Source of the DNA: a candidate division FCPU426 bacterium
Lineage (GTDB): Bacteria; Oederibacteriota; PGYV01; Palsa-1178
NCBI GenBank assembly: GCA_963840035.1
Contig: CAWIXE010000002.1
Location: forward strand, 992,099 to 1,056,098
Direction: 5' to 3'
Length of the DNA stretch: 64,000 nt
Part shown: piece by piece, positions 1-64,000 of the stretch
Numbering within the stretch: position 1 is the first letter of the stretch
How the letters are laid out: every line of letters begins with the position of its first letter
Position numbers and translations under genes: made by a program
The notes under the pieces: generated by a model
Seen by the model: the letters and a program-made list of their open reading frames with translations, nothing else
The model's database searches: none
What the model was told of the DNA's origin: nothing

Positions 1-808
1 CCTTATCAATGATTACATTGAAATCCGCAAGCAGCGTCTTTGGCTTTCCCACCGGCAGGTTAAGTTTGTCTTTTTCCTCGTTCTTTTTTGCAAGATATAT
101 GGCTTTTTTATCAGGATTCATCTCGAGGAGTTTTTCAGCCTCTATCTCTTCAGCGGTCATTTTAACAACAACCGTGTTTGACTCGTCATCCTCTTCTATC
201 TCAGGTTTCTTTTCCTTCTTTTCATCCCTGCTTAAGAGGGATATCTGCAGCGACACGCCCCATATGGACCTGGGCCCGTTTTCTTCTTCGCCCGCCGTAA
301 ATACAAGGAAGTTACCTTTTTTATTCCAGACCGGCGGGTCTATGTATTGCGGAAGTTTAAGTTCAGCCGTTGCGGAATTACCTTCAGGGTCGGTAAGCGT
401 CCTGAGTTTTTCTCCAAGATTATATTCTATTTTTTCCTGCTGGCTTTTTGACACAGGCAGGTTCAGATTATACGACTGCCCTGTTATTTCCGCGTTCTCA
501 TCCGGCGGCAATGTTGTCATTCCGATGGAAAGAGCGTTCATTATATTGACTGAGCCTGATTTTTTCTTTTTATCGAACATGTCAAAGGCAAATGACCATG
601 AATCCCCTGACCAGCTTAAGTTGGCGGGCTTGTACTTGTACGAAGGCGTAATCTTGCCGAAGGTCATGACATCAAGCGGTTTCTCGTAAAAAATAGTGGC
701 CGCGTACGCGAAGATGGCCAGAAAAAGAAGCACTATAGTTGAAATGGCTGTTATCCTGGTAGGATACCTGTCATCGTCTTTAAGCGGGTCCTTGGTAACA
801 GACATCAT
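1..808 (-). CDS. hypothetical membrane-anchored Lys/Glu-rich protein, 3' portion (runs off window start)
   Basis: Minus-strand frame is stop-free from ATG ATG at 808-803 to position 1 (hand translation ...MMSVTKDPLKDDDRYPTRITAISTIVLLFLAIFAYAATIFYEKPLD...DFNVIIDK); plus ORF 9..689 is its S/F-rich antisense shadow. May be continuous with 780..1469 through a frameshift. Confidence 0.4.
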   Translation of the reverse strand, partial: MMSVTKDPLKDDDRYPTRITAISTIVLLFLAIFAYAATIFYEKPLDVMTFGKITPSYKYKPANLSWSGDSWSFAFDMFDKKKKSGSVNIMNALSIGMTTLPPDENAEITGQSYNLNLPVSKSQQEKIEYNLGEKLRTLTDPEGNSATAELKLPQYIDPPVWNKKGNFLVFTAGEEENGPRSIWGVSLQISLLSRDEKKEKKPEIEEDDESNTVVVKMTAEEIEAEKLLEMNPDKKAIYLAKKNEEKDKLNLPVGKPKTLLADFNVIIDK

Positions 809-1469
809 CACAAGTATGATGGCCGCCAATGCAAGAACAAAACTTGGGATAACAAAGTAGAAAATGAAACGCAGCTGCTGCCAGGAATATGAGCACCGCG
901 CCGATGAACATATAAATGTCGGCAAGTATCTTTTCCTTGTTTTTCCTGACGTAAATCACAAAATCAATGGTAAAGAGCACAACAAAAACGCCCAAAGCGC
1001 CCAACAAAATGTACTTGTTTATGGTCATAGAGAACCTGTTAAAGAACTCCACGCCAAACACGCCTGCCAGCACCAGAAATACCGATGCCATGATGAATTT
1101 GGAAAGGAGTGATATGTTTTGCGGGTCTTTGCTGAATTTTTTCGCTATGCTTATATCGATGAAAACCGAGATTGCCAGCGCGAGCGCGCCCAATACCGCG
1201 GGAAGCGGTATGAATTCCTGGCCTTTGACGCCGAATACTATGCCGGCGAGTCCCGCTATCATAAGGATGAATTTAAAGACCGTAAAGAATATCCTGGTAT
1301 CGAGGACCGACTGCTTTAACGCCTCATCCAGGTTCTTCGGCTCAGGCTCCGCGGCCTCGGGCGCTGTTGCCTCGCCTTCCGCGGGCGCCGCCTTTTGCTC
1401 GGCCGCGTCAAGCGGGTTCGGGGTTATATCTTTTGGTCCTTTTTCATTCTCAGCCATGATTGCCTCCAA
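780..1469 (-). CDS. polytopic membrane protein with Ala/Pro/Glu-rich N-terminus
   Basis: 229-aa ORF with about 5 hydrophobic helices after a low-complexity N-terminus; the C-terminal 20 aa (CYPKFCSCIGGHHTCDDVCYQGPA) look out of frame. Confidence 0.45.
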   Translation of the reverse strand: MEAIMAENEKGPKDITPNPLDAAEQKAAPAEGEATAPEAAEPEPKNLDEALKQSVLDTRIFFTVFKFILMIAGLAGIVFGVKGQEFIPLPAVLGALALAISVFIDISIAKKFSKDPQNISLLSKFIMASVFLVLAGVFGVEFFNRFSMTINKYILLGALGVFVVLFTIDFVIYVRKNKEKILADIYMFIGAVLIFLAAAAFHFLLCYPKFCSCIGGHHTCDDVCYQGPA

Positions 1470-1553
1470 GTGTTGTTATATTAAATTAAGTGCTATGTGC
1501 CGTGTGGCGCGTGCTAAGTGGTACGTGGTACGCGGCTTGCGCCGGATACCATC

Positions 1554-2474
1554 TTAGTTCATTAAAAACTTCAGCGAATAACTGCCTGCGCTGCCTTTAA
1601 AATTAAATGAGGGGATTTTCGAATCAAGCCAGGCTTCAACACCTGTCTTTTTCCTCTCGGCGATAACAAAAGGCCTGCCTTTTATCCCGGCCATTTCAGC
1701 CGCGCCTTCTATGGCGTCGTCTATGGAACCTATCTCGTCTACAAGGCCGAGTTCTTTGGCTTCCCTGCCCGTAAAGACCCTGCCGTCAGCAATGTTCTTA
1801 AGCATATATTCTTTTATTAATGCCCTTCTTTTTTTCTCATTTTTCTCTTTTATTTTGAAAGCGGCCGCGAGTTTCTCGTCCCTGCCGATTATGACGTCAT
1901 CCACAAACTGGTTTAAAACATCCGTAATAAGCCTCTGCATTATGGCCCTGTCTTCCTCAGTCACAGGCCGTGAAAAAGAACCGGTATCCTTGTATTTTCC
2001 GCTCTTTATAGTGGTGAAATTAACGCCTACTTTTCCCATGAGTTTTTCAGCGTTCATGAAACTCATTATGACGCCGATTGAGCCGGTCAGCGTGCCCGGG
2101 TTTGCGTATATCTTATCAGCGGCTGAAGCCAGGTAATAAGCGCCTGAAGCGCCAAGCTCGCCCATGGATACTATTATTTTTTTGCCTGAAGCTTTCACCT
2201 TATTAATCTGCCTGTAAACTTCCTGAGAAGCCGCAACACCGCCGCCAGGGCTGTCCACGCGAAGGACAATGGCCTTTACAGAGGCGTTATCCTCATATGT
2301 TTTAAGGAGTTCAAGGATGTGGGTAGTGTCGATTATTTCACCGTAAATATTGATAAGAGCCACCTTTTTAACAAGAACCGGCGCGGAAGAAGCGCCCGCG
2401 TAATCAACAGCCTTGCCAATAACCAAAAGAACAAGAATAACCGCGCATATTATTAAAATAACACGTTTTTGCAC
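1554..2474 (-). CDS. sppA: signal peptide peptidase SppA (36K type)
   Basis: N-terminal membrane anchor, 'VLRVDSPGGGVAASQEVYRQI' and 'GELGASGAYYLASAADKIYANPGTLTGSIGV' SppA/ClpP-fold motifs. Confidence 0.9.
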   Translation of the reverse strand: MQKRVILIICAVILVLLVIGKAVDYAGASSAPVLVKKVALINIYGEIIDTTHILELLKTYEDNASVKAIVLRVDSPGGGVAASQEVYRQINKVKASGKKIIVSMGELGASGAYYLASAADKIYANPGTLTGSIGVIMSFMNAEKLMGKVGVNFTTIKSGKYKDTGSFSRPVTEEDRAIMQRLITDVLNQFVDDVIIGRDEKLAAAFKIKEKNEKKRRALIKEYMLKNIADGRVFTGREAKELGLVDEIGSIDDAIEGAAEMAGIKGRPFVIAERKKTGVEAWLDSKIPSFNFKGSAGSYSLKFLMN

Positions 2475-2622
2475 TATAAAACTCCTTATATTAAATGATA
2501 AATATAAAAATATGCTATATTTTAATAGTTTTTTGGGTTTAAGTCAAGAATAATAAAGAAAAAGCAATGGGCTATGAACTAAAGCTATGTGTACTGTTAA
2601 CATGTTCTATTTAAAGTCTATG

Positions 2623-2780
2623 TTTGTCATTGCGAGGAGGCGTTTTTGTAATTTGCCGACGAAGTCCTTCGACTTCGCTCAGGACCATGAGCCTGTCGAA
2701 TGGCAATCCCGCTGTTCCAGAAGGAGAAAACGCGATTGCTTCGTCGCCATAAGTCAACTACGGTTCCTCGCAATGACAAA
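2623..2780. repeat. ~158-bp palindromic MITE/REP-like intergenic element, copy 1
   Basis: Terminal inverted repeats 'tttgtcattgcgagga' / 'tcctcgcaatgacaaa'; internal core 'aagtccttcgacttcgctcaggaccatgagcctgtcgaatggcaatc' identical to copy at 18519..18668. Confidence 0.75.
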
Positions 2781-2869
2781 CTGTAAACATATTTTTTTAA
2801 TATTATAAGTATACGCCATGAATAAAAAATCATTGTATTAACTAATTGCTCATAGCTTATCGCTTAATA

Positions 2870-4726
2870 CTAAAAAGGAATTACCCCGCCCACCAGCAAC
2901 TGTATATTCCCCGCCGACATTGAATCCACTCCGTCAGGAAGCGGGCTGCTCATTATGGATGTGTAGCCAATGAGCCCGTCCAGCTGGATTTTTCCCATGG
3001 CATATCCCGCGCCAAGCGTTATTGTAAGGTCGTTTTGGTTGGGATTATCAGCGGTGCCCGGCGCCGGGCCGCTTACTCCTCCGGCTTTGGTTTTTTCAGA
3101 GGTTGTTGAAAAAGATAAACCGGCCCTTAACGCAAGCTCCCTGGAGAGCTTGTATTCACAACCGGCAGACGCTTTAATTGTGGATTTATCGTCAGTTGAC
3201 TCGCCTCCGGTGTACTTCGCCCCCTGTCCGTTATTTTCAAATTTAAATTCAACGGGTATGAGCAGTGATTCTGAAAGGTTCATCGTCGTGCCGGCTGCTA
3301 TGCCGAGATAGCCAAGCGATATTGTTGTGGGATCCGTATCGGTTGAACTGCTGAAATATTTATACCCCGCGCCTCCTAACTGCACGCCGAGGCCCAGCGT
3401 AAATATTCCGAACCTGTAACGTCCCTTAACTCCGAAGTTCATAAGGGATCCGTCCTTTGCCGGGCTGTATGCAGGCAAATCAGTCGTTGTTGACGCTCCG
3501 GTGCTTATTGTCGTTACAGTCCGTTTGGATGTTGACTTTCCGCCAATCCCGGCTGTCATGCCGAACCCCGCGAGCAATTCAAGATTATCCTTTTCATAAG
3601 CGCCGGCAAGCGATACATTAACTCCTGATGCGGCAATATCCGTGACTGTCGCCACATGAAATCCCATCATCTCATATGTGTCTGTAACTTTAATATTCCG
3701 CAGGTCTATATATGTCTGCGCGCTGTTTACCGAAGGCGCGCTGTATAATGTCATGGAAGCTCCCGGCCATGGCGCGAGCGAGCTTTTATCCGAAACCATC
3801 AATCCTGCCGTAACTTTTCCTGCCGACGCGGCTAATTCAGGGACATATGAGGCTGAAAGCCCCCACTCAATCTGGCTTGTCTCTGTTTTTGTGAGCGCGC
3901 CAAAAGCCAGGTCGCCAATTTCGTCAAACCATCCTCCGTTATAGCCGGCATATACGCCGGCTGAAAATCCGCGGAAGATCAGTCTTGAGTACTCAACCTG
4001 AGTCATAAGCACATTCGCAGGCGCCTTGACTTCCGTTGAGAATCCGCCGCCGGACATTTTTGTGGCAAGCCCTACGTTCATATAGAATAATTTCAGGTTA
4101 AGGACATCACTGTTTGTCAGCCAGTACGTGACAGCGCTATAATTCCTTACCGGATCGGCCGACAGCGGGAATCCGCCGCCGCCCAATTCAAATGTGGAGT
4201 CAATAGGGGGTGATGACACGGACTTTGACCAGGCGCTGAAATAACCTGTTATTGCAGAGGCCAGGTTCTTTCTCGGCCTTAAAACAAGGCCCGAAGCGAA
4301 TCCGGTACCGCCGTACATGTCAAAAGCCGACGACGCGTCGCGCAGTGTAAGCTCAGGGGCGCCCAGCGCAGCCATCCTGCTGTAACTGCCGTTGTAATAA
4401 TAAGCGCCGCCGCCTGCCGCGCCGCGGGGTTTTAAGGAATCAATGTATTTCTTAAGAGCCGGTGATTTTTTTATTTCATATGATTTTTCCAGGTATTGCG
4501 CCGCGCCTGCCCTGTCCTTCATGGCCAGCCTGCAGTACCCCATATACATAAAAGCCGCAGCGTTTTTGGGGTTTAAAGACGCAGCGCCTTCAAAAGCCGT
4601 AAAAGCGGCTGAATACTTCTTTTGGGCATATAGCTTCGAGCCATTTTCCATATAGGTTTTTTCAGAAATACCGAACAACGAAATCGAAAACATGAACAGA
4701 ATGATTATAATTGCGTTTTTTTTCAT
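2870..4726 (-). CDS. secreted TPR-containing protein with C-terminal beta-rich (outer-membrane-like) region
   Basis: Signal peptide (MKKNAIIIILFMFSISLFG), TPR-like N-terminal segment, Gly/Ser/Thr-rich alternating C-terminal region ending in aromatic residue. Confidence 0.5.
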   Translation of the reverse strand: MKKNAIIIILFMFSISLFGISEKTYMENGSKLYAQKKYSAAFTAFEGAASLNPKNAAAFMYMGYCRLAMKDRAGAAQYLEKSYEIKKSPALKKYIDSLKPRGAAGGGAYYYNGSYSRMAALGAPELTLRDASSAFDMYGGTGFASGLVLRPRKNLASAITGYFSAWSKSVSSPPIDSTFELGGGGFPLSADPVRNYSAVTYWLTNSDVLNLKLFYMNVGLATKMSGGGFSTEVKAPANVLMTQVEYSRLIFRGFSAGVYAGYNGGWFDEIGDLAFGALTKTETSQIEWGLSASYVPELAASAGKVTAGLMVSDKSSLAPWPGASMTLYSAPSVNSAQTYIDLRNIKVTDTYEMMGFHVATVTDIAASGVNVSLAGAYEKDNLELLAGFGMTAGIGGKSTSKRTVTTISTGASTTTDLPAYSPAKDGSLMNFGVKGRYRFGIFTLGLGVQLGGAGYKYFSSSTDTDPTTISLGYLGIAAGTTMNLSESLLIPVEFKFENNGQGAKYTGGESTDDKSTIKASAGCEYKLSRELALRAGLSFSTTSEKTKAGGVSGPAPGTADNPNQNDLTITLGAGYAMGKIQLDGLIGYTSIMSSPLPDGVDSMSAGNIQLLVGGVIPF

Positions 4727-4782
4727 ATAAACACCTCTCCCTTTTTTTATATATTAACATGAAAAACGGGGGGTGTAAAGAC

Positions 4783-4856
4783 CATTGACAATTGTTGATT
4801 GACGATTGACAATTAATTACTACAACAATCAAAAAAGCAATTGTCAATTGTCAATT
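4783..4856. promoter_or_regulatory. cluster of ATTGACAATT direct and inverted repeats (candidate operator/hairpin) between PilZ gene stop and TPR-protein gene start
   Basis: 'cattgacaattg', 'gattgacgattgacaatt' and inverted 'caattgtcaattgtcaatt' within 75 bp. Confidence 0.35.
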
Positions 4857-5264
4857 ACTTTCTGGATTTAACAAATAATTCCACACCGACTCAAACTGGT
4901 TCTTGAAATATGCCTCCATGTAACGCCTTTCTTCTTCAGTCATTGCCGCGAATTCGAGGCCTATGCTGTACTGCATGCTTTCTTCGCCAAGGAATATGTG
5001 CCCGTTCCACACTACCTCGCAAACCGCGTGTATTTCCTTTCCGTCAAGGATAAAATCCACCCTTAATATGTCGCCGGGCTGGAACTTGTCATAGGTAAGG
5101 ATGCCTATGCCGCCTTCCGAGATATCATGGCCTTTGGCTTTTACAAACTGTTCATGTTCGACCGCTTCAGCGCCCATCCTTAAGATTTTGTATTTAACAT
5201 CCCTGTTCATCGGAAGCCTTTGCGCCTTTCTTCTCTCTTTTAACATAAGGTCCATAGAATCCAC
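4851..5264 (-). CDS. PilZ domain protein (c-di-GMP receptor-like)
   Basis: 'RRKAQR' (RxxxR) and 'DISEGGIGI' (DxSxxG) PilZ signature motifs. Confidence 0.7.
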   Translation of the reverse strand: MDSMDLMLKERRKAQRLPMNRDVKYKILRMGAEAVEHEQFVKAKGHDISEGGIGILTYDKFQPGDILRVDFILDGKEIHAVCEVVWNGHIFLGEESMQYSIGLEFAAMTEEERRYMEAYFKNQFESVWNYLLNPESN

Positions 5265-5271
5265 CTCCCTG

Positions 5272-7197
5272 CTATTTTAGGATTACCATCTTTTTTGTTA
5301 TCGTTTTACCCTGCGCCGATACCTTTATCAGGTACACGCCGCTTGCGGCTTTCATTCCGCGCTCATTGTCAAGGTTCCATACAACTTCGTTAATCCCCGG
5401 CCGGGTGGCCGCGGCTGTAAGGGTTTTAGCCCAGACCGGCTTATTATTGATATCGGTAATCAACATACCCGCCTCACAGCTTTCCTTTAGGGGGAACCTT
5501 ATCGTTGTAAAATCCCGGCACGGGTTTGGATAGTTATAAGTCTCTGCCGGGTCAAGGGTCTCATAACGAGATTCAACAACTATTGGCGCCGGATTTTTAT
5601 CCGCAAGGACAAAAACCCTAGCGCATTTCTTGCGGGTGTCAATGGCATACTCAACGCCGCATTTCCCGCAGTAAATAATGACACCTTCCGGGAAACCCCT
5701 GGTTAAGAACAACCTGAATAAATTGTCGGCAATTACGCCAAAGTTGGACTTATTGCATCCTTTTTCAGCCATATTGAATTCGCATGATTTTATGGCATGG
5801 CCCTTTGACGGCAGTTCTATATAAATCTTTTCAAGCTTTGTAAAATGGTCATGGGACATCCTGAACCTGAAAACATGCATGCATTTAACTGCTGTCGTTG
5901 CCGGAGTTATTTCGGTTGTGGGCACTTGTGTAGGCATCACGGTTGCCGTCTCTTTAATTATTACAACCACTGTCGCTGTTTCAGTTGGTGTTTGTGTAAA
6001 TGTTTCTGTATCAACAGGCGTTTCAGTAAACGTTTCAGTATTGGTTGGCGTTTCAGTAAACGTTTCAGTATTGGTTGGCGTTTCAGTAAACGTTTCAGTA
6101 TTGGTTGGCGTTTCAGTGAAGATTTCAGTATTGGTTTGTGTTTCAGTGAAAGTCTCAGTATCAGCAGGAGTCTCCGTGAACGTCTCCGTGGCTGTAAATG
6201 TTTCCACAGGCAGCTGCGTCGGTTCTTCAATACGCAGTTCAAAAACAGCTACGCCTTCAGGATAGTTAAACTGCCCCGGCAACGGGCCCTTTACAGCCCC
6301 GAAACTCTTTTCAAACAGTCCATCGGAATTAAATTTCTGTACCCTGTTATTGCCGGCGTCAGCCACATATACATAACCCTCTGAATCCACTGATATGCCG
6401 TATATGTCGCCAAACTGCCCCGCAGCCGCGCCTTTGCTTCCCCATTTTAATTCAAACGCGCCCTCGCGCGAGAACCTCTGCACCCTGTAATTATTCGCGT
6501 CAGCCACATATACCCTGCCGCTGCTGTCGATTGCGGCGGCGCGCGGGTAATTGAACTTGCCTTCCGCCGACCCTATTCCGCCGATTATCTGAAGCGCGTT
6601 GCCGAACGCGTCAAGTTTTTTAACCCTGTTATTTAAAGTATCACATACATATATCAGTCCTGTAACGGTGTCAACTGCCACACCCTGGGGGTTATTGTAG
6701 TCCATGATACCGCTGCCGGCCTTTGTTGAGCCAAAAGTCATAGCCCATGTACCGTCAGCGTTTAAGACCTGTATTCTGTTGTTTCCGGTGTCAGCCACTA
6801 CCACGCGTTCAAGCCCGTCAGTGACTATAACTGCAATGCTGTTCGGGCTGGAAAAACCGCCATTAAGCTTGCTGCTTGCCGGCCCGCCCCAGGTCCCGCG
6901 CCAGTTTCCTGAAGTGTCAAATACCTGCAGCCTGTTATTACCCGTATCAGCTACATATATAAGGCCGCTTGCCATTCCTGCCGCAATGGAACCCGGATAA
7001 CTAAACTGGCTTACCCCGCTGCCTTTTGAGCCCCATGACATAATAACATTGCCGTCAAAATCCATTGATTGGATCCTGTAATTTGAGGTATCAGAGATGA
7101 ATATCGAGCGGATTGTCTGGGCTTGTGTATTATTTGCCAGGAGTAAAAGTACTGTAAGGCTGGTCAGCGTTTGTAGGAGTGATTTTTCTGTTTTCAT
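5272..7197 (-). CDS. secreted NHL-repeat protein with Thr-rich tandem-repeat linker and T9SS-type (Por/FlgD-Ig-like) C-terminal domain
   Basis: Start set at MKTEKS (RBS AAGGAGGTG upstream); repeated 'YVADTGNNRLQVF'-type NHL blades; 'TNTETFTETP' repeats; C-terminus 'NYPNPCRDFTTIRF...GVYLIKV...KKMVILK'. Confidence 0.7.
   Translation of the reverse strand: MKTEKSLLQTLTSLTVLLLLANNTQAQTIRSIFISDTSNYRIQSMDFDGNVIMSWGSKGSGVSQFSYPGSIAAGMASGLIYVADTGNNRLQVFDTSGNWRGTWGGPASSKLNGGFSSPNSIAVIVTDGLERVVVADTGNNRIQVLNADGTWAMTFGSTKAGSGIMDYNNPQGVAVDTVTGLIYVCDTLNNRVKKLDAFGNALQIIGGIGSAEGKFNYPRAAAIDSSGRVYVADANNYRVQRFSREGAFELKWGSKGAAAGQFGDIYGISVDSEGYVYVADAGNNRVQKFNSDGLFEKSFGAVKGPLPGQFNYPEGVAVFELRIEEPTQLPVETFTATETFTETPADTETFTETQTNTEIFTETPTNTETFTETPTNTETFTETPTNTETFTETPVDTETFTQTPTETATVVVIIKETATVMPTQVPTTEITPATTAVKCMHVFRFRMSHDHFTKLEKIYIELPSKGHAIKSCEFNMAEKGCNKSNFGVIADNLFRLFLTRGFPEGVIIYCGKCGVEYAIDTRKKCARVFVLADKNPAPIVVESRYETLDPAETYNYPNPCRDFTTIRFPLKESCEAGMLITDINNKPVWAKTLTAAATRPGINEVVWNLDNERGMKAASGVYLIKVSAQGKTITKKMVILK
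6021..6140. repeat. 30-bp in-frame tandem repeat, 3 perfect + 1 degenerate copies, inside NHL-protein gene
   Basis: Unit 'tttcagtaaacgtttcagtattggttggcg' at 6021, 6051, 6081; degenerate copies flank. Confidence 0.85.
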
Positions 7198-7373
7198 GTC
7201 GCTCACCTCCTTCGCAGTTCCCCTCTCATTTGTAATATAGCTCACAAATGATTTTTTGTCAAGTATTATGTTAAGTATATTGTTAGTATTTAACTAAAGT
7301 GCACGAAAACGCCACTAAAATATGGTGAATTTTTGAAATATCGAATATTGTGTTTTTTGATTTTTTGCGTTTT

Positions 7374-9512
7374 TTAAAAATTATAGGTTAATGATATTCC
7401 CACATTTTCCATATCCAGCATGGGCGCAAACCCTATCTTATTTTCCTTTGCTATTCTTTCGCTTCTGTTGGTATAAACCGCGTTGTAAACCGCGGTATAG
7501 CCGGGCGCGGAAGCCACATCAGCAAGATATGAAATTCCAAATAAAGCAATACCCGCATAGCGCATAAAATCCTGCGTCGTATTCCCTGTTTTTGTCCCCG
7601 GGTTGGCGAGGTATAACACCGCGCCAAGCGCTTCAACGCCTGCCAGAGTAAACGCCGTTGAATAATTTTCCGCGTAAAAATTACCCGCGCCATGCGCGAG
7701 CAGTCCGGGGCCGGCCGCTATTAAAAACGCGATGCCCGGTTCCTTTTCATCTTTCTTTTCCGTTACCTTATACGGGCTGTTCGGGCAAAGAAGCTGTTTG
7801 TAATATTCCGAATTGACATTATCGGTATGCAGCAGCGAGCCATAAAGGTCTATGCACCTCATGACGGTGTAAACGCCGATTGCGGAATACATAAAACCCT
7901 GCGCGATCTTTTTATTATCATCGCCGGCTTTTCCGTTATAAATCATTCCCACCCCGTATGTAATGCCCGTTAAAATCGGCGTGGCAATAAGCAGCTTAAG
8001 CGCTGTCTCGTTATCGCCCGCCCACCAGTGCCCTGCTCCGGGAATAATTCCGGCGGTAAGCGAGAATACGGAAGTAAGGGCCGGGTCTTTGTATTCCACC
8101 CTTTCCTTTTCAACTTTAAGCTCCATCGTTTTTATCTTATTAAGGTACAGCTCCGCGTTCTCGGTTGCCACAAAAGGAGCCGTGACATAATCAGTCAAAA
8201 GCCCCGCCGCCATCATGCCGGCTCCTGCTGACATAAGCGCGTAATCGGATTTTTCCGTATTTTCAAATTTACCGTTGATTATGGCGCCGGCCGTGATAAG
8301 CATGCCGCCCACTATGGTAAGCGACGAAGACGCGGGCGTCCATGTCTGCAGCCTGCTCCGCGAATAGAAATTACCGAACCCGGCGTAAAGCAGGTTTATG
8401 GGAAAAAGGTCTATGTACGAAAACATATGGGCCGAGAAAGGCGATTTAAACTCCTCATCAACATTCCTCCCCGCGTAAATCTTGTCCATACCCGCCGCGT
8501 GCGACGCCTCAAGTTTTGTGAGGTATGACGCGGTGGAAACATCGCCCGGATTATAAGACAGGTATTTTTTATAGAAAACTATTGCCTGCTCTTTATTGCC
8601 GAAAGAAACATAACAGTTGCCGAGGCGCTGATACGCCTGGTATATGCCCGCGTTGAGTTTTACAACCTCGGAATAGGCGTAGAATGCCTGCTTGTAGTTG
8701 CGCTGAGATTCCAGGGCCAGCCCTTTTTTATAATACTCCTGCGCCTTTGCCTTATTATCGTCAACCGGCGCTATTTTACCCGCTTCTTCAGCCAGTTTTT
8801 TATTTTGTTCTTCAAGTTTTTTCGCGTTTTCCTGCTGTTTTTTCTCGCTCTCGCGCTGCTGCTCTTCAAGCTGTTTCTGAGCGTCCTTCTGCTGCTGTTC
8901 ATACTGGCGCTGCTGTTCCTCGGTGCGTTTCTTCGCGTCCTGCTGCTGTTGTTCATACTGACGCTTCTGTTCCTCAGTACGGTTTTTGGCGTCCTGTTGC
9001 TGCTGTTCGTACTGGCGTTTCTGTTCTTCAGTACGGTTCTTCGCGTCTTTCTGCTGCTGTTCATACTGCCGTTGCTGCTCTTCAGTTCGTTTTTTTGCGT
9101 CCTGTACCTGCTGTTCATTCTTTCGTTTCTGTTCTTCAGCCTGTTTCTTAGCTTCATTTAAGCGCTCTTCATAGCGTTTCTGGCTGTCATCAGCCGCCAT
9201 TTTTGAGTCTTTATTCTTCTGTTCGACAGCCTTTAACTGTTCTTCCTTTTTTGCCTTCAGCGCTTCCTGATTCTTTTTATAGGCTTCCTGCCTTGCTTTA
9301 TAATCAGCAAGCTTCTTATTATAAGCCTGCTGTGTAGCCTGCGCCACTGCCGCCTTTATCTTAGAAACTACAGGCTTTACAGTTTTGACTGGAACCGCTT
9401 TAACCGCAGGTTTAACCGTAGGTATTGCCGTAGGCTTAACCGTAGAAGCAGCCGCTCCAAAGAGCATATTTGCCGAAGCCAAAAGCACAATTAGCAGTAT
9501 ATATTTTCTCAT
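7374..9512 (-). CDS. secreted coiled-coil repeat / TPR protein with C-terminal putative beta-barrel-like domain
   Basis: Signal peptide; 18-aa Q/E/K-rich repeats (DAKNRTEEQKRQYEQQQQ); TPR-like segment; C-terminus ends '...ISLTYNF'. Confidence 0.5.
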   Translation of the reverse strand: MRKYILLIVLLASANMLFGAAASTVKPTAIPTVKPAVKAVPVKTVKPVVSKIKAAVAQATQQAYNKKLADYKARQEAYKKNQEALKAKKEEQLKAVEQKNKDSKMAADDSQKRYEERLNEAKKQAEEQKRKNEQQVQDAKKRTEEQQRQYEQQQKDAKNRTEEQKRQYEQQQQDAKNRTEEQKRQYEQQQQDAKKRTEEQQRQYEQQQKDAQKQLEEQQRESEKKQQENAKKLEEQNKKLAEEAGKIAPVDDNKAKAQEYYKKGLALESQRNYKQAFYAYSEVVKLNAGIYQAYQRLGNCYVSFGNKEQAIVFYKKYLSYNPGDVSTASYLTKLEASHAAGMDKIYAGRNVDEEFKSPFSAHMFSYIDLFPINLLYAGFGNFYSRSRLQTWTPASSSLTIVGGMLITAGAIINGKFENTEKSDYALMSAGAGMMAAGLLTDYVTAPFVATENAELYLNKIKTMELKVEKERVEYKDPALTSVFSLTAGIIPGAGHWWAGDNETALKLLIATPILTGITYGVGMIYNGKAGDDNKKIAQGFMYSAIGVYTVMRCIDLYGSLLHTDNVNSEYYKQLLCPNSPYKVTEKKDEKEPGIAFLIAAGPGLLAHGAGNFYAENYSTAFTLAGVEALGAVLYLANPGTKTGNTTQDFMRYAGIALFGISYLADVASAPGYTAVYNAVYTNRSERIAKENKIGFAPMLDMENVGISLTYNF
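8881..9100. repeat. 54-bp in-frame tandem repeats (about 4 copies) encoding 18-aa coiled-coil units
   Basis: Units beginning 'gcgtcct(t/g)ctgctg...ttcatactg...' recur every 54 bp. Confidence 0.75.
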
Positions 9513-9513
9513 A

Positions 9514-10152
9514 TCAGAACCTCCACGAAAGGCGTGCGGGTATGTAATTAAGCGCCCACGCCGAAGGCCCTAAAGGGATGTACCACAACTTAACCACCTG
9601 TCTAAGGTCTGTGGCTTCAGTAAACATCACCGAGAAAGCGGTTGATAAAACCAGGTTGTCGGTAAGGTTAGCTGAAACTCCTACTTCCACAGAGGGAGAA
9701 AAGAAAGATGAAGAGGTGGTTTCAAGCACCGAGTGTATCTCCCCTGTCTCATTCCTCATAGGATAGGAGGCATTGCCGGAATTAAGTTTTTGTCTTGAGA
9801 CAAAGGAAAAAGAAGGCAGCAGGTTGATAAAGAGGCTGTATCTTTCATCAATTGCGGAAGTCCTGGCCCCGAGGATTACGGCTATATTGGTTATCGCGTC
9901 ATTATATACCGTGTCAGAAAGCGTTGCGGAATCATTATAAAGCATGGGTATGTAAGTAAGCCTGCCGCCGATATAGAAGTTATTAGTGGCGTTGTAAACG
10001 CACTGCCCTTCATATACGGGAAGGTTAATAGCCGCCGAAATAGCGTACCCAATCCCGGCCTCAACGCCGTTATCAAAACTCTTCATTTTAAAAGCCGATA
10101 TAACCGGCACAAACAGCGCCACCAAAACAATCGCTCCAATAAGTCTCTTCAT
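9514..10152 (-). CDS. outer-membrane beta-barrel-type protein
   Basis: Start set at MMKRLIGAIVLVALF signal peptide; alternating hydrophobic pattern, C-terminal '...ARLSWRF'. Confidence 0.5.
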   Translation of the reverse strand: MKRLIGAIVLVALFVPVISAFKMKSFDNGVEAGIGYAISAAINLPVYEGQCVYNATNNFYIGGRLTYIPMLYNDSATLSDTVYNDAITNIAVILGARTSAIDERYSLFINLLPSFSFVSRQKLNSGNASYPMRNETGEIHSVLETTSSSFFSPSVEVGVSANLTDNLVLSTAFSVMFTEATDLRQVVKLWYIPLGPSAWALNYIPARLSWRF

Positions 10153-10331
10153 CATTTCTCCTTTTTCCCCAATAAAACAATTATATTTTATCACGTCTTA
10201 CATATATTAGTCAATTTTTAACCAAATTAGTTCCGTTTAAAAGCCCAATCGTAAATCAACAACAAACAACTTCGCAGCACTTATGCTTTTCCATTATATG
10301 CCCGCACAAGCAACAAAATAGTCAGGTTTTC

Positions 10332-10395
10332 GTAGAGACACAGCTTGCTGTGTCTCGCCTTTCAACGTCTGAGACGCAGCAAGCTGCGTCTCTAC
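10332..10395. repeat. 64-bp GTAGAGA...TCTCTAC double-hairpin repeat, copy A
   Basis: 'gtagagacacagcttgctgtgtctcgcctttcaacgtctgagacgcagcaagctgcgtctctac'; two adjacent perfect hairpins; ~97% identical to copy B. Confidence 0.8.
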
Positions 10396-10450
10396 AAAAA
10401 TCCGACTCATCAAGTAGTTCTTAGAATTGCCGTATTACATTTAAAAGCAA

Positions 10451-11104
10451 TTAAAAACTTGTTATGCAACGGGCTGTTTTCATAGGCGTTTTCTTTAACA
10501 TCGTTTTATATTTACCATATGTCCGCCATGTTAAAAAACCCATAAAACGCAAATAATAGATTTCGCATGCCTTCAAAAACGAAAATTTTTGCACCTTATT
10601 CTTATCTGAAACCGTCATTAGCCCGACCATATTCTTTCCTATGCTTGGTTTACCCTGATATAAAAACAGCGCAAAGTATGCGATAAACATTATGAACGCT
10701 ATTATCAGATTTACAGCCATTACGAGGTCGCTTATCACAACATAGCCCCGGATAAAGCCCCACTTAAATTCGCCCGTTCTTAAGTATTCCACACTCAGCG
10801 TAACACAGCTTGTTATCGCGCCGATTGGAATCATCAAAAAAAATGCGTCTATAATAAATGCTGCAGACTTACGTATCCATGACGGCTTTGCGTTAATTAT
10901 CTTAACTTTAAAATCAATGCGCTGAAAAAAATATATGAATACAAGATAAAAAACTGCCACCAGCACGCTTTTCAGTGATGAAACGGCATATACTTTTGTA
11001 GCGCCATTGCTTGATTGTATGGATGTGGCTGAACCAGGATTTAAGAAAATAAGAGCCAAAAATATAACAGTAATTATTTTATCCCAGTTTTTAATTTTAA
11101 CCAC
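10451..11104 (-). CDS. RDD family membrane protein
   Basis: Polytopic membrane protein with 'QGKPSIGKNMVGLMTV' resembling the RDD-domain G-x-[ST]-x-GK...G motif. Confidence 0.5.
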   Translation of the reverse strand: MVKIKNWDKIITVIFLALIFLNPGSATSIQSSNGATKVYAVSSLKSVLVAVFYLVFIYFFQRIDFKVKIINAKPSWIRKSAAFIIDAFFLMIPIGAITSCVTLSVEYLRTGEFKWGFIRGYVVISDLVMAVNLIIAFIMFIAYFALFLYQGKPSIGKNMVGLMTVSDKNKVQKFSFLKACEIYYLRFMGFLTWRTYGKYKTMLKKTPMKTARCITSF

Positions 11105-11147
11105 ATCGCCTTCCTATTCATCTTTGTATTATAAGAATCACAAACCT

Positions 11148-11211
11148 GTAGAGACACAGCTTGCTGTGTCTCGCCCTTCAACGTCTGAGACGCAGCAAGC
11201 CGCGTCTCTAC
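11148..11211. repeat. 64-bp GTAGAGA...TCTCTAC double-hairpin repeat, copy B
   Basis: Same sequence as 10332..10395 with 2 substitutions; lies between uvrA stop and RDD gene start. Confidence 0.8.
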
Positions 11212-11226
11212 AAAAAACAGAACAGG

Positions 11227-14049
11227 TCAGCACTTCGTCCTGCCCATGTGCTTGCACAGGTACTGCCCTGTATAGGAATTCTTCACCTTCATTATTTCTT
11301 CCGGCGAACCTACAGCTACCACATTTCCGCCTTTATCCCCGCCTTCAGGGCCTATGTCTATGATATAGTCGGAGTTTTTAACAACATCAAGGTTGTGTTC
11401 TATTACCACAACCGTATTTCCCAGCTCAACCAGCCTGTTTAATACCGTCAGCAGTTTTTCAATATCCGCGAAATGCAGCCCTGTTGTGGGCTCGTCAAGT
11501 ATGTAAAAGGTGGAGCCTGTGGAGCGCTTGCAGAGCTCTTCGGCGAGCTTTACCCTCTGCGCTTCGCCGCCGGAGAGGGTTGTCGCCTGCTGTCCCATTG
11601 TTATATAGCCAAGCCCCACTTCATCAAGCGTTTCAAGGACAGTTTTTATCTTGGGTACGTTGGCGAAGAACTTTAACGCGTCCTCCACCCTCATATTCAG
11701 GACATCTGATATTGATTTATCCTTATAAAGTATCTCCAGGGTCTCCCTGTTATATCTCTTACCACCGCACTCCTCGCACGGCACATATACATCCGGCAAA
11801 AAGTGCATTTCTATCTTGATAATGCCGTCTCCGCCGCATACTTCGCACCTGCCGCCCTTGACATTAAAACTGAAACGCCCCGGTTCGTATCCGCGCAGTT
11901 TTGCTTCCTTGGTATTCGCGAAGATGTCCCTTATCTCGGTAAAAACACCCGTATATGTGGCCGGGTTTGAGCGCGGCGTCCTTCCTATGGGAGACTGGTC
12001 TATCTCTATGACTTTGTCCACCTGCTGCCAGCCAATCATTTCCTTATAACCCGAGGGCCTTAAACCGCCCCTGTAAACCTCATACATGAGAGCCGGGAAA
12101 AGAGTCTCCGCAATCAGCGATGATTTGCCCGAGCCTGATACGCCCGTGATGCATATGAAATTACCCAGCGGGAACCTGACATTTATGTCCTTTAAGTTAT
12201 TCGTTGTGGCGCCGCGGAGCTCTATGTACTTTTCCGCGCTTCTTTTTGATGTCTTTGGTATGGTTATCTTTGTCTTGTTATTTAAATATTTCGCCGTAAG
12301 TGATGTCTTGTGTTTTAAAATATCCTCCAGCGTCCCTGCCACAACAATTTCGCCGCCATGAACGCCCGGCCCGGGGCCCATGTCTATAACAAAATCGGCC
12401 TTGACTATTGTTTCCTCGTCATGTTCGACGACTATGACTGTATTCCCGAGGTCCCTCAGCTTTTTCAGGGTGCCAAGGAGTTTTTCGTTGTCGCGCTGGT
12501 GAAGCCCTATGGAGGGTTCGTCAAGGATATAAAGCACGCCCATTAACCCCACGCCTATCTGGGTGGCAAGGTGTATCCTCTGGAATTCGCCGCCGGAGAG
12601 CGTGCCTGATTTGCGGTCCAGGGTCAGGTACGCAAGGCCGACGTTTAAGAGGAACTGCAGCCTTCCTTTTATCTCCTTGAGGATCTGCTTTGATATAAGC
12701 TCGTCCTTTTTTGAAAGTTCAATCGAATTAAAATAAGCGTAGGCCTTTTCAATGGACATGGAAGATGCTTCAACAATGGTCTTCCCGCCCACGCGCACAT
12801 TCGCGGCCTCGGGCTTTAGCCTTTTGCCGCCGCATGTCCGGCATTCCTTTTCCATCATGTATTTCTGAAATATGTCGTCGCGTATCCTCTCGGTATCAGT
12901 ATCCTTATAGCGCCTTTCCAGGAACGGTATGAGCCCTTCAAACCCGCCTGTGTGCTTCCAGTCGGACGTATAACTTTTGTATTTATATTTGATGTTCTCG
13001 TCGGAACCGTATAAAATTATCTTCCTTATCTTATCCGGTAGTTTTTTAAATGGTATGCTAAGGCTGAATTTAAAATGCTCGGCTATGCCTGAAACCAGGT
13101 GCCAGTAATACCCGTCCCTGTTGCCCCACGGTTTTAAAGCCCCGTCCTGTATGGACAGTTCCTCGTTTACCACAAGCTTTTCATCCACTTCCACCCTGCT
13201 GCCTATTCCCATGCATTCCGGGCACGCGCCAAACGGGCTGTTAAACGAGAACAGCCTGGGCTCAAGCTTCTGCATTGAGAAGCCGCACTTCGAGCATGAG
13301 AGCTTTTCGGAGAAAAGCGTGTCTGTGTTTTTTTCCGAATCATTTATGATGGCAATACCCTCGCCTATTTTTACGGCGAGCTCCACAGACTGGGTTATCC
13401 TTTTCTTTTCCGCCGCGGACACGGCTATCCTGTCGACCACTATTTCCACGCTGTGTTTTTTGTTCTTTTCAATGGTTATCTTGTCTTCCACGGATTTCAC
13501 AACGCCGTCCACACGGACCCTTAAAAAGCCTTCTTTCTTAATATTCTCAAACATTTTGGAGTACTCGCCTTTTCTTCCCGAGATTACCGGGGCGAGTATG
13601 AGTATCTTCGTGCCTTCCTTCATTTCCAGCACCCGGTCAGTTATCTGCTGGACGCTTACCGACTTTATCTGGGTTCCGTCATTGGGGCAGTATGGCACGC
13701 CGATCCTGGCCCAGAGCAGCCTGAAGTAATCGTAAATCTCGGTAATGGTCCCTACTGTGGACCTCGGGTTTGACCCGGCGCTTTTCTGCTCTATGGCGAT
13801 TGCCGGCGATAGACCTTCTATGGTATCAACATCAGGCTTCTGCATCTGCCCGAGGAACTGCCTGGCGTACGCTGAAAGCGATTCCACGTAGCGCCTCTGG
13901 CCTTCCGCGTATATGGTGTCAAACGCCAGCGAAGACTTGCCGGAGCCCGATACCCCCGTTATGACAACGAGCTTGTCGCGGGGTATGCTGATATCTATAT
14001 TCTTGAGATTGTGTTCCCTTGCGCCTTTGATTGTTATGAATGATGCCAC
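11227..14049 (-). CDS. uvrA: excinuclease ABC subunit A
   Basis: 940 aa; '[57 protein letters not shown]'; duplicated ABC ATPase modules and zinc-finger cysteines. Confidence 0.95.
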
Positions 14050-14059
14050 TTTACACCTG

Positions 14060-14764
14060 TTATTGTAGCAGCCCTTGCGGATTGCTTATTTTCTTCTCAC
14101 TTAACATGAAAAGAATTCTGTCGTACGCGTACTTTTTTGTTTCCTTATCCTTTGTGTTCTTATAGACCCAGGCCCAGTACTTTGCCGCCTCATCAGGGGT
14201 TTTGGAGACTTCATATATGTTTCCCAGCAGCCTTTCAATTATTGCGGGATGGTCGTTAAACTTCAGCGCGTCCTCCAGCAGGCTTATGTATTTAAGGGTA
14301 TCCCCCTGCTTGCTGTACATGATGGCCGCCATGTAATACCTGAGTTTCCAGAACTGCGGGTTATAACGCAGCCCCTTTTGTATCACGGCAATTGCCTCGT
14401 CATATTTTTTAAGGTTAAACGCGAGTATGGCTCCGCCGTAAGTGTAAGCGAAGGTAAAGTGCGGGTCAGCGTCAGTCATGTTGTCAATATACGTGTAGAG
14501 TTTGGTCCACCTGCCGGTCATATTGGACCTGTCGCCGTAATACTGCAGGAAGGATATGTATTCAAAATCCGCCAGCAGCGCCCTGTATCCGAAGGAAACG
14601 CCCATGATATGGTCAAACTTCTTATACGAATGCGGTGTCAGAAAATACCAGTCAGGCTGTGTGGCGAAAAGCATTTTTGCGGCGCCGGAGCTGAAAAAAC
14701 ACATTCCAGCCGCCATGATAACAGCCGATACGGCAAGCACGGACTTCCTGGCAAAAGATCCCAT
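14060..14764 (-). CDS. hypothetical protein with N-terminal signal/anchor and TPR-like helical repeats, co-operonic with ABC transporter
   Basis: Start set at [20 protein letters not shown] (the ORF-track N-terminus overlaps the permease gene). Confidence 0.45.
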
Positions 14765-14765
14765 T

Positions 14766-15539
14766 TTAGAATTCCTTTTTTTCAAATATAAACGAAGCAG
14801 CCATGAGCGTGATGGCCGCATACAGCACAGCGTAACCCAGCACAAACCCCAGATAATTGATGTTAAAGATCCCTTCGGGCGAGGATATTTTATCCTTAAG
14901 GTTAAAAAGCTCCATGTTTGGCACTATGTAATAAACCGCGTCAACCGCTGTTTTTACGACCATATCCGAACCCGCCTTTACAAGGTTCTTTAAATGTATG
15001 GTCAGGTGGCCCAGCGCGTAGAGGAACACGAGGTAAATAACGCATGTCGGGACAGACGTCGTAATCACGGAAAGAAGCAGCGCGGTCGAGGCGATAGTGG
15101 CCACGCCCATGAAGGAATAAAACGCCGACACAATTAACCGCAGGTCCCACGGGTCCCCGCCTTTAATCGAAATGATCACCATAAGCACGATGAGCATCAT
15201 CAGCACATTAATAAAAAGGGTCGCGGCGATGCCTAGATATTTGCCCACTATGTATTCATGGCGCCTGATCGGCTTGACCATAATCATGGATATGGTCTTT
15301 AACTCTGTCTCCTCGAACATCTGGATGGTGATGGAAAGCGCCAATGTGAGGAACGCGAATATCGATATGGCAAAAAGTCCGAAATCCAGCACCATCTTCA
15401 TCTCAGATTCCTGGGCAAGCGCCGATATGGCAAGAGAAAAGCCTATGGCAAAGACCGCGAATATGACAAGAATATTCAGCATCTTGTTCCTGAAGCTCTG
15501 CTTGAAGATGTATTCCGCCACAGCGAGAATCCGCCTCAT
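14766..15539 (-). CDS. ABC-2 family transporter permease
   Basis: 257 aa, 6 predicted TM helices, typical ABC-2 permease size and topology; 4-nt overlap with upstream ATPase gene. Confidence 0.7.
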   Translation of the reverse strand: MRRILAVAEYIFKQSFRNKMLNILVIFAVFAIGFSLAISALAQESEMKMVLDFGLFAISIFAFLTLALSITIQMFEETELKTISMIMVKPIRRHEYIVGKYLGIAATLFINVLMMLIVLMVIISIKGGDPWDLRLIVSAFYSFMGVATIASTALLLSVITTSVPTCVIYLVFLYALGHLTIHLKNLVKAGSDMVVKTAVDAVYYIVPNMELFNLKDKISSPEGIFNINYLGFVLGYAVLYAAITLMAASFIFEKKEF

Positions 15540-16285
15540 TTTTCCACCCCCGCGGTCACTTTTTTAACGAAGTAATTTTCCATGGATTTATATTTCTTCA
15601 TTATGGGTTTCAACGGGCTGACGTCCACAAGCACGCCCTTATTAAGCACCGCCACCCTGTTGCATATCTTTTCCACTTCGCTTAATATGTGCGTGTTAAA
15701 GAATATGGTCTTTCCCCTTGCGTGCAGGGCGAGTATTATGTCCCTGGTCTCCTTGTATCCGAGCGGGTCCAGCCCTGACATGGGCTCGTCCAAAAATAAA
15801 AGGTCCGGGTCGTTTATAATAGCCTGCGCCAGGCCGAGCCTTCCCTGCATGCCCTTGGAAAGCCCCTTAACCATGGTATTCGCCTTATCTTTTAACCTCA
15901 CGGTATCAAGGACATCATCTATTTTCTTATTCACAGTATCAGCGGGTATGCCAAGTACCGCGGCAAAATATTCAAGGACTTCCCTGACTTTTAAATATTT
16001 AGGAAAATAAGGCAGTTCAGAGAGATACCCTATGCGCGCACGCACGCTTATATCGTCTACGGATTTGCCGAATATTTTTATGCTGCCCGAAGTCGGTTTC
16101 AAAAGCCCTAAAAGGACTTTCATAAGCGTTGTCTTACCCGCGCCATTTAACCCAAGAAGCCCGAATATCTCGCCTTTGTATACGGTAAGATTAACATCTG
16201 AGATGGCTGTAGTCCTGTCCTTCTTCCAGAAATCAAGCGCTTTGTAAATCTTTGTCGCGTTTTTTATCTCTACAACAGGTTCCAT
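15536..16285 (-). CDS. ABC transporter ATP-binding protein
   Basis: Walker A 'GLNGAGKTT', signature 'LSKGMQGRLGLAQA', Walker B 'LLFLDEP'. Confidence 0.9.
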   Translation of the reverse strand: MEPVVEIKNATKIYKALDFWKKDRTTAISDVNLTVYKGEIFGLLGLNGAGKTTLMKVLLGLLKPTSGSIKIFGKSVDDISVRARIGYLSELPYFPKYLKVREVLEYFAAVLGIPADTVNKKIDDVLDTVRLKDKANTMVKGLSKGMQGRLGLAQAIINDPDLLFLDEPMSGLDPLGYKETRDIILALHARGKTIFFNTHILSEVEKICNRVAVLNKGVLVDVSPLKPIMKKYKSMENYFVKKVTAGVEK

Positions 16286-16301
16286 AATACCTCCATGAAT
16301 C

Positions 16302-16392
16302 AGCTTAAAACTGAAAGCTTAAAACTGAAAATTGAGTCAAAACCGGACTTGAAATATTATTTCATTTTCAGTTTTCAGCTTTAAACTTTAAA
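16302..16392. repeat. simple-sequence imperfect inverted repeat at operon junction
   Basis: 'agcttaaaactgaaagcttaaaactgaaaattga' vs downstream 'ttcattttcagttttcagctttaaactttaaa'. Confidence 0.6.
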
Positions 16393-16398
16393 TTTGTC

Positions 16399-17211
16399 TT
16401 ACGACCCTATATGTATCGGGTCGACTATCTTCTTAATCAGCACTATGACCGACAGCGCCGTTATATAACTGGTTTTAGGGTTGCGCGGCGACGGAAGATT
16501 CTCCGATATGACCCTGAAACGGCCGAACTCGCCTTCGACTATTATTTCGTGCATATTTGAATTAATGAAAGGGTCTATGACTATCTTTACTTTTGTCCTA
16601 TCCGGCCCAATTCCTGCGATGCTTAACGTGGCTGCCACGTTCACGTTTGCCGGGAAATGCACCACTGCTTCCCTTGCTGACCCGTCGAACACGACAGTTT
16701 CCGTGGTAATAGCATCAAGGTTAATCTTCATCTTTTCAAGGTATTCGTTTCCCTTAAACGCCTGCGGCGGTTTGCGGGTAATAAGCGTGACTGAAGTCAG
16801 TCCGCTGAGTTTGGCCGCGTCAAGTCCGTCAATCCCCACCACGGCGCCGGACGGGACATAAATATTTATCTTCTGTTTCCTTGCCTCCTCCACGAGGTCC
16901 ATGCAGTCGAGCACTCCTCCGGCAGAGAGGAACATGATGTCCCTTTTATGCTTTATCGCCAGCTCAAAAAAGCCCCTTACGGCGGATTTAACCGCGCATT
17001 CCACAACCAGGTCGCAGGACTTTATGAGGTCTTCGACATCCATGAATATCGGTTTTACGCTTTTATACTTTGCGGAAAGCGCGTCAAACTTTGACTTGTC
17101 CTTGTCATAGCAGGCGTGCAAAGTAACATTTATGTCCCCTTTGTCAATGGCCATGGCTATTTCGCTTCCGATGTTACCGCACCCAATTACCCCGAGTTTT
17201 TTCGTGTCCAT
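16399..17211 (-). CDS. nadX: L-aspartate dehydrogenase
   Basis: 'GVIGCGNIGSEIA' Rossmann motif and C-terminal '...ENLPSPRNPKTSYITALSVI...' resembling Thermotoga NadX. Confidence 0.75.
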   Translation of the reverse strand: MDTKKLGVIGCGNIGSEIAMAIDKGDINVTLHACYDKDKSKFDALSAKYKSVKPIFMDVEDLIKSCDLVVECAVKSAVRGFFELAIKHKRDIMFLSAGGVLDCMDLVEEARKQKINIYVPSGAVVGIDGLDAAKLSGLTSVTLITRKPPQAFKGNEYLEKMKINLDAITTETVVFDGSAREAVVHFPANVNVAATLSIAGIGPDRTKVKIVIDPFINSNMHEIIVEGEFGRFRVISENLPSPRNPKTSYITALSVIVLIKKIVDPIHIGS

Positions 17212-17220
17212 TTTTTCCCT

Positions 17221-17580
17221 CTACTTTATCCTGTTATTTTTATCCACTTTCACGATGCGCGGTTTAAAGGCCGACCTTTGCCCCGCCTCGACCAATCCGT
17301 ATGACACAATGATAATGACGTCATTTTTTTCGGCGAGCCTGGCGGCCGCGCCGTTTATGCATATCTGCCCCGAACCTTTTTTTCCTTTTATGACATATGT
17401 CTCAAACCGGTTCCCGTTATTGATATTAAGGACATGCACTTTCTCATTTTCAAAAATATCCGCCGCTTCCATGAGCTTCTCGTCTATGGTAATGGACCCC
17501 TCGTATTCAAGGTGTTTATCCGTCACACTCGCGCGGTGAATTTTTGATTTCAGCATTTCTACAAGCATTGGAACCTCCAT
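17221..17580 (-). CDS. panD: aspartate 1-decarboxylase
   Basis: '[25 protein letters not shown]' with Gly-Ser self-processing site. Confidence 0.9.
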
Positions 17581-17629
17581 AAGGGCGAATTTTCAATTTT
17601 AAATTTTATATTTTCAATTAACACCGGAA

Positions 17630-18481
17630 CTACCCAGCTTGAATTATCGTATTGTCAATCAACCTGGTTTTGCCCACATATATCGCTGCCGCGATTAAAG
17701 CGCTGCCGGTTATCTTTTCGAGCGGCTTTAATGTCTTAGCGTCGACTATCTCCACGTAATCTATCTCTATGTTTGATTCCTTTAGTTTCCTTCTTATTTC
17801 CTTCTTCAGCGTATCGCAGGACTTTTCCCCGAGTTCTATCATGCTTTCCGCCATCTGCAGCGACTTATAAAGCGCCGGCGCGGTATTGCGCTCCTCAGGC
17901 GTTAAGTACATGTTCCTGGAGCTCAGCGCGAGGCCGTCCTTTTCCCTGAAAATCGGGCACACCACAACCTCGGTCTGATAGTTCAGGTCGGCGGCCATCT
18001 TTGTCAGCACTACGGACTGCTGCGCGTCTTTCTGGCCCAGGTAAAGCCTGTCGGGTTTTACTATATTAAGGAGCTTAGTCACTATGGTAGTAACGCCCTT
18101 AAAATGTTCGGGCCTTGTAATGCCGCAAAGGCATTTTGTCATTTCATTTTCGAGCGCCACGTACGTGGCGTACCCTTCCGGGTACATCATGGCGTTGTCC
18201 GGCGTAAACACGCAGTCAACTTTTTTCGACGCCTTTAGCATTTTCAGGTCCTTCTTAATGGGCCTGGGATACTTTTCAAAATCCTCGCCGGCCCCGAACT
18301 GTGAGGGATTCACATAAATGCTTACTATGACCTTTTCATTTTGCTTATCAGCTGCCTCAACAAGCGACATGTGCCCTTCATGAAGCGCGCCCATAGTCGG
18401 GACGAACCCGATGGTATGGCTGCGTTTCTTCAGCTTTGCCGTGTATTCATGCATTTCACTTAAAGTACCGATAATTTTCAT
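17630..18481 (-). CDS. panC: pantoate--beta-alanine ligase
   Basis: 'GFVPTMGALHEGHMSLV' HIGH-type motif, 283 aa. Confidence 0.9.
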   Translation of the reverse strand: MKIIGTLSEMHEYTAKLKKRSHTIGFVPTMGALHEGHMSLVEAADKQNEKVIVSIYVNPSQFGAGEDFEKYPRPIKKDLKMLKASKKVDCVFTPDNAMMYPEGYATYVALENEMTKCLCGITRPEHFKGVTTIVTKLLNIVKPDRLYLGQKDAQQSVVLTKMAADLNYQTEVVVCPIFREKDGLALSSRNMYLTPEERNTAPALYKSLQMAESMIELGEKSCDTLKKEIRRKLKESNIEIDYVEIVDAKTLKPLEKITGSALIAAAIYVGKTRLIDNTIIQAG

Positions 18482-18518
18482 TTCGCTCCTTATAAAATTA
18501 CACTCATTTTCTCAGCCA

Positions 18519-18668
18519 GTCATTGCGATGAGGCGCCTATTACTTCGCCGACAAAGTCCTTCGACTTCGCTCAGGGCCATGAGCCTGTCGAATGGCAATC
18601 TGGCTGTTTTAGAACTTAAACCAGATTGCTTCGTCGCCATAAATCAAATACGGCTCCTCGCAATGACA
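18519..18668. repeat. ~150-bp palindromic MITE/REP-like intergenic element, copy 2
   Basis: TIRs 'gtcattgcgatgagg' / 'cctcgcaatgac'; shares identical 48-nt core with 2623..2780; sits between panC and panB. Confidence 0.75.
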
Positions 18669-18690
18669 GTCCTTAACATTCACGCCATGC

Positions 18691-19479
18691 TTAATAATAA
18701 TTCTTTTTACCCGGGAACTTCCTGCCTCTGACGTCAGCCGAGAATTTTTTTACGGCTGTCACGGTGCGCGCCGCTATCTTTTCATATTGTTTTACAAACG
18801 ACGGCTTGAAATCCTCAAACGCTCCGAGCATGTCGTGCGTGACAAGCACCTGTCCGTCGCACCATGGCCCCGCGCCTATGCCGATGACCGGCACTTTTAC
18901 AGCTTTTGTTATCTCAGCGGCTGTTTTTGCCTCTGTTTTTTCCAGGACAATCGAGAAAACGCCGGCTTTTTCCAGCTGCATGGCTTCCTGTATAAGGCGC
19001 TGCTTGTCTTCCTCTGTCCTTCCCTGCACCGGATACCCGCCGTATTTATTCACTGACTGGGGCTGAAGCCCTATGTGGCCCATGACAGGCACGCCTATGG
19101 CTACCAGCGCCTTAACCTGCGGGATTATCTCTGCCCCGCCTTCTATTTTTACGGCGGACGCGCCTGATTCTTTCATTAACTTTCCGCAGTTCTTCAGCGC
19201 GTCTTTTACGGAAGCCTGATACGTCATGAACGGCATATCAGCCACAACCATGGTTTTTAACGCGCCGCGCTTTACCGATTTCACGTGGTAAATAACCTCT
19301 TCAAGCGTAACCGGAAGAGTGTCTTTTATCCCCTGAAAAACCATTCCAAGGGAATCGCCCACCAGTATTATATCGACGCCTGATTTTTCGAGGTATGACG
19401 CCATCAGGTAATCATACGCGGTAAGCATAACTATCTTCTGTTTTGACTTAAGTGATTTGACGAACGGGGCGGTAAGCAT
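18691..19479 (-). CDS. panB: 3-methyl-2-oxobutanoate hydroxymethyltransferase
   Basis: 'KIVMLTAYDYLMASYLEKSGVDIILVGDSLGMVFQG' PanB signature. Confidence 0.9.
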   Translation of the reverse strand: MLTAPFVKSLKSKQKIVMLTAYDYLMASYLEKSGVDIILVGDSLGMVFQGIKDTLPVTLEEVIYHVKSVKRGALKTMVVADMPFMTYQASVKDALKNCGKLMKESGASAVKIEGGAEIIPQVKALVAIGVPVMGHIGLQPQSVNKYGGYPVQGRTEEDKQRLIQEAMQLEKAGVFSIVLEKTEAKTAAEITKAVKVPVIGIGAGPWCDGQVLVTHDMLGAFEDFKPSFVKQYEKIAARTVTAVKKFSADVRGRKFPGKKNYY

Positions 19480-20127
19480 TTATTTCTCCTGCCTCGGGGT
19501 GTAATAGTTTATGCCGCCTTTAATATTCAGCACATAATTTTTTATCATCTGGTAGGCCTTTTTGTCAGAGGCAAAATCCACCTCGTCAGTATTTACAATG
19601 GCAAGCGGCGCCGATGTAAACGTGGAGAAAAAGTGGTTATAGGCCTGCGTGAGGTTGTATAAGTATTCCTTGGAAACTGATTTTTCAAAACTGCGTCCGC
19701 GCTTTTTTATCCTTTCCATAAGCGTTTCAATGGAAGCCTGCAGATAAATCACCAGATCCGGCTTTGCCAGGTTGCCTTCGTTGACAACGCTGGAGTATAT
19801 CTTTTCATACAGGTTAAGTTCGTTTTCATTTAGGGTGATATACGCGAATATGCGGTCCTTTTCTATAAGGTAATCCGCCACTATCTTTTTTGAAAAGAGG
19901 TCCATCTGCTTTAAGGGTTCCTGCTGCATGGCGCGGTTGACCAGGAATGTAAGCTGGGTCTGAAGGGCAAACGTGTCCATATCCTTATAAAATTTCTCAA
20001 GGAAAGGGTTATTGTCAACCTGCTCTAATACGATCTTTGCCTCAAGGTCGTCCGCAAGCATCTTGGCAAAAGTGGTCTTGCCGACACCGAGGACCCCCTC
20101 AACCGCTATATAGTGAAAATCCTTCAT
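19480..20127 (-). CDS. deoxynucleoside kinase family protein
   Basis: P-loop 'IAVEGVLGVGKTTFAKML' and dNK-like layout, 215 aa. Confidence 0.75.
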   Translation of the reverse strand: MKDFHYIAVEGVLGVGKTTFAKMLADDLEAKIVLEQVDNNPFLEKFYKDMDTFALQTQLTFLVNRAMQQEPLKQMDLFSKKIVADYLIEKDRIFAYITLNENELNLYEKIYSSVVNEGNLAKPDLVIYLQASIETLMERIKKRGRSFEKSVSKEYLYNLTQAYNHFFSTFTSAPLAIVNTDEVDFASDKKAYQMIKNYVLNIKGGINYYTPRQEK

Positions 20128-20610
20128 TTACAGCTCTCCAATCTTTTTTACGGATTCGCTGAAATTGCCATTTTTTAAGAGTTCTTTTATTGTTAATTTA
20201 AGGGCCGGATGAACGAAATCCGCCGCTATTTCCGATAAAGGCTCAAGCACAAACCTTCTTGCCGCTATTTCAGGATGCGGAATTTTAAGTTTTTCGCTGT
20301 CTATAATTATATTCTTATAAAACAATATGTCAATATCTATAATACGCTGGCCCCACCTGTCCGACCTGACCCTTCCCATGTCTTTTTCAATCTTTTTGGC
20401 GGTTTCCAGCAGTTTTTCAGGGTCAAGCTGGGTTTCCACCTGCAGGCAGATATTGTTGTAATCAGGCTGGCTTTTGACGCCTACCGGCTCAGATTCATAT
20501 AAACCTGTCTTTTTTATTATGGTAACGCCATTCTTTTCAAGAAGATGAATAGCGGTACGCAGGTTGTCCGCCCTGCTGCCAATGTTGGTCCCGAGACAAA
20601 GGTATATCAT
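20128..20610 (-). CDS. folK: 2-amino-4-hydroxy-6-hydroxymethyldihydropteridine pyrophosphokinase (HPPK)
   Basis: 'IYLCLGTNIG...RIIDIDILFY' HPPK motifs, 160 aa. Confidence 0.85.
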   Translation of the reverse strand: MIYLCLGTNIGSRADNLRTAIHLLEKNGVTIIKKTGLYESEPVGVKSQPDYNNICLQVETQLDPEKLLETAKKIEKDMGRVRSDRWGQRIIDIDILFYKNIIIDSEKLKIPHPEIAARRFVLEPLSEIAADFVHPALKLTIKELLKNGNFSESVKKIGEL

Positions 20611-21770
20611 TACTTCTTCAGACCCACCTTTTTAAGCCTGTCTATGGCTTTCTGTATCTTATCCTCTTCCACTGTCAGCGCGATACGGAAATACCTGTCG
20701 CCCGAGAGGCCGAATCCGATGCCGGGCGTGATTACCATATCAGCTTCCTCAAGCACCTTTGTGCAGAATTCCATGGATGTGAAGCCTTCCGGCACTTTTA
20801 CCCAAAGATATAGCGTGCCTTTTGATTCAAGGACATCATAACCGAGCGTCTTTAAACCGGCTGTAAAAGCGGCTGCCCTGTTGCGGTAAAGCCCGCGTAT
20901 CTTAGCCGCTTCATCATCACAGTTTGCAAGCGTCCACGCGGCTGTTTCCTGTATGGCCGTAAATGTCCCCGAGTCCATGTTTTCCTTTACCTTGCCAAGC
21001 CCGTCTATGATCTTTTCCGCGCCCACGGCAAAGCCTATCCTCCATCCCGTCATGTTGTATGTTTTTGACATGGAGTAAAACTCGATTACGTGGTCCTTTG
21101 CCCCCTGTATCTGCAGCATGGAAATGGGCGGCGCCCCGAAATAAATTTCCGAATAGGGCGCGTCCTGGGCGATTATGAAATCGTACTTTTCCGCGTAAGA
21201 GAGCGCTTCCTCATAAAACTGATAATCAGCCATGGCTGATGTCGGGTTATTCGGATAGTTTAACCACATTATTTTTGTCTTTTTAAAGACATCTTCCGGT
21301 ATCAGGCTGAAATCAGGGAGAAAATTATTTTCCGCGATGAGCGGCATGACATGCGTCTTTCCTCCGGATAAAAGCGTGCCGGAAGTATAACCGGGATATC
21401 CGGGATCGGGCACAAGCACTATGTCGCCCGGATTAATGAACGCAAGCGGCAGGTGCGTGATACCGTCCTTTGCCCCTATCAGGCAGGCAACTTCCTTATC
21501 AGTGATGGCGACATCAAACCGCTTGTCCATCCAGTCAACAACAGCCTGCTTAAACTGCTTGCTTCCGCGGCCGATAGGATACTGGTGGTTCGACGCCTTT
21601 TGCACAGACTCTTTGAAGTTGTCAATGATGGCCTGCGGAGTCGGCCTGTCCGGGTCGCCTATGCCAAGGTCCAATATGTCCCTGCCCGCCTCTCGCGCGG
21701 CTTTTTTCTTCTTATCCAGTTCAACAAAGACATAGGGCGGTAAAGACTTTAGATTGTTTGAAAATTCCAT
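20610..21770 (-). CDS. dapL: class I PLP aminotransferase, LL-diaminopimelate aminotransferase-like
   Basis: N-terminus 'LPPYVFVELDKKK...GRDILDLGIGDPDRPTP' typical of DapL-type enzymes; located in a dapB-dapA-dapF-lysA cluster lacking dapD/dapC/dapE. Confidence 0.6.
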   Translation of the reverse strand: MEFSNNLKSLPPYVFVELDKKKKAAREAGRDILDLGIGDPDRPTPQAIIDNFKESVQKASNHQYPIGRGSKQFKQAVVDWMDKRFDVAITDKEVACLIGAKDGITHLPLAFINPGDIVLVPDPGYPGYTSGTLLSGGKTHVMPLIAENNFLPDFSLIPEDVFKKTKIMWLNYPNNPTSAMADYQFYEEALSYAEKYDFIIAQDAPYSEIYFGAPPISMLQIQGAKDHVIEFYSMSKTYNMTGWRIGFAVGAEKIIDGLGKVKENMDSGTFTAIQETAAWTLANCDDEAAKIRGLYRNRAAAFTAGLKTLGYDVLESKGTLYLWVKVPEGFTSMEFCTKVLEEADMVITPGIGFGLSGDRYFRIALTVEEDKIQKAIDRLKKVGLKK

Positions 21771-21868
21771 AACGTTCTCCTTCTTGGTAACCGCAACCTT
21801 TAGGCCGCGATACCGGGTATATTTTGTCCGCAGGCTGAAGCCTGCGACTACCGGAATTTAATGTATAA

Positions 21869-22630
21869 CTAGCGTACGTAGTTAATAAGTCGTCCTATTT
21901 CGCCTATTTCAACTTCCACTTTATCCCCGCGTTTCATGGGGCCAATCCCCGCTGGGGTTCCGGTGCTTATCACGTCTCCCCTGTTTAAGGTCATAACTTG
22001 CGATACAAAGCTCACTATTTTTCTCATTTTAAATATAAATTTCGACGTGTTCGAATCCTGCTTCAATTCTCCGTTTAAGTAAAGTTTTATATCCTGTTTG
22101 TCAGGATTTATATCTTTAACTATGTAAGGCCCGATCGGGGCGAATGTGTCGAACGACTTTGCCCTTGTCCACTGTCCGTCCACGCTCTGAAGGTCACGCG
22201 CGGTAATGTCGTTAAAGCACGTATACCCCAGGACGTTCATGTCCACCATGTCCTCGGAGATGTTTTTGCATGTGTTCTTGATTATTACCGCAAGCTCCGC
22301 CTCAAAATCCACGCGCGACGACATTTCCGGGTATATTATCTCGTCCATGTGGCCTATTAATGACGACGGCGGTTTCAAAAATATTACCGGTTCCTTTGGC
22401 TTGTCAGCTTTCATTTCCTTCGCGTGGTCGGAATAATTAAGCCCCACGCAAATAATCTTTGAAGGTTCGCATGGCGGCAGTATGCGCACCCTGCCGAACT
22501 CAATGACATTGGGCATGACCTTATACTGCGTATATATGTCGCCTTCTATATCGGTAATGTTCTTGTTATTATTAACTATACCCCACTGCGCCGGACTGCC
22601 TTCTATCGAATAACGCACGAACTTAAGCAT
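21869..22630 (-). CDS. fumarylacetoacetate hydrolase (FAH) family protein
   Basis: 'KIICVGLNYSDHAKEM...PVIFLKPPSSLIGH...FEAELAVIIK' FAH-fold motifs. Confidence 0.75.
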   Translation of the reverse strand: MLKFVRYSIEGSPAQWGIVNNNKNITDIEGDIYTQYKVMPNVIEFGRVRILPPCEPSKIICVGLNYSDHAKEMKADKPKEPVIFLKPPSSLIGHMDEIIYPEMSSRVDFEAELAVIIKNTCKNISEDMVDMNVLGYTCFNDITARDLQSVDGQWTRAKSFDTFAPIGPYIVKDINPDKQDIKLYLNGELKQDSNTSKFIFKMRKIVSFVSQVMTLNRGDVISTGTPAGIGPMKRGDKVEVEIGEIGRLINYVR

Positions 22631-22647
22631 GAAGACTCCTCAATGAT

Positions 22648-22764
22648 CGGGAATGGGGAATTGGGAATGGGGAATGGCAGACATAACATCCAGCCACAAA
22701 CCCAAAAACCAAATCCTTACGCCCTTTATTATTGCCATTCCCTATTGCCCATTCCCTATTCCCC
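22648..22764. repeat. simple-sequence imperfect inverted repeat filling the FAH-dapB intergenic region
   Basis: 'cgggaatggggaattgggaatggggaatggcag' vs 'ttgccattccctattgcccattccctattcccc'. Confidence 0.65.
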
Positions 22765-22766
22765 AC

Positions 22767-23546
22767 TTACAGCCCCAACACATCCGCCATCGTATACATG
22801 CCCGGCTGTTTGCCGGCTACAAACTTCGCCGCCTTTAAAGCGCCCATTGCCAGTGTTTCCCTGGAAAAAGCCGTATGTGATATTTCAAGCTTATCGCCCA
22901 TGGAACCGAATATGACTGTGTGCTCGCCGACTATGCCTCCGGCGCGTACCGCGAAGACTCCGATTTGATCCCTGTTTCTTTCATTATTCCTGCCGTCCCT
23001 GCCAAAGACCATGTTGGCTTTCGGGTCAAGCCCTTTTTCCCTGAGGATTACTTCCGCCGTTGTTAAAGCCGTGCCTGACGGCGCGTCTTTTTTCATCCTG
23101 TGATGGGATTCCACTATGTCAATATCATAATCTTCTTTTAATGCCTTTGTAGCCTCTTTGAGCAGCTTCCACATGACATTAATGCCGACGGAATAGTTTG
23201 AGGACAGGACTATGGGTATTTTCTTGGACGCGGTCTCAATCTCAAATAATTCATTCGCGTCAAATCCCGTAGTGCCGATCACCATGGGTTTCTTCGCCTC
23301 TACAAGCGCTTTTATGTGGTTAAGCGTGGCAACAGGCGTGGTAAAGTCTATAAAAACATCCGTGCCCGCTACGCCGGACTTCAGGTCATCGCTGATGGTA
23401 AACCCGTTTATGTTTCCGCCGACAGCTTTGTTTCCTTTCGCCTCAAGCAGCATGGAAATACGGAAATCATCCGGCTGCTGCGCGGCTGAAGATATAAGAG
23501 CCTGCCCCATACGGCCGGCCGCCCCGGAAATGCCTACTTTTAACAT
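22767..23546 (-). CDS. dapB: 4-hydroxy-tetrahydrodipicolinate reductase
   Basis: 'MLKVGISGAAGRMGQ' NAD(P) motif and 'ESHHRMKKDAPSGTA' catalytic motif. Confidence 0.9.
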   Translation of the reverse strand: MLKVGISGAAGRMGQALISSAAQQPDDFRISMLLEAKGNKAVGGNINGFTISDDLKSGVAGTDVFIDFTTPVATLNHIKALVEAKKPMVIGTTGFDANELFEIETASKKIPIVLSSNYSVGINVMWKLLKEATKALKEDYDIDIVESHHRMKKDAPSGTALTTAEVILREKGLDPKANMVFGRDGRNNERNRDQIGVFAVRAGGIVGEHTVIFGSMGDKLEISHTAFSRETLAMGALKAAKFVAGKQPGMYTMADVLGL

Positions 23547-23634
23547 AAAATCCTCCTTGTTAGTTCAAAGCCCAGAGACCAAAGCTCAAGTAAAACCTGA
23601 CTTGGGCTTTTTAACCTTGAGCTATGGGCTTGAT

Positions 23635-24513
23635 TTATATCTTTATCCCGTAATCCTTCATAGCTTTCTTAATCTTCTCGAGGTTTTCTCCGTCCGGAAC
23701 AGTCATCGGAAGCCTGATCTCGGTCTCTACTAATCCCATTAAGGCGGCGGCTGCTTTCACCGGGATCGGGTTTGTCTCTATGAACATCGCTTTTATCAGC
23801 GGGAACATTCTGTGGTGCATGGCCTGCGCTTTCTTAATGTCGCCTTTTTCAAAAGCCGTCACCATTTCTTTTACATCCTTCGGGATAATATTCGCGACAA
23901 CCGATATAATACCCTTTCCGCCTATGGCCAGCAGCGGGAGCGTGAGCGCGTCATCGCCCGAGAGCACGTCAAAATCAGGGCCGCACTGTTCTATGACTTC
24001 GCTCATCTGAGCGAGGTCTCCGCTTGCTTCCTTGACGCCTTTTATATTCGGGCATTCCTTGGCAAGCCTGGCAAGCGTTGAAGTGGCGACATTAACCCCT
24101 GTCCTGCCCAGTATGTTATAAACTATGACAGGTATCTTTACGGACTGCGAAATAGCTTTAAAGTGTTCATATAAACCCTTTTGCGTGGGCTTGTTGTAGT
24201 AAGGGTTTACCACGAGGGCCGCGTCAGCGCCCGCCTTTTCCGCCGCCTGCGTGTATTCGATGGCTTCAGCCGTGGAATTCGACCCTGTTCCGGCCATGAC
24301 CTTCATGCGCTTGTTCACAAGTTTTACTGTAAGCGCGATTAAGTGTTCATGTTCTTCAGGCGTTAAAGTCGGCGACTCGCCCGTTGTTCCCGCGGGCACA
24401 ATCCCGTCAGTGCCGGCGGCAGCGTGCATTTCAATGAGCCTCTTATAAGCTTCCTCGTCGAGCTTCCCGTTCTTAAACGGGGTTACGATTGCTACGTAGG
24501 ATCCGCTAAACAT
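23635..24513 (-). CDS. dapA: 4-hydroxy-tetrahydrodipicolinate synthase
   Basis: 'AIVTPFKNGKLDEEAYKRLIE...GTTGESPTL' DapA signature. Confidence 0.9.
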   Translation of the reverse strand: MFSGSYVAIVTPFKNGKLDEEAYKRLIEMHAAAGTDGIVPAGTTGESPTLTPEEHEHLIALTVKLVNKRMKVMAGTGSNSTAEAIEYTQAAEKAGADAALVVNPYYNKPTQKGLYEHFKAISQSVKIPVIVYNILGRTGVNVATSTLARLAKECPNIKGVKEASGDLAQMSEVIEQCGPDFDVLSGDDALTLPLLAIGGKGIISVVANIIPKDVKEMVTAFEKGDIKKAQAMHHRMFPLIKAMFIETNPIPVKAAAALMGLVETEIRLPMTVPDGENLEKIKKAMKDYGIKI

Positions 24514-24557
24514 GATAGACCTCCAGAAATTTTCAATTTTATATTTTCAATTTTCTA

Positions 24558-25370
24558 TTACCATTTTAATGCTTCAGGACCCGCCATGCCTTCGGCTACA
24601 ACCCTTGCGTTACCTTCAAGAAAAACATCATTAATTATGCCGCCGTTATCCTTGAAATATATCGTCAGTTTTCCGCCTTTGGCAAAGAGCGTTACCGGCG
24701 ATTTTGCCACGCCGTTTAAATACAGCGCGATGCCCGCGGCTGTCGCGCCTGTGCCGCACGCGTAAGTTTCAGCTTCCACTCCGCGCTCATACGTCCTTAT
24801 GGCGAATGAATTCTTGCCTGTTTTCTGGACAAAATTTACGTTTGTGCCCTTAGGGCCGAACACCCTGTGAAACCTGAGCATCCTTCCCGTCTTTGCCACA
24901 TCAACTTTTTTTATATCCTTAACCGGCACCACAAAATGCGGCACTCCGGTATTCATGAAAGCGCCTTCCACTCCGCCCGCTGTAACCGCTTTTTTTATGT
25001 CAAAAGGGTCTGTCATGCCAAGTTTCACTTCTCCGTTGGGCTTTACCTGGGCCGTATGCGGCCCGTCATTGGCCATGAACTTAACCGTCGTTCCGGAGTA
25101 TCCCTTCAGGTAAGAGAACCTGGAAATGCACCTCGCGCCGTTTCCGCACATGTCAGCTTCTTTGCCGTTGTTGTTATAAAACTTCATGGTAAAATCAAAT
25201 CCCTTTGAAGGCTTATTCAAAAGTATAAGCCCGTCAGCGCCTATGGAAAACCTGTTAGCGCAGAGCGCGGCTATTTCCTTAGCGGAAAGTTTTATCTTCC
25301 CCTTGTAATTGTCTATCACTATAAAATCATTCCCGTTGCCGGACATCTTGGTGAAGCGCAGTTCTTTCAT
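24558..25370 (-). CDS. dapF: diaminopimelate epimerase
   Basis: 'FTKMSGNGNDFIVIDN' and second-half Cys motif 'YERGVEAETYACGTGATAAG'. Confidence 0.9.
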   Translation of the reverse strand: MKELRFTKMSGNGNDFIVIDNYKGKIKLSAKEIAALCANRFSIGADGLILLNKPSKGFDFTMKFYNNNGKEADMCGNGARCISRFSYLKGYSGTTVKFMANDGPHTAQVKPNGEVKLGMTDPFDIKKAVTAGGVEGAFMNTGVPHFVVPVKDIKKVDVAKTGRMLRFHRVFGPKGTNVNFVQKTGKNSFAIRTYERGVEAETYACGTGATAAGIALYLNGVAKSPVTLFAKGGKLTIYFKDNGGIINDVFLEGNARVVAEGMAGPEALKW

Positions 25371-25382
25371 GAATTACTCCTT

Positions 25383-25466
25383 TGATATTTGATATGCGAT
25401 ATCGGATATTAGATATATATCCTTCTGCCTTCAACGTTTATATCTAATATCAAATATCCAATATCA
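25383..25466. repeat. simple-sequence imperfect inverted repeat between lysA and dapF
   Basis: 'gatatttgatatgcgatatcggatattagatata' vs 'tatatctaatatcaaatatccaatatc'. Confidence 0.65.
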
Positions 25467-25475
25467 CACATGCCC

Positions 25476-26717
25476 TTAAATCTCGTTTTCAACCAGCGTA
25501 TCGTAAGTCTCGCGTTTCCTTATGAGTTTGTGCTCGCTTCCGTCCACCATCACCTCAGCCGCGCGCGGCCTTGAGTTGTAATTGGACGCCATTACCATGC
25601 CGTACGCGCCTGTGGAGCGCACGCACAGGAGCTCCCCGTTTTCTATCTCAGGCATGTGCCTGTCTTTGGCGAGGAAATCCCCGCTCTCGCATATCGGGCC
25701 CACTATGTCGCATACCTGAAGCTTCGAGCCCTTCTTTACATTTACAGGCAGTATCTTGTGGTAAGAACCGTATAATGACGGCCTTATCAAGTCGTTCATG
25801 CCGGTATCGGTTATGATGAAGTTCTTCACGCGCCCTTTTTTATTGTAAGTCACCCTGGAAACAAGCACACCAGCGTTGCCGATGATGAATCTACCCGGCT
25901 CAAGAATCAGCTTTATATCCAGCCCTTCAAGGTACGGCTTTACAGCCTTGGCAAAGACATCGGCTGTCGCCGGTTTTTCCTCGTTGTAAATTATGCCGAG
26001 CCCGCCGCCGATATTAAGGTACTGTATCCGCACGCCTTCCTTACGCAGCTGCTTTACAAACTCGACTATCTTCGTCACCGCGCTTATGTACGGTATGGGC
26101 GTTGTTATCTGCGAGCCTATATGCATATCAACGCCGATCAGATTTATGTGCTTTAACTTCTTAGCGCTCTTATAAAGCCCCAGCGCCAGGTTTATGTCTA
26201 TGCCGAACTTTGATTCCTTCTTGCCTGTATTCACGTAAGCGTGCGTTAAAGCGTCGACGTCAGGATTAATACGCACCGCGATATCAGCCTTCCTTTTCAT
26301 GGACTTGGCTATATCATTTATGGCCTTTAACTCCTCCTGCGACTCCACGTTAAACATAAGTATGCCTGACTTTAAGGCGTACTTTATCTCTTCCTCGGTC
26401 TTGCCGACACCCGCGTATACTATCTTCTTGGGGTCCACACCGGTCCTTAAAGCCCTGAAAAGCTCGCCGCCCGAGACTATATCAAACCCCGCGCCTTCCT
26501 TTTTCATTTCCTTAAGTATGGCGCCGTTTGAATTGGCCTTAACCGAGTAGCATATAAGGGTATCCATACCCGCAAAAGCGTCCTTAACCTTCCTGAAATG
26601 CTCTAAAAAGGTCCTCTTGCTGTAGACATAAAGCGGCGTGCCGTACTTCTCAGCCAGCACGTTAATATCCACATTTTCCGCGTATAAAGTGTTCTTTTTG
26701 TAGTTAAAATAGTCCAT
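25476..26717 (-). CDS. lysA: diaminopimelate decarboxylase
   Basis: Start set at MDYFNYKK (RBS GGAGG upstream); 'YSVKANSNGAIL' PLP-lysine region; C-terminal 'CESGD' motif. Confidence 0.9.
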   Translation of the reverse strand: MDYFNYKKNTLYAENVDINVLAEKYGTPLYVYSKRTFLEHFRKVKDAFAGMDTLICYSVKANSNGAILKEMKKEGAGFDIVSGGELFRALRTGVDPKKIVYAGVGKTEEEIKYALKSGILMFNVESQEELKAINDIAKSMKRKADIAVRINPDVDALTHAYVNTGKKESKFGIDINLALGLYKSAKKLKHINLIGVDMHIGSQITTPIPYISAVTKIVEFVKQLRKEGVRIQYLNIGGGLGIIYNEEKPATADVFAKAVKPYLEGLDIKLILEPGRFIIGNAGVLVSRVTYNKKGRVKNFIITDTGMNDLIRPSLYGSYHKILPVNVKKGSKLQVCDIVGPICESGDFLAKDRHMPEIENGELLCVRSTGAYGMVMASNYNSRPRAAEVMVDGSEHKLIRKRETYDTLVENEI

Positions 26718-27097
26718 TTTAAGCCTCCGTAAATGCGTAAGTGTATAGTTTAAGAAATATAACATAATTGCGTTTTTTAGTCAATTTATAGATATAATGG
26801 CTGATTCGGGATTCTGGATTCTAAATTCTGGATTAAAACATCCCAAAACAATTTTACGCTTTATTTTAAAGCAATTTCCGGAAAACGGCAGACGGGAAGC
26901 TGATTTTTGAATAAGCTAAACGGGCACATAGTCATGCTTCACCTCCTGGTATATCCCAATCAAGCCGGCCCGCCAGACCAAAAACCAACCGTCAATTATA
27001 TCGCCTCAGCATCTCACATTATCACTGCAGCCTCCAGCACACCCCGTCAGCTAATTCAAAAATCAGCTTCCCGCCTGCCGCTTCTACGTGGTCTGTC

Positions 27098-27130
27098 TTA
27101 AAAAAAAAAAGCCCGGCTTTCGCCGGGCTT
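27098..27130 (-). terminator. Rho-independent terminator downstream of SPFH gene (bidirectional form)
   Basis: Hairpin 'gcccggctttcgccgggc' flanked by A11 on one side and T4 on the other; on minus strand GC stem followed by 11 U. Confidence 0.7.
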
Positions 27131-27149
27131 TTAAATTTCAGGATTTGTT

Positions 27150-28025
27150 TTACTGCTGACCCGCCTCGACTTCGTTTATCTGCTTGAGGTCAATTATCAT
27201 CCCGCTTCCATTGCCCGACATGATTTTCGGAAGTTTCCCGTCCCATTTGTCTATCCACATTTTTTTAAGCATTATCCCTGAAAGGGTTGTTTTCTGCATT
27301 CTCTGCGCTTCAGCATCGCCGCGCGCCTGGTTGATTTTCGCCTGAGCTTCAGCCTCAGCCTGCTTTGCCACATAAATGGCTTTCTTTGCGTTTTGCTCAG
27401 CCACCTGTTTTTCCTCGATAGCCCTGTTAAATTCGTCGCCGAAAGTGAAATTCACAAGGCTCACATCAATTACAATTATCCCGTACTTTTCCATCCTGAG
27501 CTTAAAATTATTGTCTATTTCCAGTTTTAAGGATTCCCTTTCGGTTAATATGGACTCCGCGTTCTTTTTAGCCGTTGCCGCCTTTACCACTTCATTGACA
27601 GCCGGGTTCATGATATCGCCGAGCACGTCATTCTCGTCGCCGATGGTCTGGTAAATTTTGTTAACCTGCGCCGGGTCCAGCTTCCAGTTGATCGCAACCC
27701 TTGTATGGACGTTCTGCATGTCCTTTGTCGCCGCCTGAGCGTCAACTTCGGACTTTTGTATCTGTACCGTCATTTTCTTTACAGCCGTAAATATGGGGAC
27801 CCTCCAGTGAAAGCCTTCATCATAAACCTTACTCATATCCACCTTACCGAGGTTAACTATAACACCCCTCTCGCCCGGCCCGATAATGACAAACGGGACA
27901 AGCAGGAAAAACACTACTACAACTACAACTCCAGCAATAAGAAACTTTACAACATTGTTTGTTTCCGGCATGTTAAACACCCCTTCTTTATTTTTGGTTA
28001 ATGGAATTTCGACTTTCCGCGCCAT
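27150..28025 (-). CDS. SPFH/band 7 (prohibitin-like) membrane protein
   Basis: N-terminal TM anchor, SPFH core, Ala/Glu/Gln-rich coiled-coil tail 'AEQNAKKAIYVAKQAEAEAQAKINQARGDAEAQR'. Confidence 0.8.
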   Translation of the reverse strand: MARKVEIPLTKNKEGVFNMPETNNVVKFLIAGVVVVVVFFLLVPFVIIGPGERGVIVNLGKVDMSKVYDEGFHWRVPIFTAVKKMTVQIQKSEVDAQAATKDMQNVHTRVAINWKLDPAQVNKIYQTIGDENDVLGDIMNPAVNEVVKAATAKKNAESILTERESLKLEIDNNFKLRMEKYGIIVIDVSLVNFTFGDEFNRAIEEKQVAEQNAKKAIYVAKQAEAEAQAKINQARGDAEAQRMQKTTLSGIMLKKMWIDKWDGKLPKIMSGNGSGMIIDLKQINEVEAGQQ

Positions 28026-28096
28026 TACATTCCCTCCGTCTGAATAAAATCATATTTAAATCTTATCATGTACCGGCCAATAATCAATAATAAACA

Positions 28097-28867
28097 TTAT
28101 TTTTTCACCGCCGTTATCATCCAATCCCAAGGAAAAGGCTCTTTCATCCATTTCGGCGGGGATTCAAACTCCGTATCCCAGCCATATTCCACCTTTTCAA
28201 ATTCAAGGCCGGTAAATCCGTATTTCGGGAGCATCACTTCAAGCTCCTCCTTCAGATAATGTTTTGTTGTGACGTTATCAATGTTTATCAGGCCATGGCA
28301 GACAGAACCTTTTCTTTTATGCGTCGATCTTAATCCGTCTTCTATGGCTTGTTTACGGCTCACGCCGGTGTTTAAGTTCCATTCAAAGAGCCTGCAATTG
28401 ACATAAAGCGACGACTCATGCGAAGGCACAACAAAAACCATACATCCGCCTTTTGCCACGCAGGCGCTGATGTTTTTTAGTATTTTATCCCGTATAACCT
28501 GCGATTCCGCAATAAGCACATTTGTACATATCCCGAACTTTACAGGCCTATTTAACGGCTTCTTTTTAGCCAGGTCTGCCTGTGAAAAATCCACATTTTT
28601 ATATTTAGCGTACTTCTTTATCGCCTTGTCCACCAGCTGTCGCGAAAGGTCCATGGCGTATACATGTTTAAAAGAGGCAGCCAGCAGCGGAATATAAAGC
28701 CCGATACCGCAGCCAAAATCAGCGGCAGCGACACTCTTTGACGCAAATTTGTTTATGCGTTTCCTTATAACCCCGCGCATGTCGCTGTCGAGTGAGCTGA
28801 ATATTTCTTCCTCATAGCTCTTGGCAAGCTTATCCCAGTATTTTTTATCCACTTCCGCCCCTTTCAT
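28097..28867 (-). CDS. class I SAM-dependent methyltransferase
   Basis: Motif I 'AADFGCGIGLY'. Confidence 0.7.
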   Translation of the reverse strand: MKGAEVDKKYWDKLAKSYEEEIFSSLDSDMRGVIRKRINKFASKSVAAADFGCGIGLYIPLLAASFKHVYAMDLSRQLVDKAIKKYAKYKNVDFSQADLAKKKPLNRPVKFGICTNVLIAESQVIRDKILKNISACVAKGGCMVFVVPSHESSLYVNCRLFEWNLNTGVSRKQAIEDGLRSTHKRKGSVCHGLINIDNVTTKHYLKEELEVMLPKYGFTGLEFEKVEYGWDTEFESPPKWMKEPFPWDWMITAVKK

Positions 28868-28948
28868 ATTTATTTTATGGTTTTATTATACCATTGTCAA
28901 ATATACTTGTCTAAAACATTAATGTATAGCCGGGGTTTTATTTTCATG

Positions 28949-28976
28949 TTGAAAAACCGGGCAGATACTATATAAT
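28949..28976 (+). promoter_or_regulatory. sigma70-like promoter TTGAAA-N16-TATAAT
   Basis: -35 at 28949..28954, -10 at 28971..28976, about 40 nt upstream of the ATG at 29017. Confidence 0.4.
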
Positions 28977-29016
28977 TAGAGTATATTATAAACGCTGTCA
29001 AACATACTACCCCGAG

Positions 29017-29412
29017 GTGCTTATGCCGGCAATTGACGACCCTGTTTCAAAGGTTAAGCTGGGATTCACCAGCGTCAATGGCAAAAGACTTTTCCGCGCC
29101 GAACTTAACGATTACAAGGGAGAGAATTTTGACGAGCTGCTAGTTAGGGGCGGCAAATTCATAAGGAATGAACCTCCCGGTTCAGTGCTTTGTCTTTGTG
29201 TCTTTAACGACCATACGCCAATGGTCACCAATAAAAACGACATTTCCGAATATTTGAAGGCCAATAAACCCTACATAAAAGCCTCCGCAGCCTGCGGCTT
29301 TAACAAATTCTTCACACCTATTTACAACGCTATCTTTTCCATATCCGGCAGGCAGGATATCAGGGTTTTCAGCAGTGAAAAAGAAGCCACCGACTGGCTC
29401 TTATCACGGTAA
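29017..29412 (+). CDS. small hypothetical protein, possibly STAS/SpoIIAA-like fold
   Basis: 131 aa; C-terminal '...DIRVFSSEKEATDWL' resembles anti-sigma-antagonist-like endings; own promoter and terminator. Confidence 0.4.
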   Translation: MLMPAIDDPVSKVKLGFTSVNGKRLFRAELNDYKGENFDELLVRGGKFIRNEPPGSVLCLCVFNDHTPMVTNKNDISEYLKANKPYIKASAACGFNKFFTPIYNAIFSISGRQDIRVFSSEKEATDWLLSR

Positions 29413-29420
29413 AATAAAAA

Positions 29421-29447
29421 GGGCGCGGTTTTACCCGCGCCCTTTTT
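29421..29447. terminator. bidirectional Rho-independent terminator
   Basis: 'aaaaagggcgcggttttacccgcgccctttttc': GC stem with A-run upstream and T-run downstream; between convergent genes. Confidence 0.7.
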
Positions 29448-29457
29448 CATTTATACC

Positions 29458-31860
29458 TTAGATCATTTCGAACTTCAAAACAATCTCACCGGATACCGTG
29501 CCAAACCCTGCCTTTTCAAAGATCTTCCTGAGCGTCTCATTATCAGCGCCTTTTCCTTTATAACTTTTTACCGTTACAGACTTAACTTTGCCGTTCTCAA
29601 CCCTGAGCTGTACTTCCAAACCTGTCAGCCCGTTATCCGCAAAGTACTTGTTCAGTTCATTCTTTATCTTCCCAAATACTTCAGTCTCAGCTTCATCCAG
29701 GGTATATCCGGCAGGCACACTGCCGTCGGAAATTGCGAGTGATGAGCCCGCATTTGCTGTTGCCGCATCGTCGGTAGAACTCTTATCCTTCTTCCCCCAC
29801 GAACCAAACCCCAGCTGAAGCTTTGATGACTCTTCTTTTTCTTCAGCCAAATCATACAGCGGTTCAGATGCCGGCGCGTTTGACATCATCTTCATGGCGC
29901 GCGTAGAACTTCCGCCGGAGTATCCTGAGTAATTGGCCGGAGCAGCCGCGGCCTGCAGCTGCGTCCCTACCGCATTATCGCTTACGCCTTCAGGCAGCGG
30001 GAGCGGCTGTTTTACAGTAACCACTTCGCCTGTTTCCCTGACCACTTTATCTACCGCTACAAAAGATGTGTAGGCTGTCATCAGATGGTACTTTAAGCCA
30101 AGCTCTGTCACTTCATCCTTAACATTCGCGCCCACTTTGGAGTAATCATCAAGCCTGGCCACTTTTTCGCGGGCCCAGAGGTACTTAATCGCTTCATTTC
30201 TCGGGTCCTGCTCATATCCGCCCATATTTATTACCTTTTCAAATTTTCCGTTTGCCGACATGCCGGTTACTATTATCCTGCCTGACGCGTGTTTATATTT
30301 GCCCGATATAACCAGAGGCCTCTGCGCGAAAAGGTCCGGGACTGATTCAGGTTCAACGTCATACGCGTCAAAGCCTTCATACTTTACCTTTATGTCCGTC
30401 AATACAGGCGACTTTATGTAACTTATGAACTTATCAGCTGCTGCCTGCGCCTCGTCCTGCCCCGTTACAACGAACGGCTCGCCTTTTCCCATCCTTGCCA
30501 TGCCTTCAATTAAAAACCTGTTCACGGATGTGCCGATGCCGAAAGAGAAAAAGTTTGCGCTGCCCATCTTTTTGGCCATCAGGTCAAAAACTTCCTTTTC
30601 AACCGAGATGTAACCGTCCGTCATCGTAACAATAATGCGCGACATGCCTTCTTTTTTCGCCAGGCCTGAAGCCTTTGTAAAAGCCTCGAGTATTTCAGTG
30701 CCGCCCGAGCCTTCCTGTTTGGTTATCATCTCTATGGCTTTGTTCCTGTTATTGGATGTGGCAGGCATGGGTTTCTCAAAAAGCGTGTTTGACCCGCCGG
30801 CAAAGAACATGATATTGAAGTAGTCCTGTCCGCGCAGGTTTGAAAGTATTTCTTTAATGACTTTCTTGGATATTTCCAGCGGGAACCCGCTCATGGAGCC
30901 TGATACGTCCATAATGAAGAGGTATTCCCTCGGAGGTATCATTGACGCTTCAACCTTTGCCGGAGGCTCTATCATGGTCAGGAAGAAGTTCTCATCCTGC
31001 CCCGGATAAAGAAGCACGCCGGTATTTATGGCATTGCCCCTGAGCGAATACTTAAGGATGAAATCCCTGTTGCCGCCGTTCTCTTCCTTGGGTGATAACG
31101 CGACCTTCACGTTATTGCCGTCTGTAAAGTCGGTAATAATCTTGTGCGACGGCGACCATGCTTTCGCGACCATGATACCCGACTTGATATTCACGTTCAT
31201 GCCGAATGTATACGGCGCAAGCTTGCCTTCGTGCTGATACGGATTAACCGTCCAGTTGTCCTTGCCTTTTAAGTCCTCAGTTGAAGACTCTCCGGTAAAC
31301 CTGGGCCCCACAACCGTCGGAAAAATAAAGCCGTATTCGCCTGCGTCAGGTATGAGCGCTTCGGAATAGTAAACAGTCACTTCTACCTTATCACCGGGCA
31401 TGATGTTCGCCACGTTCATCTGGAAAACATTCGGCCTTTTCTGTTCCAGCAGCGATGCTGTCTTGCCCTGATTCTTTGCCGCTTCGTAAATCTGCCTTGC
31501 CTCTTCAGTTTTGTGGATGTCAGCTTCGATTATTCTGGTCCCTATCTGCATCCTCATGGCGTTAATCGCCGACTTGGTACCCAGAGGAAATACGTAAATC
31601 GCCTCTATGGTTTTCTTCCCGTCATTCTTATAAACCTGTTTGAGTTCGGTCTGAGCCACCATTCCCGCGATGCTCACATTAGCCGTAGTAGAAAGCAAAG
31701 GAAACCCCTCAACATCCCCCGCGCCCTGCACCAGGAAGTAAGGTGAAAGTGACTCCTTATCCTCCTTGGCAAAAAGACTAATCATGCTTAAAGCTAAAAA
31801 CACAACAACAAACAACAACACCTTAACCCTCATCCTTCCCCTTATCCTTAGCTGTTCCAT
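29458..31860 (-). CDS. secreted VIT domain + von Willebrand factor type A domain protein with C-terminal TonB-C-like module
   Basis: Start set at MEQLRIRGRMRVKVLLF (RBS AAGGAGG); vWA MIDAS motif 'FIMDVSGSMSG'; VIT-like N-terminal region. Confidence 0.7.
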   Translation of the reverse strand: MEQLRIRGRMRVKVLLFVVVFLALSMISLFAKEDKESLSPYFLVQGAGDVEGFPLLSTTANVSIAGMVAQTELKQVYKNDGKKTIEAIYVFPLGTKSAINAMRMQIGTRIIEADIHKTEEARQIYEAAKNQGKTASLLEQKRPNVFQMNVANIMPGDKVEVTVYYSEALIPDAGEYGFIFPTVVGPRFTGESSTEDLKGKDNWTVNPYQHEGKLAPYTFGMNVNIKSGIMVAKAWSPSHKIITDFTDGNNVKVALSPKEENGGNRDFILKYSLRGNAINTGVLLYPGQDENFFLTMIEPPAKVEASMIPPREYLFIMDVSGSMSGFPLEISKKVIKEILSNLRGQDYFNIMFFAGGSNTLFEKPMPATSNNRNKAIEMITKQEGSGGTEILEAFTKASGLAKKEGMSRIIVTMTDGYISVEKEVFDLMAKKMGSANFFSFGIGTSVNRFLIEGMARMGKGEPFVVTGQDEAQAAADKFISYIKSPVLTDIKVKYEGFDAYDVEPESVPDLFAQRPLVISGKYKHASGRIIVTGMSANGKFEKVINMGGYEQDPRNEAIKYLWAREKVARLDDYSKVGANVKDEVTELGLKYHLMTAYTSFVAVDKVVRETGEVVTVKQPLPLPEGVSDNAVGTQLQAAAAPANYSGYSGGSSTRAMKMMSNAPASEPLYDLAEEKEESSKLQLGFGSWGKKDKSSTDDAATANAGSSLAISDGSVPAGYTLDEAETEVFGKIKNELNKYFADNGLTGLEVQLRVENGKVKSVTVKSYKGKGADNETLRKIFEKAGFGTVSGEIVLKFEMI

Positions 31861-31972
31861 ATATTTCCTCCTTTTTCCGGGCGTTCGCCCTGTGTTTTGT
31901 GCCTTCACTGAGGAAGACACCAACCCGGGAAAAAGGTTCCATAATAAAACGCATTATTTATAAGGCCATTTG

Positions 31973-31997
31973 TAGGGACAGCGCTCCCGCGCTGTCC
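31973..31997. repeat. GC-rich hairpin, inverted duplicate of hairpin at 32062..32083
   Basis: 'tagggacagcgctcccgcgctgtcc', palindromic stem 'ggacagcgc'/'gcgctgtcc'. Confidence 0.7.
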
Positions 31998-32045
31998 GCG
32001 CGGGGATTATGTTATGATTTTTAAACGTGGCTATAAATTCAGGTG

Positions 32046-32083
32046 AAAAAAAAACGCCGGCGGACAGCGCGGGAGCGCTGTCC
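32046..32083 (-). terminator. Rho-independent terminator immediately after 32084..32602 gene
   Basis: Minus strand reads 'ggacagcgctcccgcgctgtcc' followed by 'gccggcg' and U9. Confidence 0.65.
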
Positions 32084-32602
32084 CTACTCTGCGTACACCC
32101 ATTCAAAATCTCTTATTTTACTATTCCAATAAGCAATCGCGCTGTCAGCGTGAAACCGTTTAAACATGATTACCGGCGTTTTAAAAGTCCGGCCCTGCCA
32201 TGTCCCGGTGAAACTTTCCAGGCTGAGGTTATCCGGTAAGGATTTATACTTTCCCAGGAAATATTTCCTGTAATTGGAGCCTTCGCTGATCAAAGCGATA
32301 GCCTGAGCGGAAAAATTCACAACAACCCCGTTTTCCACCACATCCGACCTGACAATAAAGGCATAATCCTTTATGCCGTCAGAGTTAAAATCCGTGTTTA
32401 CATATCCCGGGCTTTTTAGTGTTATCTTGTGTTTCTTTAAAAAGGTTAAAAAATCATCGCTTAAATCCTTTACAGTCATTGTCCTTGCGTCAGGGCCGAA
32501 TGACATGAGCACGCTTTCAAAATTAAGGCCTTCAATTGGCCAGATCTGTGAAAAACAGAAAACAGGAAGTAATATTAAAACAAGTACAAAGATTTTTTTC
32601 AT
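32084..32602 (-). CDS. secreted hypothetical protein
   Basis: 172 aa, signal peptide MKKIFVLVLILLPVFCFSQ; no recognised motif. Confidence 0.5.
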   Translation of the reverse strand: MKKIFVLVLILLPVFCFSQIWPIEGLNFESVLMSFGPDARTMTVKDLSDDFLTFLKKHKITLKSPGYVNTDFNSDGIKDYAFIVRSDVVENGVVVNFSAQAIALISEGSNYRKYFLGKYKSLPDNLSLESFTGTWQGRTFKTPVIMFKRFHADSAIAYWNSKIRDFEWVYAE

Positions 32603-32624
32603 ACCCGCCCCTTTTAAGTCCCAC

Positions 32625-32652
32625 GTAGAGATGGGGTTAACCTCATCTCTAC
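32625..32652. repeat. GTAGAGA...TCTCTAC hairpin (12-bp stem, 'ttaa' loop)
   Basis: 'gtagagatggggttaacctcatctctac'; same terminal heptamers as the 64-bp repeat family. Confidence 0.6.
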
Positions 32653-32658
32653 GAAGGC

Positions 32659-33705
32659 TTATTTTCCCTGCGACATTTTCAACACCGCGCCTGTTGCCGC
32701 GTCTATTTCAATTCCCGGAACACTGCCGGCCCATCCTTCGACAGGCTTGCCGTCTATTTTCCACACATTATCTTTGAGCAATACCGCATATGGTTTAAAT
32801 GAATCTAATGTTGCTTTATCAAATCCGGCTTTTATCCAGGCCTTTTCCGCGATCTCAACAGCCTGCACTTTTGTAATTGCAGCTTTTATACTTACCCCTG
32901 CTGTTTTTGTAGCGCCCCACGAATCAAAAGCCGCTTGTGACTCAAAACCGGGAGCCGCCTGTTCAGTTGAAACCCCTTTATAAAAATTCAAAGCTGAATC
33001 CTCAGTTTTGTCATATTCATAATTAGCCTTTAATTCGACACTTTCCGCTTGCGGTTCCATTAACCCTAGCGATTTTTTTGCCTTATATTCAATATTGACG
33101 CCTGCCGGTTCCGCGGGTGCCGCGGGCTGCGCCTGTGCTTTTGGCGCTGACGCCGGCATAGCCCTTTTAGCGCCGCTGACCGCCGCGCCTGTATCCTTTT
33201 TTGCCTTCGCAATATCAAATACCGCTTCTGCCTTGCCTGACCCTTTTGAAAGGCCTATTTCTTCATTTAATTCAGCCAGCTTATTATCCATTGCTTTTTC
33301 CTTCACCTGCGTCTCAGCCTCAAATTTTGCCGCGTCTTTTACGCCTGCCGCTGATTTATACTCGGGGGTATTTGTAATCTGCCTTATGAAAAAAGCTATC
33401 AGTATTACCCCAAACCCGGTTGCAAAGGCCCTGAAATACGGGTTAAAGACAAAACTTGCCTTCTTTTTGTCCGCCGCATTGAGCTTTTGGTCAAGCTTCG
33501 CGTAAAAGTTTTGCGGCAGTTCCAGCTCTTTTGCCTTTGTATTTTTAAGCTCATTGACGGCCTTTCGCGTAAGTTCAAGTTCCAACGGGCAGTCTTTGCA
33601 TGTTTTTAAATGCGCTTCGAAATCAGACAACGCTTTGCCCGTCAGTTTCTTATCTATATACTCTGATATGCTGTTGTGGAATTCTTTATGATTCATCTTC
33701 ATCAC
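32659..33705 (-). CDS. anti-sigma factor, zf-HC2 zinc finger, single TM, periplasmic C-terminal domain
   Basis: 'HLKTCKDCPLELELTRKA' zinc-finger; TM 'FATGFGVILIAFFIRQI'; overlaps sigma gene stop. Confidence 0.7.
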   Translation of the reverse strand: MMKMNHKEFHNSISEYIDKKLTGKALSDFEAHLKTCKDCPLELELTRKAVNELKNTKAKELELPQNFYAKLDQKLNAADKKKASFVFNPYFRAFATGFGVILIAFFIRQITNTPEYKSAAGVKDAAKFEAETQVKEKAMDNKLAELNEEIGLSKGSGKAEAVFDIAKAKKDTGAAVSGAKRAMPASAPKAQAQPAAPAEPAGVNIEYKAKKSLGLMEPQAESVELKANYEYDKTEDSALNFYKGVSTEQAAPGFESQAAFDSWGATKTAGVSIKAAITKVQAVEIAEKAWIKAGFDKATLDSFKPYAVLLKDNVWKIDGKPVEGWAGSVPGIEIDAATGAVLKMSQGK

Positions 33706-34291
33706 CTATTATCGGCGTCAGCTTGATTTTAAGCGCTTCCCTTGCCCTTGCTATCCTTGACTTCACAGTTCCGAGCGCCACTTTTGTTATTTCCGATATT
33801 TCCTCGTAACTTAACTCCTCTATCTCCCGCAGCACAAGCATTTCCCTTGCCTGCTCCGGGAGTTCGTCCACGGCCTTTCGTACTATCTCTTTTCTGTGGA
33901 ATTTCTCAAACTCCTCGTCTGCGCCCGGCTTTTTATCCGGCAGTTCAAGCTTTATCGAGCCTTCTTCGCCTTCTATGACCTCATCGAGCGAATCATGCTT
34001 AAAAAAGAACCTGCGGCTTTCATATCTCACCCTGTTCTTCCAGGCGTTTATGGCTATCCTGTATACCCAGTTCCCGAACGGACAGTCATGCCCGAACCTG
34101 TTTATGGAGTTATAAGCGTTCACAAAAGCGTCCTGGGCAATATCCTCAGCCGCCTCTTTTGAATTAGAGAGCCGGTAACAAAGATTATATACCTTAGCAG
34201 CGCATGACCTAACCAGCGCGTCAAAAGCATTCCTGTCGCCCTTTTTAGCTTTTAAAACAAGCTCTTTTTCTTCTTTAGTTATCTCAGCCAC
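33686..34291 (-). CDS. ECF-type RNA polymerase sigma factor
   Basis: sigma-70 region 2 and region 4 ('LSYEEISEITKVALGTVKSRIARAR'). Confidence 0.85.
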   Translation of the reverse strand: MAEITKEEKELVLKAKKGDRNAFDALVRSCAAKVYNLCYRLSNSKEAAEDIAQDAFVNAYNSINRFGHDCPFGNWVYRIAINAWKNRVRYESRRFFFKHDSLDEVIEGEEGSIKLELPDKKPGADEEFEKFHRKEIVRKAVDELPEQAREMLVLREIEELSYEEISEITKVALGTVKSRIARAREALKIKLTPIIGDEDES

Positions 34292-34363
34292 TTAAACAGA
34301 CACCATTCCTTTATTTTTGTTCCAGGTGTTTAAAAACGCCAATCGACAATAGTCAATCATCAA

Positions 34364-35269
34364 TTATTTGACAACATCGGTCTTACCTATGAGCATATTA
34401 CCCAGAATCCTCAGATAGTCTTTTATCGTTATATAAACCGCGTTATCAGGCATAGGAACCTTGTGCGGAAACGGCCTTGAATATACGTTAACCAGCGTAT
34501 GGTGAAGCACGTGTTCCCTTGTGTCACCATGGGTAAAGAACAGGAATATTTTTTCCATAAACCCCTTGTCGCTTAAATTCCTGGTTTTAATGTTCCTGTT
34601 GTTATAATCCCCCTCAACTATCAGGTTGCCGTGCTCTATCATCTGCGAATGGTGCAGGAAGAAAGAATTGATCCAGATGGAAACCAGGTATGAAACAGCC
34701 ACAGCCCCGGCGCTGACGCCGAATACGAAATGCGCGGCTGTGCCAAGCCCTCCCAAAAACAGGGCTATCATCAGCAGTGTCAGCAGCGATGATGATCTCC
34801 TGTATTTAGCTTTATACTTAGGATGAGCGGGCAGAACAGCCGTTCCCATAAGCGAAATAAACGCTATGCCCAGGAAAATTTCGGCAATGTTATAAATGAT
34901 CTTAACTGCCCTGCTCTTTATCTCGCCGAGCGGGTGGAACTCAGTGTCATCCCATGTATTTACTTGGGAGTGATGAAATCCGTGAAGGATCTTATATATC
35001 TGGGGGTCTGTCAGAAGCATCCAGGAAAGGACATAATACAATTTTTCATTGTCAATATTTGTCACATATTTATGCCAGGTCTCATGCATAAGGTATCCAA
35101 GCCAGGTAAAAAGATATAGCCCGGGGAATATCATATAAGCAACAGACCACCATCCCGCTGCGGCAAAAACATAAGGAAGCGTAAAAAGATAAGCCGGCCA
35201 CGCAAACATGATGAAATAGAACTTCCAGGCCTGAGATTTAATTTCCTGTTCAGATATGTATTCAGCCAT
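34364..35269 (-). CDS. membrane fatty-acid desaturase family protein
   Basis: Histidine boxes 'HETWH', 'HGFHH', 'HHSQMIEH', 'HVLHH'. Confidence 0.75.
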   Translation of the reverse strand: MAEYISEQEIKSQAWKFYFIMFAWPAYLFTLPYVFAAAGWWSVAYMIFPGLYLFTWLGYLMHETWHKYVTNIDNEKLYYVLSWMLLTDPQIYKILHGFHHSQVNTWDDTEFHPLGEIKSRAVKIIYNIAEIFLGIAFISLMGTAVLPAHPKYKAKYRRSSSLLTLLMIALFLGGLGTAAHFVFGVSAGAVAVSYLVSIWINSFFLHHSQMIEHGNLIVEGDYNNRNIKTRNLSDKGFMEKIFLFFTHGDTREHVLHHTLVNVYSRPFPHKVPMPDNAVYITIKDYLRILGNMLIGKTDVVK

Positions 35270-35395
35270 ATAACCCTCCTATATGAGTAGATAACGACAT
35301 AATTATATATAGTAAAAGGTTTTTTTGCAATGTTTTTGAAGCAGGTTATTGACATCAGGACATGGCTTGCCACCCACTACTCACCACCCACTACC

Positions 35396-37470
35396 CTACC
35401 TCACACACACCAGCTTCTCAAACCCCTGCGCCTTTTCCCCTGTCTCTATCTGCGCTGTGACCGAGTATATAAAAGTCCCTGAAGCTATGTGTCTTTTTGC
35501 CCTGTTTTTTCCGTCCCAGTGGAAGTTATTATGGCCGGCTTTCGCGTTTATGCCGCATTCTTCTATGACTATCTCGCCTGATACGGTAAACACCCTCACG
35601 CACACCTCAGCGTCCCTTGAAAGCCAGTAAACTATGTTTGTGTCCTCGGCAAAAGGGTCGTTATAATTGCCTTTTAGTATAAGCTGTAACCGCGGAGTTA
35701 CCGGGGTAACAGTTGCAGACGCCTGCGGTGTCGAAGTTACTGTGCGGGTCGGTGTTGCAGTAATTGTCTTTGTAAATGTCAATGTTGGTGTAATTGTCCT
35801 TGTTATTGTTTTTGTCGGGGTAAATGTCATGGTCTGAGTTTTTGTAATCGTATCTGAAACAGTCATTGTCGGCGTTATGCTGAAAGTTGTTGTCATGGTC
35901 TGCGACGGTGTCAGTGTTTGCGTGACAGAATTAGTCAGGGTGACTGTCCGGGTCGGCAGAAGCGTTTCTGTGTGTGTTACGGTATAACTCGGGGTCTCAG
36001 TCAAGGTATCCCCGGGCGTCTGCGTCTGTGTATAAGTCGGGGTCCTGGTAAAAGTCGGCGAATTCGGACTTGTTGCGGTCCTTGTCGCTGTTCTTGTTCC
36101 GGTCGGAGTGCGCGTTGGCGTTACTGTAGCGGTAGAAGTGGATACGAAATCCGTCATCCCTGACCCGCCCGGATAGCCATATCCATCCTGGTCGTCAAAA
36201 CCGTACACGTTGACGCCTATTGGAAGCGGTGAAATAATGTTGTGGCTCCCGACCCCGACGCTTACGCGCGTGGCCGAAAAACCGCTGGATGCAATAGAAA
36301 TAAAACTACCCGCAGGTATAACCGAACCGTCAACTGATAATAGCCCGGCTGCGGCGTCAGGGGCAGTGATATTTAAATAATTCGCAGAGAAACCGGATTG
36401 TGGCGTCCCAACAGTGTAATTATCCAGATACTGCTCGACAGGTTCTATAATCATCATGAACGGGTCGCCGGTTGTGGAATCAAACATGGTGCTGTTTGAA
36501 TACTGCATAACAAGCACCCGGTTGTTCGAAGTTATCATTCCCGCCCCGCTGATTAACGCCTCAAAAAACGCGCCTTTGACCATAGGCGACGGGTTTAAAA
36601 GAGCCCCGTCAAGGTACAGGTATGTGCCGTTTTGTGACGCCATAATTCTGTAGGTATCGGTCCCTGACCTTCCCGCAAGCGGAACGATAATAAATTGTTT
36701 CCCCCAGCTCGATGTCGGGGCAGCTGTTCCACAAGGTAATTGCAGTAGTTGGATGACACCGGGATATCCGCGCAGATATGGCCCCCGAAAACAGCAATAC
36801 GCCTGTCAGAATCCACGGTTGTTCCGGTTAAATCCTCACTGCCGGGATTGTCATCTCGCAGTAAATAGACCTGCCCTTTATTCAGAATTACGTCATACGG
36901 GACATTCTGGATCCTGCCGCCTATCGTGCAGTTAAGCCTGATTGTCACCGTGGTGTTATCTTCGACAGCCACTACGGCAAATTCACTTCCTACCGGGTTA
37001 TTTACGCCGCCGTTATTGAATGAAAGAATTATATGGTTGGTGCCAAGCGCTTCCACAGGAAGGCCCAAAAACGCGTCTGTAATGACAGGGCTGTGCGAAT
37101 AACCGTATACGGTTACCGGATCAGCCGAGGTTACATGTATACCCCTCACCGAAACAACGTCGCTGTCAAAAACGTCGCTGTTCCATGGCAGGTCCACATA
37201 GGTTATAGCGCCGGCAGTCACATTTACATTTTTGTTAAACGTCAGGACCGGCGATAAGGATATGGTCATGTTCACGGTTGCTGTCGTATTGGTCTGTGAA
37301 GTGATGAGTATTTGCTTTGCAGGCGATATTCCCGAACTGTAAGGCGAATAATATGACCCCGGGATGCAAATCCAGAAATCAGTCCCTTCGCTGGTGGGTG
37401 AAGAAAATGCATAAAACGGCATTATGAAAAGATATGCCATTACTGTCAAAACCTTAATTTTTAATTTCAT
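35396..37470 (-). pseudogene. frameshifted gene for secreted IgGFc-binding-like domain protein with Thr-rich linker and T9SS-type C-terminal domain
   Basis: ORFs 36595..37470 and 35396..36643 are one gene: the '...NYCNYLVEQLP' frame continues as 'PTSSWGKQFIIVPLAGRSGTDTYRIMASQNG...' in the next frame; shift at G4 run 36717..36720. Confidence 0.6.
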
Positions 37471-37558
37471 TCCCGCTCCAGTAAGGATGGACTTATTTCT
37501 CTATAAATATATCGGAAATATGGGAGAAACCTTGAATTGAATTAATGTTTTAAACACC

Positions 37559-37725
37559 GGTAGCCCGCAACCTTCGAGATGCTATTGCTAGCCTTGGCGG
37601 GCAAACATTAAATCAGCGCAATTCATCTAATCTTGCCGTGTTAATCACGGCTGGTTGCGAAAGGCAGGTTCTCGCCCGCCTGACACCGGCAGCCAGCCTT
37701 GCGCAACCTGAAGGTTGCGGCTACC
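37559..37725. other. GC-rich ~170-bp intergenic element with nested inverted repeats (candidate structured RNA or MITE)
   Basis: Closing stem 'ggtagcccgcaaccttc'/'gaaggttgcggctacc'; internal 'ggcgggc'/'gcccgcc' and three 'gcaacc'/'ggttgc' pairs. Confidence 0.3.
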
Positions 37726-37729
37726 AGAA

Positions 37730-38800
37730 CTATAAAATACCTTTCTTTAATTCTTCCATATAAACTTTCTTAGCCGTTTTTCCCGACTTATATATGGCCT
37801 CGACCATCCACTGCGTCTCAAGCCCGGCATCCTCGTCAACGTCCACAGGCGTGTTATTTATAATCGCTTCGTAAAAACGCCTTATCTCCACCGAATGGCA
37901 ATAGCCCCAGTATTCTTTCCATCCGCTTCCATAATCAATGAACTCGCTCTTTTTAGGTTTGGCTGAAAGATGGCTTCCAAAAAGTTTCTTCTCATTAAAA
38001 TAAACGTCTGCCTGGTCCTTCACTATTTTTACTTTGCCTTTTTCGCAGTGTATTTCCATGACCACGTCATCGTCGTATGAATAATGGCATATGGTATAGA
38101 AGTTGATGTACGAACCGTTCTTAAACATCACAACGCCGGCCGCGTCGTCTTCTACCTGTACTTTTACATGCATCCTGTTGGCGATGGACGCGTCTACCCA
38201 GTCTATTTCAGAGTTAAATACGTAACGTAGAATGTCCAATGAATGGATTGCCTGATCTATAATAACCCCGCCGCCCTCTTTATCCCATGTCCCCTTCCAG
38301 TCGCTTTTAAGATAATACTCGTCAGGCTTGCACCATGAAAGTATCAGCTTTGCCGAGAGTATCTTTCCCAGTTTTCCTGACTCAATTGTCTTTTTAGCCA
38401 GCTGCGTGGAGGGGTTATACCTGTTCTGGAACGAAATGGCAAACTTTACCTTCTTTTCTTTTATCTTTTTATAAAGCGCCACAGCGTCAGCTGCGCTTGT
38501 GGTCATGGGTTTTTCCTGGTAAATGTGGACGCCGCGTTCAGCGGCGTATTCAGTCATTTCTTTGTGCAGGTAGTGCGGGGTACACACATGTACCACGTCT
38601 GGTTTTACCTGGTCAATCATGCTTTTATAATTGGCGAATGTTTCACAGCCGTATTTATTCCCCGCGGCCAGAAGCCTGTCCTGTTTTATGTCACAAACAG
38701 CCTTTAATTCGGCAATATCCTTACATGCCTGACGCACAGATTCCGCGTGCATCGGAAAAATAGTTCCGCATCCTATGATCGCAACCTTTAACTTAGCCAT
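37730..38800 (-). CDS. Gfo/Idh/MocA family oxidoreductase
   Basis: Start set at MAKLKVAIIGCG (RBS GGAGGG); Rossmann motif and Gfo/Idh/MocA C-terminal domain. Confidence 0.8.
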   Translation of the reverse strand: MAKLKVAIIGCGTIFPMHAESVRQACKDIAELKAVCDIKQDRLLAAGNKYGCETFANYKSMIDQVKPDVVHVCTPHYLHKEMTEYAAERGVHIYQEKPMTTSAADAVALYKKIKEKKVKFAISFQNRYNPSTQLAKKTIESGKLGKILSAKLILSWCKPDEYYLKSDWKGTWDKEGGGVIIDQAIHSLDILRYVFNSEIDWVDASIANRMHVKVQVEDDAAGVVMFKNGSYINFYTICHYSYDDDVVMEIHCEKGKVKIVKDQADVYFNEKKLFGSHLSAKPKKSEFIDYGSGWKEYWGYCHSVEIRRFYEAIINNTPVDVDEDAGLETQWMVEAIYKSGKTAKKVYMEELKKGIL

Positions 38801-38812
38801 ACCTAACCCTCC

Positions 38813-38857
38813 ATTTGTCTTATTTGTCTTATTTGTCTTATTTGTCCTATTTGTCCT
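38813..38857. repeat. 9-bp tandem repeat x5 immediately upstream of oxidoreductase RBS
   Basis: 'atttgtctt' x3 then 'atttgtcct' x2. Confidence 0.85.
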
Positions 38858-38865
38858 ATTAGCCA

Positions 38866-39432
38866 TTACTCAAAAACGTGCGTCAGCTGCACTCCGGCAA
38901 AAATACCGCTCAAATCAATATACCCCGGATCAAAAGGCGCGTAGTTAAAGCCGGCTTTGTAATACCTGTATCCGACTTCCAACCCGGCATAAAACTGCCC
39001 CTTTACCTGATAAAGAAACGCTTCTTTAACCGCAAATTCAAAACCTCCGCCTTTTTCATCATTTACATCTATTCTATACCTTGCAATTCCATATCCGGCC
39101 GACACTGTTGACCAGAGCATATATTTTTTTTCATCAAATAACACCATATAGCCAAGGTCCACCGAAGGTATCGGCGAGATGATTCTCATGTTATGGCCTG
39201 ACAAATCCAAATCCTCAATGCCCAAATGATTATAAGCAAACCCCGCGCTGAAACCATTTTCCCAAACCCAGCCCAACCCTCCGTTTGGCACGGCAACCCT
39301 TCCGGATTTTATCCCGAAATCTTTATTTTCCCCGTACATCTCCTGATCATATCCGAGAGTAAGGTATAATCCGGCATTTATAATCGCCGACATAGCAGCA
39401 ACAAAAAAAAGTATCAGCACTGTTCTTTTCAT
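38866..39432 (-). CDS. small outer-membrane beta-barrel-type protein
   Basis: Signal peptide MKRTVLILFFVAAMSAIINA; Gly/Tyr-rich alternating strands; C-terminal 'LTHVFE'. Confidence 0.5.
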   Translation of the reverse strand: MKRTVLILFFVAAMSAIINAGLYLTLGYDQEMYGENKDFGIKSGRVAVPNGGLGWVWENGFSAGFAYNHLGIEDLDLSGHNMRIISPIPSVDLGYMVLFDEKKYMLWSTVSAGYGIARYRIDVNDEKGGGFEFAVKEAFLYQVKGQFYAGLEVGYRYYKAGFNYAPFDPGYIDLSGIFAGVQLTHVFE

Positions 39433-39440
39433 GTTCCCTC

Positions 39441-40196
39441 CTAAATTTGTATGCTTAAATATTCATTCCCGCCTTTTACAAACTCAAAATCAACCCTCTT
39501 TATCTCAAACTTTACCTTTGTAAATTTCATATCATTCATTATCCTGTCCACAAATTCGCACCTTTTCCACCTTAAGTTCACTATCGGGAATATCCTTATT
39601 TCCTCCCTCGTGACCCTGATGAGTTCCGATATGGCGTCGCAGTGGAAGTTATAGTCCAGGTGCTCATCATACAGGAAGAGAAAATGCGAAACAAGCGTCA
39701 GGTCAAACTCCTTATCAGTCAGAACCGTGTCAGGCAAAGACGTGTTTATGTACCTGTAATTGCCCTTTGCCTTATAATCAACAATGAACCTTTTATAAGC
39801 CTCTTCGCGGTATTTTTTAAGGGTTTCAATATCCTTATAAAAGCCCCAGTTATAGTTATCCTTTACAGCCGGCAGTTTCGATATCATCTCAGCCAGGTCT
39901 TGCCTGCATTTTGGCTCAAGTTCTTCAGGCGAATACTTATAGAGCCTGTCCGCTGATTTTGCGTCAAACCCCAGCTCATTTGCCTCCGCGGTAAAAGAAG
40001 AAACCCCTCCGCCCGCATCCAGTATCTGGGTATTCTTAAGCTCAGTAAACCGCAGGTCAAACATCCGGGAATACTCATCAAGCGTCCTGCCGATTGCGAT
40101 AATATCATTCAGTTCAAACTTTTCGATACTCAATTTGATACACCCCGTAAGTGTTTGCGGGTAGAGGGTTGAGTCCGAAGTAACTCCGAACCCCAC
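39441..40196 (-). CDS. SAM-dependent methyltransferase-like protein
   Basis: 'ILDAGGGVSSF' motif-I-like; true start may be internal because the annotated 5' end overlaps an intergenic hairpin. Confidence 0.45.
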   Translation of the reverse strand: MGFGVTSDSTLYPQTLTGCIKLSIEKFELNDIIAIGRTLDEYSRMFDLRFTELKNTQILDAGGGVSSFTAEANELGFDAKSADRLYKYSPEELEPKCRQDLAEMISKLPAVKDNYNWGFYKDIETLKKYREEAYKRFIVDYKAKGNYRYINTSLPDTVLTDKEFDLTLVSHFLFLYDEHLDYNFHCDAISELIRVTREEIRIFPIVNLRWKRCEFVDRIMNDMKFTKVKFEIKRVDFEFVKGGNEYLSIQI

Positions 40197-40212
40197 CCTC
40201 CACCCTCAAAAC

Positions 40213-40896
40213 CTAATTCAATCCTTCTTTATACCTGTCCTCAACTTTAACATTCATTATATCCGTGACTTTTGTCAATACCGCGTCAAATTCCGCCTCT
40301 TTTCCCTCTTCGCAGATAAGGTAAGCCCTGAGCGCCACAGAATCGCTTACCATGGCGTTTTTTACAGGCAGGTAATAGCCCGCCTCTACAGGCCCGGGAT
40401 TATAACCGGTGGTAAAAAACTCCACTACCAGGTTTGTTTCAAGTCCGCCTTCGAGCCTTAACCCAACTGTAAGGGCCAGGTTCATGGTTGTATAGTCCAT
40501 GTAATACTTATACACTTTATCTATGTTATAAACAATTTTTTCAAAGATATACTTGATCTCAGCCGGGGTATATTTGTGGAAAAACTCGTCATCTACCTCG
40601 ATAATCTCCTCATCAACTTCATCCATGGCCTGCGATACCGGGTCCGCAGGCGCGTGTTCGTGCTCAGGACCGTGCTCATGGCCGCATTCCTCGCATTCAT
40701 GAGTATCATTTTCCATGGATAAAAACTTCTTGATATCTGCCATCTCCGGGTCATTTACAGATTTTAAAGCGTCCCTTAAGTCCTCAAGCTCCAGGCATGT
40801 TATGCTGCCCTGCTCCACATGGCCGTTTAAGGTAAACTGATACAGAAAATCAGGTATCATTGAGGCAAGATCCAGGTTAAAATTAATTTTTTGCAT
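40213..40896 (-). CDS. hypothetical acidic protein with His/Cys/Glu-rich motif
   Basis: Start set at MQKINFNLD; 'HECEECGHEHGPEHEHAP' metal-binding-like stretch. Confidence 0.5.
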   Translation of the reverse strand: MQKINFNLDLASMIPDFLYQFTLNGHVEQGSITCLELEDLRDALKSVNDPEMADIKKFLSMENDTHECEECGHEHGPEHEHAPADPVSQAMDEVDEEIIEVDDEFFHKYTPAEIKYIFEKIVYNIDKVYKYYMDYTTMNLALTVGLRLEGGLETNLVVEFFTTGYNPGPVEAGYYLPVKNAMVSDSVALRAYLICEEGKEAEFDAVLTKVTDIMNVKVEDRYKEGLN

Positions 40897-42011
40897 TATG
40901 CTTATTCTCCGCTTCCATTTTGAGGTAGGCCTCGACATATACATCCAGGTCGCCGTCTAAAACTTTATCCACATCGCTGCGCTCCAAGTCGGTGCGCAGG
41001 TCTTTTATCATTTTATAAGGGTGCAAAACATAAGAGCGTATCTGGCTGCCCCACGCAATCTCGCGCTTATCACCGGCTATCGACGCAATGTTCTCCTTAT
41101 GCTGTTCTTCTTTTATGGCTACCAGTTTGGATTTTAGGACTTTCATGGCTATTGCCCTGTTTTTCATCTGGGAACGGTCTACCTGACAGGCTACAATCAC
41201 TCCGGTGGGTATATGGGTTATCCTGATGGCTGATTCGGTCTTGTTCACGTGCTGTCCGCCTGCGCCTGATGACCTGTATGTATCGACTTTCAGGTCTTCC
41301 GGCCTGATATCCACTTCCACGTCTTCTTCTATCTCGGGAATGACCTCCAGCGAGGCAAATGAGGTATGCCTGCGCTTGTTGGAATCAAATGGCGATATCC
41401 TGACAAGCCTGTGAACGCCCTTTTCCGGCCGGAAACAACCATAGGCGTAGTCGCCTATGACTTCAAAGGTCACATTTTTAATGCCAGCCTCGTCGCCGGG
41501 CATGGAATCAGTGACATTTACCTCAAAACCTTTCTTTTCACACCACATTACATACATCCGCAGCAGCATCTGCGCCCAGTCACAGGACTCTGTCCCGCCC
41601 GCGCCGGCATGCAGGGTTACTATGGCGTTGCTTCTGTCATATTTTCCGGAAAACATCTGGTTGAATTCTTCGTTATCCACAGCCTTCTTTAATTCCGCAA
41701 ATTTCTTCTGAAGTTCAGCCTCAAGCGACGCGTCTTTCTCGCTTTCAAGGAGTTCAAGCGTCACTTCAACCTCTTCAATTAAAGTGTTTATTTTATTTGT
41801 TTTTGTTATATCGTTATTGATGGCTTTTAACTTTAACTGTACTTCAGCCGCAGCCTTATTGTTGCTCCAGAAATCAGGCTCGGCAGTCATTGTCTCCAGC
41901 TTTATTTTTTCAACTTTCTTGTCTTTAACGTCAAAGATACACCTCTATCTTCGATGCTCTCTGCTTAATATCAGACAATGCTGACCTTATTTCCTTTATT
42001 TCCAGCGCCAT
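40883..42011 (-). CDS. prfB: peptide chain release factor 2, with programmed +1 ribosomal frameshift
   Basis: Frame 0 'MALEIKEIRSALSDIKQRASKIEVYL' ends at CTT TGA C (41936..41930) preceded by SD-like GAGGTG; +1 frame continues DVKDKK...; 'SPF' and 'GGQ' motifs present. Confidence 0.9.
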
Positions 42012-42070
42012 CACTACCTCCGGGTTAAATAGTTCATTTTGTTCAAGACAAATGATAATATAGCACAGCC

Positions 42071-42099
42071 ATTTTTGCAAGAAAAATCTGTAAAAAGGC
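42071..42099 (-). promoter_or_regulatory. candidate sigma70-like promoter for prfB (TTGCAA-N17-TATCAT)
   Basis: Read on minus strand in the divergent prfB/pheT intergenic region. Confidence 0.3.
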
Positions 42100-42277
42100 C
42101 TATTTTCACCTTTTTACCATATCCTTTATATAGATATCTATTATGTTTATTCTTTATTTTAAATCTTTATAAACCGCTTTTGCTCCTTATTTATATGGCA
42201 TTTTATTCATTTTAGGCCATTTTCAGTCATAACGTTTCTAAGGTATTCCTCGTTTTATTATACCATTACATTTAAAA

Positions 42278-42306
42278 TTGACATTTATTCTCTATTATGT
42301 AATAAT
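42278..42306 (+). promoter_or_regulatory. candidate sigma70-like promoter for pheT (TTGACA-N17-AATAAT)
   Basis: -35 TTGACA at 42278..42283; RBS AGGAG just before ATG at 42334. Confidence 0.4.
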
Positions 42307-42333
42307 CAGAAAAACCTTAATTTACAGGAGAAT

Positions 42334-44745
42334 ATGATGCTTGTCAGTTACAATTGGCTCAAAAATTACATTAATTTAACCATCTCCCCTGCGGAACTGG
42401 CTGATAAACTTAATATAGCCGGGCTTCCTGTAGAAGAGATCACAGAGAAGAAGGCACCCTTTACCAATGTAGTCATAGGTAAAGTACTTGCGGTTGAAAA
42501 ACACCCTCAGGCAGACAATCTTAACCTCTGTGACGTATCAGACGGTACAGAAACCTTAAAGATAGTATGCGGCGCGGCAAATGTCGCCGCCGGACAAACC
42601 ATAGCCCTTGCCAGGATTGGGGCTGTCCTTCCCGGAGATTTCAAGATTAAGAAAGCAAAGATCAGGGGCGTGGAATCCAACGGCATGATTTGTTCCGAGT
42701 CTGAGCTTGGCCTAGCAAAAGAATCATCAGGCATCATGGTCCTGGATGAGAAAAAGTATACTCCCGGACAGCCCTTTGAGCCGGTAAAACCCGACACAAT
42801 TTTCAGCCTTGAGATAACCCCGAACAGGCCTGACCTGCTGTGCGTAACCGGCGTCGCCCGTTTTATTTCGTCGCGCCTTGGCATTGATTTTAAGTACCCG
42901 TCATGCGAAGTATCCCCCGGCAACATTGACCAGTCACTCGACGCCGGCGCTGTGGTTAAAATCGAGAACCTTGACGCGGTACGCTGCCCGAGGTACGCGG
43001 CAAGGGTCATAAAGGGCGTTAAGATATCCGATTCACCTGAGTGGCTAAAGGAAGCCTTAACCGCCGTGGGTGTGCGGCCTATTAATAACGTAGTCGACAT
43101 CACGAATTATATACTCATGGAGATAAACCATCCCCTTCACGCTTTTGACTTGAGCAAGCTCAAGGGAAAAACCATAAAGATAAGGACCGCTGTACACGGC
43201 GAAAAAATTCTCGCCCTTGACACTAAGGAATACCATCCTCACGCTGAGGACCTTGTTATAGCCGATGACAAAGACCCTGTGGCCTTAGCAGGTATCATGG
43301 GCGGCGAACATTACTCCGTAGATTCTTCCACTTCCACGGTCGTCCTCGAGTCAGCCTGTTTCCAGCCTAAGACAGTAAGGAAGACATCACGCCGCCTGGG
43401 GGTATCTTCTGATTCCTCCTACAGGTTTGAGCGCGGTATTAACATAGACAACGTCACGAATGCCTTAAACAGGGCCGTGGAGCTCATCATACAGGTCGCA
43501 GGCGGAAAAGCCTCAAAGAACATCACGGACATTTACCCCTCGCCTGCCGTGCCGAAAGTCATTTCCCTGCGCTTTGCAAGGGTCAATCAAATACTCGACA
43601 TGGCGCTTTCAGCGCAGGAAATTAAGGCCCTCATAGAAATGCTTTACTTCCCCATAAACAACGTGTCCGCGGATTCAATGGAAGTAACAATCCCGGGTTA
43701 CAGGGTCGATATTTCCGAGGAGATAGACCTTATCGAGGACATCGCCCAGATAATGGGTTATGACAAAATACCGGTAAACCTGCCCGCTTCCCTGATGGGC
43801 GTCAGCCGCGAGTCAGGCATCGCGCTGTTCAAAAAATCGCTATCCAACTCAATGATGTCATGCGGTTTTTCCGAAGTAATAAACTACAGTTTCGTCAACA
43901 ACAAGCTCTTAAAGCAGCTTAAAGCGGAAACCCCTCTTCCCGAAGGAGCGATAGCCCTTAAGAACCCTTTTAATGACGAAGAAACGCATATGAAAACCAC
44001 GCTTCTGCCGGACCTTATTAAAAACCTAATCACCAATTACAATAACGAAAATGAGAACATACACATATTTGAGGTCTCTAACTCATTTTTAAAGCACGGC
44101 AGCAGCTACCTCCAGCTGCCGAAGATCGGCGCTGTAACCTATGGCAGCGTCATTAACCAGGCTTTTAACCGCAAGGAATTTACGACTGATTTTTATTACC
44201 TGAAATCGGTCATCGGCTCCCTGTGTCATACTGCGTCGCCCGAAATAGAACCTGTTTATAAAACGGCCCCAGCCGGCAATGATTTTTATGAATATTTCGC
44301 GGAGATATCAATAAACGGCAGGATAATCGGCACGGCCGGCCAGATAAAACAGGACATACTTTATGACAACAAATTCAAATCAAAGGCATTTGCCTTTGAG
44401 ATAGATATTGAAGCCCTTTATTCTTTCATTTCAAAGAACACGTCTTACAGCCATATCGCGCGCTTCCCTTCGGTTAAAAGGGATATTTCAGTGGTTGTAA
44501 AAGACTCGGTGGCCCAGGCCAGCGTTGAGTCGCTTATTACGGCGGATTATAAGGCGCTCATAAAGTCGCTCACCCTTTTTGACTTGTATAAAGGAAGCCA
44601 GGTGCCGGAAGGCTCAAAATCTTTAAGCTACAACATTATCTTCCAGTCTGAAAAAAAGACTCTCTCTGAACAGGATATAAATAAAGCCATGGAACGCATT
44701 ATTGGAAGGTTAAAATCCGAACTTCAGGCTGAATTGAGGTCATAA
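42334..44745 (+). CDS. pheT: phenylalanine--tRNA ligase beta subunit
   Basis: 803 aa; N-terminal tRNA-binding domain 'GKVLAVEKHPQADNLNLCDVSDGTETLKIVCGAANV', B3/4 and B5 regions. Confidence 0.95.
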   Translation: MMLVSYNWLKNYINLTISPAELADKLNIAGLPVEEITEKKAPFTNVVIGKVLAVEKHPQADNLNLCDVSDGTETLKIVCGAANVAAGQTIALARIGAVLPGDFKIKKAKIRGVESNGMICSESELGLAKESSGIMVLDEKKYTPGQPFEPVKPDTIFSLEITPNRPDLLCVTGVARFISSRLGIDFKYPSCEVSPGNIDQSLDAGAVVKIENLDAVRCPRYAARVIKGVKISDSPEWLKEALTAVGVRPINNVVDITNYILMEINHPLHAFDLSKLKGKTIKIRTAVHGEKILALDTKEYHPHAEDLVIADDKDPVALAGIMGGEHYSVDSSTSTVVLESACFQPKTVRKTSRRLGVSSDSSYRFERGINIDNVTNALNRAVELIIQVAGGKASKNITDIYPSPAVPKVISLRFARVNQILDMALSAQEIKALIEMLYFPINNVSADSMEVTIPGYRVDISEEIDLIEDIAQIMGYDKIPVNLPASLMGVSRESGIALFKKSLSNSMMSCGFSEVINYSFVNNKLLKQLKAETPLPEGAIALKNPFNDEETHMKTTLLPDLIKNLITNYNNENENIHIFEVSNSFLKHGSSYLQLPKIGAVTYGSVINQAFNRKEFTTDFYYLKSVIGSLCHTASPEIEPVYKTAPAGNDFYEYFAEISINGRIIGTAGQIKQDILYDNKFKSKAFAFEIDIEALYSFISKNTSYSHIARFPSVKRDISVVVKDSVAQASVESLITADYKALIKSLTLFDLYKGSQVPEGSKSLSYNIIFQSEKKTLSEQDINKAMERIIGRLKSELQAELRS

Positions 44746-45018
44746 ATGCCGCTTATCGCCCTTGACATACTCGACAACAAGATAAAAGAGCTGCTTATCA
44801 TCATCAGCCACCTTAAGGATGAGAACACCGCCTTAAAGGCCAAAATAAACGAAAACAGGCCTGCATCCTCCTCTTCTGTCAATGTATCTCCGGAGCTTAT
44901 GTATGAACTTGAGAACATGAAAAAGACGGTCATAAAATATAAAAATGACAGGAACCAGCTTTATTCAAAACTTGCCGGCATCTTAAGGCAGGTTGATGAA
45001 ATAATAAACAGGGAGTAA
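44746..45018 (+). CDS. small coiled-coil protein (ZapB-like)
   Basis: 90 aa, heptad-rich; immediately upstream of zapA. Confidence 0.45.
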   Translation: MPLIALDILDNKIKELLIIISHLKDENTALKAKINENRPASSSSVNVSPELMYELENMKKTVIKYKNDRNQLYSKLAGILRQVDEIINRE

Positions 45019-45019
45019 C

Positions 45020-45457
45020 ATGGAAAAATCAGTCATAACAGTAAACATATTCGGGAATGAATACACGATCAAAGGCGTGGCGCGTCCCGACTATATTATC
45101 TCCCTTGCCAACTACCTCAATAATAAAATGACCGAAGTACAGGAAGCAACGGGCCTAAAGGACGCGAAGAAAATAGCTATTTTAGCAGCCATTAACATAT
45201 CAGACGAGTTGTTCGAAGCTAAACGCGCAATGAAAGAAGGGTTTGTCCCTAATGACCAGCTTGCGGCCATAAGGAATAAGGTAGAGGGATTAATCGCCAC
45301 CATAGACCGTGAACTTCCATCGGGAATTGATATATCATCTGAAGTTCCGGCTCAGGGCGCGGGAAATACAGCTTCCCAGGCGCCTGCCGCTGACGAAGCC
45401 ATTAAAGAAGACATCACACCCCCGGATAATCCGTCCCTACCGCCAAAAACCGAATAA
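45020..45457 (+). CDS. zapA: cell division protein ZapA
   Basis: 'ITVNIFGNEYTIKG...AKKIAILAAINISDELFEAK' ZapA signature. Confidence 0.8.
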   Translation: MEKSVITVNIFGNEYTIKGVARPDYIISLANYLNNKMTEVQEATGLKDAKKIAILAAINISDELFEAKRAMKEGFVPNDQLAAIRNKVEGLIATIDRELPSGIDISSEVPAQGAGNTASQAPAADEAIKEDITPPDNPSLPPKTE

Positions 45458-45468
45458 GCTCCCGGATT

Positions 45469-46659
45469 CTAATAAGTTCCGTTGCTGTCCGTTTTAACAA
45501 AATATATGTTATATGAATTTTCGCCTGAAGGATTCTTTACCCATCCTGTTACCGCAATTCCGAAGTCCTTAGAGAGCGCGATACCTCCGAGATAATCGTC
45601 CATTTTGGTCCCGAAATTCCGGCTCCACAAAGGCGTGCCTGAACTGTCAGTCTTTATAATATACAGGTCGCTGCTGCCCTGGGTAAAGGATTCGCTAGTG
45701 GAACCTATTACATAGCCGCCTTTACCGTCGCTAATCACAGACTCACCGAATTCATTCAGCATGTCGCCGTACGTCCTGGCCCATACACAATCCCCTTCGG
45801 CGTCGGTTTTAACCAAGTATATGTCATTATTTTCAGCGGTTGAAACATATGTAGTGCCGCATATCAAATAACCGCGGTCGTCAGTTTGTATTATCTTGGC
45901 AGCGCTGTCATCTAAATTTCCGCCATACGCTCTCGTCCACACCGTATTTCCGCTTAAATCAAATTTTACGATTGCGGCATCAGTTTTTTCTTTTACATTT
46001 TTTACGGCTTCGCCTGAGACAACATATCCCCCGTCAATGCCCGCAATTATGCATTTTGCCTTGAATGAATGAAAACCAGCATCCGTCACTTTCGTCCACA
46101 CGCTGTTTCCGTCCTGATCTATCTTTATCAGCATGCATGAATACCGATTTGATTTAAGGGGGTCATGCGCTGAACCCGCAATTATAAAACCTCCGTCAGA
46201 AGTTTCCATGATGGCAGACGCCTCTTCATTCTCCGCGGTACCGTATGTCCTCAGGAACTTTATATTCCCTTTTTTGTCCGTTCTGACAGCTAAAAAATCA
46301 GCAAGGCCGGCGCCGTATGATGTAGTTGCCCCGGCCATGACAAAATCACCGTTTGAAGCGATTACTACAGAATAGAACCGATCATCCCCAGCTCCGCCAA
46401 AATAATTGTCCCATTGCTTTTTTCCATGACTGTCAAGTTTAAGCAAGTATGCGTCCACATAACCGGCGCCAGCGGCAGTGGACATGCCGGCAATGACATA
46501 ACCGTTATCATCAGTTGCTTTTATATCCCGCGCGCTGTTATATTTTACGCCGGTAATAACAGCGGGTTTTATACGCGAAGGCGGCAATACTGACAGCACG
46601 GCGGCAAATATTCCGGATAAAATAATTACAATAAATATTATAACTGCCATTTTTTTCAT
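45469..46659 (-). CDS. membrane-anchored beta-propeller repeat protein (SBBP-like repeats)
   Basis: N-terminal anchor; six to seven repeats of the pattern 'YGG..D...S...T.DGGY...G.T.S.G.G..D..L.K.D..GN..W'. Confidence 0.5.
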   Translation of the reverse strand: MKKMAVIIFIVIILSGIFAAVLSVLPPSRIKPAVITGVKYNSARDIKATDDNGYVIAGMSTAAGAGYVDAYLLKLDSHGKKQWDNYFGGAGDDRFYSVVIASNGDFVMAGATTSYGAGLADFLAVRTDKKGNIKFLRTYGTAENEEASAIMETSDGGFIIAGSAHDPLKSNRYSCMLIKIDQDGNSVWTKVTDAGFHSFKAKCIIAGIDGGYVVSGEAVKNVKEKTDAAIVKFDLSGNTVWTRAYGGNLDDSAAKIIQTDDRGYLICGTTYVSTAENNDIYLVKTDAEGDCVWARTYGDMLNEFGESVISDGKGGYVIGSTSESFTQGSSDLYIIKTDSSGTPLWSRNFGTKMDDYLGGIALSKDFGIAVTGWVKNPSGENSYNIYFVKTDSNGTY

Positions 46660-46674
46660 ATTATTCTCCGATTG

Positions 46675-46974
46675 TTAAAGGATTTTACTGGCTTTATTAT
46701 TGGATTTATAGACAAACACGAGCACTTCCGCTATGAGTTTGTATAGTTCGGGCGGTATTTCCTGGCCTAAATCAAGCTTCGAAAGCACTTCAATAAGGTC
46801 CGGGTCTTCGTGCATCGGTATGTTATGTTTCCTGGCGAGCTCGATTATCTTATCCGCCATTACCCCTTTACCTTTGGCTACTATTTTAGGGGCCGAATCC
46901 GTATTTTTATCATAATGTATGGCAAGCGCCTGTTTCTTTTTCTGTGGAAGGTTTGGGCTCAGCTTTTCATCCAT
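46675..46974 (-). CDS. FlhB C-terminal-domain paralog (YlqH/FhlB family)
   Basis: 'ALAIHYDKNTDSAPKIVAKGKG...IPPELYKLIAEVLVFVYK' aligns with the FlhB C-terminal domain in this window ('IAVALRYKEGVDGAPTVVAKG...IPNELFQAVAEILAFVYQ') but lacks NPTH. Confidence 0.75.
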   Translation of the reverse strand: MDEKLSPNLPQKKKQALAIHYDKNTDSAPKIVAKGKGVMADKIIELARKHNIPMHEDPDLIEVLSKLDLGQEIPPELYKLIAEVLVFVYKSNNKASKIL

Positions 46975-46976
46975 TA

Positions 46977-49616
46977 TTATGCCTGAAGGTTGATCCTGCC
47001 GACATTTACATAACCTTCACCCGAGGAAGGCGAAGAACCGGCTTTTTCGCTGTCTATTAGTATCTGAAATGCCTTCATATTAAAATTAACAGTATTTAAG
47101 CCTTCCATGAAGTCGTTTTTGCCCCTCATAAGCGCCTGCTTTGCCTTTTCGCTTGCTATGTTTACCGTGCATTCGACGTCGTTCTTATGGATCGTCATGC
47201 TTATCTTCACGCTGCCCAGGTTGGATGTATTTAGCATGAAGACAATATTTACAGGCATTGATTTTTCAAAACTGTCTTTTACTCCGCCTTTCCTGAACCA
47301 CACCTGGACTTCACCGTTAAAGAGTTTGTTGCTTAAGAATACGGGAAGCTGCGCGTATATCATCTCAAATGCAGCGGGTTTCTGGTTTATAAACTGCAGC
47401 GCGTTCATGTTTGTGAGTATGTCCGTTGCAGCGTCCTTTATCTGGCGTATTGATTCCTTGTGGGCGGGGCTTAGCTTGTATGAATCCATATTTTCGGTGA
47501 CCGAGCCCAGCTTAATCAGCGCCGACTTAAGGTTGTCTTTCATGCCCGCAATGTCCGTTGCGAGCCTTGCGGCCGCCTGATTGTTATCCTTTACTATTGA
47601 CTCATTTTTCAGGACAGCGTCCTTTAGTTTGTTCTCAATATTTAGCCCGCTTGATTCCATAAAACTCTTCAACTGCTGTTCTATAACCTGCTGTTTTAAG
47701 TTAGTATCCTCCGGGTTTATGACTACCTGGCGGATGGCGGTTTTTACGGCTTCAGCAGCGTTATACAATGCCGCGATATAAGGGGCATCCTCTTTTGGCA
47801 GGGCGTTTGACTGTTTAAGGCCGTCAAAACGGTTGATGGCATTGGATAGTTTCTCCAGTCCCTGGTTTAATTTCATGTCATCCTTAAAATATTTTCCCAT
47901 GGTATCTATGAATTTGTCATTGCCTGTCGATATATCCCTGGATTTAAGAAACGTCAGCGACTCCACCGTCGATTCGACATCAAATTCCGCGTTGGCAGCC
48001 GTGATCTTTAAAGCCTGGCTTTCCGCAACCCGGGGTTTAATTACGCTGAGCAGCTCGCTTTTCGCCATAAAATCTTTCATAACTGACTGAAATTTTAAAT
48101 AATCTTTGGGCGCTATCATTGTTTCTTCAGGATTATTCGTTATGCCTGTTTTTTGGATCAACTGGGTTATGTTGTCCGCCGCCTTATTTATCTCAGACCT
48201 GAAATTGTTTATCTGGCCCTGGGTTATAACCGATTTATCAACTGATTTATCAAGCCCTTCGCTTAACATCGTTATCCCGACATTTAACTTTGTTATGGCG
48301 GCGGCTATATCCTTAACGTTCTGGGGGAGGTTTGTTTCTCCGGGAGTTAACACATTCCTTTTTAATTCGGCGAATGAATCCCTGATTCCGGTTATTATCT
48401 GTTTCGCCTGCTGGTTTACCGCGTCAAAAATATCCGCTTTCTGATTTATGCCGTCAGGAGCCTTAAGGGCCAAAGCCTGGCTCCCAAGAAGTTTATTTAC
48501 AAAAACGTCCCTTAAGGCATTCGCGGCAGTATTTTCAGAAGCCTGCCCCGTTGACGGGGATGTTATAAACGCCTCCATGTCCGCCTTTAAGCTGCCAAAG
48601 GTTATTTCCAGGTCATTGTTAGGAGACATTGTCATCCTGATGTTTGCTGAATTTATAACGGCAGGCTGCCCGGTGGATACGGCCGCGATCATAACTTTAG
48701 CGTCAGCTGACGATATAAGCCCGTTCTTGACGGAATCATAAACAGCGTTTTCCATAATCTGCTTTGACGCGTTTTTAATTGTTACTGTTACACCGCCCTG
48801 ATTTGCCGCCACATTTATATCCCTGACCTGGCTGGAAACGCCGGCCAGCGTATTTATGATGTTTGTAAATTTTATCGCGGTGCCGGTCTTATCTCCGGAT
48901 GGCTGCGCAAGTGAGACGGCCTGCGCGGGCTGTTTTAGAGATTCCGGCGTATTTGCCGCAGCGGTTTCAAGCGCCTGAAAAGGCTGCGATATCTGAGCGG
49001 CTTCAATGGCGCTTTTGGCTGCATTTGCGGCTTCGGCGCTGAGTTTTATCATCCCTGAAACAAATACTTCTTTGGCCACGGGAAGGGTCTCAATATTCAA
49101 CGCCCTGATATCTATACCTTTTGCGTCCATGTAGCGTATCAGGCTCTGGTTAATATCCGCCATGTTCTGGGCTGTCACAGGCAGGTGATAGTCCATAAGT
49201 TTCTGGGCGATAAAAATATTTTGTTCATTGACAGGCACTTTGATATTTGTCAGCGTCTGCATAATCTGGCTTAATGAAACCTGCTGTCCCTGGAGTTGCG
49301 GGATATCCGCGCCTTTTCCTATATCAGCGGCAGGATTGGGTATTAGTTTCATCATGATCTGATTATTTATCTGCGATACTTCCACATTAATTATGTCGCC
49401 CTTCTGGACGCCCATACCCTGCGGAAGCTGAGATATTATGTTATACCCTTTAAAGTTTATAATGGCTTTATTTTCTCCGGGAATAATGTCAACCACCCTG
49501 CCTTTTAGGGTATCTCCGGGGTTTAATGTGGCGATAAAATCCCTTATGTCCTTATCAGCCGCGTTCAAAAGCTGGAATAAATTTTGATTTACGCTTTGTA
49601 CCGACATTTTTTCCAC
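46977..49616 (-). CDS. large FliK-like (hook-length control domain) protein
   Basis: 879 aa, Gln/Asn/Ala-rich; C-terminal region resembling the FliK Flg_hook domain; flagellar-locus context. Confidence 0.4.
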   Translation of the reverse strand: MEKMSVQSVNQNLFQLLNAADKDIRDFIATLNPGDTLKGRVVDIIPGENKAIINFKGYNIISQLPQGMGVQKGDIINVEVSQINNQIMMKLIPNPAADIGKGADIPQLQGQQVSLSQIMQTLTNIKVPVNEQNIFIAQKLMDYHLPVTAQNMADINQSLIRYMDAKGIDIRALNIETLPVAKEVFVSGMIKLSAEAANAAKSAIEAAQISQPFQALETAAANTPESLKQPAQAVSLAQPSGDKTGTAIKFTNIINTLAGVSSQVRDINVAANQGGVTVTIKNASKQIMENAVYDSVKNGLISSADAKVMIAAVSTGQPAVINSANIRMTMSPNNDLEITFGSLKADMEAFITSPSTGQASENTAANALRDVFVNKLLGSQALALKAPDGINQKADIFDAVNQQAKQIITGIRDSFAELKRNVLTPGETNLPQNVKDIAAAITKLNVGITMLSEGLDKSVDKSVITQGQINNFRSEINKAADNITQLIQKTGITNNPEETMIAPKDYLKFQSVMKDFMAKSELLSVIKPRVAESQALKITAANAEFDVESTVESLTFLKSRDISTGNDKFIDTMGKYFKDDMKLNQGLEKLSNAINRFDGLKQSNALPKEDAPYIAALYNAAEAVKTAIRQVVINPEDTNLKQQVIEQQLKSFMESSGLNIENKLKDAVLKNESIVKDNNQAAARLATDIAGMKDNLKSALIKLGSVTENMDSYKLSPAHKESIRQIKDAATDILTNMNALQFINQKPAAFEMIYAQLPVFLSNKLFNGEVQVWFRKGGVKDSFEKSMPVNIVFMLNTSNLGSVKISMTIHKNDVECTVNIASEKAKQALMRGKNDFMEGLNTVNFNMKAFQILIDSEKAGSSPSSGEGYVNVGRINLQA

Positions 49617-49638
49617 CTTTGTTCTTTATTTATATAAT

Positions 49639-49665
49639 ATATCGGAAATCCGCTGAAAATCTTTA
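49639..49665 (-). promoter_or_regulatory. sigma-28 (FliA)-type promoter TAAA-N15-TCCGATAT
   Basis: On minus strand: TAAA (49665..49662), 15-nt spacer, TCCGATAT (49646..49639); about 25 nt upstream of the FliK-like gene start. Confidence 0.45.
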
Positions 49666-49672
49666 GCGCAAA

Positions 49673-50278
49673 TTAACGCTTAATATTGCGTATTAACTGT
49701 ATTTCGCCCCTTGTAAGGCCGGTTACTTTGGCAATTTCATCCACGGATAGGCCGTTATTTAAAAGGGTATTTATATGCTGGTATTTATCCCTTCCTGCAG
49801 CCTTAAAATCCTTATCCATTACAGGCGCTTCAGCGTTATCTTCCAGGCCGTTAACAACAAGCCTGGACACGGCCGGCGTGTCCTTAACATCCTGTGTGTT
49901 ATCGCCTTCCAGGCTGTCTGATTTTTCGGCAGCGGGTATCTCGGATGGTGTATCATGTATGGCCTCTTTATATTCAGCCTGCCTTCTCAGCTGGTTTCTT
50001 TCCATGAGGTACTTCATCTCATTTATGCGCTCGGTAGCCGCTTTCATGGTCTGCTCAACAGATTTTTTCACTTCCTCCATCGCTATAATCCTTGTATTCG
50101 CGATCACGCTAAGCTCATCAATAAGCGATTTGAGATTTTGCTGGAATTCTATGAGGTCAATGCCTTCAAGTTCGGACATGGGGCCTGATTCGCGGGGTTT
50201 ATTAAGTTTGATAAGAAGAAAAACAACAACAGCTATGAGAATTAAATTTAGGACAACCAGTGTTATGAACATATCCAT
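49673..50278 (-). CDS. hypothetical membrane-anchored protein with C-terminal helix-turn-helix
   Basis: N-terminal TM 'FITLVVLNLILIAVVVFLLI'; C-terminal 'LSVDEIAKVTGLTRGEIQLI'. Confidence 0.45.
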   Translation of the reverse strand: MDMFITLVVLNLILIAVVVFLLIKLNKPRESGPMSELEGIDLIEFQQNLKSLIDELSVIANTRIIAMEEVKKSVEQTMKAATERINEMKYLMERNQLRRQAEYKEAIHDTPSEIPAAEKSDSLEGDNTQDVKDTPAVSRLVVNGLEDNAEAPVMDKDFKAAGRDKYQHINTLLNNGLSVDEIAKVTGLTRGEIQLIRNIKR

Positions 50279-50281
50279 CCT

Positions 50282-50602
50282 TTACGCTTTAATGTCGATT
50301 ATGTAGCCTTCGCCGGGGGATTTAACATCAGTTTCCGGTTTCCGGGAAACGTCAGCCTGCGCCTTTTTTAGGGGCTGTTTTTCTTTCTTAAGCTGTTTTC
50401 CGCGCCGGCCTTCTTCGCTTAAGGCTTTTGACGCGTGTTCTTCCTCGGCTTTCTGGGCCTGGGTAAGTTTAATATTCGCCTGCTCATTTATCTGCATGGC
50501 ATTTTGAGATTGGGCCAGTTGGCCCTGGTTTTGGTTTAAATTATGGAACTTATCCGCGGTGTTTAATGCGCTTATAGCCACCTGTACGTCATGCAGTCTC
50601 AT
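50282..50602 (-). CDS. hypothetical small Gln/Lys-rich protein in flagellar locus
   Basis: 106 aa, no recognised motif; operonic spacing with flanking genes. Confidence 0.35.
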   Translation of the reverse strand: MRLHDVQVAISALNTADKFHNLNQNQGQLAQSQNAMQINEQANIKLTQAQKAEEEHASKALSEEGRRGKQLKKEKQPLKKAQADVSRKPETDVKSPGEGYIIDIKA

Positions 50603-50634
50603 GGGCGCATCATCTCCTTCAGATATATTACGGG

Positions 50635-52293
50635 TTATCCCGAGTAAGGCAGGATCTGGATTTCGCCGTTTTTCTCGACAAAGGTAGCGTACTTTAACTC
50701 ATCCGATATGGTTCGCTGGACTTTGTTTATCACTATTTTTACGCCGGTGTAAATTATGCCCAGGCAGCTTACTTTGCCTCTTTTGGTTGTCGACATTTCC
50801 TTTGCTTTCGCGTCAAGCTTGGACTTTGTTTCTTCCCATTTTTTCTGGTCGGTCATGAGCTTAAACTGCGTCCTGGTAAGTTTCGCGAGCATATCGCGTT
50901 TGTCGGGAGGCAATGCCCCGCCGGCTTTCGCGCTTAAGTCTTTAAGGAATATTATCCCTTTTTTTGTCTTATCAAGCTGTTCCTCGATATTTTTCAGTTC
51001 AGTGACCGCTTTATTCATCTCTTCCCTCATCTTGGGGGTTTCGCCGATGGATATTTCAGTCGGGGTCGCCATTTTCGCGCCCATTTCCTTCGCTGATACT
51101 TCGTGAGCGGCAGCGATCGTCCCGCCTACAAGCAGGCCTTTGGCACCCTGGACAAGTATTTTCTCGCCGGATATAAGCGTGGAATGCATGGCCGCTTCGT
51201 TGACAATGATTGATTTTTCAGTTTCAACATTGGAGTTCCTGATGTATTTCGCGGTTACTTCCCCGCCGGCAGTCACTTTTGCCTTAACTATGCCGCCCTT
51301 AACAGAAACCTTTCCTCCGCATATAAGCGTCGAGGAATCGGCTACATCGTCAATGATAATATCCTCGCCTGCTTTTATCGTGAATTCGCCGACACTTCCG
51401 TGGACTATTACGGTCCCCACGAAGTCAATATTGCCGATGGATAAATTAACATCGCCCTGTATTTCATATACTTCAAGAACTTCAAGTTTGTTGTTTTTAT
51501 AAACTACCTGTCCGTCATTTGCCGCTACAAAGAGTTCCGGGTTTCCTACGGCAGGTTCAACGCCTTTTCCAAATACAAACTTAACATCAGCGCCGGATGA
51601 AGCGGGTATTTCCTCGCCGGTAACGGTCATTCCGTTAATACCGTTCGTCGGGGATACTTTTCTCGCGAGAGCCTCGCCTTTTTTAACATTCTGAATCGAT
51701 TTCACATTTTTATAATCAACTTTATCCTGATCCGCGCCTTCGGCGGCGGCGGCTTCGTTCATGGAAGTGTCTGACTGGAAAAGAAGCTCAAGTTTTGCGT
51801 CCTCGCCGTTAACCATGGAGGTGCCTTCGGCAACAATGTCCTCAATTGATTCCAGCAATATGGTGGGATCCATCCTGGCTTCAAGTCCTCTTTTTACAAG
51901 CGCCTGAATAATATTTTCTTTGAGGCCGAAAACCACTCCATTTTCAGTAAGCGCGGCTTTGGCTGTCTCGAGTGTTATATCCTTGCCGTTACCCTGCGGG
52001 GGAACGATGGTTAACATAGCCGACATTTTTTCGCTGTCAACTTTTACAAAAATCTGCCCGTCCTTTACGCTTACCTGTTCATGCACTATCAGGATCTGCT
52101 GACCGGTTGACTCGCGTACCGCCCTTTCAACCATGGTCCAGTCAACATCCTTGCCTTTATAGGCGTCCTTTTCAAGCTCGGATTTAACAACTGAAAGGTC
52201 GACTTTTTTCCCTTTGCCTTTTGGCGGGAAAACCGTCAGATAAAGCCCGTCTTCTTCCGTACTAATTGTAGGATAACCGTCCATGTCGACCAT
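50635..52293 (-). CDS. flagellar assembly protein FapA (DUF342 family)
   Basis: 552 aa; beta-helix-like Gly/Val/Ile repeat region; C-terminal coiled coil; adjacent to fliA. Confidence 0.65.
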   Translation of the reverse strand: MVDMDGYPTISTEEDGLYLTVFPPKGKGKKVDLSVVKSELEKDAYKGKDVDWTMVERAVRESTGQQILIVHEQVSVKDGQIFVKVDSEKMSAMLTIVPPQGNGKDITLETAKAALTENGVVFGLKENIIQALVKRGLEARMDPTILLESIEDIVAEGTSMVNGEDAKLELLFQSDTSMNEAAAAEGADQDKVDYKNVKSIQNVKKGEALARKVSPTNGINGMTVTGEEIPASSGADVKFVFGKGVEPAVGNPELFVAANDGQVVYKNNKLEVLEVYEIQGDVNLSIGNIDFVGTVIVHGSVGEFTIKAGEDIIIDDVADSSTLICGGKVSVKGGIVKAKVTAGGEVTAKYIRNSNVETEKSIIVNEAAMHSTLISGEKILVQGAKGLLVGGTIAAAHEVSAKEMGAKMATPTEISIGETPKMREEMNKAVTELKNIEEQLDKTKKGIIFLKDLSAKAGGALPPDKRDMLAKLTRTQFKLMTDQKKWEETKSKLDAKAKEMSTTKRGKVSCLGIIYTGVKIVINKVQRTISDELKYATFVEKNGEIQILPYSG

Positions 52294-52297
52294 TATG

Positions 52298-53068
52298 TCA
52301 CCTCTCCCGTTCCAGTTTCCTGAAACCGCTCCTCAGTTTTATAATCAGTTTTGTATGTATCTGACACACCCTAGATTCAGACACATTCATCGCCATCCCT
52401 ATTTCCTTAAGCGTCAAACCATCCCAGTAATACATCTCAAGCATGGCTCTTTCTTCGTTATCAAACTTTTCTATGATTTCAGCGAGGTGGCTGACAGCTT
52501 CTTTTTTCTCAAATTTCTCGAGTGTGCTGTCACTTTCGCCCATTATGTCTTCAAAATAGAAAGAATCCCCATCGCTGCTAAGGATTTCACTGTCCATAGA
52601 TATAAGAGAAATCCCTTTCATTTTATCGAGTATAACATAAAACTCTTCCTTTGTCATCCTCATTTCTTTCATAATTTCCTCATCATTTGCGGGCCTTCCA
52701 TACTCCGATTCAAAGCGTATATAGGCCTGTTCCAGCTTTTTTATCTGTTCCCTGACGTTCTTTGGAAGCAGATCCTCCTTGCGCAGCGCGTCAATTATGG
52801 CGCCCCTAACCCTTTTTGACGCGAATGTCTCGAATTTGACGTTTTTTTCAAGGTCAAATTTGTCAATGGATTCCATGAGGCCTATTATGCCTTCAATATA
52901 AAGGTCTTCCTTGTCGTTTGAGCGTACTTCCTGCGGAAGGTGTGAGGCTATCCTGTCAGTCATGTATTTAACAAGGGGCATGTAGTTTTTTACAAGCAAT
53001 TCCCTGTCTTTATCATTTTTATTCCTGACGTACCTTTTCCACAACTCGTCCGCATTGATATTGTCCAT
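52298..53068 (-). CDS. fliA: RNA polymerase sigma factor for flagellar operon (sigma-28)
   Basis: sigma-70 regions 2, 3, 4; 'LTLKEIGMAMNVSESRVCQIHTKLIIKLR' region-4 HTH. Confidence 0.9.
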   Translation of the reverse strand: MDNINADELWKRYVRNKNDKDRELLVKNYMPLVKYMTDRIASHLPQEVRSNDKEDLYIEGIIGLMESIDKFDLEKNVKFETFASKRVRGAIIDALRKEDLLPKNVREQIKKLEQAYIRFESEYGRPANDEEIMKEMRMTKEEFYVILDKMKGISLISMDSEILSSDGDSFYFEDIMGESDSTLEKFEKKEAVSHLAEIIEKFDNEERAMLEMYYWDGLTLKEIGMAMNVSESRVCQIHTKLIIKLRSGFRKLERER

Positions 53069-53073
53069 AGCCC

Positions 53074-53427
53074 CTATTTTCCGTAAATATCATCAAATAA
53101 ATCGTCATCCACTTTGGTAACAATGTCTAATTTCTTTCCTTTTATCGGATCGCTTTTCTTTAAACCCGCCGGTTTTTCCGCCGGCATGTTTTTTTTATCA
53201 GCTGTAAATTCTTTAACGGCAGTTTCCGGGCCGTTTTTACCGGCGAAAACCAGCTTTAAGGAATAGAAAACAGCGATAAAAACAATTACTCCTGTTATTA
53301 CCGCGGATAAGACTATTTTAATGATATCCGCGTCATTTACATTTATAAGCCCGCCGATAAAAAAGCCCAATACCCCGGCTAAGATAGCGGCTTCAGCGTA
53401 TGTTTTATTATCAGTTTGTCCGCTCAT
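53074..53427 (-). CDS. hypothetical small membrane protein
   Basis: 117 aa, two hydrophobic helices; overlaps PilZ gene by 4 nt. Confidence 0.4.
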   Translation of the reverse strand: MSGQTDNKTYAEAAILAGVLGFFIGGLINVNDADIIKIVLSAVITGVIVFIAVFYSLKLVFAGKNGPETAVKEFTADKKNMPAEKPAGLKKSDPIKGKKLDIVTKVDDDLFDDIYGK

Positions 53428-53792
53428 TTTTTCTTGTTGGGTTTGGCTTTTACGCCTTCCCTGAGTATGTATTTGATCAGCCTGTCCTGGTCCGGGCCTT
53501 CCAGGTCCTTGAATTTGATAACAGCCTCAAACTGGCCGCCCGATATTTCCTTCATGCCGATTATGGTTCCTGCTGTATCTATCGGCTTTTCCCCGGGAAG
53601 CTTTACCGCTATTTCAAGCAGCGTCCCTTTTTCTATCTTCTTAGGGACAAACATGGTCATGCCGTTCCCGCTTATAGTGTCGGTAAACGATGTATTCGGG
53701 GCTATAGCGGTGCTTGCGAACCTTTCTATTATTACCTTATACTCGATCTCAACCCTTTTCTGAAGCCTTACGTGATCCCTTCTTTCAGCCAT
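53424..53792 (-). CDS. PilZ domain protein in flagellar operon (YcgR/MotI-like c-di-GMP receptor)
   Basis: 'RRDHVR' (RxxxR) and 'DTISGNG' (DxSxxG). Confidence 0.7.
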   Translation of the reverse strand: MAERRDHVRLQKRVEIEYKVIIERFASTAIAPNTSFTDTISGNGMTMFVPKKIEKGTLLEIAVKLPGEKPIDTAGTIIGMKEISGGQFEAVIKFKDLEGPDQDRLIKYILREGVKAKPNKKK

Positions 53793-53809
53793 ATTGCACC
53801 CCCTTTATT

Positions 53810-54766
53810 TCATTTGAATAATTCAAATATTCTTTTAAAGACATTTCCCGCAGCCGCGTTCTTTAAGGCGCCCGCGCTGCCGGCTTCCCTTGTCATGCGC
53901 TGTGATATTTTCGCTGCTATTTCCTTTATGCATTCAGACGCCCTGGAATTCGGATGGAGCACCGTGTAGGGACGCTGGGCCATTACGCTTGAAAGCACAT
54001 TTTTATCCCTGTAAATAAAGCCATATGATTCCACAAAGGTATTTAGAAAGCGGCGGGCTAAAAGCACCACCCTTGACGCGATTTCCTTTGCCTCTTCCTT
54101 TGAATTAACCATGTTTACTATGAGCTTAAGGGGCACTGTTGATTTATTCATGGATGATACTTTTATAAGACCATAAGCATCCATTAACGCCGTAGGTTCC
54201 GGAGTGGTGACTACGATGGAATAATCAGAGGCGTATATGAAGCTCATTGTGTTTCTGCTTATGCCGGCTCCCGTGTCTATGAGCAGTACATCCACCATAT
54301 CCTCAAGCTCAGATATCTTTTCAATAAATTCAGAACGCTGCTGATTGCTTAAGTTGACAAGCTCCTTAACACCCGATCCGCTGGCAATTACCTTAATGCC
54401 GTACTCTGTCTCAGTTATTATATCCTTAATGTCCTTTTCCCCGCGCAGGACATGCACCAGGTTATATTTGGGGTTAATACCGAGCAATATGTCAATATTC
54501 GCAAGGCCTAAATCCGCGTCCAGTATCATTACGCGGTTTCCCATCTTGGATAGTTCAAGCGCCACGTTAACCGTAAAATTAGACTTGCCAACCCCGCCTT
54601 TTCCGCTGGCAACGGCTATGACCTTGGTTGTGGGCCTTGCTTCATGCGAATCAACTATCTCCTCGCCTGTCTCGGGGTCAATTTCTCCGCCGCCTTCAGG
54701 GGATGCGTTCATTGATTCCTGTTTTCTGGATTTTACGAGTTCCCTTAGCCTCTCTGCCTGATCCAT
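53810..54766 (-). CDS. flhG: flagellar number regulator FlhG (MinD-like ATPase)
   Basis: Deviant Walker A 'VIAVASGKGGVGKSNFTVNVA'; follows flhF. Confidence 0.85.
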   Translation of the reverse strand: MDQAERLRELVKSRKQESMNASPEGGGEIDPETGEEIVDSHEARPTTKVIAVASGKGGVGKSNFTVNVALELSKMGNRVMILDADLGLANIDILLGINPKYNLVHVLRGEKDIKDIITETEYGIKVIASGSGVKELVNLSNQQRSEFIEKISELEDMVDVLLIDTGAGISRNTMSFIYASDYSIVVTTPEPTALMDAYGLIKVSSMNKSTVPLKLIVNMVNSKEEAKEIASRVVLLARRFLNTFVESYGFIYRDKNVLSSVMAQRPYTVLHPNSRASECIKEIAAKISQRMTREAGSAGALKNAAAGNVFKRIFELFK

Positions 54767-55989
54767 GTTTCAAAATCTCCTTTGATGACAAGTCTGGATA
54801 TTACTTTTGGGTCCGCGATTTCAAGGTCATCCGGCACTGTCTGCCCGACCGTTAAAAATGATACCGGGATACCGCCTGAACCAACTGAAAGGTTAAGGAG
54901 CATTCCGTAGTTTTTGGTCTCGTCAAGTTTGGTAAAAAGCATCCTGTGTATGGGGACCATACCAAAATTATTAATAACGCTTAAAGCGTCATAATACTTT
55001 GTCATGGCGCTGATGACTATATGTGTTTCAATAGGGGAATGCACTTCAAGGAATTCCTTGAGTTCCGCCAGATGCTGCCTGTTCCTGGGGCTCCTGCCTG
55101 CCGTGTCAAAAAATATGAGATCCTTATCCATGTGCTTGTTAATTACCTTTTTAAAATCAGAAGGCGTCAGTACAATTTCCACCGGAATCCCCATTATCTC
55201 GCCGTATTTCTTAAGCTGCAGGTCCGCCGCTATCCTGTAAGTATCCGCCGTAACCATCACGACGCTTTTGCCTTCTATGAGCGCGTACTTCGCTGCCAGT
55301 TTGGCTATGGTGGTTGTTTTTCCTACGCCCGTGGGGCCTATGAATGCCACTACTTTAGAGCTTCCCGGCGTTGTTTTAATCGGCCCGGATACCTGCACCA
55401 TGTTCGCTATATAATCAAGAAGGTATTGCTCCATGAAGACTTTATTATTTATCTGAGTATCATTTAACTGCGCGTTTATATTCTGAAGCGTGCGGTATAC
55501 AAGGCTTTCCTCAACTCCGTTCTCAATTAACATTTTCTGTATGCGTCCTATACCCTGTTTTAAACTCACGGCAGGCTGCATGGAAGACATTGTCTCGCGC
55601 TGAGGACGCATGGCTGAATTTAAAGCCACTTTGCCTTCACTTAATTCCCTGGCAAGGGCTTCATTTTTCATGGAAATATCTTCAACCCGGTTATATACGG
55701 GCTGCATGGGTTCAAGACGCGGCTGGATATGATGCTGCTGGGATGATTTTTGTTGCTGATTATTTTGCTGCGGTGAATACCGCTGGGGTTCATTCATTGA
55801 CTGGCGGGGTTTCTCGACATTGATGTCTATTCCAGCGGTTACTTCAGTCATTTCCCTTCCAAAAAGCCCGAACACCCCGCCTTTTTTATACTTTTTCGTA
55901 TGAAGTATGACAGCTTCCGGGCCGAAATCCCTCTTAACTTTGGCGAGCGCTTCCTGGAGTGTGTCTGCCTCGTATTTTTTGATCCTCAT
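54745..55989 (-). CDS. flhF: flagellar biosynthesis GTPase FlhF
   Basis: SRP-type GTPase 'VVAFIGPTGVGKTTTIAKLAA', 'DTAGR'; follows flhA. Confidence 0.85.
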   Translation of the reverse strand: MRIKKYEADTLQEALAKVKRDFGPEAVILHTKKYKKGGVFGLFGREMTEVTAGIDINVEKPRQSMNEPQRYSPQQNNQQQKSSQQHHIQPRLEPMQPVYNRVEDISMKNEALARELSEGKVALNSAMRPQRETMSSMQPAVSLKQGIGRIQKMLIENGVEESLVYRTLQNINAQLNDTQINNKVFMEQYLLDYIANMVQVSGPIKTTPGSSKVVAFIGPTGVGKTTTIAKLAAKYALIEGKSVVMVTADTYRIAADLQLKKYGEIMGIPVEIVLTPSDFKKVINKHMDKDLIFFDTAGRSPRNRQHLAELKEFLEVHSPIETHIVISAMTKYYDALSVINNFGMVPIHRMLFTKLDETKNYGMLLNLSVGSGGIPVSFLTVGQTVPDDLEIADPKVISRLVIKGDFETWIRQRG

Positions 55990-58085
55990 ATATCAACTTT
56001 CACCGTCCCTACAGCGCGGACCTCAACTTTAGGAAGGATCTCGTTGTATGAAAGAACGGCAAGATTTGGCAGTATCTTCTCCGCGATTTTCCTGAAATAA
56101 CTTCTGATAATAGGCGAGCAGAGTATGACCGGGTCATATTCAGTGCTGGCGCTTTTTCTGTATTCCTGGATTAAGCTGTTATATATCATCTGGATAACCC
56201 TTGGTTCAAGTCCGATAATACCCGGCCTGTCGGATGCCCTGACAGAATCAACTATCTTCTGCTCAAGCCCCGAATCAAGTGTTATGGCGTACATAATGCC
56301 GTTCTTGGTATGCTTGCTTGTGAACTGCCGCGCCATACCCTGCCTTACAAACTCCGTTAACAGGTCTGTTTCTTTTGTGGTTTTCGCGTAGTCAGCAAGT
56401 ATTTCAAATATGGAAACAAGGTCCCTGATGGAAACTTTTTCCCTTAATAAATTCTGCAGTACTTTCTGGACATCGCCCAGCGAAAGCGCGCCCGGGACAA
56501 GCTCGTCTACAACAGCCGGATTGTTCTTTCTGACTACTTCCACGAGTTTCTGGACATCCTGCCTTGTTAAAAGCTCGTCAGAATGTGTCTTAATGATCTC
56601 TGATAAGTGCGTGGACATAACCGAAGGCACATCCACGACAGTATAGCCTTTCATTTCAGCTTTTTTCTTTTCATCCTCTTTAATCCACTTTGCCGGCAGG
56701 TTAAATGCCGGGTCTTTGCCGGCCACGCCGTCTAAATCAGAACCGTCAGATCCTGGCTTCATGGCAAGGTAATAACCTATCTCAACCTTGCCTGAGGATA
56801 CTTCAACACCCTTAATTTTAATTGAATATGAGTTCGACGGCAGCTGCATGTTGTCCCTGATCCTGATGGGCGGCACCACAAGCCCCAGGTCAATGGCTAT
56901 CTGTTTGCGGAGCATTGTCACCCTGTCCAGAAGATCCCCGCCCTGTGATGGGTCTACAAGCGGTATGAGGGCAAAACCTATCTCAAGCTCCATGGTATCA
57001 ACCTGTATAAGCGGCATGACATTCTCAGGCTCGCGCTTGACTTCTTCCTTGTCTTTTTTAACGGCTTCTTCTTCCTCTGTTTTCTTGACAGCCAGGTTCA
57101 GCGTATACGCCAGTATCCAGGCAGCGATGGCGATTATGAAGAATAATACTTTAACCAGCGGCGACGGAAATACAACGCCCAGAAGGAAGAGCACAATTCC
57201 CACAATGCTGATGGCCCTTGGTTGCCCGAGCATTTCTTCCGCAAAATCCTGCCCGAGATTGGCTTCAGAGGCAGCCCTGGTTACTATAATACCTGTTCCG
57301 ACCGATAATAAAAGCGCGGGTATCTGTGTAACAAGGCCTTCGCCGATGGTCAGTATGGTGTATGTTATGGCTGCTTTTGAAAGTGAGAAGCCGTGGAACA
57401 TTATTCCTATGAAGAATCCCGCTACGATGTTAATGATAACAATAACTATGGCGGCTATCGCGTCTCCGCGCACAAATTTTGAGGCACCGTCCATGGCGCC
57501 GTAGAAGTCAGCTTCCTTTTCTATAGACCTGCGCCTTGCCCTTGCCTGTTCATCTGTTATAAGGCCTGCGTTTAAGTCAGCGTCTATGGACATCTGTTTG
57601 CCCGGCATGGCGTCCAAAGTAAAACGCGCCGCCACTTCGGCGACTCGCTGCGCGCCGGAAGTGATTACGACAAACTGGACAAGAATTATAATGGCGAAAA
57701 TAACGAGACCTACCACCAGGCCGCTGAAATCCGCGGACCCTACGACAAAGTTCCCGAACGTTTCTATGACCTTACCCGCCTCAGCTTTGCTTAAAATTAA
57801 CCGGGTAGCGGATATGTTAAGGGCAAGCCTGAATACGGTTGTTATAAGAAGAAGCGTCGGGAAAGTGGAAAAGTGCAGAGGTTCCTGGGTATATACGGTA
57901 ACCAGAAGTATCAATAAAGCAAGGGCAATATTCAATGTAAGCAGTACATCAAGCAGCCATGTGGGCATGGGTACAACTATCATGAGTACTACAGCTATAA
58001 TAGCCATAACTATGACAAGGTCTACCGACCTTCTCATAGCAAATGCAAGGCCGGCTTTGTTATTGTCCGCGGCTCCGTTTGCCAT
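55986..58085 (-). CDS. flhA: flagellar export apparatus protein FlhA
   Basis: 699 aa; conserved N-terminal TM region 'FRLALNISATRLIL...' and cytoplasmic domain. Confidence 0.95.
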   Translation of the reverse strand: MANGAADNNKAGLAFAMRRSVDLVIVMAIIAVVLMIVVPMPTWLLDVLLTLNIALALLILLVTVYTQEPLHFSTFPTLLLITTVFRLALNISATRLILSKAEAGKVIETFGNFVVGSADFSGLVVGLVIFAIIILVQFVVITSGAQRVAEVAARFTLDAMPGKQMSIDADLNAGLITDEQARARRRSIEKEADFYGAMDGASKFVRGDAIAAIVIVIINIVAGFFIGIMFHGFSLSKAAITYTILTIGEGLVTQIPALLLSVGTGIIVTRAASEANLGQDFAEEMLGQPRAISIVGIVLFLLGVVFPSPLVKVLFFIIAIAAWILAYTLNLAVKKTEEEEAVKKDKEEVKREPENVMPLIQVDTMELEIGFALIPLVDPSQGGDLLDRVTMLRKQIAIDLGLVVPPIRIRDNMQLPSNSYSIKIKGVEVSSGKVEIGYYLAMKPGSDGSDLDGVAGKDPAFNLPAKWIKEDEKKKAEMKGYTVVDVPSVMSTHLSEIIKTHSDELLTRQDVQKLVEVVRKNNPAVVDELVPGALSLGDVQKVLQNLLREKVSIRDLVSIFEILADYAKTTKETDLLTEFVRQGMARQFTSKHTKNGIMYAITLDSGLEQKIVDSVRASDRPGIIGLEPRVIQMIYNSLIQEYRKSASTEYDPVILCSPIIRSYFRKIAEKILPNLAVLSYNEILPKVEVRAVGTVKVDI

Positions 58086-58087
58086 AA

Positions 58088-59224
58088 CTAACTACCTCCG
58101 ATCTCCGGATTGGGTATATATTTATCAGCTAAAATACTATTATCCACTTTTTTCGTATTTTCTTCAAGTCTTATTTTTCCCTTTGCCTGATAGACAAAAG
58201 CCAGGATTTCAGCCACAGCCTGGAATAATTCGTTGGGTATTTCCCACCCTACTTCAAGCTTAACAAGCGCCCTTGCAAGCGGCGGATTAGGTACTATAAT
58301 AACCTGGTTTGCCCTGGCTATTTCCTTAACTTTTTCAGCCATCAGGTTTATGCCCTTTGCCACTACAGTCGGCGCGCCATCCACACCCTCTTTGTAGCGC
58401 AGGGCGACGGCAATGTGGGTCGGATTCGTTATTACCACGTCAGCCTGTGGGATTTCCGATATCATCCTCTTGCGGGCCAGCTCGCGCTGCACCTGCCTTA
58501 TCCTGGCTTTTATGATGGGGTCGCCCTCCATCTGCTTCATCTCGTCTTTTACTTCCTGCTTGGACATCTTAAGGTTGTCTTCAAACTCGTACTTCTGGAA
58601 AAGGTAATCCAGTATTGAAAATATGACAAAAGCCACAATAAGTTTCATCCCGAGCTTGTATACCGCCGCCGCGGAAAAAAGAAAGTATGTATTTACATCC
58701 ATGAGCGGCGTTAAAAATATGTCATCCAGGATCTTTTTAACCGCCGAATAAAATATGTATACTATAACCACAATCTTAACGACAGCTTTCACTATTTCAA
58801 AGATAATCCTCTTTGAAAGAAAGAGCCGCTGAAAACCCTTTGCCGGGTTTATTCTGTCGATACTCGGCTTCAAAGGCTCAAAAGAAACCATGAATCCTAC
58901 CTGCGCGACATTTGATATGACGCCCATTAAGAAAACCGCGGCAAGCAGGGGCAGGAGTATCATTATTAATTTGAGTATTATTTCCGTCGTAAACGGCATG
59001 ATCATATTCATGTCTATGGGGGTGCTAAGCACGCTGCTCCATATTTTTGCGGATACTTCCTTCATCTGATGAAAGATGTATTCTCCGGTTATCTTCAGTA
59101 TCAAAAAAGATACAAGCACGTTTAATACCGCGTTGATCTCCATAGATCTGGCAACCTGCCCCTTTTTTCTGGCTTCATCCTTGCGCTTTGGGGTGGCGTT
59201 CTCTGTTTTTCCGGGATCTGCCAT
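58088..59224 (-). CDS. flhB: flagellar export apparatus protein FlhB
   Basis: 'NPTH' autocleavage motif ('VVITNPTHIAVALRY'). Confidence 0.95.
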   Translation of the reverse strand: MADPGKTENATPKRKDEARKKGQVARSMEINAVLNVLVSFLILKITGEYIFHQMKEVSAKIWSSVLSTPIDMNMIMPFTTEIILKLIMILLPLLAAVFLMGVISNVAQVGFMVSFEPLKPSIDRINPAKGFQRLFLSKRIIFEIVKAVVKIVVIVYIFYSAVKKILDDIFLTPLMDVNTYFLFSAAAVYKLGMKLIVAFVIFSILDYLFQKYEFEDNLKMSKQEVKDEMKQMEGDPIIKARIRQVQRELARKRMISEIPQADVVITNPTHIAVALRYKEGVDGAPTVVAKGINLMAEKVKEIARANQVIIVPNPPLARALVKLEVGWEIPNELFQAVAEILAFVYQAKGKIRLEENTKKVDNSILADKYIPNPEIGGS

Positions 59225-59225
59225 G

Positions 59226-60014
59226 TTAAACCCTCATGCTCTGTATAAGATAGTAAATATCATTCCACATGTCCGTCATAAGCGCGCTGAAGAGGTTTAC
59301 GATAATGGGCATTGATATCATGACAGCCACAAGGCCTACAAGTATGTTCAGCGGAAGGCCTACCATAAAAACATTCATCTGGGGTATGGTCCTGGCAATG
59401 AATCCCAGTGTTACGTTTGTCAAAAGCAGCGCCAGAGTGGCAGGTCCGGCAATCTTGAAGGCTATTATGAACATGTTATAAAACAGGTCAGCCAGTTTCG
59501 TTGTGGTTTCTTCCGATACGCCTACTTTTAAAAGCGGCACAATCCTAAAACTGTCAACCATAGCCTGAAAAAGGACGTGGTGGCCGTTTATTGTCAGGAA
59601 AATAAGCACCCCGAGAATAAACTGGAACTGGCCGATGATTGATACCTGCGTATTTGACATCGGATCAATAACATTTACGATGCCAAACCCCATCTGAAGG
59701 TCAATGATCTGCCCTGAAAGCTGTATGGCTATGAAGACCATATAGGTTGAAAACCCGAGTATGACCCCAAGTATTATTTGGTTAAGCACAAGCAGTCCGT
59801 ATGACATCGTATTTGTAGGCAGAACCAAGTTATGGTCAAGAACCGGATACAGTATGAAAGCGACTAAAAAAGCGAACCCTATTTTGACTATCACGGGTAT
59901 GTTTCTGCTTCCGATTATAGGCGCTGTCATGAAGATCGAAGTAACCCTGACAAATACGAGCAGAAAAATCTGAAGCTGGTTTAATGCCATATTGAGAAGG
60001 TCTGTATACTGCAT
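59226..60014 (-). CDS. fliR: flagellar export apparatus protein FliR
   Basis: 262 aa polytopic membrane protein, position after fliQ. Confidence 0.85.
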   Translation of the reverse strand: MQYTDLLNMALNQLQIFLLVFVRVTSIFMTAPIIGSRNIPVIVKIGFAFLVAFILYPVLDHNLVLPTNTMSYGLLVLNQIILGVILGFSTYMVFIAIQLSGQIIDLQMGFGIVNVIDPMSNTQVSIIGQFQFILGVLIFLTINGHHVLFQAMVDSFRIVPLLKVGVSEETTTKLADLFYNMFIIAFKIAGPATLALLLTNVTLGFIARTIPQMNVFMVGLPLNILVGLVAVMISMPIIVNLFSALMTDMWNDIYYLIQSMRV

Positions 60015-60018
60015 GGCC

Positions 60019-60291
60019 TTACATTTTCATGTATTCGGGCAGGTTTAAGAAAAGCGTGGTGGTGAAGTTAATGAGTATCCTTAAAATCCAGGGCCCGAAA
60101 ACGATGACTGTCAGCATCACAACTATTATTTTTGGCACAAAAGTAAGTGTCATTTCCTGTATCTGAGTCACAGCCTGGAAAATGCTTATGATAACACCGA
60201 TTAAAAGGGCAAACCCTAAAAGCGGGGCGGATACTATAAGGGTAACAAGGAGCGCTTCCCTTCCTAAGTTAGTTACAAATTCAATGCTCAT
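60019..60291 (-). CDS. fliQ: flagellar export apparatus protein FliQ
   Basis: 90 aa, two TM helices, 'QAVTQIQEMTLTFVPKI'. Confidence 0.9.
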   Translation of the reverse strand: MSIEFVTNLGREALLVTLIVSAPLLGFALLIGVIISIFQAVTQIQEMTLTFVPKIIVVMLTVIVFGPWILRILINFTTTLFLNLPEYMKM

Positions 60292-60362
60292 TCTGCACCT
60301 TTTGTTTCTATGATTTATGACACAATTTGTAATTTGTCATTGGTAATTAGTAATTAAGCCCT

Positions 60363-61124
60363 CTAAAAGCTTACTATTAAAGCCCTCGCGATAAGATGCC
60401 AGCCGTCTACAAGTATGAAAAGCAGTATTTTAAACGGCAATGAAATCATTACGGGCGGCAACATCATCATACCCATGGACATTAAGACGCTTGCCACCAC
60501 CATGTCTATAATCAGGAATGGTATGTATATCATGAAACCAACTGTAAACGCGGTCTTTAATTCGCTTATGATAAATGCCGGTATGAGTACGGTAGTCGGG
60601 ACTCCGTCCTGATTTTTCGGACGGGCTGTTTTTGACAGGAATATAAAAAGCGCAAGGTCCTTTTCCCTTGTCTGTTTGAACATAAAAAGCCTTAAAGGCT
60701 TTACAGCCGCTTTCATGGAATCATCTATGGTTATTTTATTGTCAACATACGGTTTCCAGGCCTTGTCATATATTTCCTGCCCCGTAGGCATCATAATAAA
60801 AAATGTCATAAAAAGCGCGAGCCCTATAAGAATCTGGTTCGGCGGTATCTGCTGGCTTCCAAGCGCCTGCCTTAGGAATGATAGCACAATGACGATCCTT
60901 GTAAAAGAAGTCATGAGCATCAGTATGGCCGGGGCCATGGTTAAAATGGTCAAAAGAAGTATTATCTGTATGGAAGCCGCCACGTCTTTCGGGGTATTCG
61001 CGTTGGTAACGCTTATCCCTATCTTCGGTATGGTTATCTCGGCAAAAACGCTGCTGAAGGCAAACACGCACATCATCAGCACCGAAACAGCTATGATACT
61101 TTTTTTGATCCACTTGGATTTCAT
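60363..61124 (-). CDS. fliP: flagellar export apparatus protein FliP
   Basis: 'MTSFTRIVIVLSFLRQALG...IPPNQILIGLALFMTFFIMMP' FliP signature. Confidence 0.9.
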   Translation of the reverse strand: MKSKWIKKSIIAVSVLMMCVFAFSSVFAEITIPKIGISVTNANTPKDVAASIQIILLLTILTMAPAILMLMTSFTRIVIVLSFLRQALGSQQIPPNQILIGLALFMTFFIMMPTGQEIYDKAWKPYVDNKITIDDSMKAAVKPLRLFMFKQTREKDLALFIFLSKTARPKNQDGVPTTVLIPAFIISELKTAFTVGFMIYIPFLIIDMVVASVLMSMGMMMLPPVMISLPFKILLFILVDGWHLIARALIVSF

Positions 61125-61749
61125 TTGGGCCCGTCCTTTTTCCTGAATTTATCCACTATATTTTTAATGACCACGTTGCCGCCGTCCACAAGTTTCTTCC
61201 CCTGTTTAAGATAGGTGGCTTTTAACTCTTCGTCAAACTTGCTTTCAGCCTTAAGCCTGTATTTGGATATGTACTCATTTGCCTGCTCTTTAATTTTAAT
61301 GATTGTTTCAGGGTCAGTAACTTCGGTGATGGTATTTAATCCGCTGGATGACGAACCCACGAGCATTATCTTGCCGGCAAACTCCACGACATAGAGCAGG
61401 TTCTTGCTGTCGAGGTATTCTTTTGCCAGGACCGTGACGACATTCTCGCTGCGCATCGGTATGGATGCCTTGACATAAAAGTATTTAATGGCTGCCATAA
61501 TTATATATATCAGGATAATTATGATTATTAACGAACCAATGAGGCTTATTACCGTGGATAAAACGCTGTTGGAAGGGATAGCCCTCGGGTATTCTATGTC
61601 CTTATAGGCATTTGACAGATATCCGGAATCCTTCTGCGCCGTATTTACAGCAGTATTGCTTACGGACGCAGTGGATTTATCTGCCGCGGCGCATAATAGT
61701 AGCGGTGCTAAAAAAAAAGAAACGCTGCGGTTATAATATTCTTTTTCAT
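61121..61749 (-). CDS. fliO: flagellar protein FliO/FliZ, interrupted by a frameshift in a 9-nt homopolymer
   Basis: ATG at 61749 sits 3 nt after the fliY stop; reads MKKNIITAAFLFF then TAG, while the +1 frame runs stop-free into the 61121..61498 ORF through a TM helix (VISLIGSLIIIIILIYII); A9/T9 tract at 61710..61718. Confidence 0.55.
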
Positions 61750-61752
61750 TAT

Positions 61753-62706
61753 TTATATCTTCGGTATTCTGTCCGCCGGCCTGACGATATCAGTGATCCT
61801 GATACCAAAGTTTTCGTCTATGACTACGACTTCGCCTTTGGCTATGTACTTCTGGTTGACAAGGATGTCAACCGGTTCGCCAGCGAGCTTATCGAGTTCG
61901 ATAACCGATCCCGGGGAGAGTTCAAGCACGTCACGGACAAGTTTTTCTGTCCTTCCGAGCTCTACTGTTACCTGCAGCGGAACGTCCATGACGATGTCAA
62001 GGCTGCGGTCATAAACTGAACCTACCGCGCGTTCCGGCTGTAATTCAGATGTTGATATATTCTGTGCTGTTGCGGCTTTCTGCATTTTTTTCCCTCCGCC
62101 TCCCGTGATATCTCCTACAAAGCCTTCTGTCGAGGCTTCTGCTTTTTTACCTGACTTTATAGCCGATGCTACTTCGCCCGAAAATATAAGGGCAAGCTTG
62201 CCCGGATTAAATTCGCCGATGTTAAGGTCCGCGTCAACAACAAGCACTTCCCCGTCTATGCCGGGTATCGAACCTGAACCAAGGTCAATAACACTGACTT
62301 CTGAAGGATTAGACATCAATCCCTGGCCTATCTGCGACGCTACTGAACTGATAATCGCGTCATTTACCTGGTTTGCAAGCTCTGTTACCGCGCTCAAATG
62401 AAGGTCTTCGAGGGCAGCGGGAGGATTTGATCCGTCCTGGCCTATCATGAGGTCTGCCATTATAGCGGCCTGCTCCTCTGATACTATCAACGCGACATTT
62501 CCCATGCCGTCGCCAAGTTCTATGGGAACAACAAGGTTCCTGCCCGGCATCATTGAAGCGACTGATCCCGAGTCTGTTTCCTCAACCGAACTCATGGAAA
62601 CAGAAGTAGCTTTCCCGAGCAGTTCGGATAACATCTTTTCCCCGTTTGGTATGGCATTACCTAATATCTCTGCTGCGTTATTTTTTTCTTTGTCATTTAA
62701 GGCCAA
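61753..62706 (-). CDS. fliY: flagellar motor switch protein FliY (CheC-like domain + FliN domain)
   Basis: C-terminal FliN region 'DVPLQVTVELGRTEKLVRDVLELSPGSVIELDK'; N-terminal CheC-like region. Confidence 0.85.
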   Translation of the reverse strand: MALNDKEKNNAAEILGNAIPNGEKMLSELLGKATSVSMSSVEETDSGSVASMMPGRNLVVPIELGDGMGNVALIVSEEQAAIMADLMIGQDGSNPPAALEDLHLSAVTELANQVNDAIISSVASQIGQGLMSNPSEVSVIDLGSGSIPGIDGEVLVVDADLNIGEFNPGKLALIFSGEVASAIKSGKKAEASTEGFVGDITGGGGKKMQKAATAQNISTSELQPERAVGSVYDRSLDIVMDVPLQVTVELGRTEKLVRDVLELSPGSVIELDKLAGEPVDILVNQKYIAKGEVVVIDENFGIRITDIVRPADRIPKI

Positions 62707-62763
62707 TTTCGCACCTCCGAAAGTTATTTTGACTTAACCGAGAATTTCTTCTCGTAAGATGTA

Positions 62764-63786
62764 TCATGTTTTCTTTATGATAGCGGTAATCTTGACCGCC
62801 TTCTTTTTGCCTTTTGTGCCGACCTTACCGTAGAACATCGGCTTATTCTCAACAGTTACTAAAAGGTCGTCCTTAGCGCCGGTTTCAAGCTTGATGATAT
62901 CGCCGAGCTTTAAATTCACGACATCCTTCATCTTAAGCGTGGCTGAACCGAGATTAACGTACATCGGAACCCATGTATGCTTGACTTTATCGTCTAGAAT
63001 CTGCTGGGTTTCCTGGTTCATCTCTTCTTTTGAAAGCGTGAACCACTGCTTCGCGCTTAACTTATAAAGAACTGACTCAATGACCATGTACGGTATGCAC
63101 ATGGACATGGAACCTACGTGTTCCTTTATTTTAATTTCAAAGTTAAGGTTTAAGCACATTTCATTCGGGGCCACAATCTGCACAAACTGCGGATTTGTTT
63201 CCCTTGCTTTAATCTCCGGGTCAAAATCCACGATCCTGTGCCATGAATCCTTAAGGTTAAGGAACCCTTTTTCTATAATTTTGCCTACGATGGCTTGCTC
63301 TAAGTCAGTAAGTTCCCTGGGTTTCGCGATAGCTTCACCCTGGCCGCCGAGCACCCTGTCAATAATCGGAAAAATAATCGAAGGATTAATTTCAAATATC
63401 GCGAGGCCTTTTAAAGGCTCAACGCTGAATACCGCGATTGATGTAGGGTTTGGTATCTTTTCAACGTATTCCATGTATGTCAGCTGTTTTACAGATGTGA
63501 CTGTGACTTCAGCTATGGTCCTGATATACCCTGAAAGGTCCGCGCCAAAATGCCTGGCGAAACTTTCATGCATCATCTCTATGGTCCTGATCTGGTCTTT
63601 GGAGAATTTATCCGGCCTGCGGAAATCATACATCTTCATTTTGCCTTTTTTCCGCGTTACTGCTGCCGGCCCGGCAGAAACAGTTTCCTGCTCGTCATCT
63701 CCGCTTTCGGCTTGCTGTTTTGGCCCGTCTTTCATACCTGCTAAGAGGGCGTCAAGTTCACCGTCAGACAGAATATCGTCAGCCAT
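62764..63786 (-). CDS. fliM: flagellar motor switch protein FliM
   Basis: N-terminal CheY-P binding motif 'ILSDGELDALLAG'; 340 aa. Confidence 0.9.
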   Translation of the reverse strand: MADDILSDGELDALLAGMKDGPKQQAESGDDEQETVSAGPAAVTRKKGKMKMYDFRRPDKFSKDQIRTIEMMHESFARHFGADLSGYIRTIAEVTVTSVKQLTYMEYVEKIPNPTSIAVFSVEPLKGLAIFEINPSIIFPIIDRVLGGQGEAIAKPRELTDLEQAIVGKIIEKGFLNLKDSWHRIVDFDPEIKARETNPQFVQIVAPNEMCLNLNFEIKIKEHVGSMSMCIPYMVIESVLYKLSAKQWFTLSKEEMNQETQQILDDKVKHTWVPMYVNLGSATLKMKDVVNLKLGDIIKLETGAKDDLLVTVENKPMFYGKVGTKGKKKAVKITAIIKKT

Positions 63787-63815
63787 TAATCACACCCCGT
63801 AATTTATTATTTTGT

Positions 63816-64000
63816 TTACTGTATCGCGAACGATGTAAAATAAACCTTGGCCAGCTGGCCCCTGTTTAATATCGCGTTTATTTTGTCCTTTAATTCCTGC
63901 TTTAAGGCTTCCCTGTTTTCCGGGTCCTGAAGCTGTATGGATGTCTTTGACCCGAGGGTTGATATTACTATGTCCTTTATCTGCGGCATCCTCTTATCAA
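63816..64000 (-). CDS. fliL: flagellar basal body protein FliL, C-terminal part (gene runs off window end)
   Basis: Hand translation of minus strand: '...IQLQDPENREALKQELKDKINAILNRGQLAKVYFTSFAIQ*', typical FliL C-terminus; stop at 63816..63818, 27 nt upstream of fliM. Confidence 0.6.
   Translation of the reverse strand, partial: DKRMPQIKDIVISTLGSKTSIQLQDPENREALKQELKDKINAILNRGQLAKVYFTSFAIQ

Follow-up and report, generated by a model that had tools for sequence, protein, structure and literature searches.

The window, i.e. the whole 64,000-nt stretch analysed here from a candidate division FCPU426 bacterium, contains the flagellar genes fliM-fliY-fliO-fliP-fliQ-fliR-flhB-flhA in this order, all on the minus strand, with fliO located between fliN/fliY and fliP. 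Intact copies of fliM, fliY, fliP, fliQ, fliR, flhB, flhA, flhF and flhG were identified in the window. The first-pass annotation had described a fliO start codon 3 nt past the fliY stop, followed by a run of nine T (A9 on the plus strand) and a stop codon, and direct reading of the sequence confirmed this arrangement. As sequenced, the gene reads ATG AAA AAG AAT ATT ATA ACC GCA GCG TTT CTT TTT TTT TAG, and the stop codon stands in the context U UUU UUU UAG on the transcript. Such 'shifty stops' are an established context for -1 slippage. The addition of one T to the T9 run gave a fliO ORF of 209 aa ending at 61121, and its product scored above the Pfam threshold for FliO, in agreement with the full-length protein of about 208 aa anticipated in the annotation; removal of two T also opened the frame, giving an ORF of 208 aa. 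The features of the locus are summarized in Table 1.

Table 1. Coordinates of fliO, its neighbors and the long homopolymers in the window
Feature	Position	Strand	Description
fliY/fliN (FliMN_C domain)	61753..62706	-	Stop TAA at 61755..61753, 3 nt before the fliO ATG
fliO 5' fragment	61708..61749	-	ATG at 61749..61747, 13 codons (MKKNIITAAFLFF), then TAG at 61710..61708
Predicted Sec-type signal peptide	61682..61749	-	Residues 1-23 (MKKNIITAAFLFFLAPLLLCAAA), inferred from sequence features
T9 homopolymer (A9 on plus)	61710..61718	-	-1 length variant of the clade-wide T10
T10 tract in the clade			fliO nt 32-41, encoding [ILV]-F-F-[LF]; tract of the window at codons 11-14
Rest of fliO in the -1 frame	61121..61711	-	Open throughout, residues 14-209
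Leu14 of restored FliO	61711..61709	-	TTA
Stop of the -1 frame	61123..61121	-	
Predicted TM helix	61487..61564	-	Residues about 63-88, inferred from hydrophobicity
125-aa remnant ORF (P0002 in the public collection)	61121..61498	-	Cytoplasmic FliO domain only
fliP	60363..61124	-	ATG overlaps the fliO stop (ATGA)
A11	27100..27110		T-tail of a minus-strand terminator hairpin
A9	32046..32054		T-tail of a minus-strand terminator hairpin

In the downstream fliO frame, ATG, GTG and TTG were all absent between the tract and ATG 61498, and the 125-aa remnant is therefore the only callable fliO ORF. Nothing resembling a Shine-Dalgarno motif was obvious by eye in the approximately 20 nt upstream of ATG 61498 (ATCCTGATATATATAATT). 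As the start codon of fliP overlaps the fliO stop, translation of fliP is probably coupled to that of fliO. Neither mutS nor mutL was present among the large ORFs of the window that were scanned (879, 940, 821 and 803 aa).

The restored FliO matched Pfam PF04347 with 25.7 bits (cut-off 22, E = 1.3e-5) over residues 102-177, and its orthologues were likewise annotated as FliO with PF04347. The full-length orthologues were about 203-219 aa where checked; those of about 204-217 aa found with the restored protein showed 44-60% identity to it and aligned with it end to end. As the alignment began at residue 1, the N-terminal part of FliO is ancestral. Judged from the sequence and the alignment, a hydrophobic stretch at residues about 63-88, the predicted single membrane-spanning helix, precedes the conserved domain. 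The signal-like N-terminus, the probable TM helix and the C-terminal part attributed to the restored protein in the annotation were all recognized. Conservation of the signal peptide among the orthologues was limited to the FF core and to AA close to the cleavage site. The annotation had also considered that orthologous 5' ends might place the genuine start at the internal ATG 61498. This start was ruled out, as the orthologues align from residue 1 and Met85, encoded by this ATG, sits inside the predicted TM helix.

Orthologues were searched with the restored protein, and fliO loci were fetched at the DNA level from one genome per species (L004-L015) and from metagenomes (L016-L029). The relatives were MAGs labelled FCPU426 or Goldiibacteriota, and 23 lineages other than that of the window were examined. 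Their submitter labels were candidate division FCPU426, Candidatus Goldiibacteriota, 'uncultured Spirochaetia' and, in one case, 'Aerophobetes'. Every fetched locus that includes the fliO 5' end had an uninterrupted T-run at the same codons, and it was an in-frame, uninterrupted T10 in 17 of the 23 lineages. The run started 31 nt after the ATG in most lineages and was the sole T-run of at least 9 nt in each locus. The encoded [ILV]-F-F-[LF] was fixed within an otherwise variable signal peptide. Neither the nucleotides flanking the tract nor the remainder of the signal peptide was conserved, and the ten T varied in length only. This conservation extended over lineages whose FliO proteins share 33-86% identity with each other (median 45%) and whose FliP proteins are 72-85% identical to that of the window. 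The outgroup L038, with a FliP of 69% identity, had a 177-aa FliO with neither the FF motif nor the tract.

Codon usage was then compared with this pattern. In the individual lineages, TTT accounted for 39-87% of the Phe codons, NTT for 16-56% of the Ile/Val/Leu codons and TTR for 8-46% of the Leu codons. The joint probability of the tract calculated from these values for 19 lineages was 10^-23.7, an order-of-magnitude guide that treats the lineages as independent and takes bulk codon usage in place of that at the 5' ends. When FliP, FliY, FliQ and FliR of these loci were aligned by codon, TTT and TTC were mixed in 29 of the 31 invariant Phe columns, and a single codon was kept in just 8 of 382 invariant amino-acid columns, indicating that synonymous sites are saturated. 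In the window, 11 of the 34 FF dipeptides were written TTTTTT, and one other [ILV]FF[LF] was present, encoded as GTGTTTTTCCTG. The codon-usage, Phe-column and outgroup comparisons together identify the tract as a clade-specific element maintained at the nucleotide level. They indicate that the selection keeping the tract intact acts on the nucleotide sequence, as DNA or RNA, and not on the protein, and the conserved 'FF' is most simply taken as a consequence of the T-run, not its cause.

The length of the tract varied in nature. A profile search listed 43 FliO clusters, of which the short ones on contigs reaching the fliO 5' end were looked up. Beyond the window, T9 alleles were found in L013, L030 (a Goldiibacteriota-labelled MAG), L031/L032, L033 and L035, and a T12 allele in L034; L013 was frameshifted exactly as the window. 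The tract was thus out of frame in 7 lineages, including that of the window, vs 17 with a verified T10, and about 32 of the 43 clusters were in frame at the protein level. The out-of-frame frequency of about 7 in 40 clusters (roughly 15%) is approximate, because the alleles beyond those of the window and L013 were obtained by targeting truncated proteins. The short cluster P0018 was uninformative as a further frameshift, since its contig ends within the gene; P0015 and P0041, on contigs of 1082 and 714 nt, are probably truncated in the same way and were left out of the count. Gene callers label the out-of-frame alleles as 'FliO' fragments of 124-172 aa (one of 202 aa), which are artefacts of the tract state.

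Two comparisons within species isolated the change to the tract. The T9 alleles L031/L032 (from Logan SRR6058359 and JGI 3300016700) and the T10 alleles L010/L023 (from a MAG and Ga0181535) were identical over 2143 bp except for the tract, and so were the T12 allele L034 (SPAdes, coverage 636) and the T10 allele L039 (coverage 52) over 698 bp. No length difference was detected in the other within-species comparisons, namely L006/L017/L018/L037, L008/L020 and L009/L021. The contig names of the out-of-frame alleles beyond the window indicate short-read assemblers (SPAdes NODE_, MEGAHIT k141_). Hence, an uninterrupted, frame-setting tract lies within the coding sequence, and its length differs between otherwise identical relatives belonging to species other than that of the window.

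The out-of-frame alleles were scattered over a neighbor-joining tree of the repaired FliO proteins. The sister of the window on this tree, L019, had T10, and the sisters L013 and L035, with 64% FliO identity, both had T9. The lengths of all seven out-of-frame alleles were divisible by 3, and T8 and T11 were unseen; this result has a p value of about 0.016 if both frame classes are taken as equally likely. A stop codon (TAG, TAA or TGA) directly followed the run in all six T9 alleles. In every repaired out-of-frame allele the shifted fliO frame was open, and the flagellar neighbors on these contigs were called at normal lengths, indicating that the alleles are not decaying pseudogenes.

These features are best accounted for by a conserved slipped-strand frameshift switch, or rheostat, acting on fliO, to which we assign a probability of roughly 0.55 from sequence comparison. 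The run in the window would represent the T9 state of the clade-wide T10 tract. We propose that the tract length flips in populations, since ten T:A pairs mis-align easily during replication. With T10, fliO would be in frame and would give full-length FliO with the signal peptide, periplasmic segment, TM helix and cytoplasmic domain; with T9 or T12, it would be out of frame and yield a peptide of 13-17 aa followed by a stop. FliO helps FliP to assemble into the export gate of the flagellum, and a stop at codon 14 should uncouple fliP translation, given the overlap of fliP with the fliO stop. As FliO assists FliP and fliP translation is probably coupled to that of fliO, loss of the fliO frame should abolish or strongly reduce the assembly of flagella. 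The outcome would be a heritable, reversible motility switch like those of H. pylori fliP and C. coli flhA. The phase-variable motility switch suggested in the first-pass annotation thus gained strong comparative support from the conserved T10 and the natural length polymorphism of the relatives; its reversible switching, its leakiness and its motility phenotype, the last expected from the role of FliO in Salmonella, are putative.

The off state of such a switch is probably leaky, and the system would then resemble a dimmer rather than an absolute switch. RNA polymerase adding one U on U9 would restore exactly the T10 protein. The same would follow if the ribosome slipped by -1 on the U UUU UUU ahead of the stop: after slippage of the P-site tRNA-Phe, the next codon would be UUA or UUG, reproducing the T10 protein. 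T9 may therefore reduce expression without abolishing it. The single frame class of the variants and the T9 sister pair hint that rescue, and not a true off state, accounts for the tolerance of these lengths.

The T9 of the window itself may be a homopolymer miscall. In that case, the organism would have T10 and an intact fliO, with the consensus undercounting the homopolymer, a situation which is compatible with a switch in the clade and to which we give somewhat less than an even chance. The window comes from a 1.7-Mb metagenomic contig, suggestive of long-read assembly, and T10 is in frame in most of the other lineages, as described above. Look-ups of FliY, the FliO remnant and FliQ of the window found the organism's proteins in only one other place, a Logan contig of run ERR11594406, which also showed T9. 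This contig contains two additional 1-nt deletions (62766 and 59163), breaking the fliM stop and the flhB N-terminus. As such deletions are typical of uncorrected long-read errors and the contig probably stems from the reads that built this genome, the two T9 calls are probably not independent. Against a miscall, long intact ORFs fill the 64 kb densely, and apart from fliO no gene looked split. Runs of 7-8 nt occurred 24 times inside long uninterrupted ORFs, in addition to one straddling the start of the 2870..4726 ORF. Of the three runs of at least 9 nt, the other two are terminator T-tails (Table 1), which leaves the fliO run as the only long homopolymer within a coding sequence; the frameshift at this site goes beyond coincidence. 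Moreover, T9 was the consensus in five lineages assembled from short reads, so that a real T9 here would be unexceptional. A possible T9 error in the window leaves the conclusion at the clade level unaffected.

Another explanation places the function of the tract in the RNA. U10 would be conserved for expression, with polymerase slippage or -1 frameshifting fixing the fraction of full-length FliO and the DNA length variants being tolerated by-products that such slippage rescues in part; via coupling, the output of fliPQR would be set downstream of the abundant C-ring genes. We regard this as possible, though unlikely; it and the frameshift switch are not mutually exclusive. Deep conservation at the nucleotide level fits direct selection on such an element. 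The slippery motif U UUU UUU is present within U9/U10, every T9 allele reads U UUU UUU followed by a stop, and all seven out-of-frame alleles fall in the class that is rescued by one added U or a -1 slip. The occurrence of T9 in both sister lineages L013 and L035 points in the same direction, and a precedent exists in the type III secretion genes of Shigella (PMC5009743). In addition, the 45 nt just 3' of the tract folded modestly better than dinucleotide shuffles, with a mean z of -1.15 and 8 of 23 sequences below -2. The z means of the other segments folded were -0.44 to +0.45.

Several observations oppose this explanation. FliO needs no recoding in most lineages, as these are in frame; an out-of-frame arrangement was not conserved, being the exception beside 17 in-frame lineages out of 23 and scattered except in L013/L035. 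RNAalifold detected no consensus RNA structure around the tract, and the strong downstream hairpins were not those of the T9 alleles. Slipped-strand deletion bias alone could explain the excess of T9, and it could likewise underlie the excess of alleles divisible by 3. U10 could pair with the purine run that follows the AUG in 86% of cells, which would mask the start region. This A-run/U-run pairing was rejected: a shift of one column gave the same value, the invariance of one side precludes covariation, and the A-run was absent in several lineages. An intrinsic terminator or attenuator at the T-run was also ruled out by the lack of a conserved hairpin upstream (mean z +0.16 to +0.26).

A further proposal along this line is that U10 is a clade-wide programmed slippage element, predating the split between the FCPU426-like and Goldiibacteriota-like lineages, that sets the dose of FliO and FliPQR by stuttering of RNA polymerase, -1 ribosomal slippage at U UUU UUU or both. 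From the sequences we consider it improbable, and equally so that this dose would be set relative to the abundant C-ring proteins encoded upstream, via translational coupling. The hairpin-prone downstream sequence would possibly act as an aid in this scheme, and T9 and T12 would be viable low-gear states kept functional by slippage.

The remaining two explanations carried little weight. Decay of fliO into a pseudogene in a lineage losing motility agrees with the interruption of the sequenced gene after codon 13, and is nevertheless very improbable: the remaining 196 codons are open and conserved, all the neighboring flagellar genes are intact, and the lesion lies exactly at the conserved hot spot, where like alleles recur in lineages whose close relatives have T10. 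Still less credible is that the T-run is a by-product of the T-rich codons of a hydrophobic signal peptide, the tract itself being free of selection and the frameshift an incidental mutation or error; although a T-run can encode the FF of a signal peptide (the window gene at 38866..39432 encodes MKRTVLILFFV via T8) and TTT exceeds 80% of the Phe codons in some lineages, codon bias and signal-peptide composition were ruled out as the cause by the joint codon-usage probability, the unfixed codons of conserved Phe in the neighboring genes and the FF dipeptides including the sole other [ILV]FF[LF] of the window, and the residues around FF vary freely.

Frameshift switching of flagellar export genes by homopolymers is a textbook phenomenon of a small number of host-adapted pathogens, among them Helicobacter and Campylobacter, and the tract in H. 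pylori fliP is a C run. The statement in the first-pass annotation that flagellar export genes of these genera are switched by homopolymers is borne out by the literature, in which homopolymer phase variation is reported for fliP, flhA, flgR and flgS (PMC3930126). In H. pylori, a homopolymer change in fliP shifts the frame and truncates the protein, with no flagellar biogenesis (Josenhans et al. 2000, cited in PMC3930126). Both homopolymers lie inside the coding region for a membrane protein of the flagellar type III export apparatus; the gene here is fliO, the neighbor and assembly partner of fliP. The H. pylori variation occurs within strains of one host-adapted pathogen, whereas that of fliO spans a deep clade of uncultured environmental bacteria, and switching and phenotype were measured in the former and are deduced for the latter. 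For C. coli flhA and C. jejuni flgR/flgS, the same review (PMC3930126) describes base gain or loss in a homopolymer that turns expression off, with the reverse change restoring it. These tracts, like that of fliO, are A/T homopolymers in flagellar coding sequences, although the genes encode the export-gate protein FlhA and the regulators FlgR/FlgS rather than FliO. The Campylobacter variants were isolated in culture and from animals, while those of fliO are consensus polymorphisms between metagenome assemblies. No link between fliO and a homopolymer switch was found in the literature searched.

Runs of nine A or T cause transcriptional slippage in bacteria (PMC5009743). In Shigella, slippage restores the frame in spa13 and mxiE and gives truncated products in spa33 and mxiA (PMC5009743), and it affects the expression of an overlapping downstream gene (PMC5009743, PMC7762205). 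The Shigella runs are long A/T runs in type III secretion genes (PMC5009743, PMC7762205), and the fliO tract of 9-10 nt is in the slippage range. In Shigella the DNA sequence is constant and the shift arises in the RNA, whereas the DNA length itself varies in fliO.

The expected effect of losing FliO can be gauged from Salmonella, in which deletion of fliO drastically lowers motility; full-length FliO stabilizes FliP, and the cytoplasmic domain rescues the deletion only when overexpressed (PMC2947984). In both cases fliO directly precedes fliP; Salmonella FliO is a small bitopic membrane protein with the Pfam domain in its cytoplasmic part, an architecture also predicted for the restored protein. 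Salmonella FliO has 125 residues and the restored protein about 209, the latter having a signal-peptide-like N-terminus and an extra periplasmic segment with a conserved GYLS motif, unlike the former. The 125-aa remnant in the window is roughly equivalent to the Salmonella cytoplasmic domain that rescued on overexpression.

The site is thus a genuine conserved, length-variable frameshift tract, for which a role as a motility switch or dimmer is plausible on present sequence comparisons. Homopolymer frameshift control of a flagellar export gene is known; the unusually deep conservation sets the fliO case apart. If the switch is real, fliO joins the flagellar export genes under such control, and a contingency tract has stayed intact at the nucleotide level while the protein diverged to a median identity of 45%. 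This conservation bears on whether mutability itself is selectable or whether tracts persist through action at the RNA level. Since the tract is conserved to such an unusual depth, the RNA-level alternative is worth testing. Conservation of a contingency tract across such a deep divergence is unusual in itself, and fits direct selection on the RNA at least as well. The switch, if true, would also be placed in uncultured bacteria of peat, soil and sediment. The names of the relatives' records and samples (bog, palsa and contigs of JGI metagenomes) suggest an origin in the environment, mostly in peat-type habitats.

The out-of-frame T9 state of the fliO tract is shared by the comparison loci L013 (2500-2508) and L035 (66-74), which represent sister lineages with a FliO identity of 64%. 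The shared T9 reflects either independent slips in the two lineages or a single T9 state that was kept through their speciation. If T9 persisted through this speciation, the T9 alleles would be functional via recoding, that is, slippage of RNA polymerase or the ribosome at the U-run restoring the fliO frame.

The sequence just 3' of the tract was compared among 23 lineages. The 45 nt following the T-run showed a local hairpin tendency, with the hairpin beginning 1-5 nt past the run and a mean z of -1.15 against dinucleotide shuffles, while the means of other segments along fliO ranged from -0.44 to +0.45. The Ala-rich (GCN) end of the signal peptide may contribute to this tendency, and neither a consensus structure nor covariation was established for the 45 nt in the 23 lineages.

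The gene context and start calls were also inspected in relatives. In the locus L004 (2471-3115 of JAJFUW010000193.1), the deposited annotation starts FliO at an internal Met (182 aa, protein entry P0011), although the T10 run is in frame and the full ORF from the upstream start encodes 214 aa, indicating that not every short FliO call in the clade corresponds to a frameshift. A fliO-like gene with T10 was present on the short metagenome contig OMKS01031388.1 (L025, 2359 nt; region 286-1500), where the upstream gene was not fliY but an ORF for a TraG-type P-loop ATPase that continues in frame into fliO with the intervening stop absent. This contig may be chimeric, or the arrangement may be a truly different gene context.

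The Logan contig ERR11594406_1848971, derived from the same organism, had one base fewer than the window at two positions, along with one SNP at 63142. The missing base at 62766 resulted in the loss of the fliM stop codon, and that at 59163 made the A6 run at the 5' end of flhB one base shorter. These differences look more like read errors left uncorrected than true biological variation.

Besides the fliO tract, the window contains just two homopolymers of at least 9 nt, an A11 and an A9 run when read in plus-strand orientation. Both are the T-tails of minus-strand terminators, ordinary features that are usable as internal controls for calibrating homopolymer read length. As to shorter runs, the minus-strand gene 38866..39432 encodes a predicted secreted protein (MKRTVLILFFVAAMSAIINAG...), in which a T8 run (39403-39410) encodes FF of the signal peptide, demonstrating that T-runs in signal peptides do exist elsewhere in the same genome. 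The minus-strand ORFs 14060..14845 and 14766..15539 share 80 nt as listed (14766-14845) with a T7 run inside the overlap, which is probably due to a start called too far upstream, not to a second frameshift. The flagellar cluster extends past flhA-flhF-flhG (53810..58085) toward lower coordinates.

Features in the window discussed here, with other genes present in it
Feature	Position	Strand	Remark
uvrA	11227..14049		
ORF, ABC-2 membrane family	14766..15539	minus	
GC-rich hairpin terminator with T-tail (A11 on plus)	27100-27132	minus	downstream of gene 27150..28025
GC-rich hairpin terminator with T-tail (A9 on plus)	32046-32070	minus	downstream of gene 32084..32602
pheT	42334..44745		
879-aa protein with FliK hook-length-control C-terminal domain	46977-49616	minus	extension of flagellar cluster
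FapA-family protein	50635-52293	minus	extension of flagellar cluster
45-nt segment 3' of the fliO tract	about 61665-61709	minus	compared among 23 lineages, mean z -1.15 against dinucleotide shuffles
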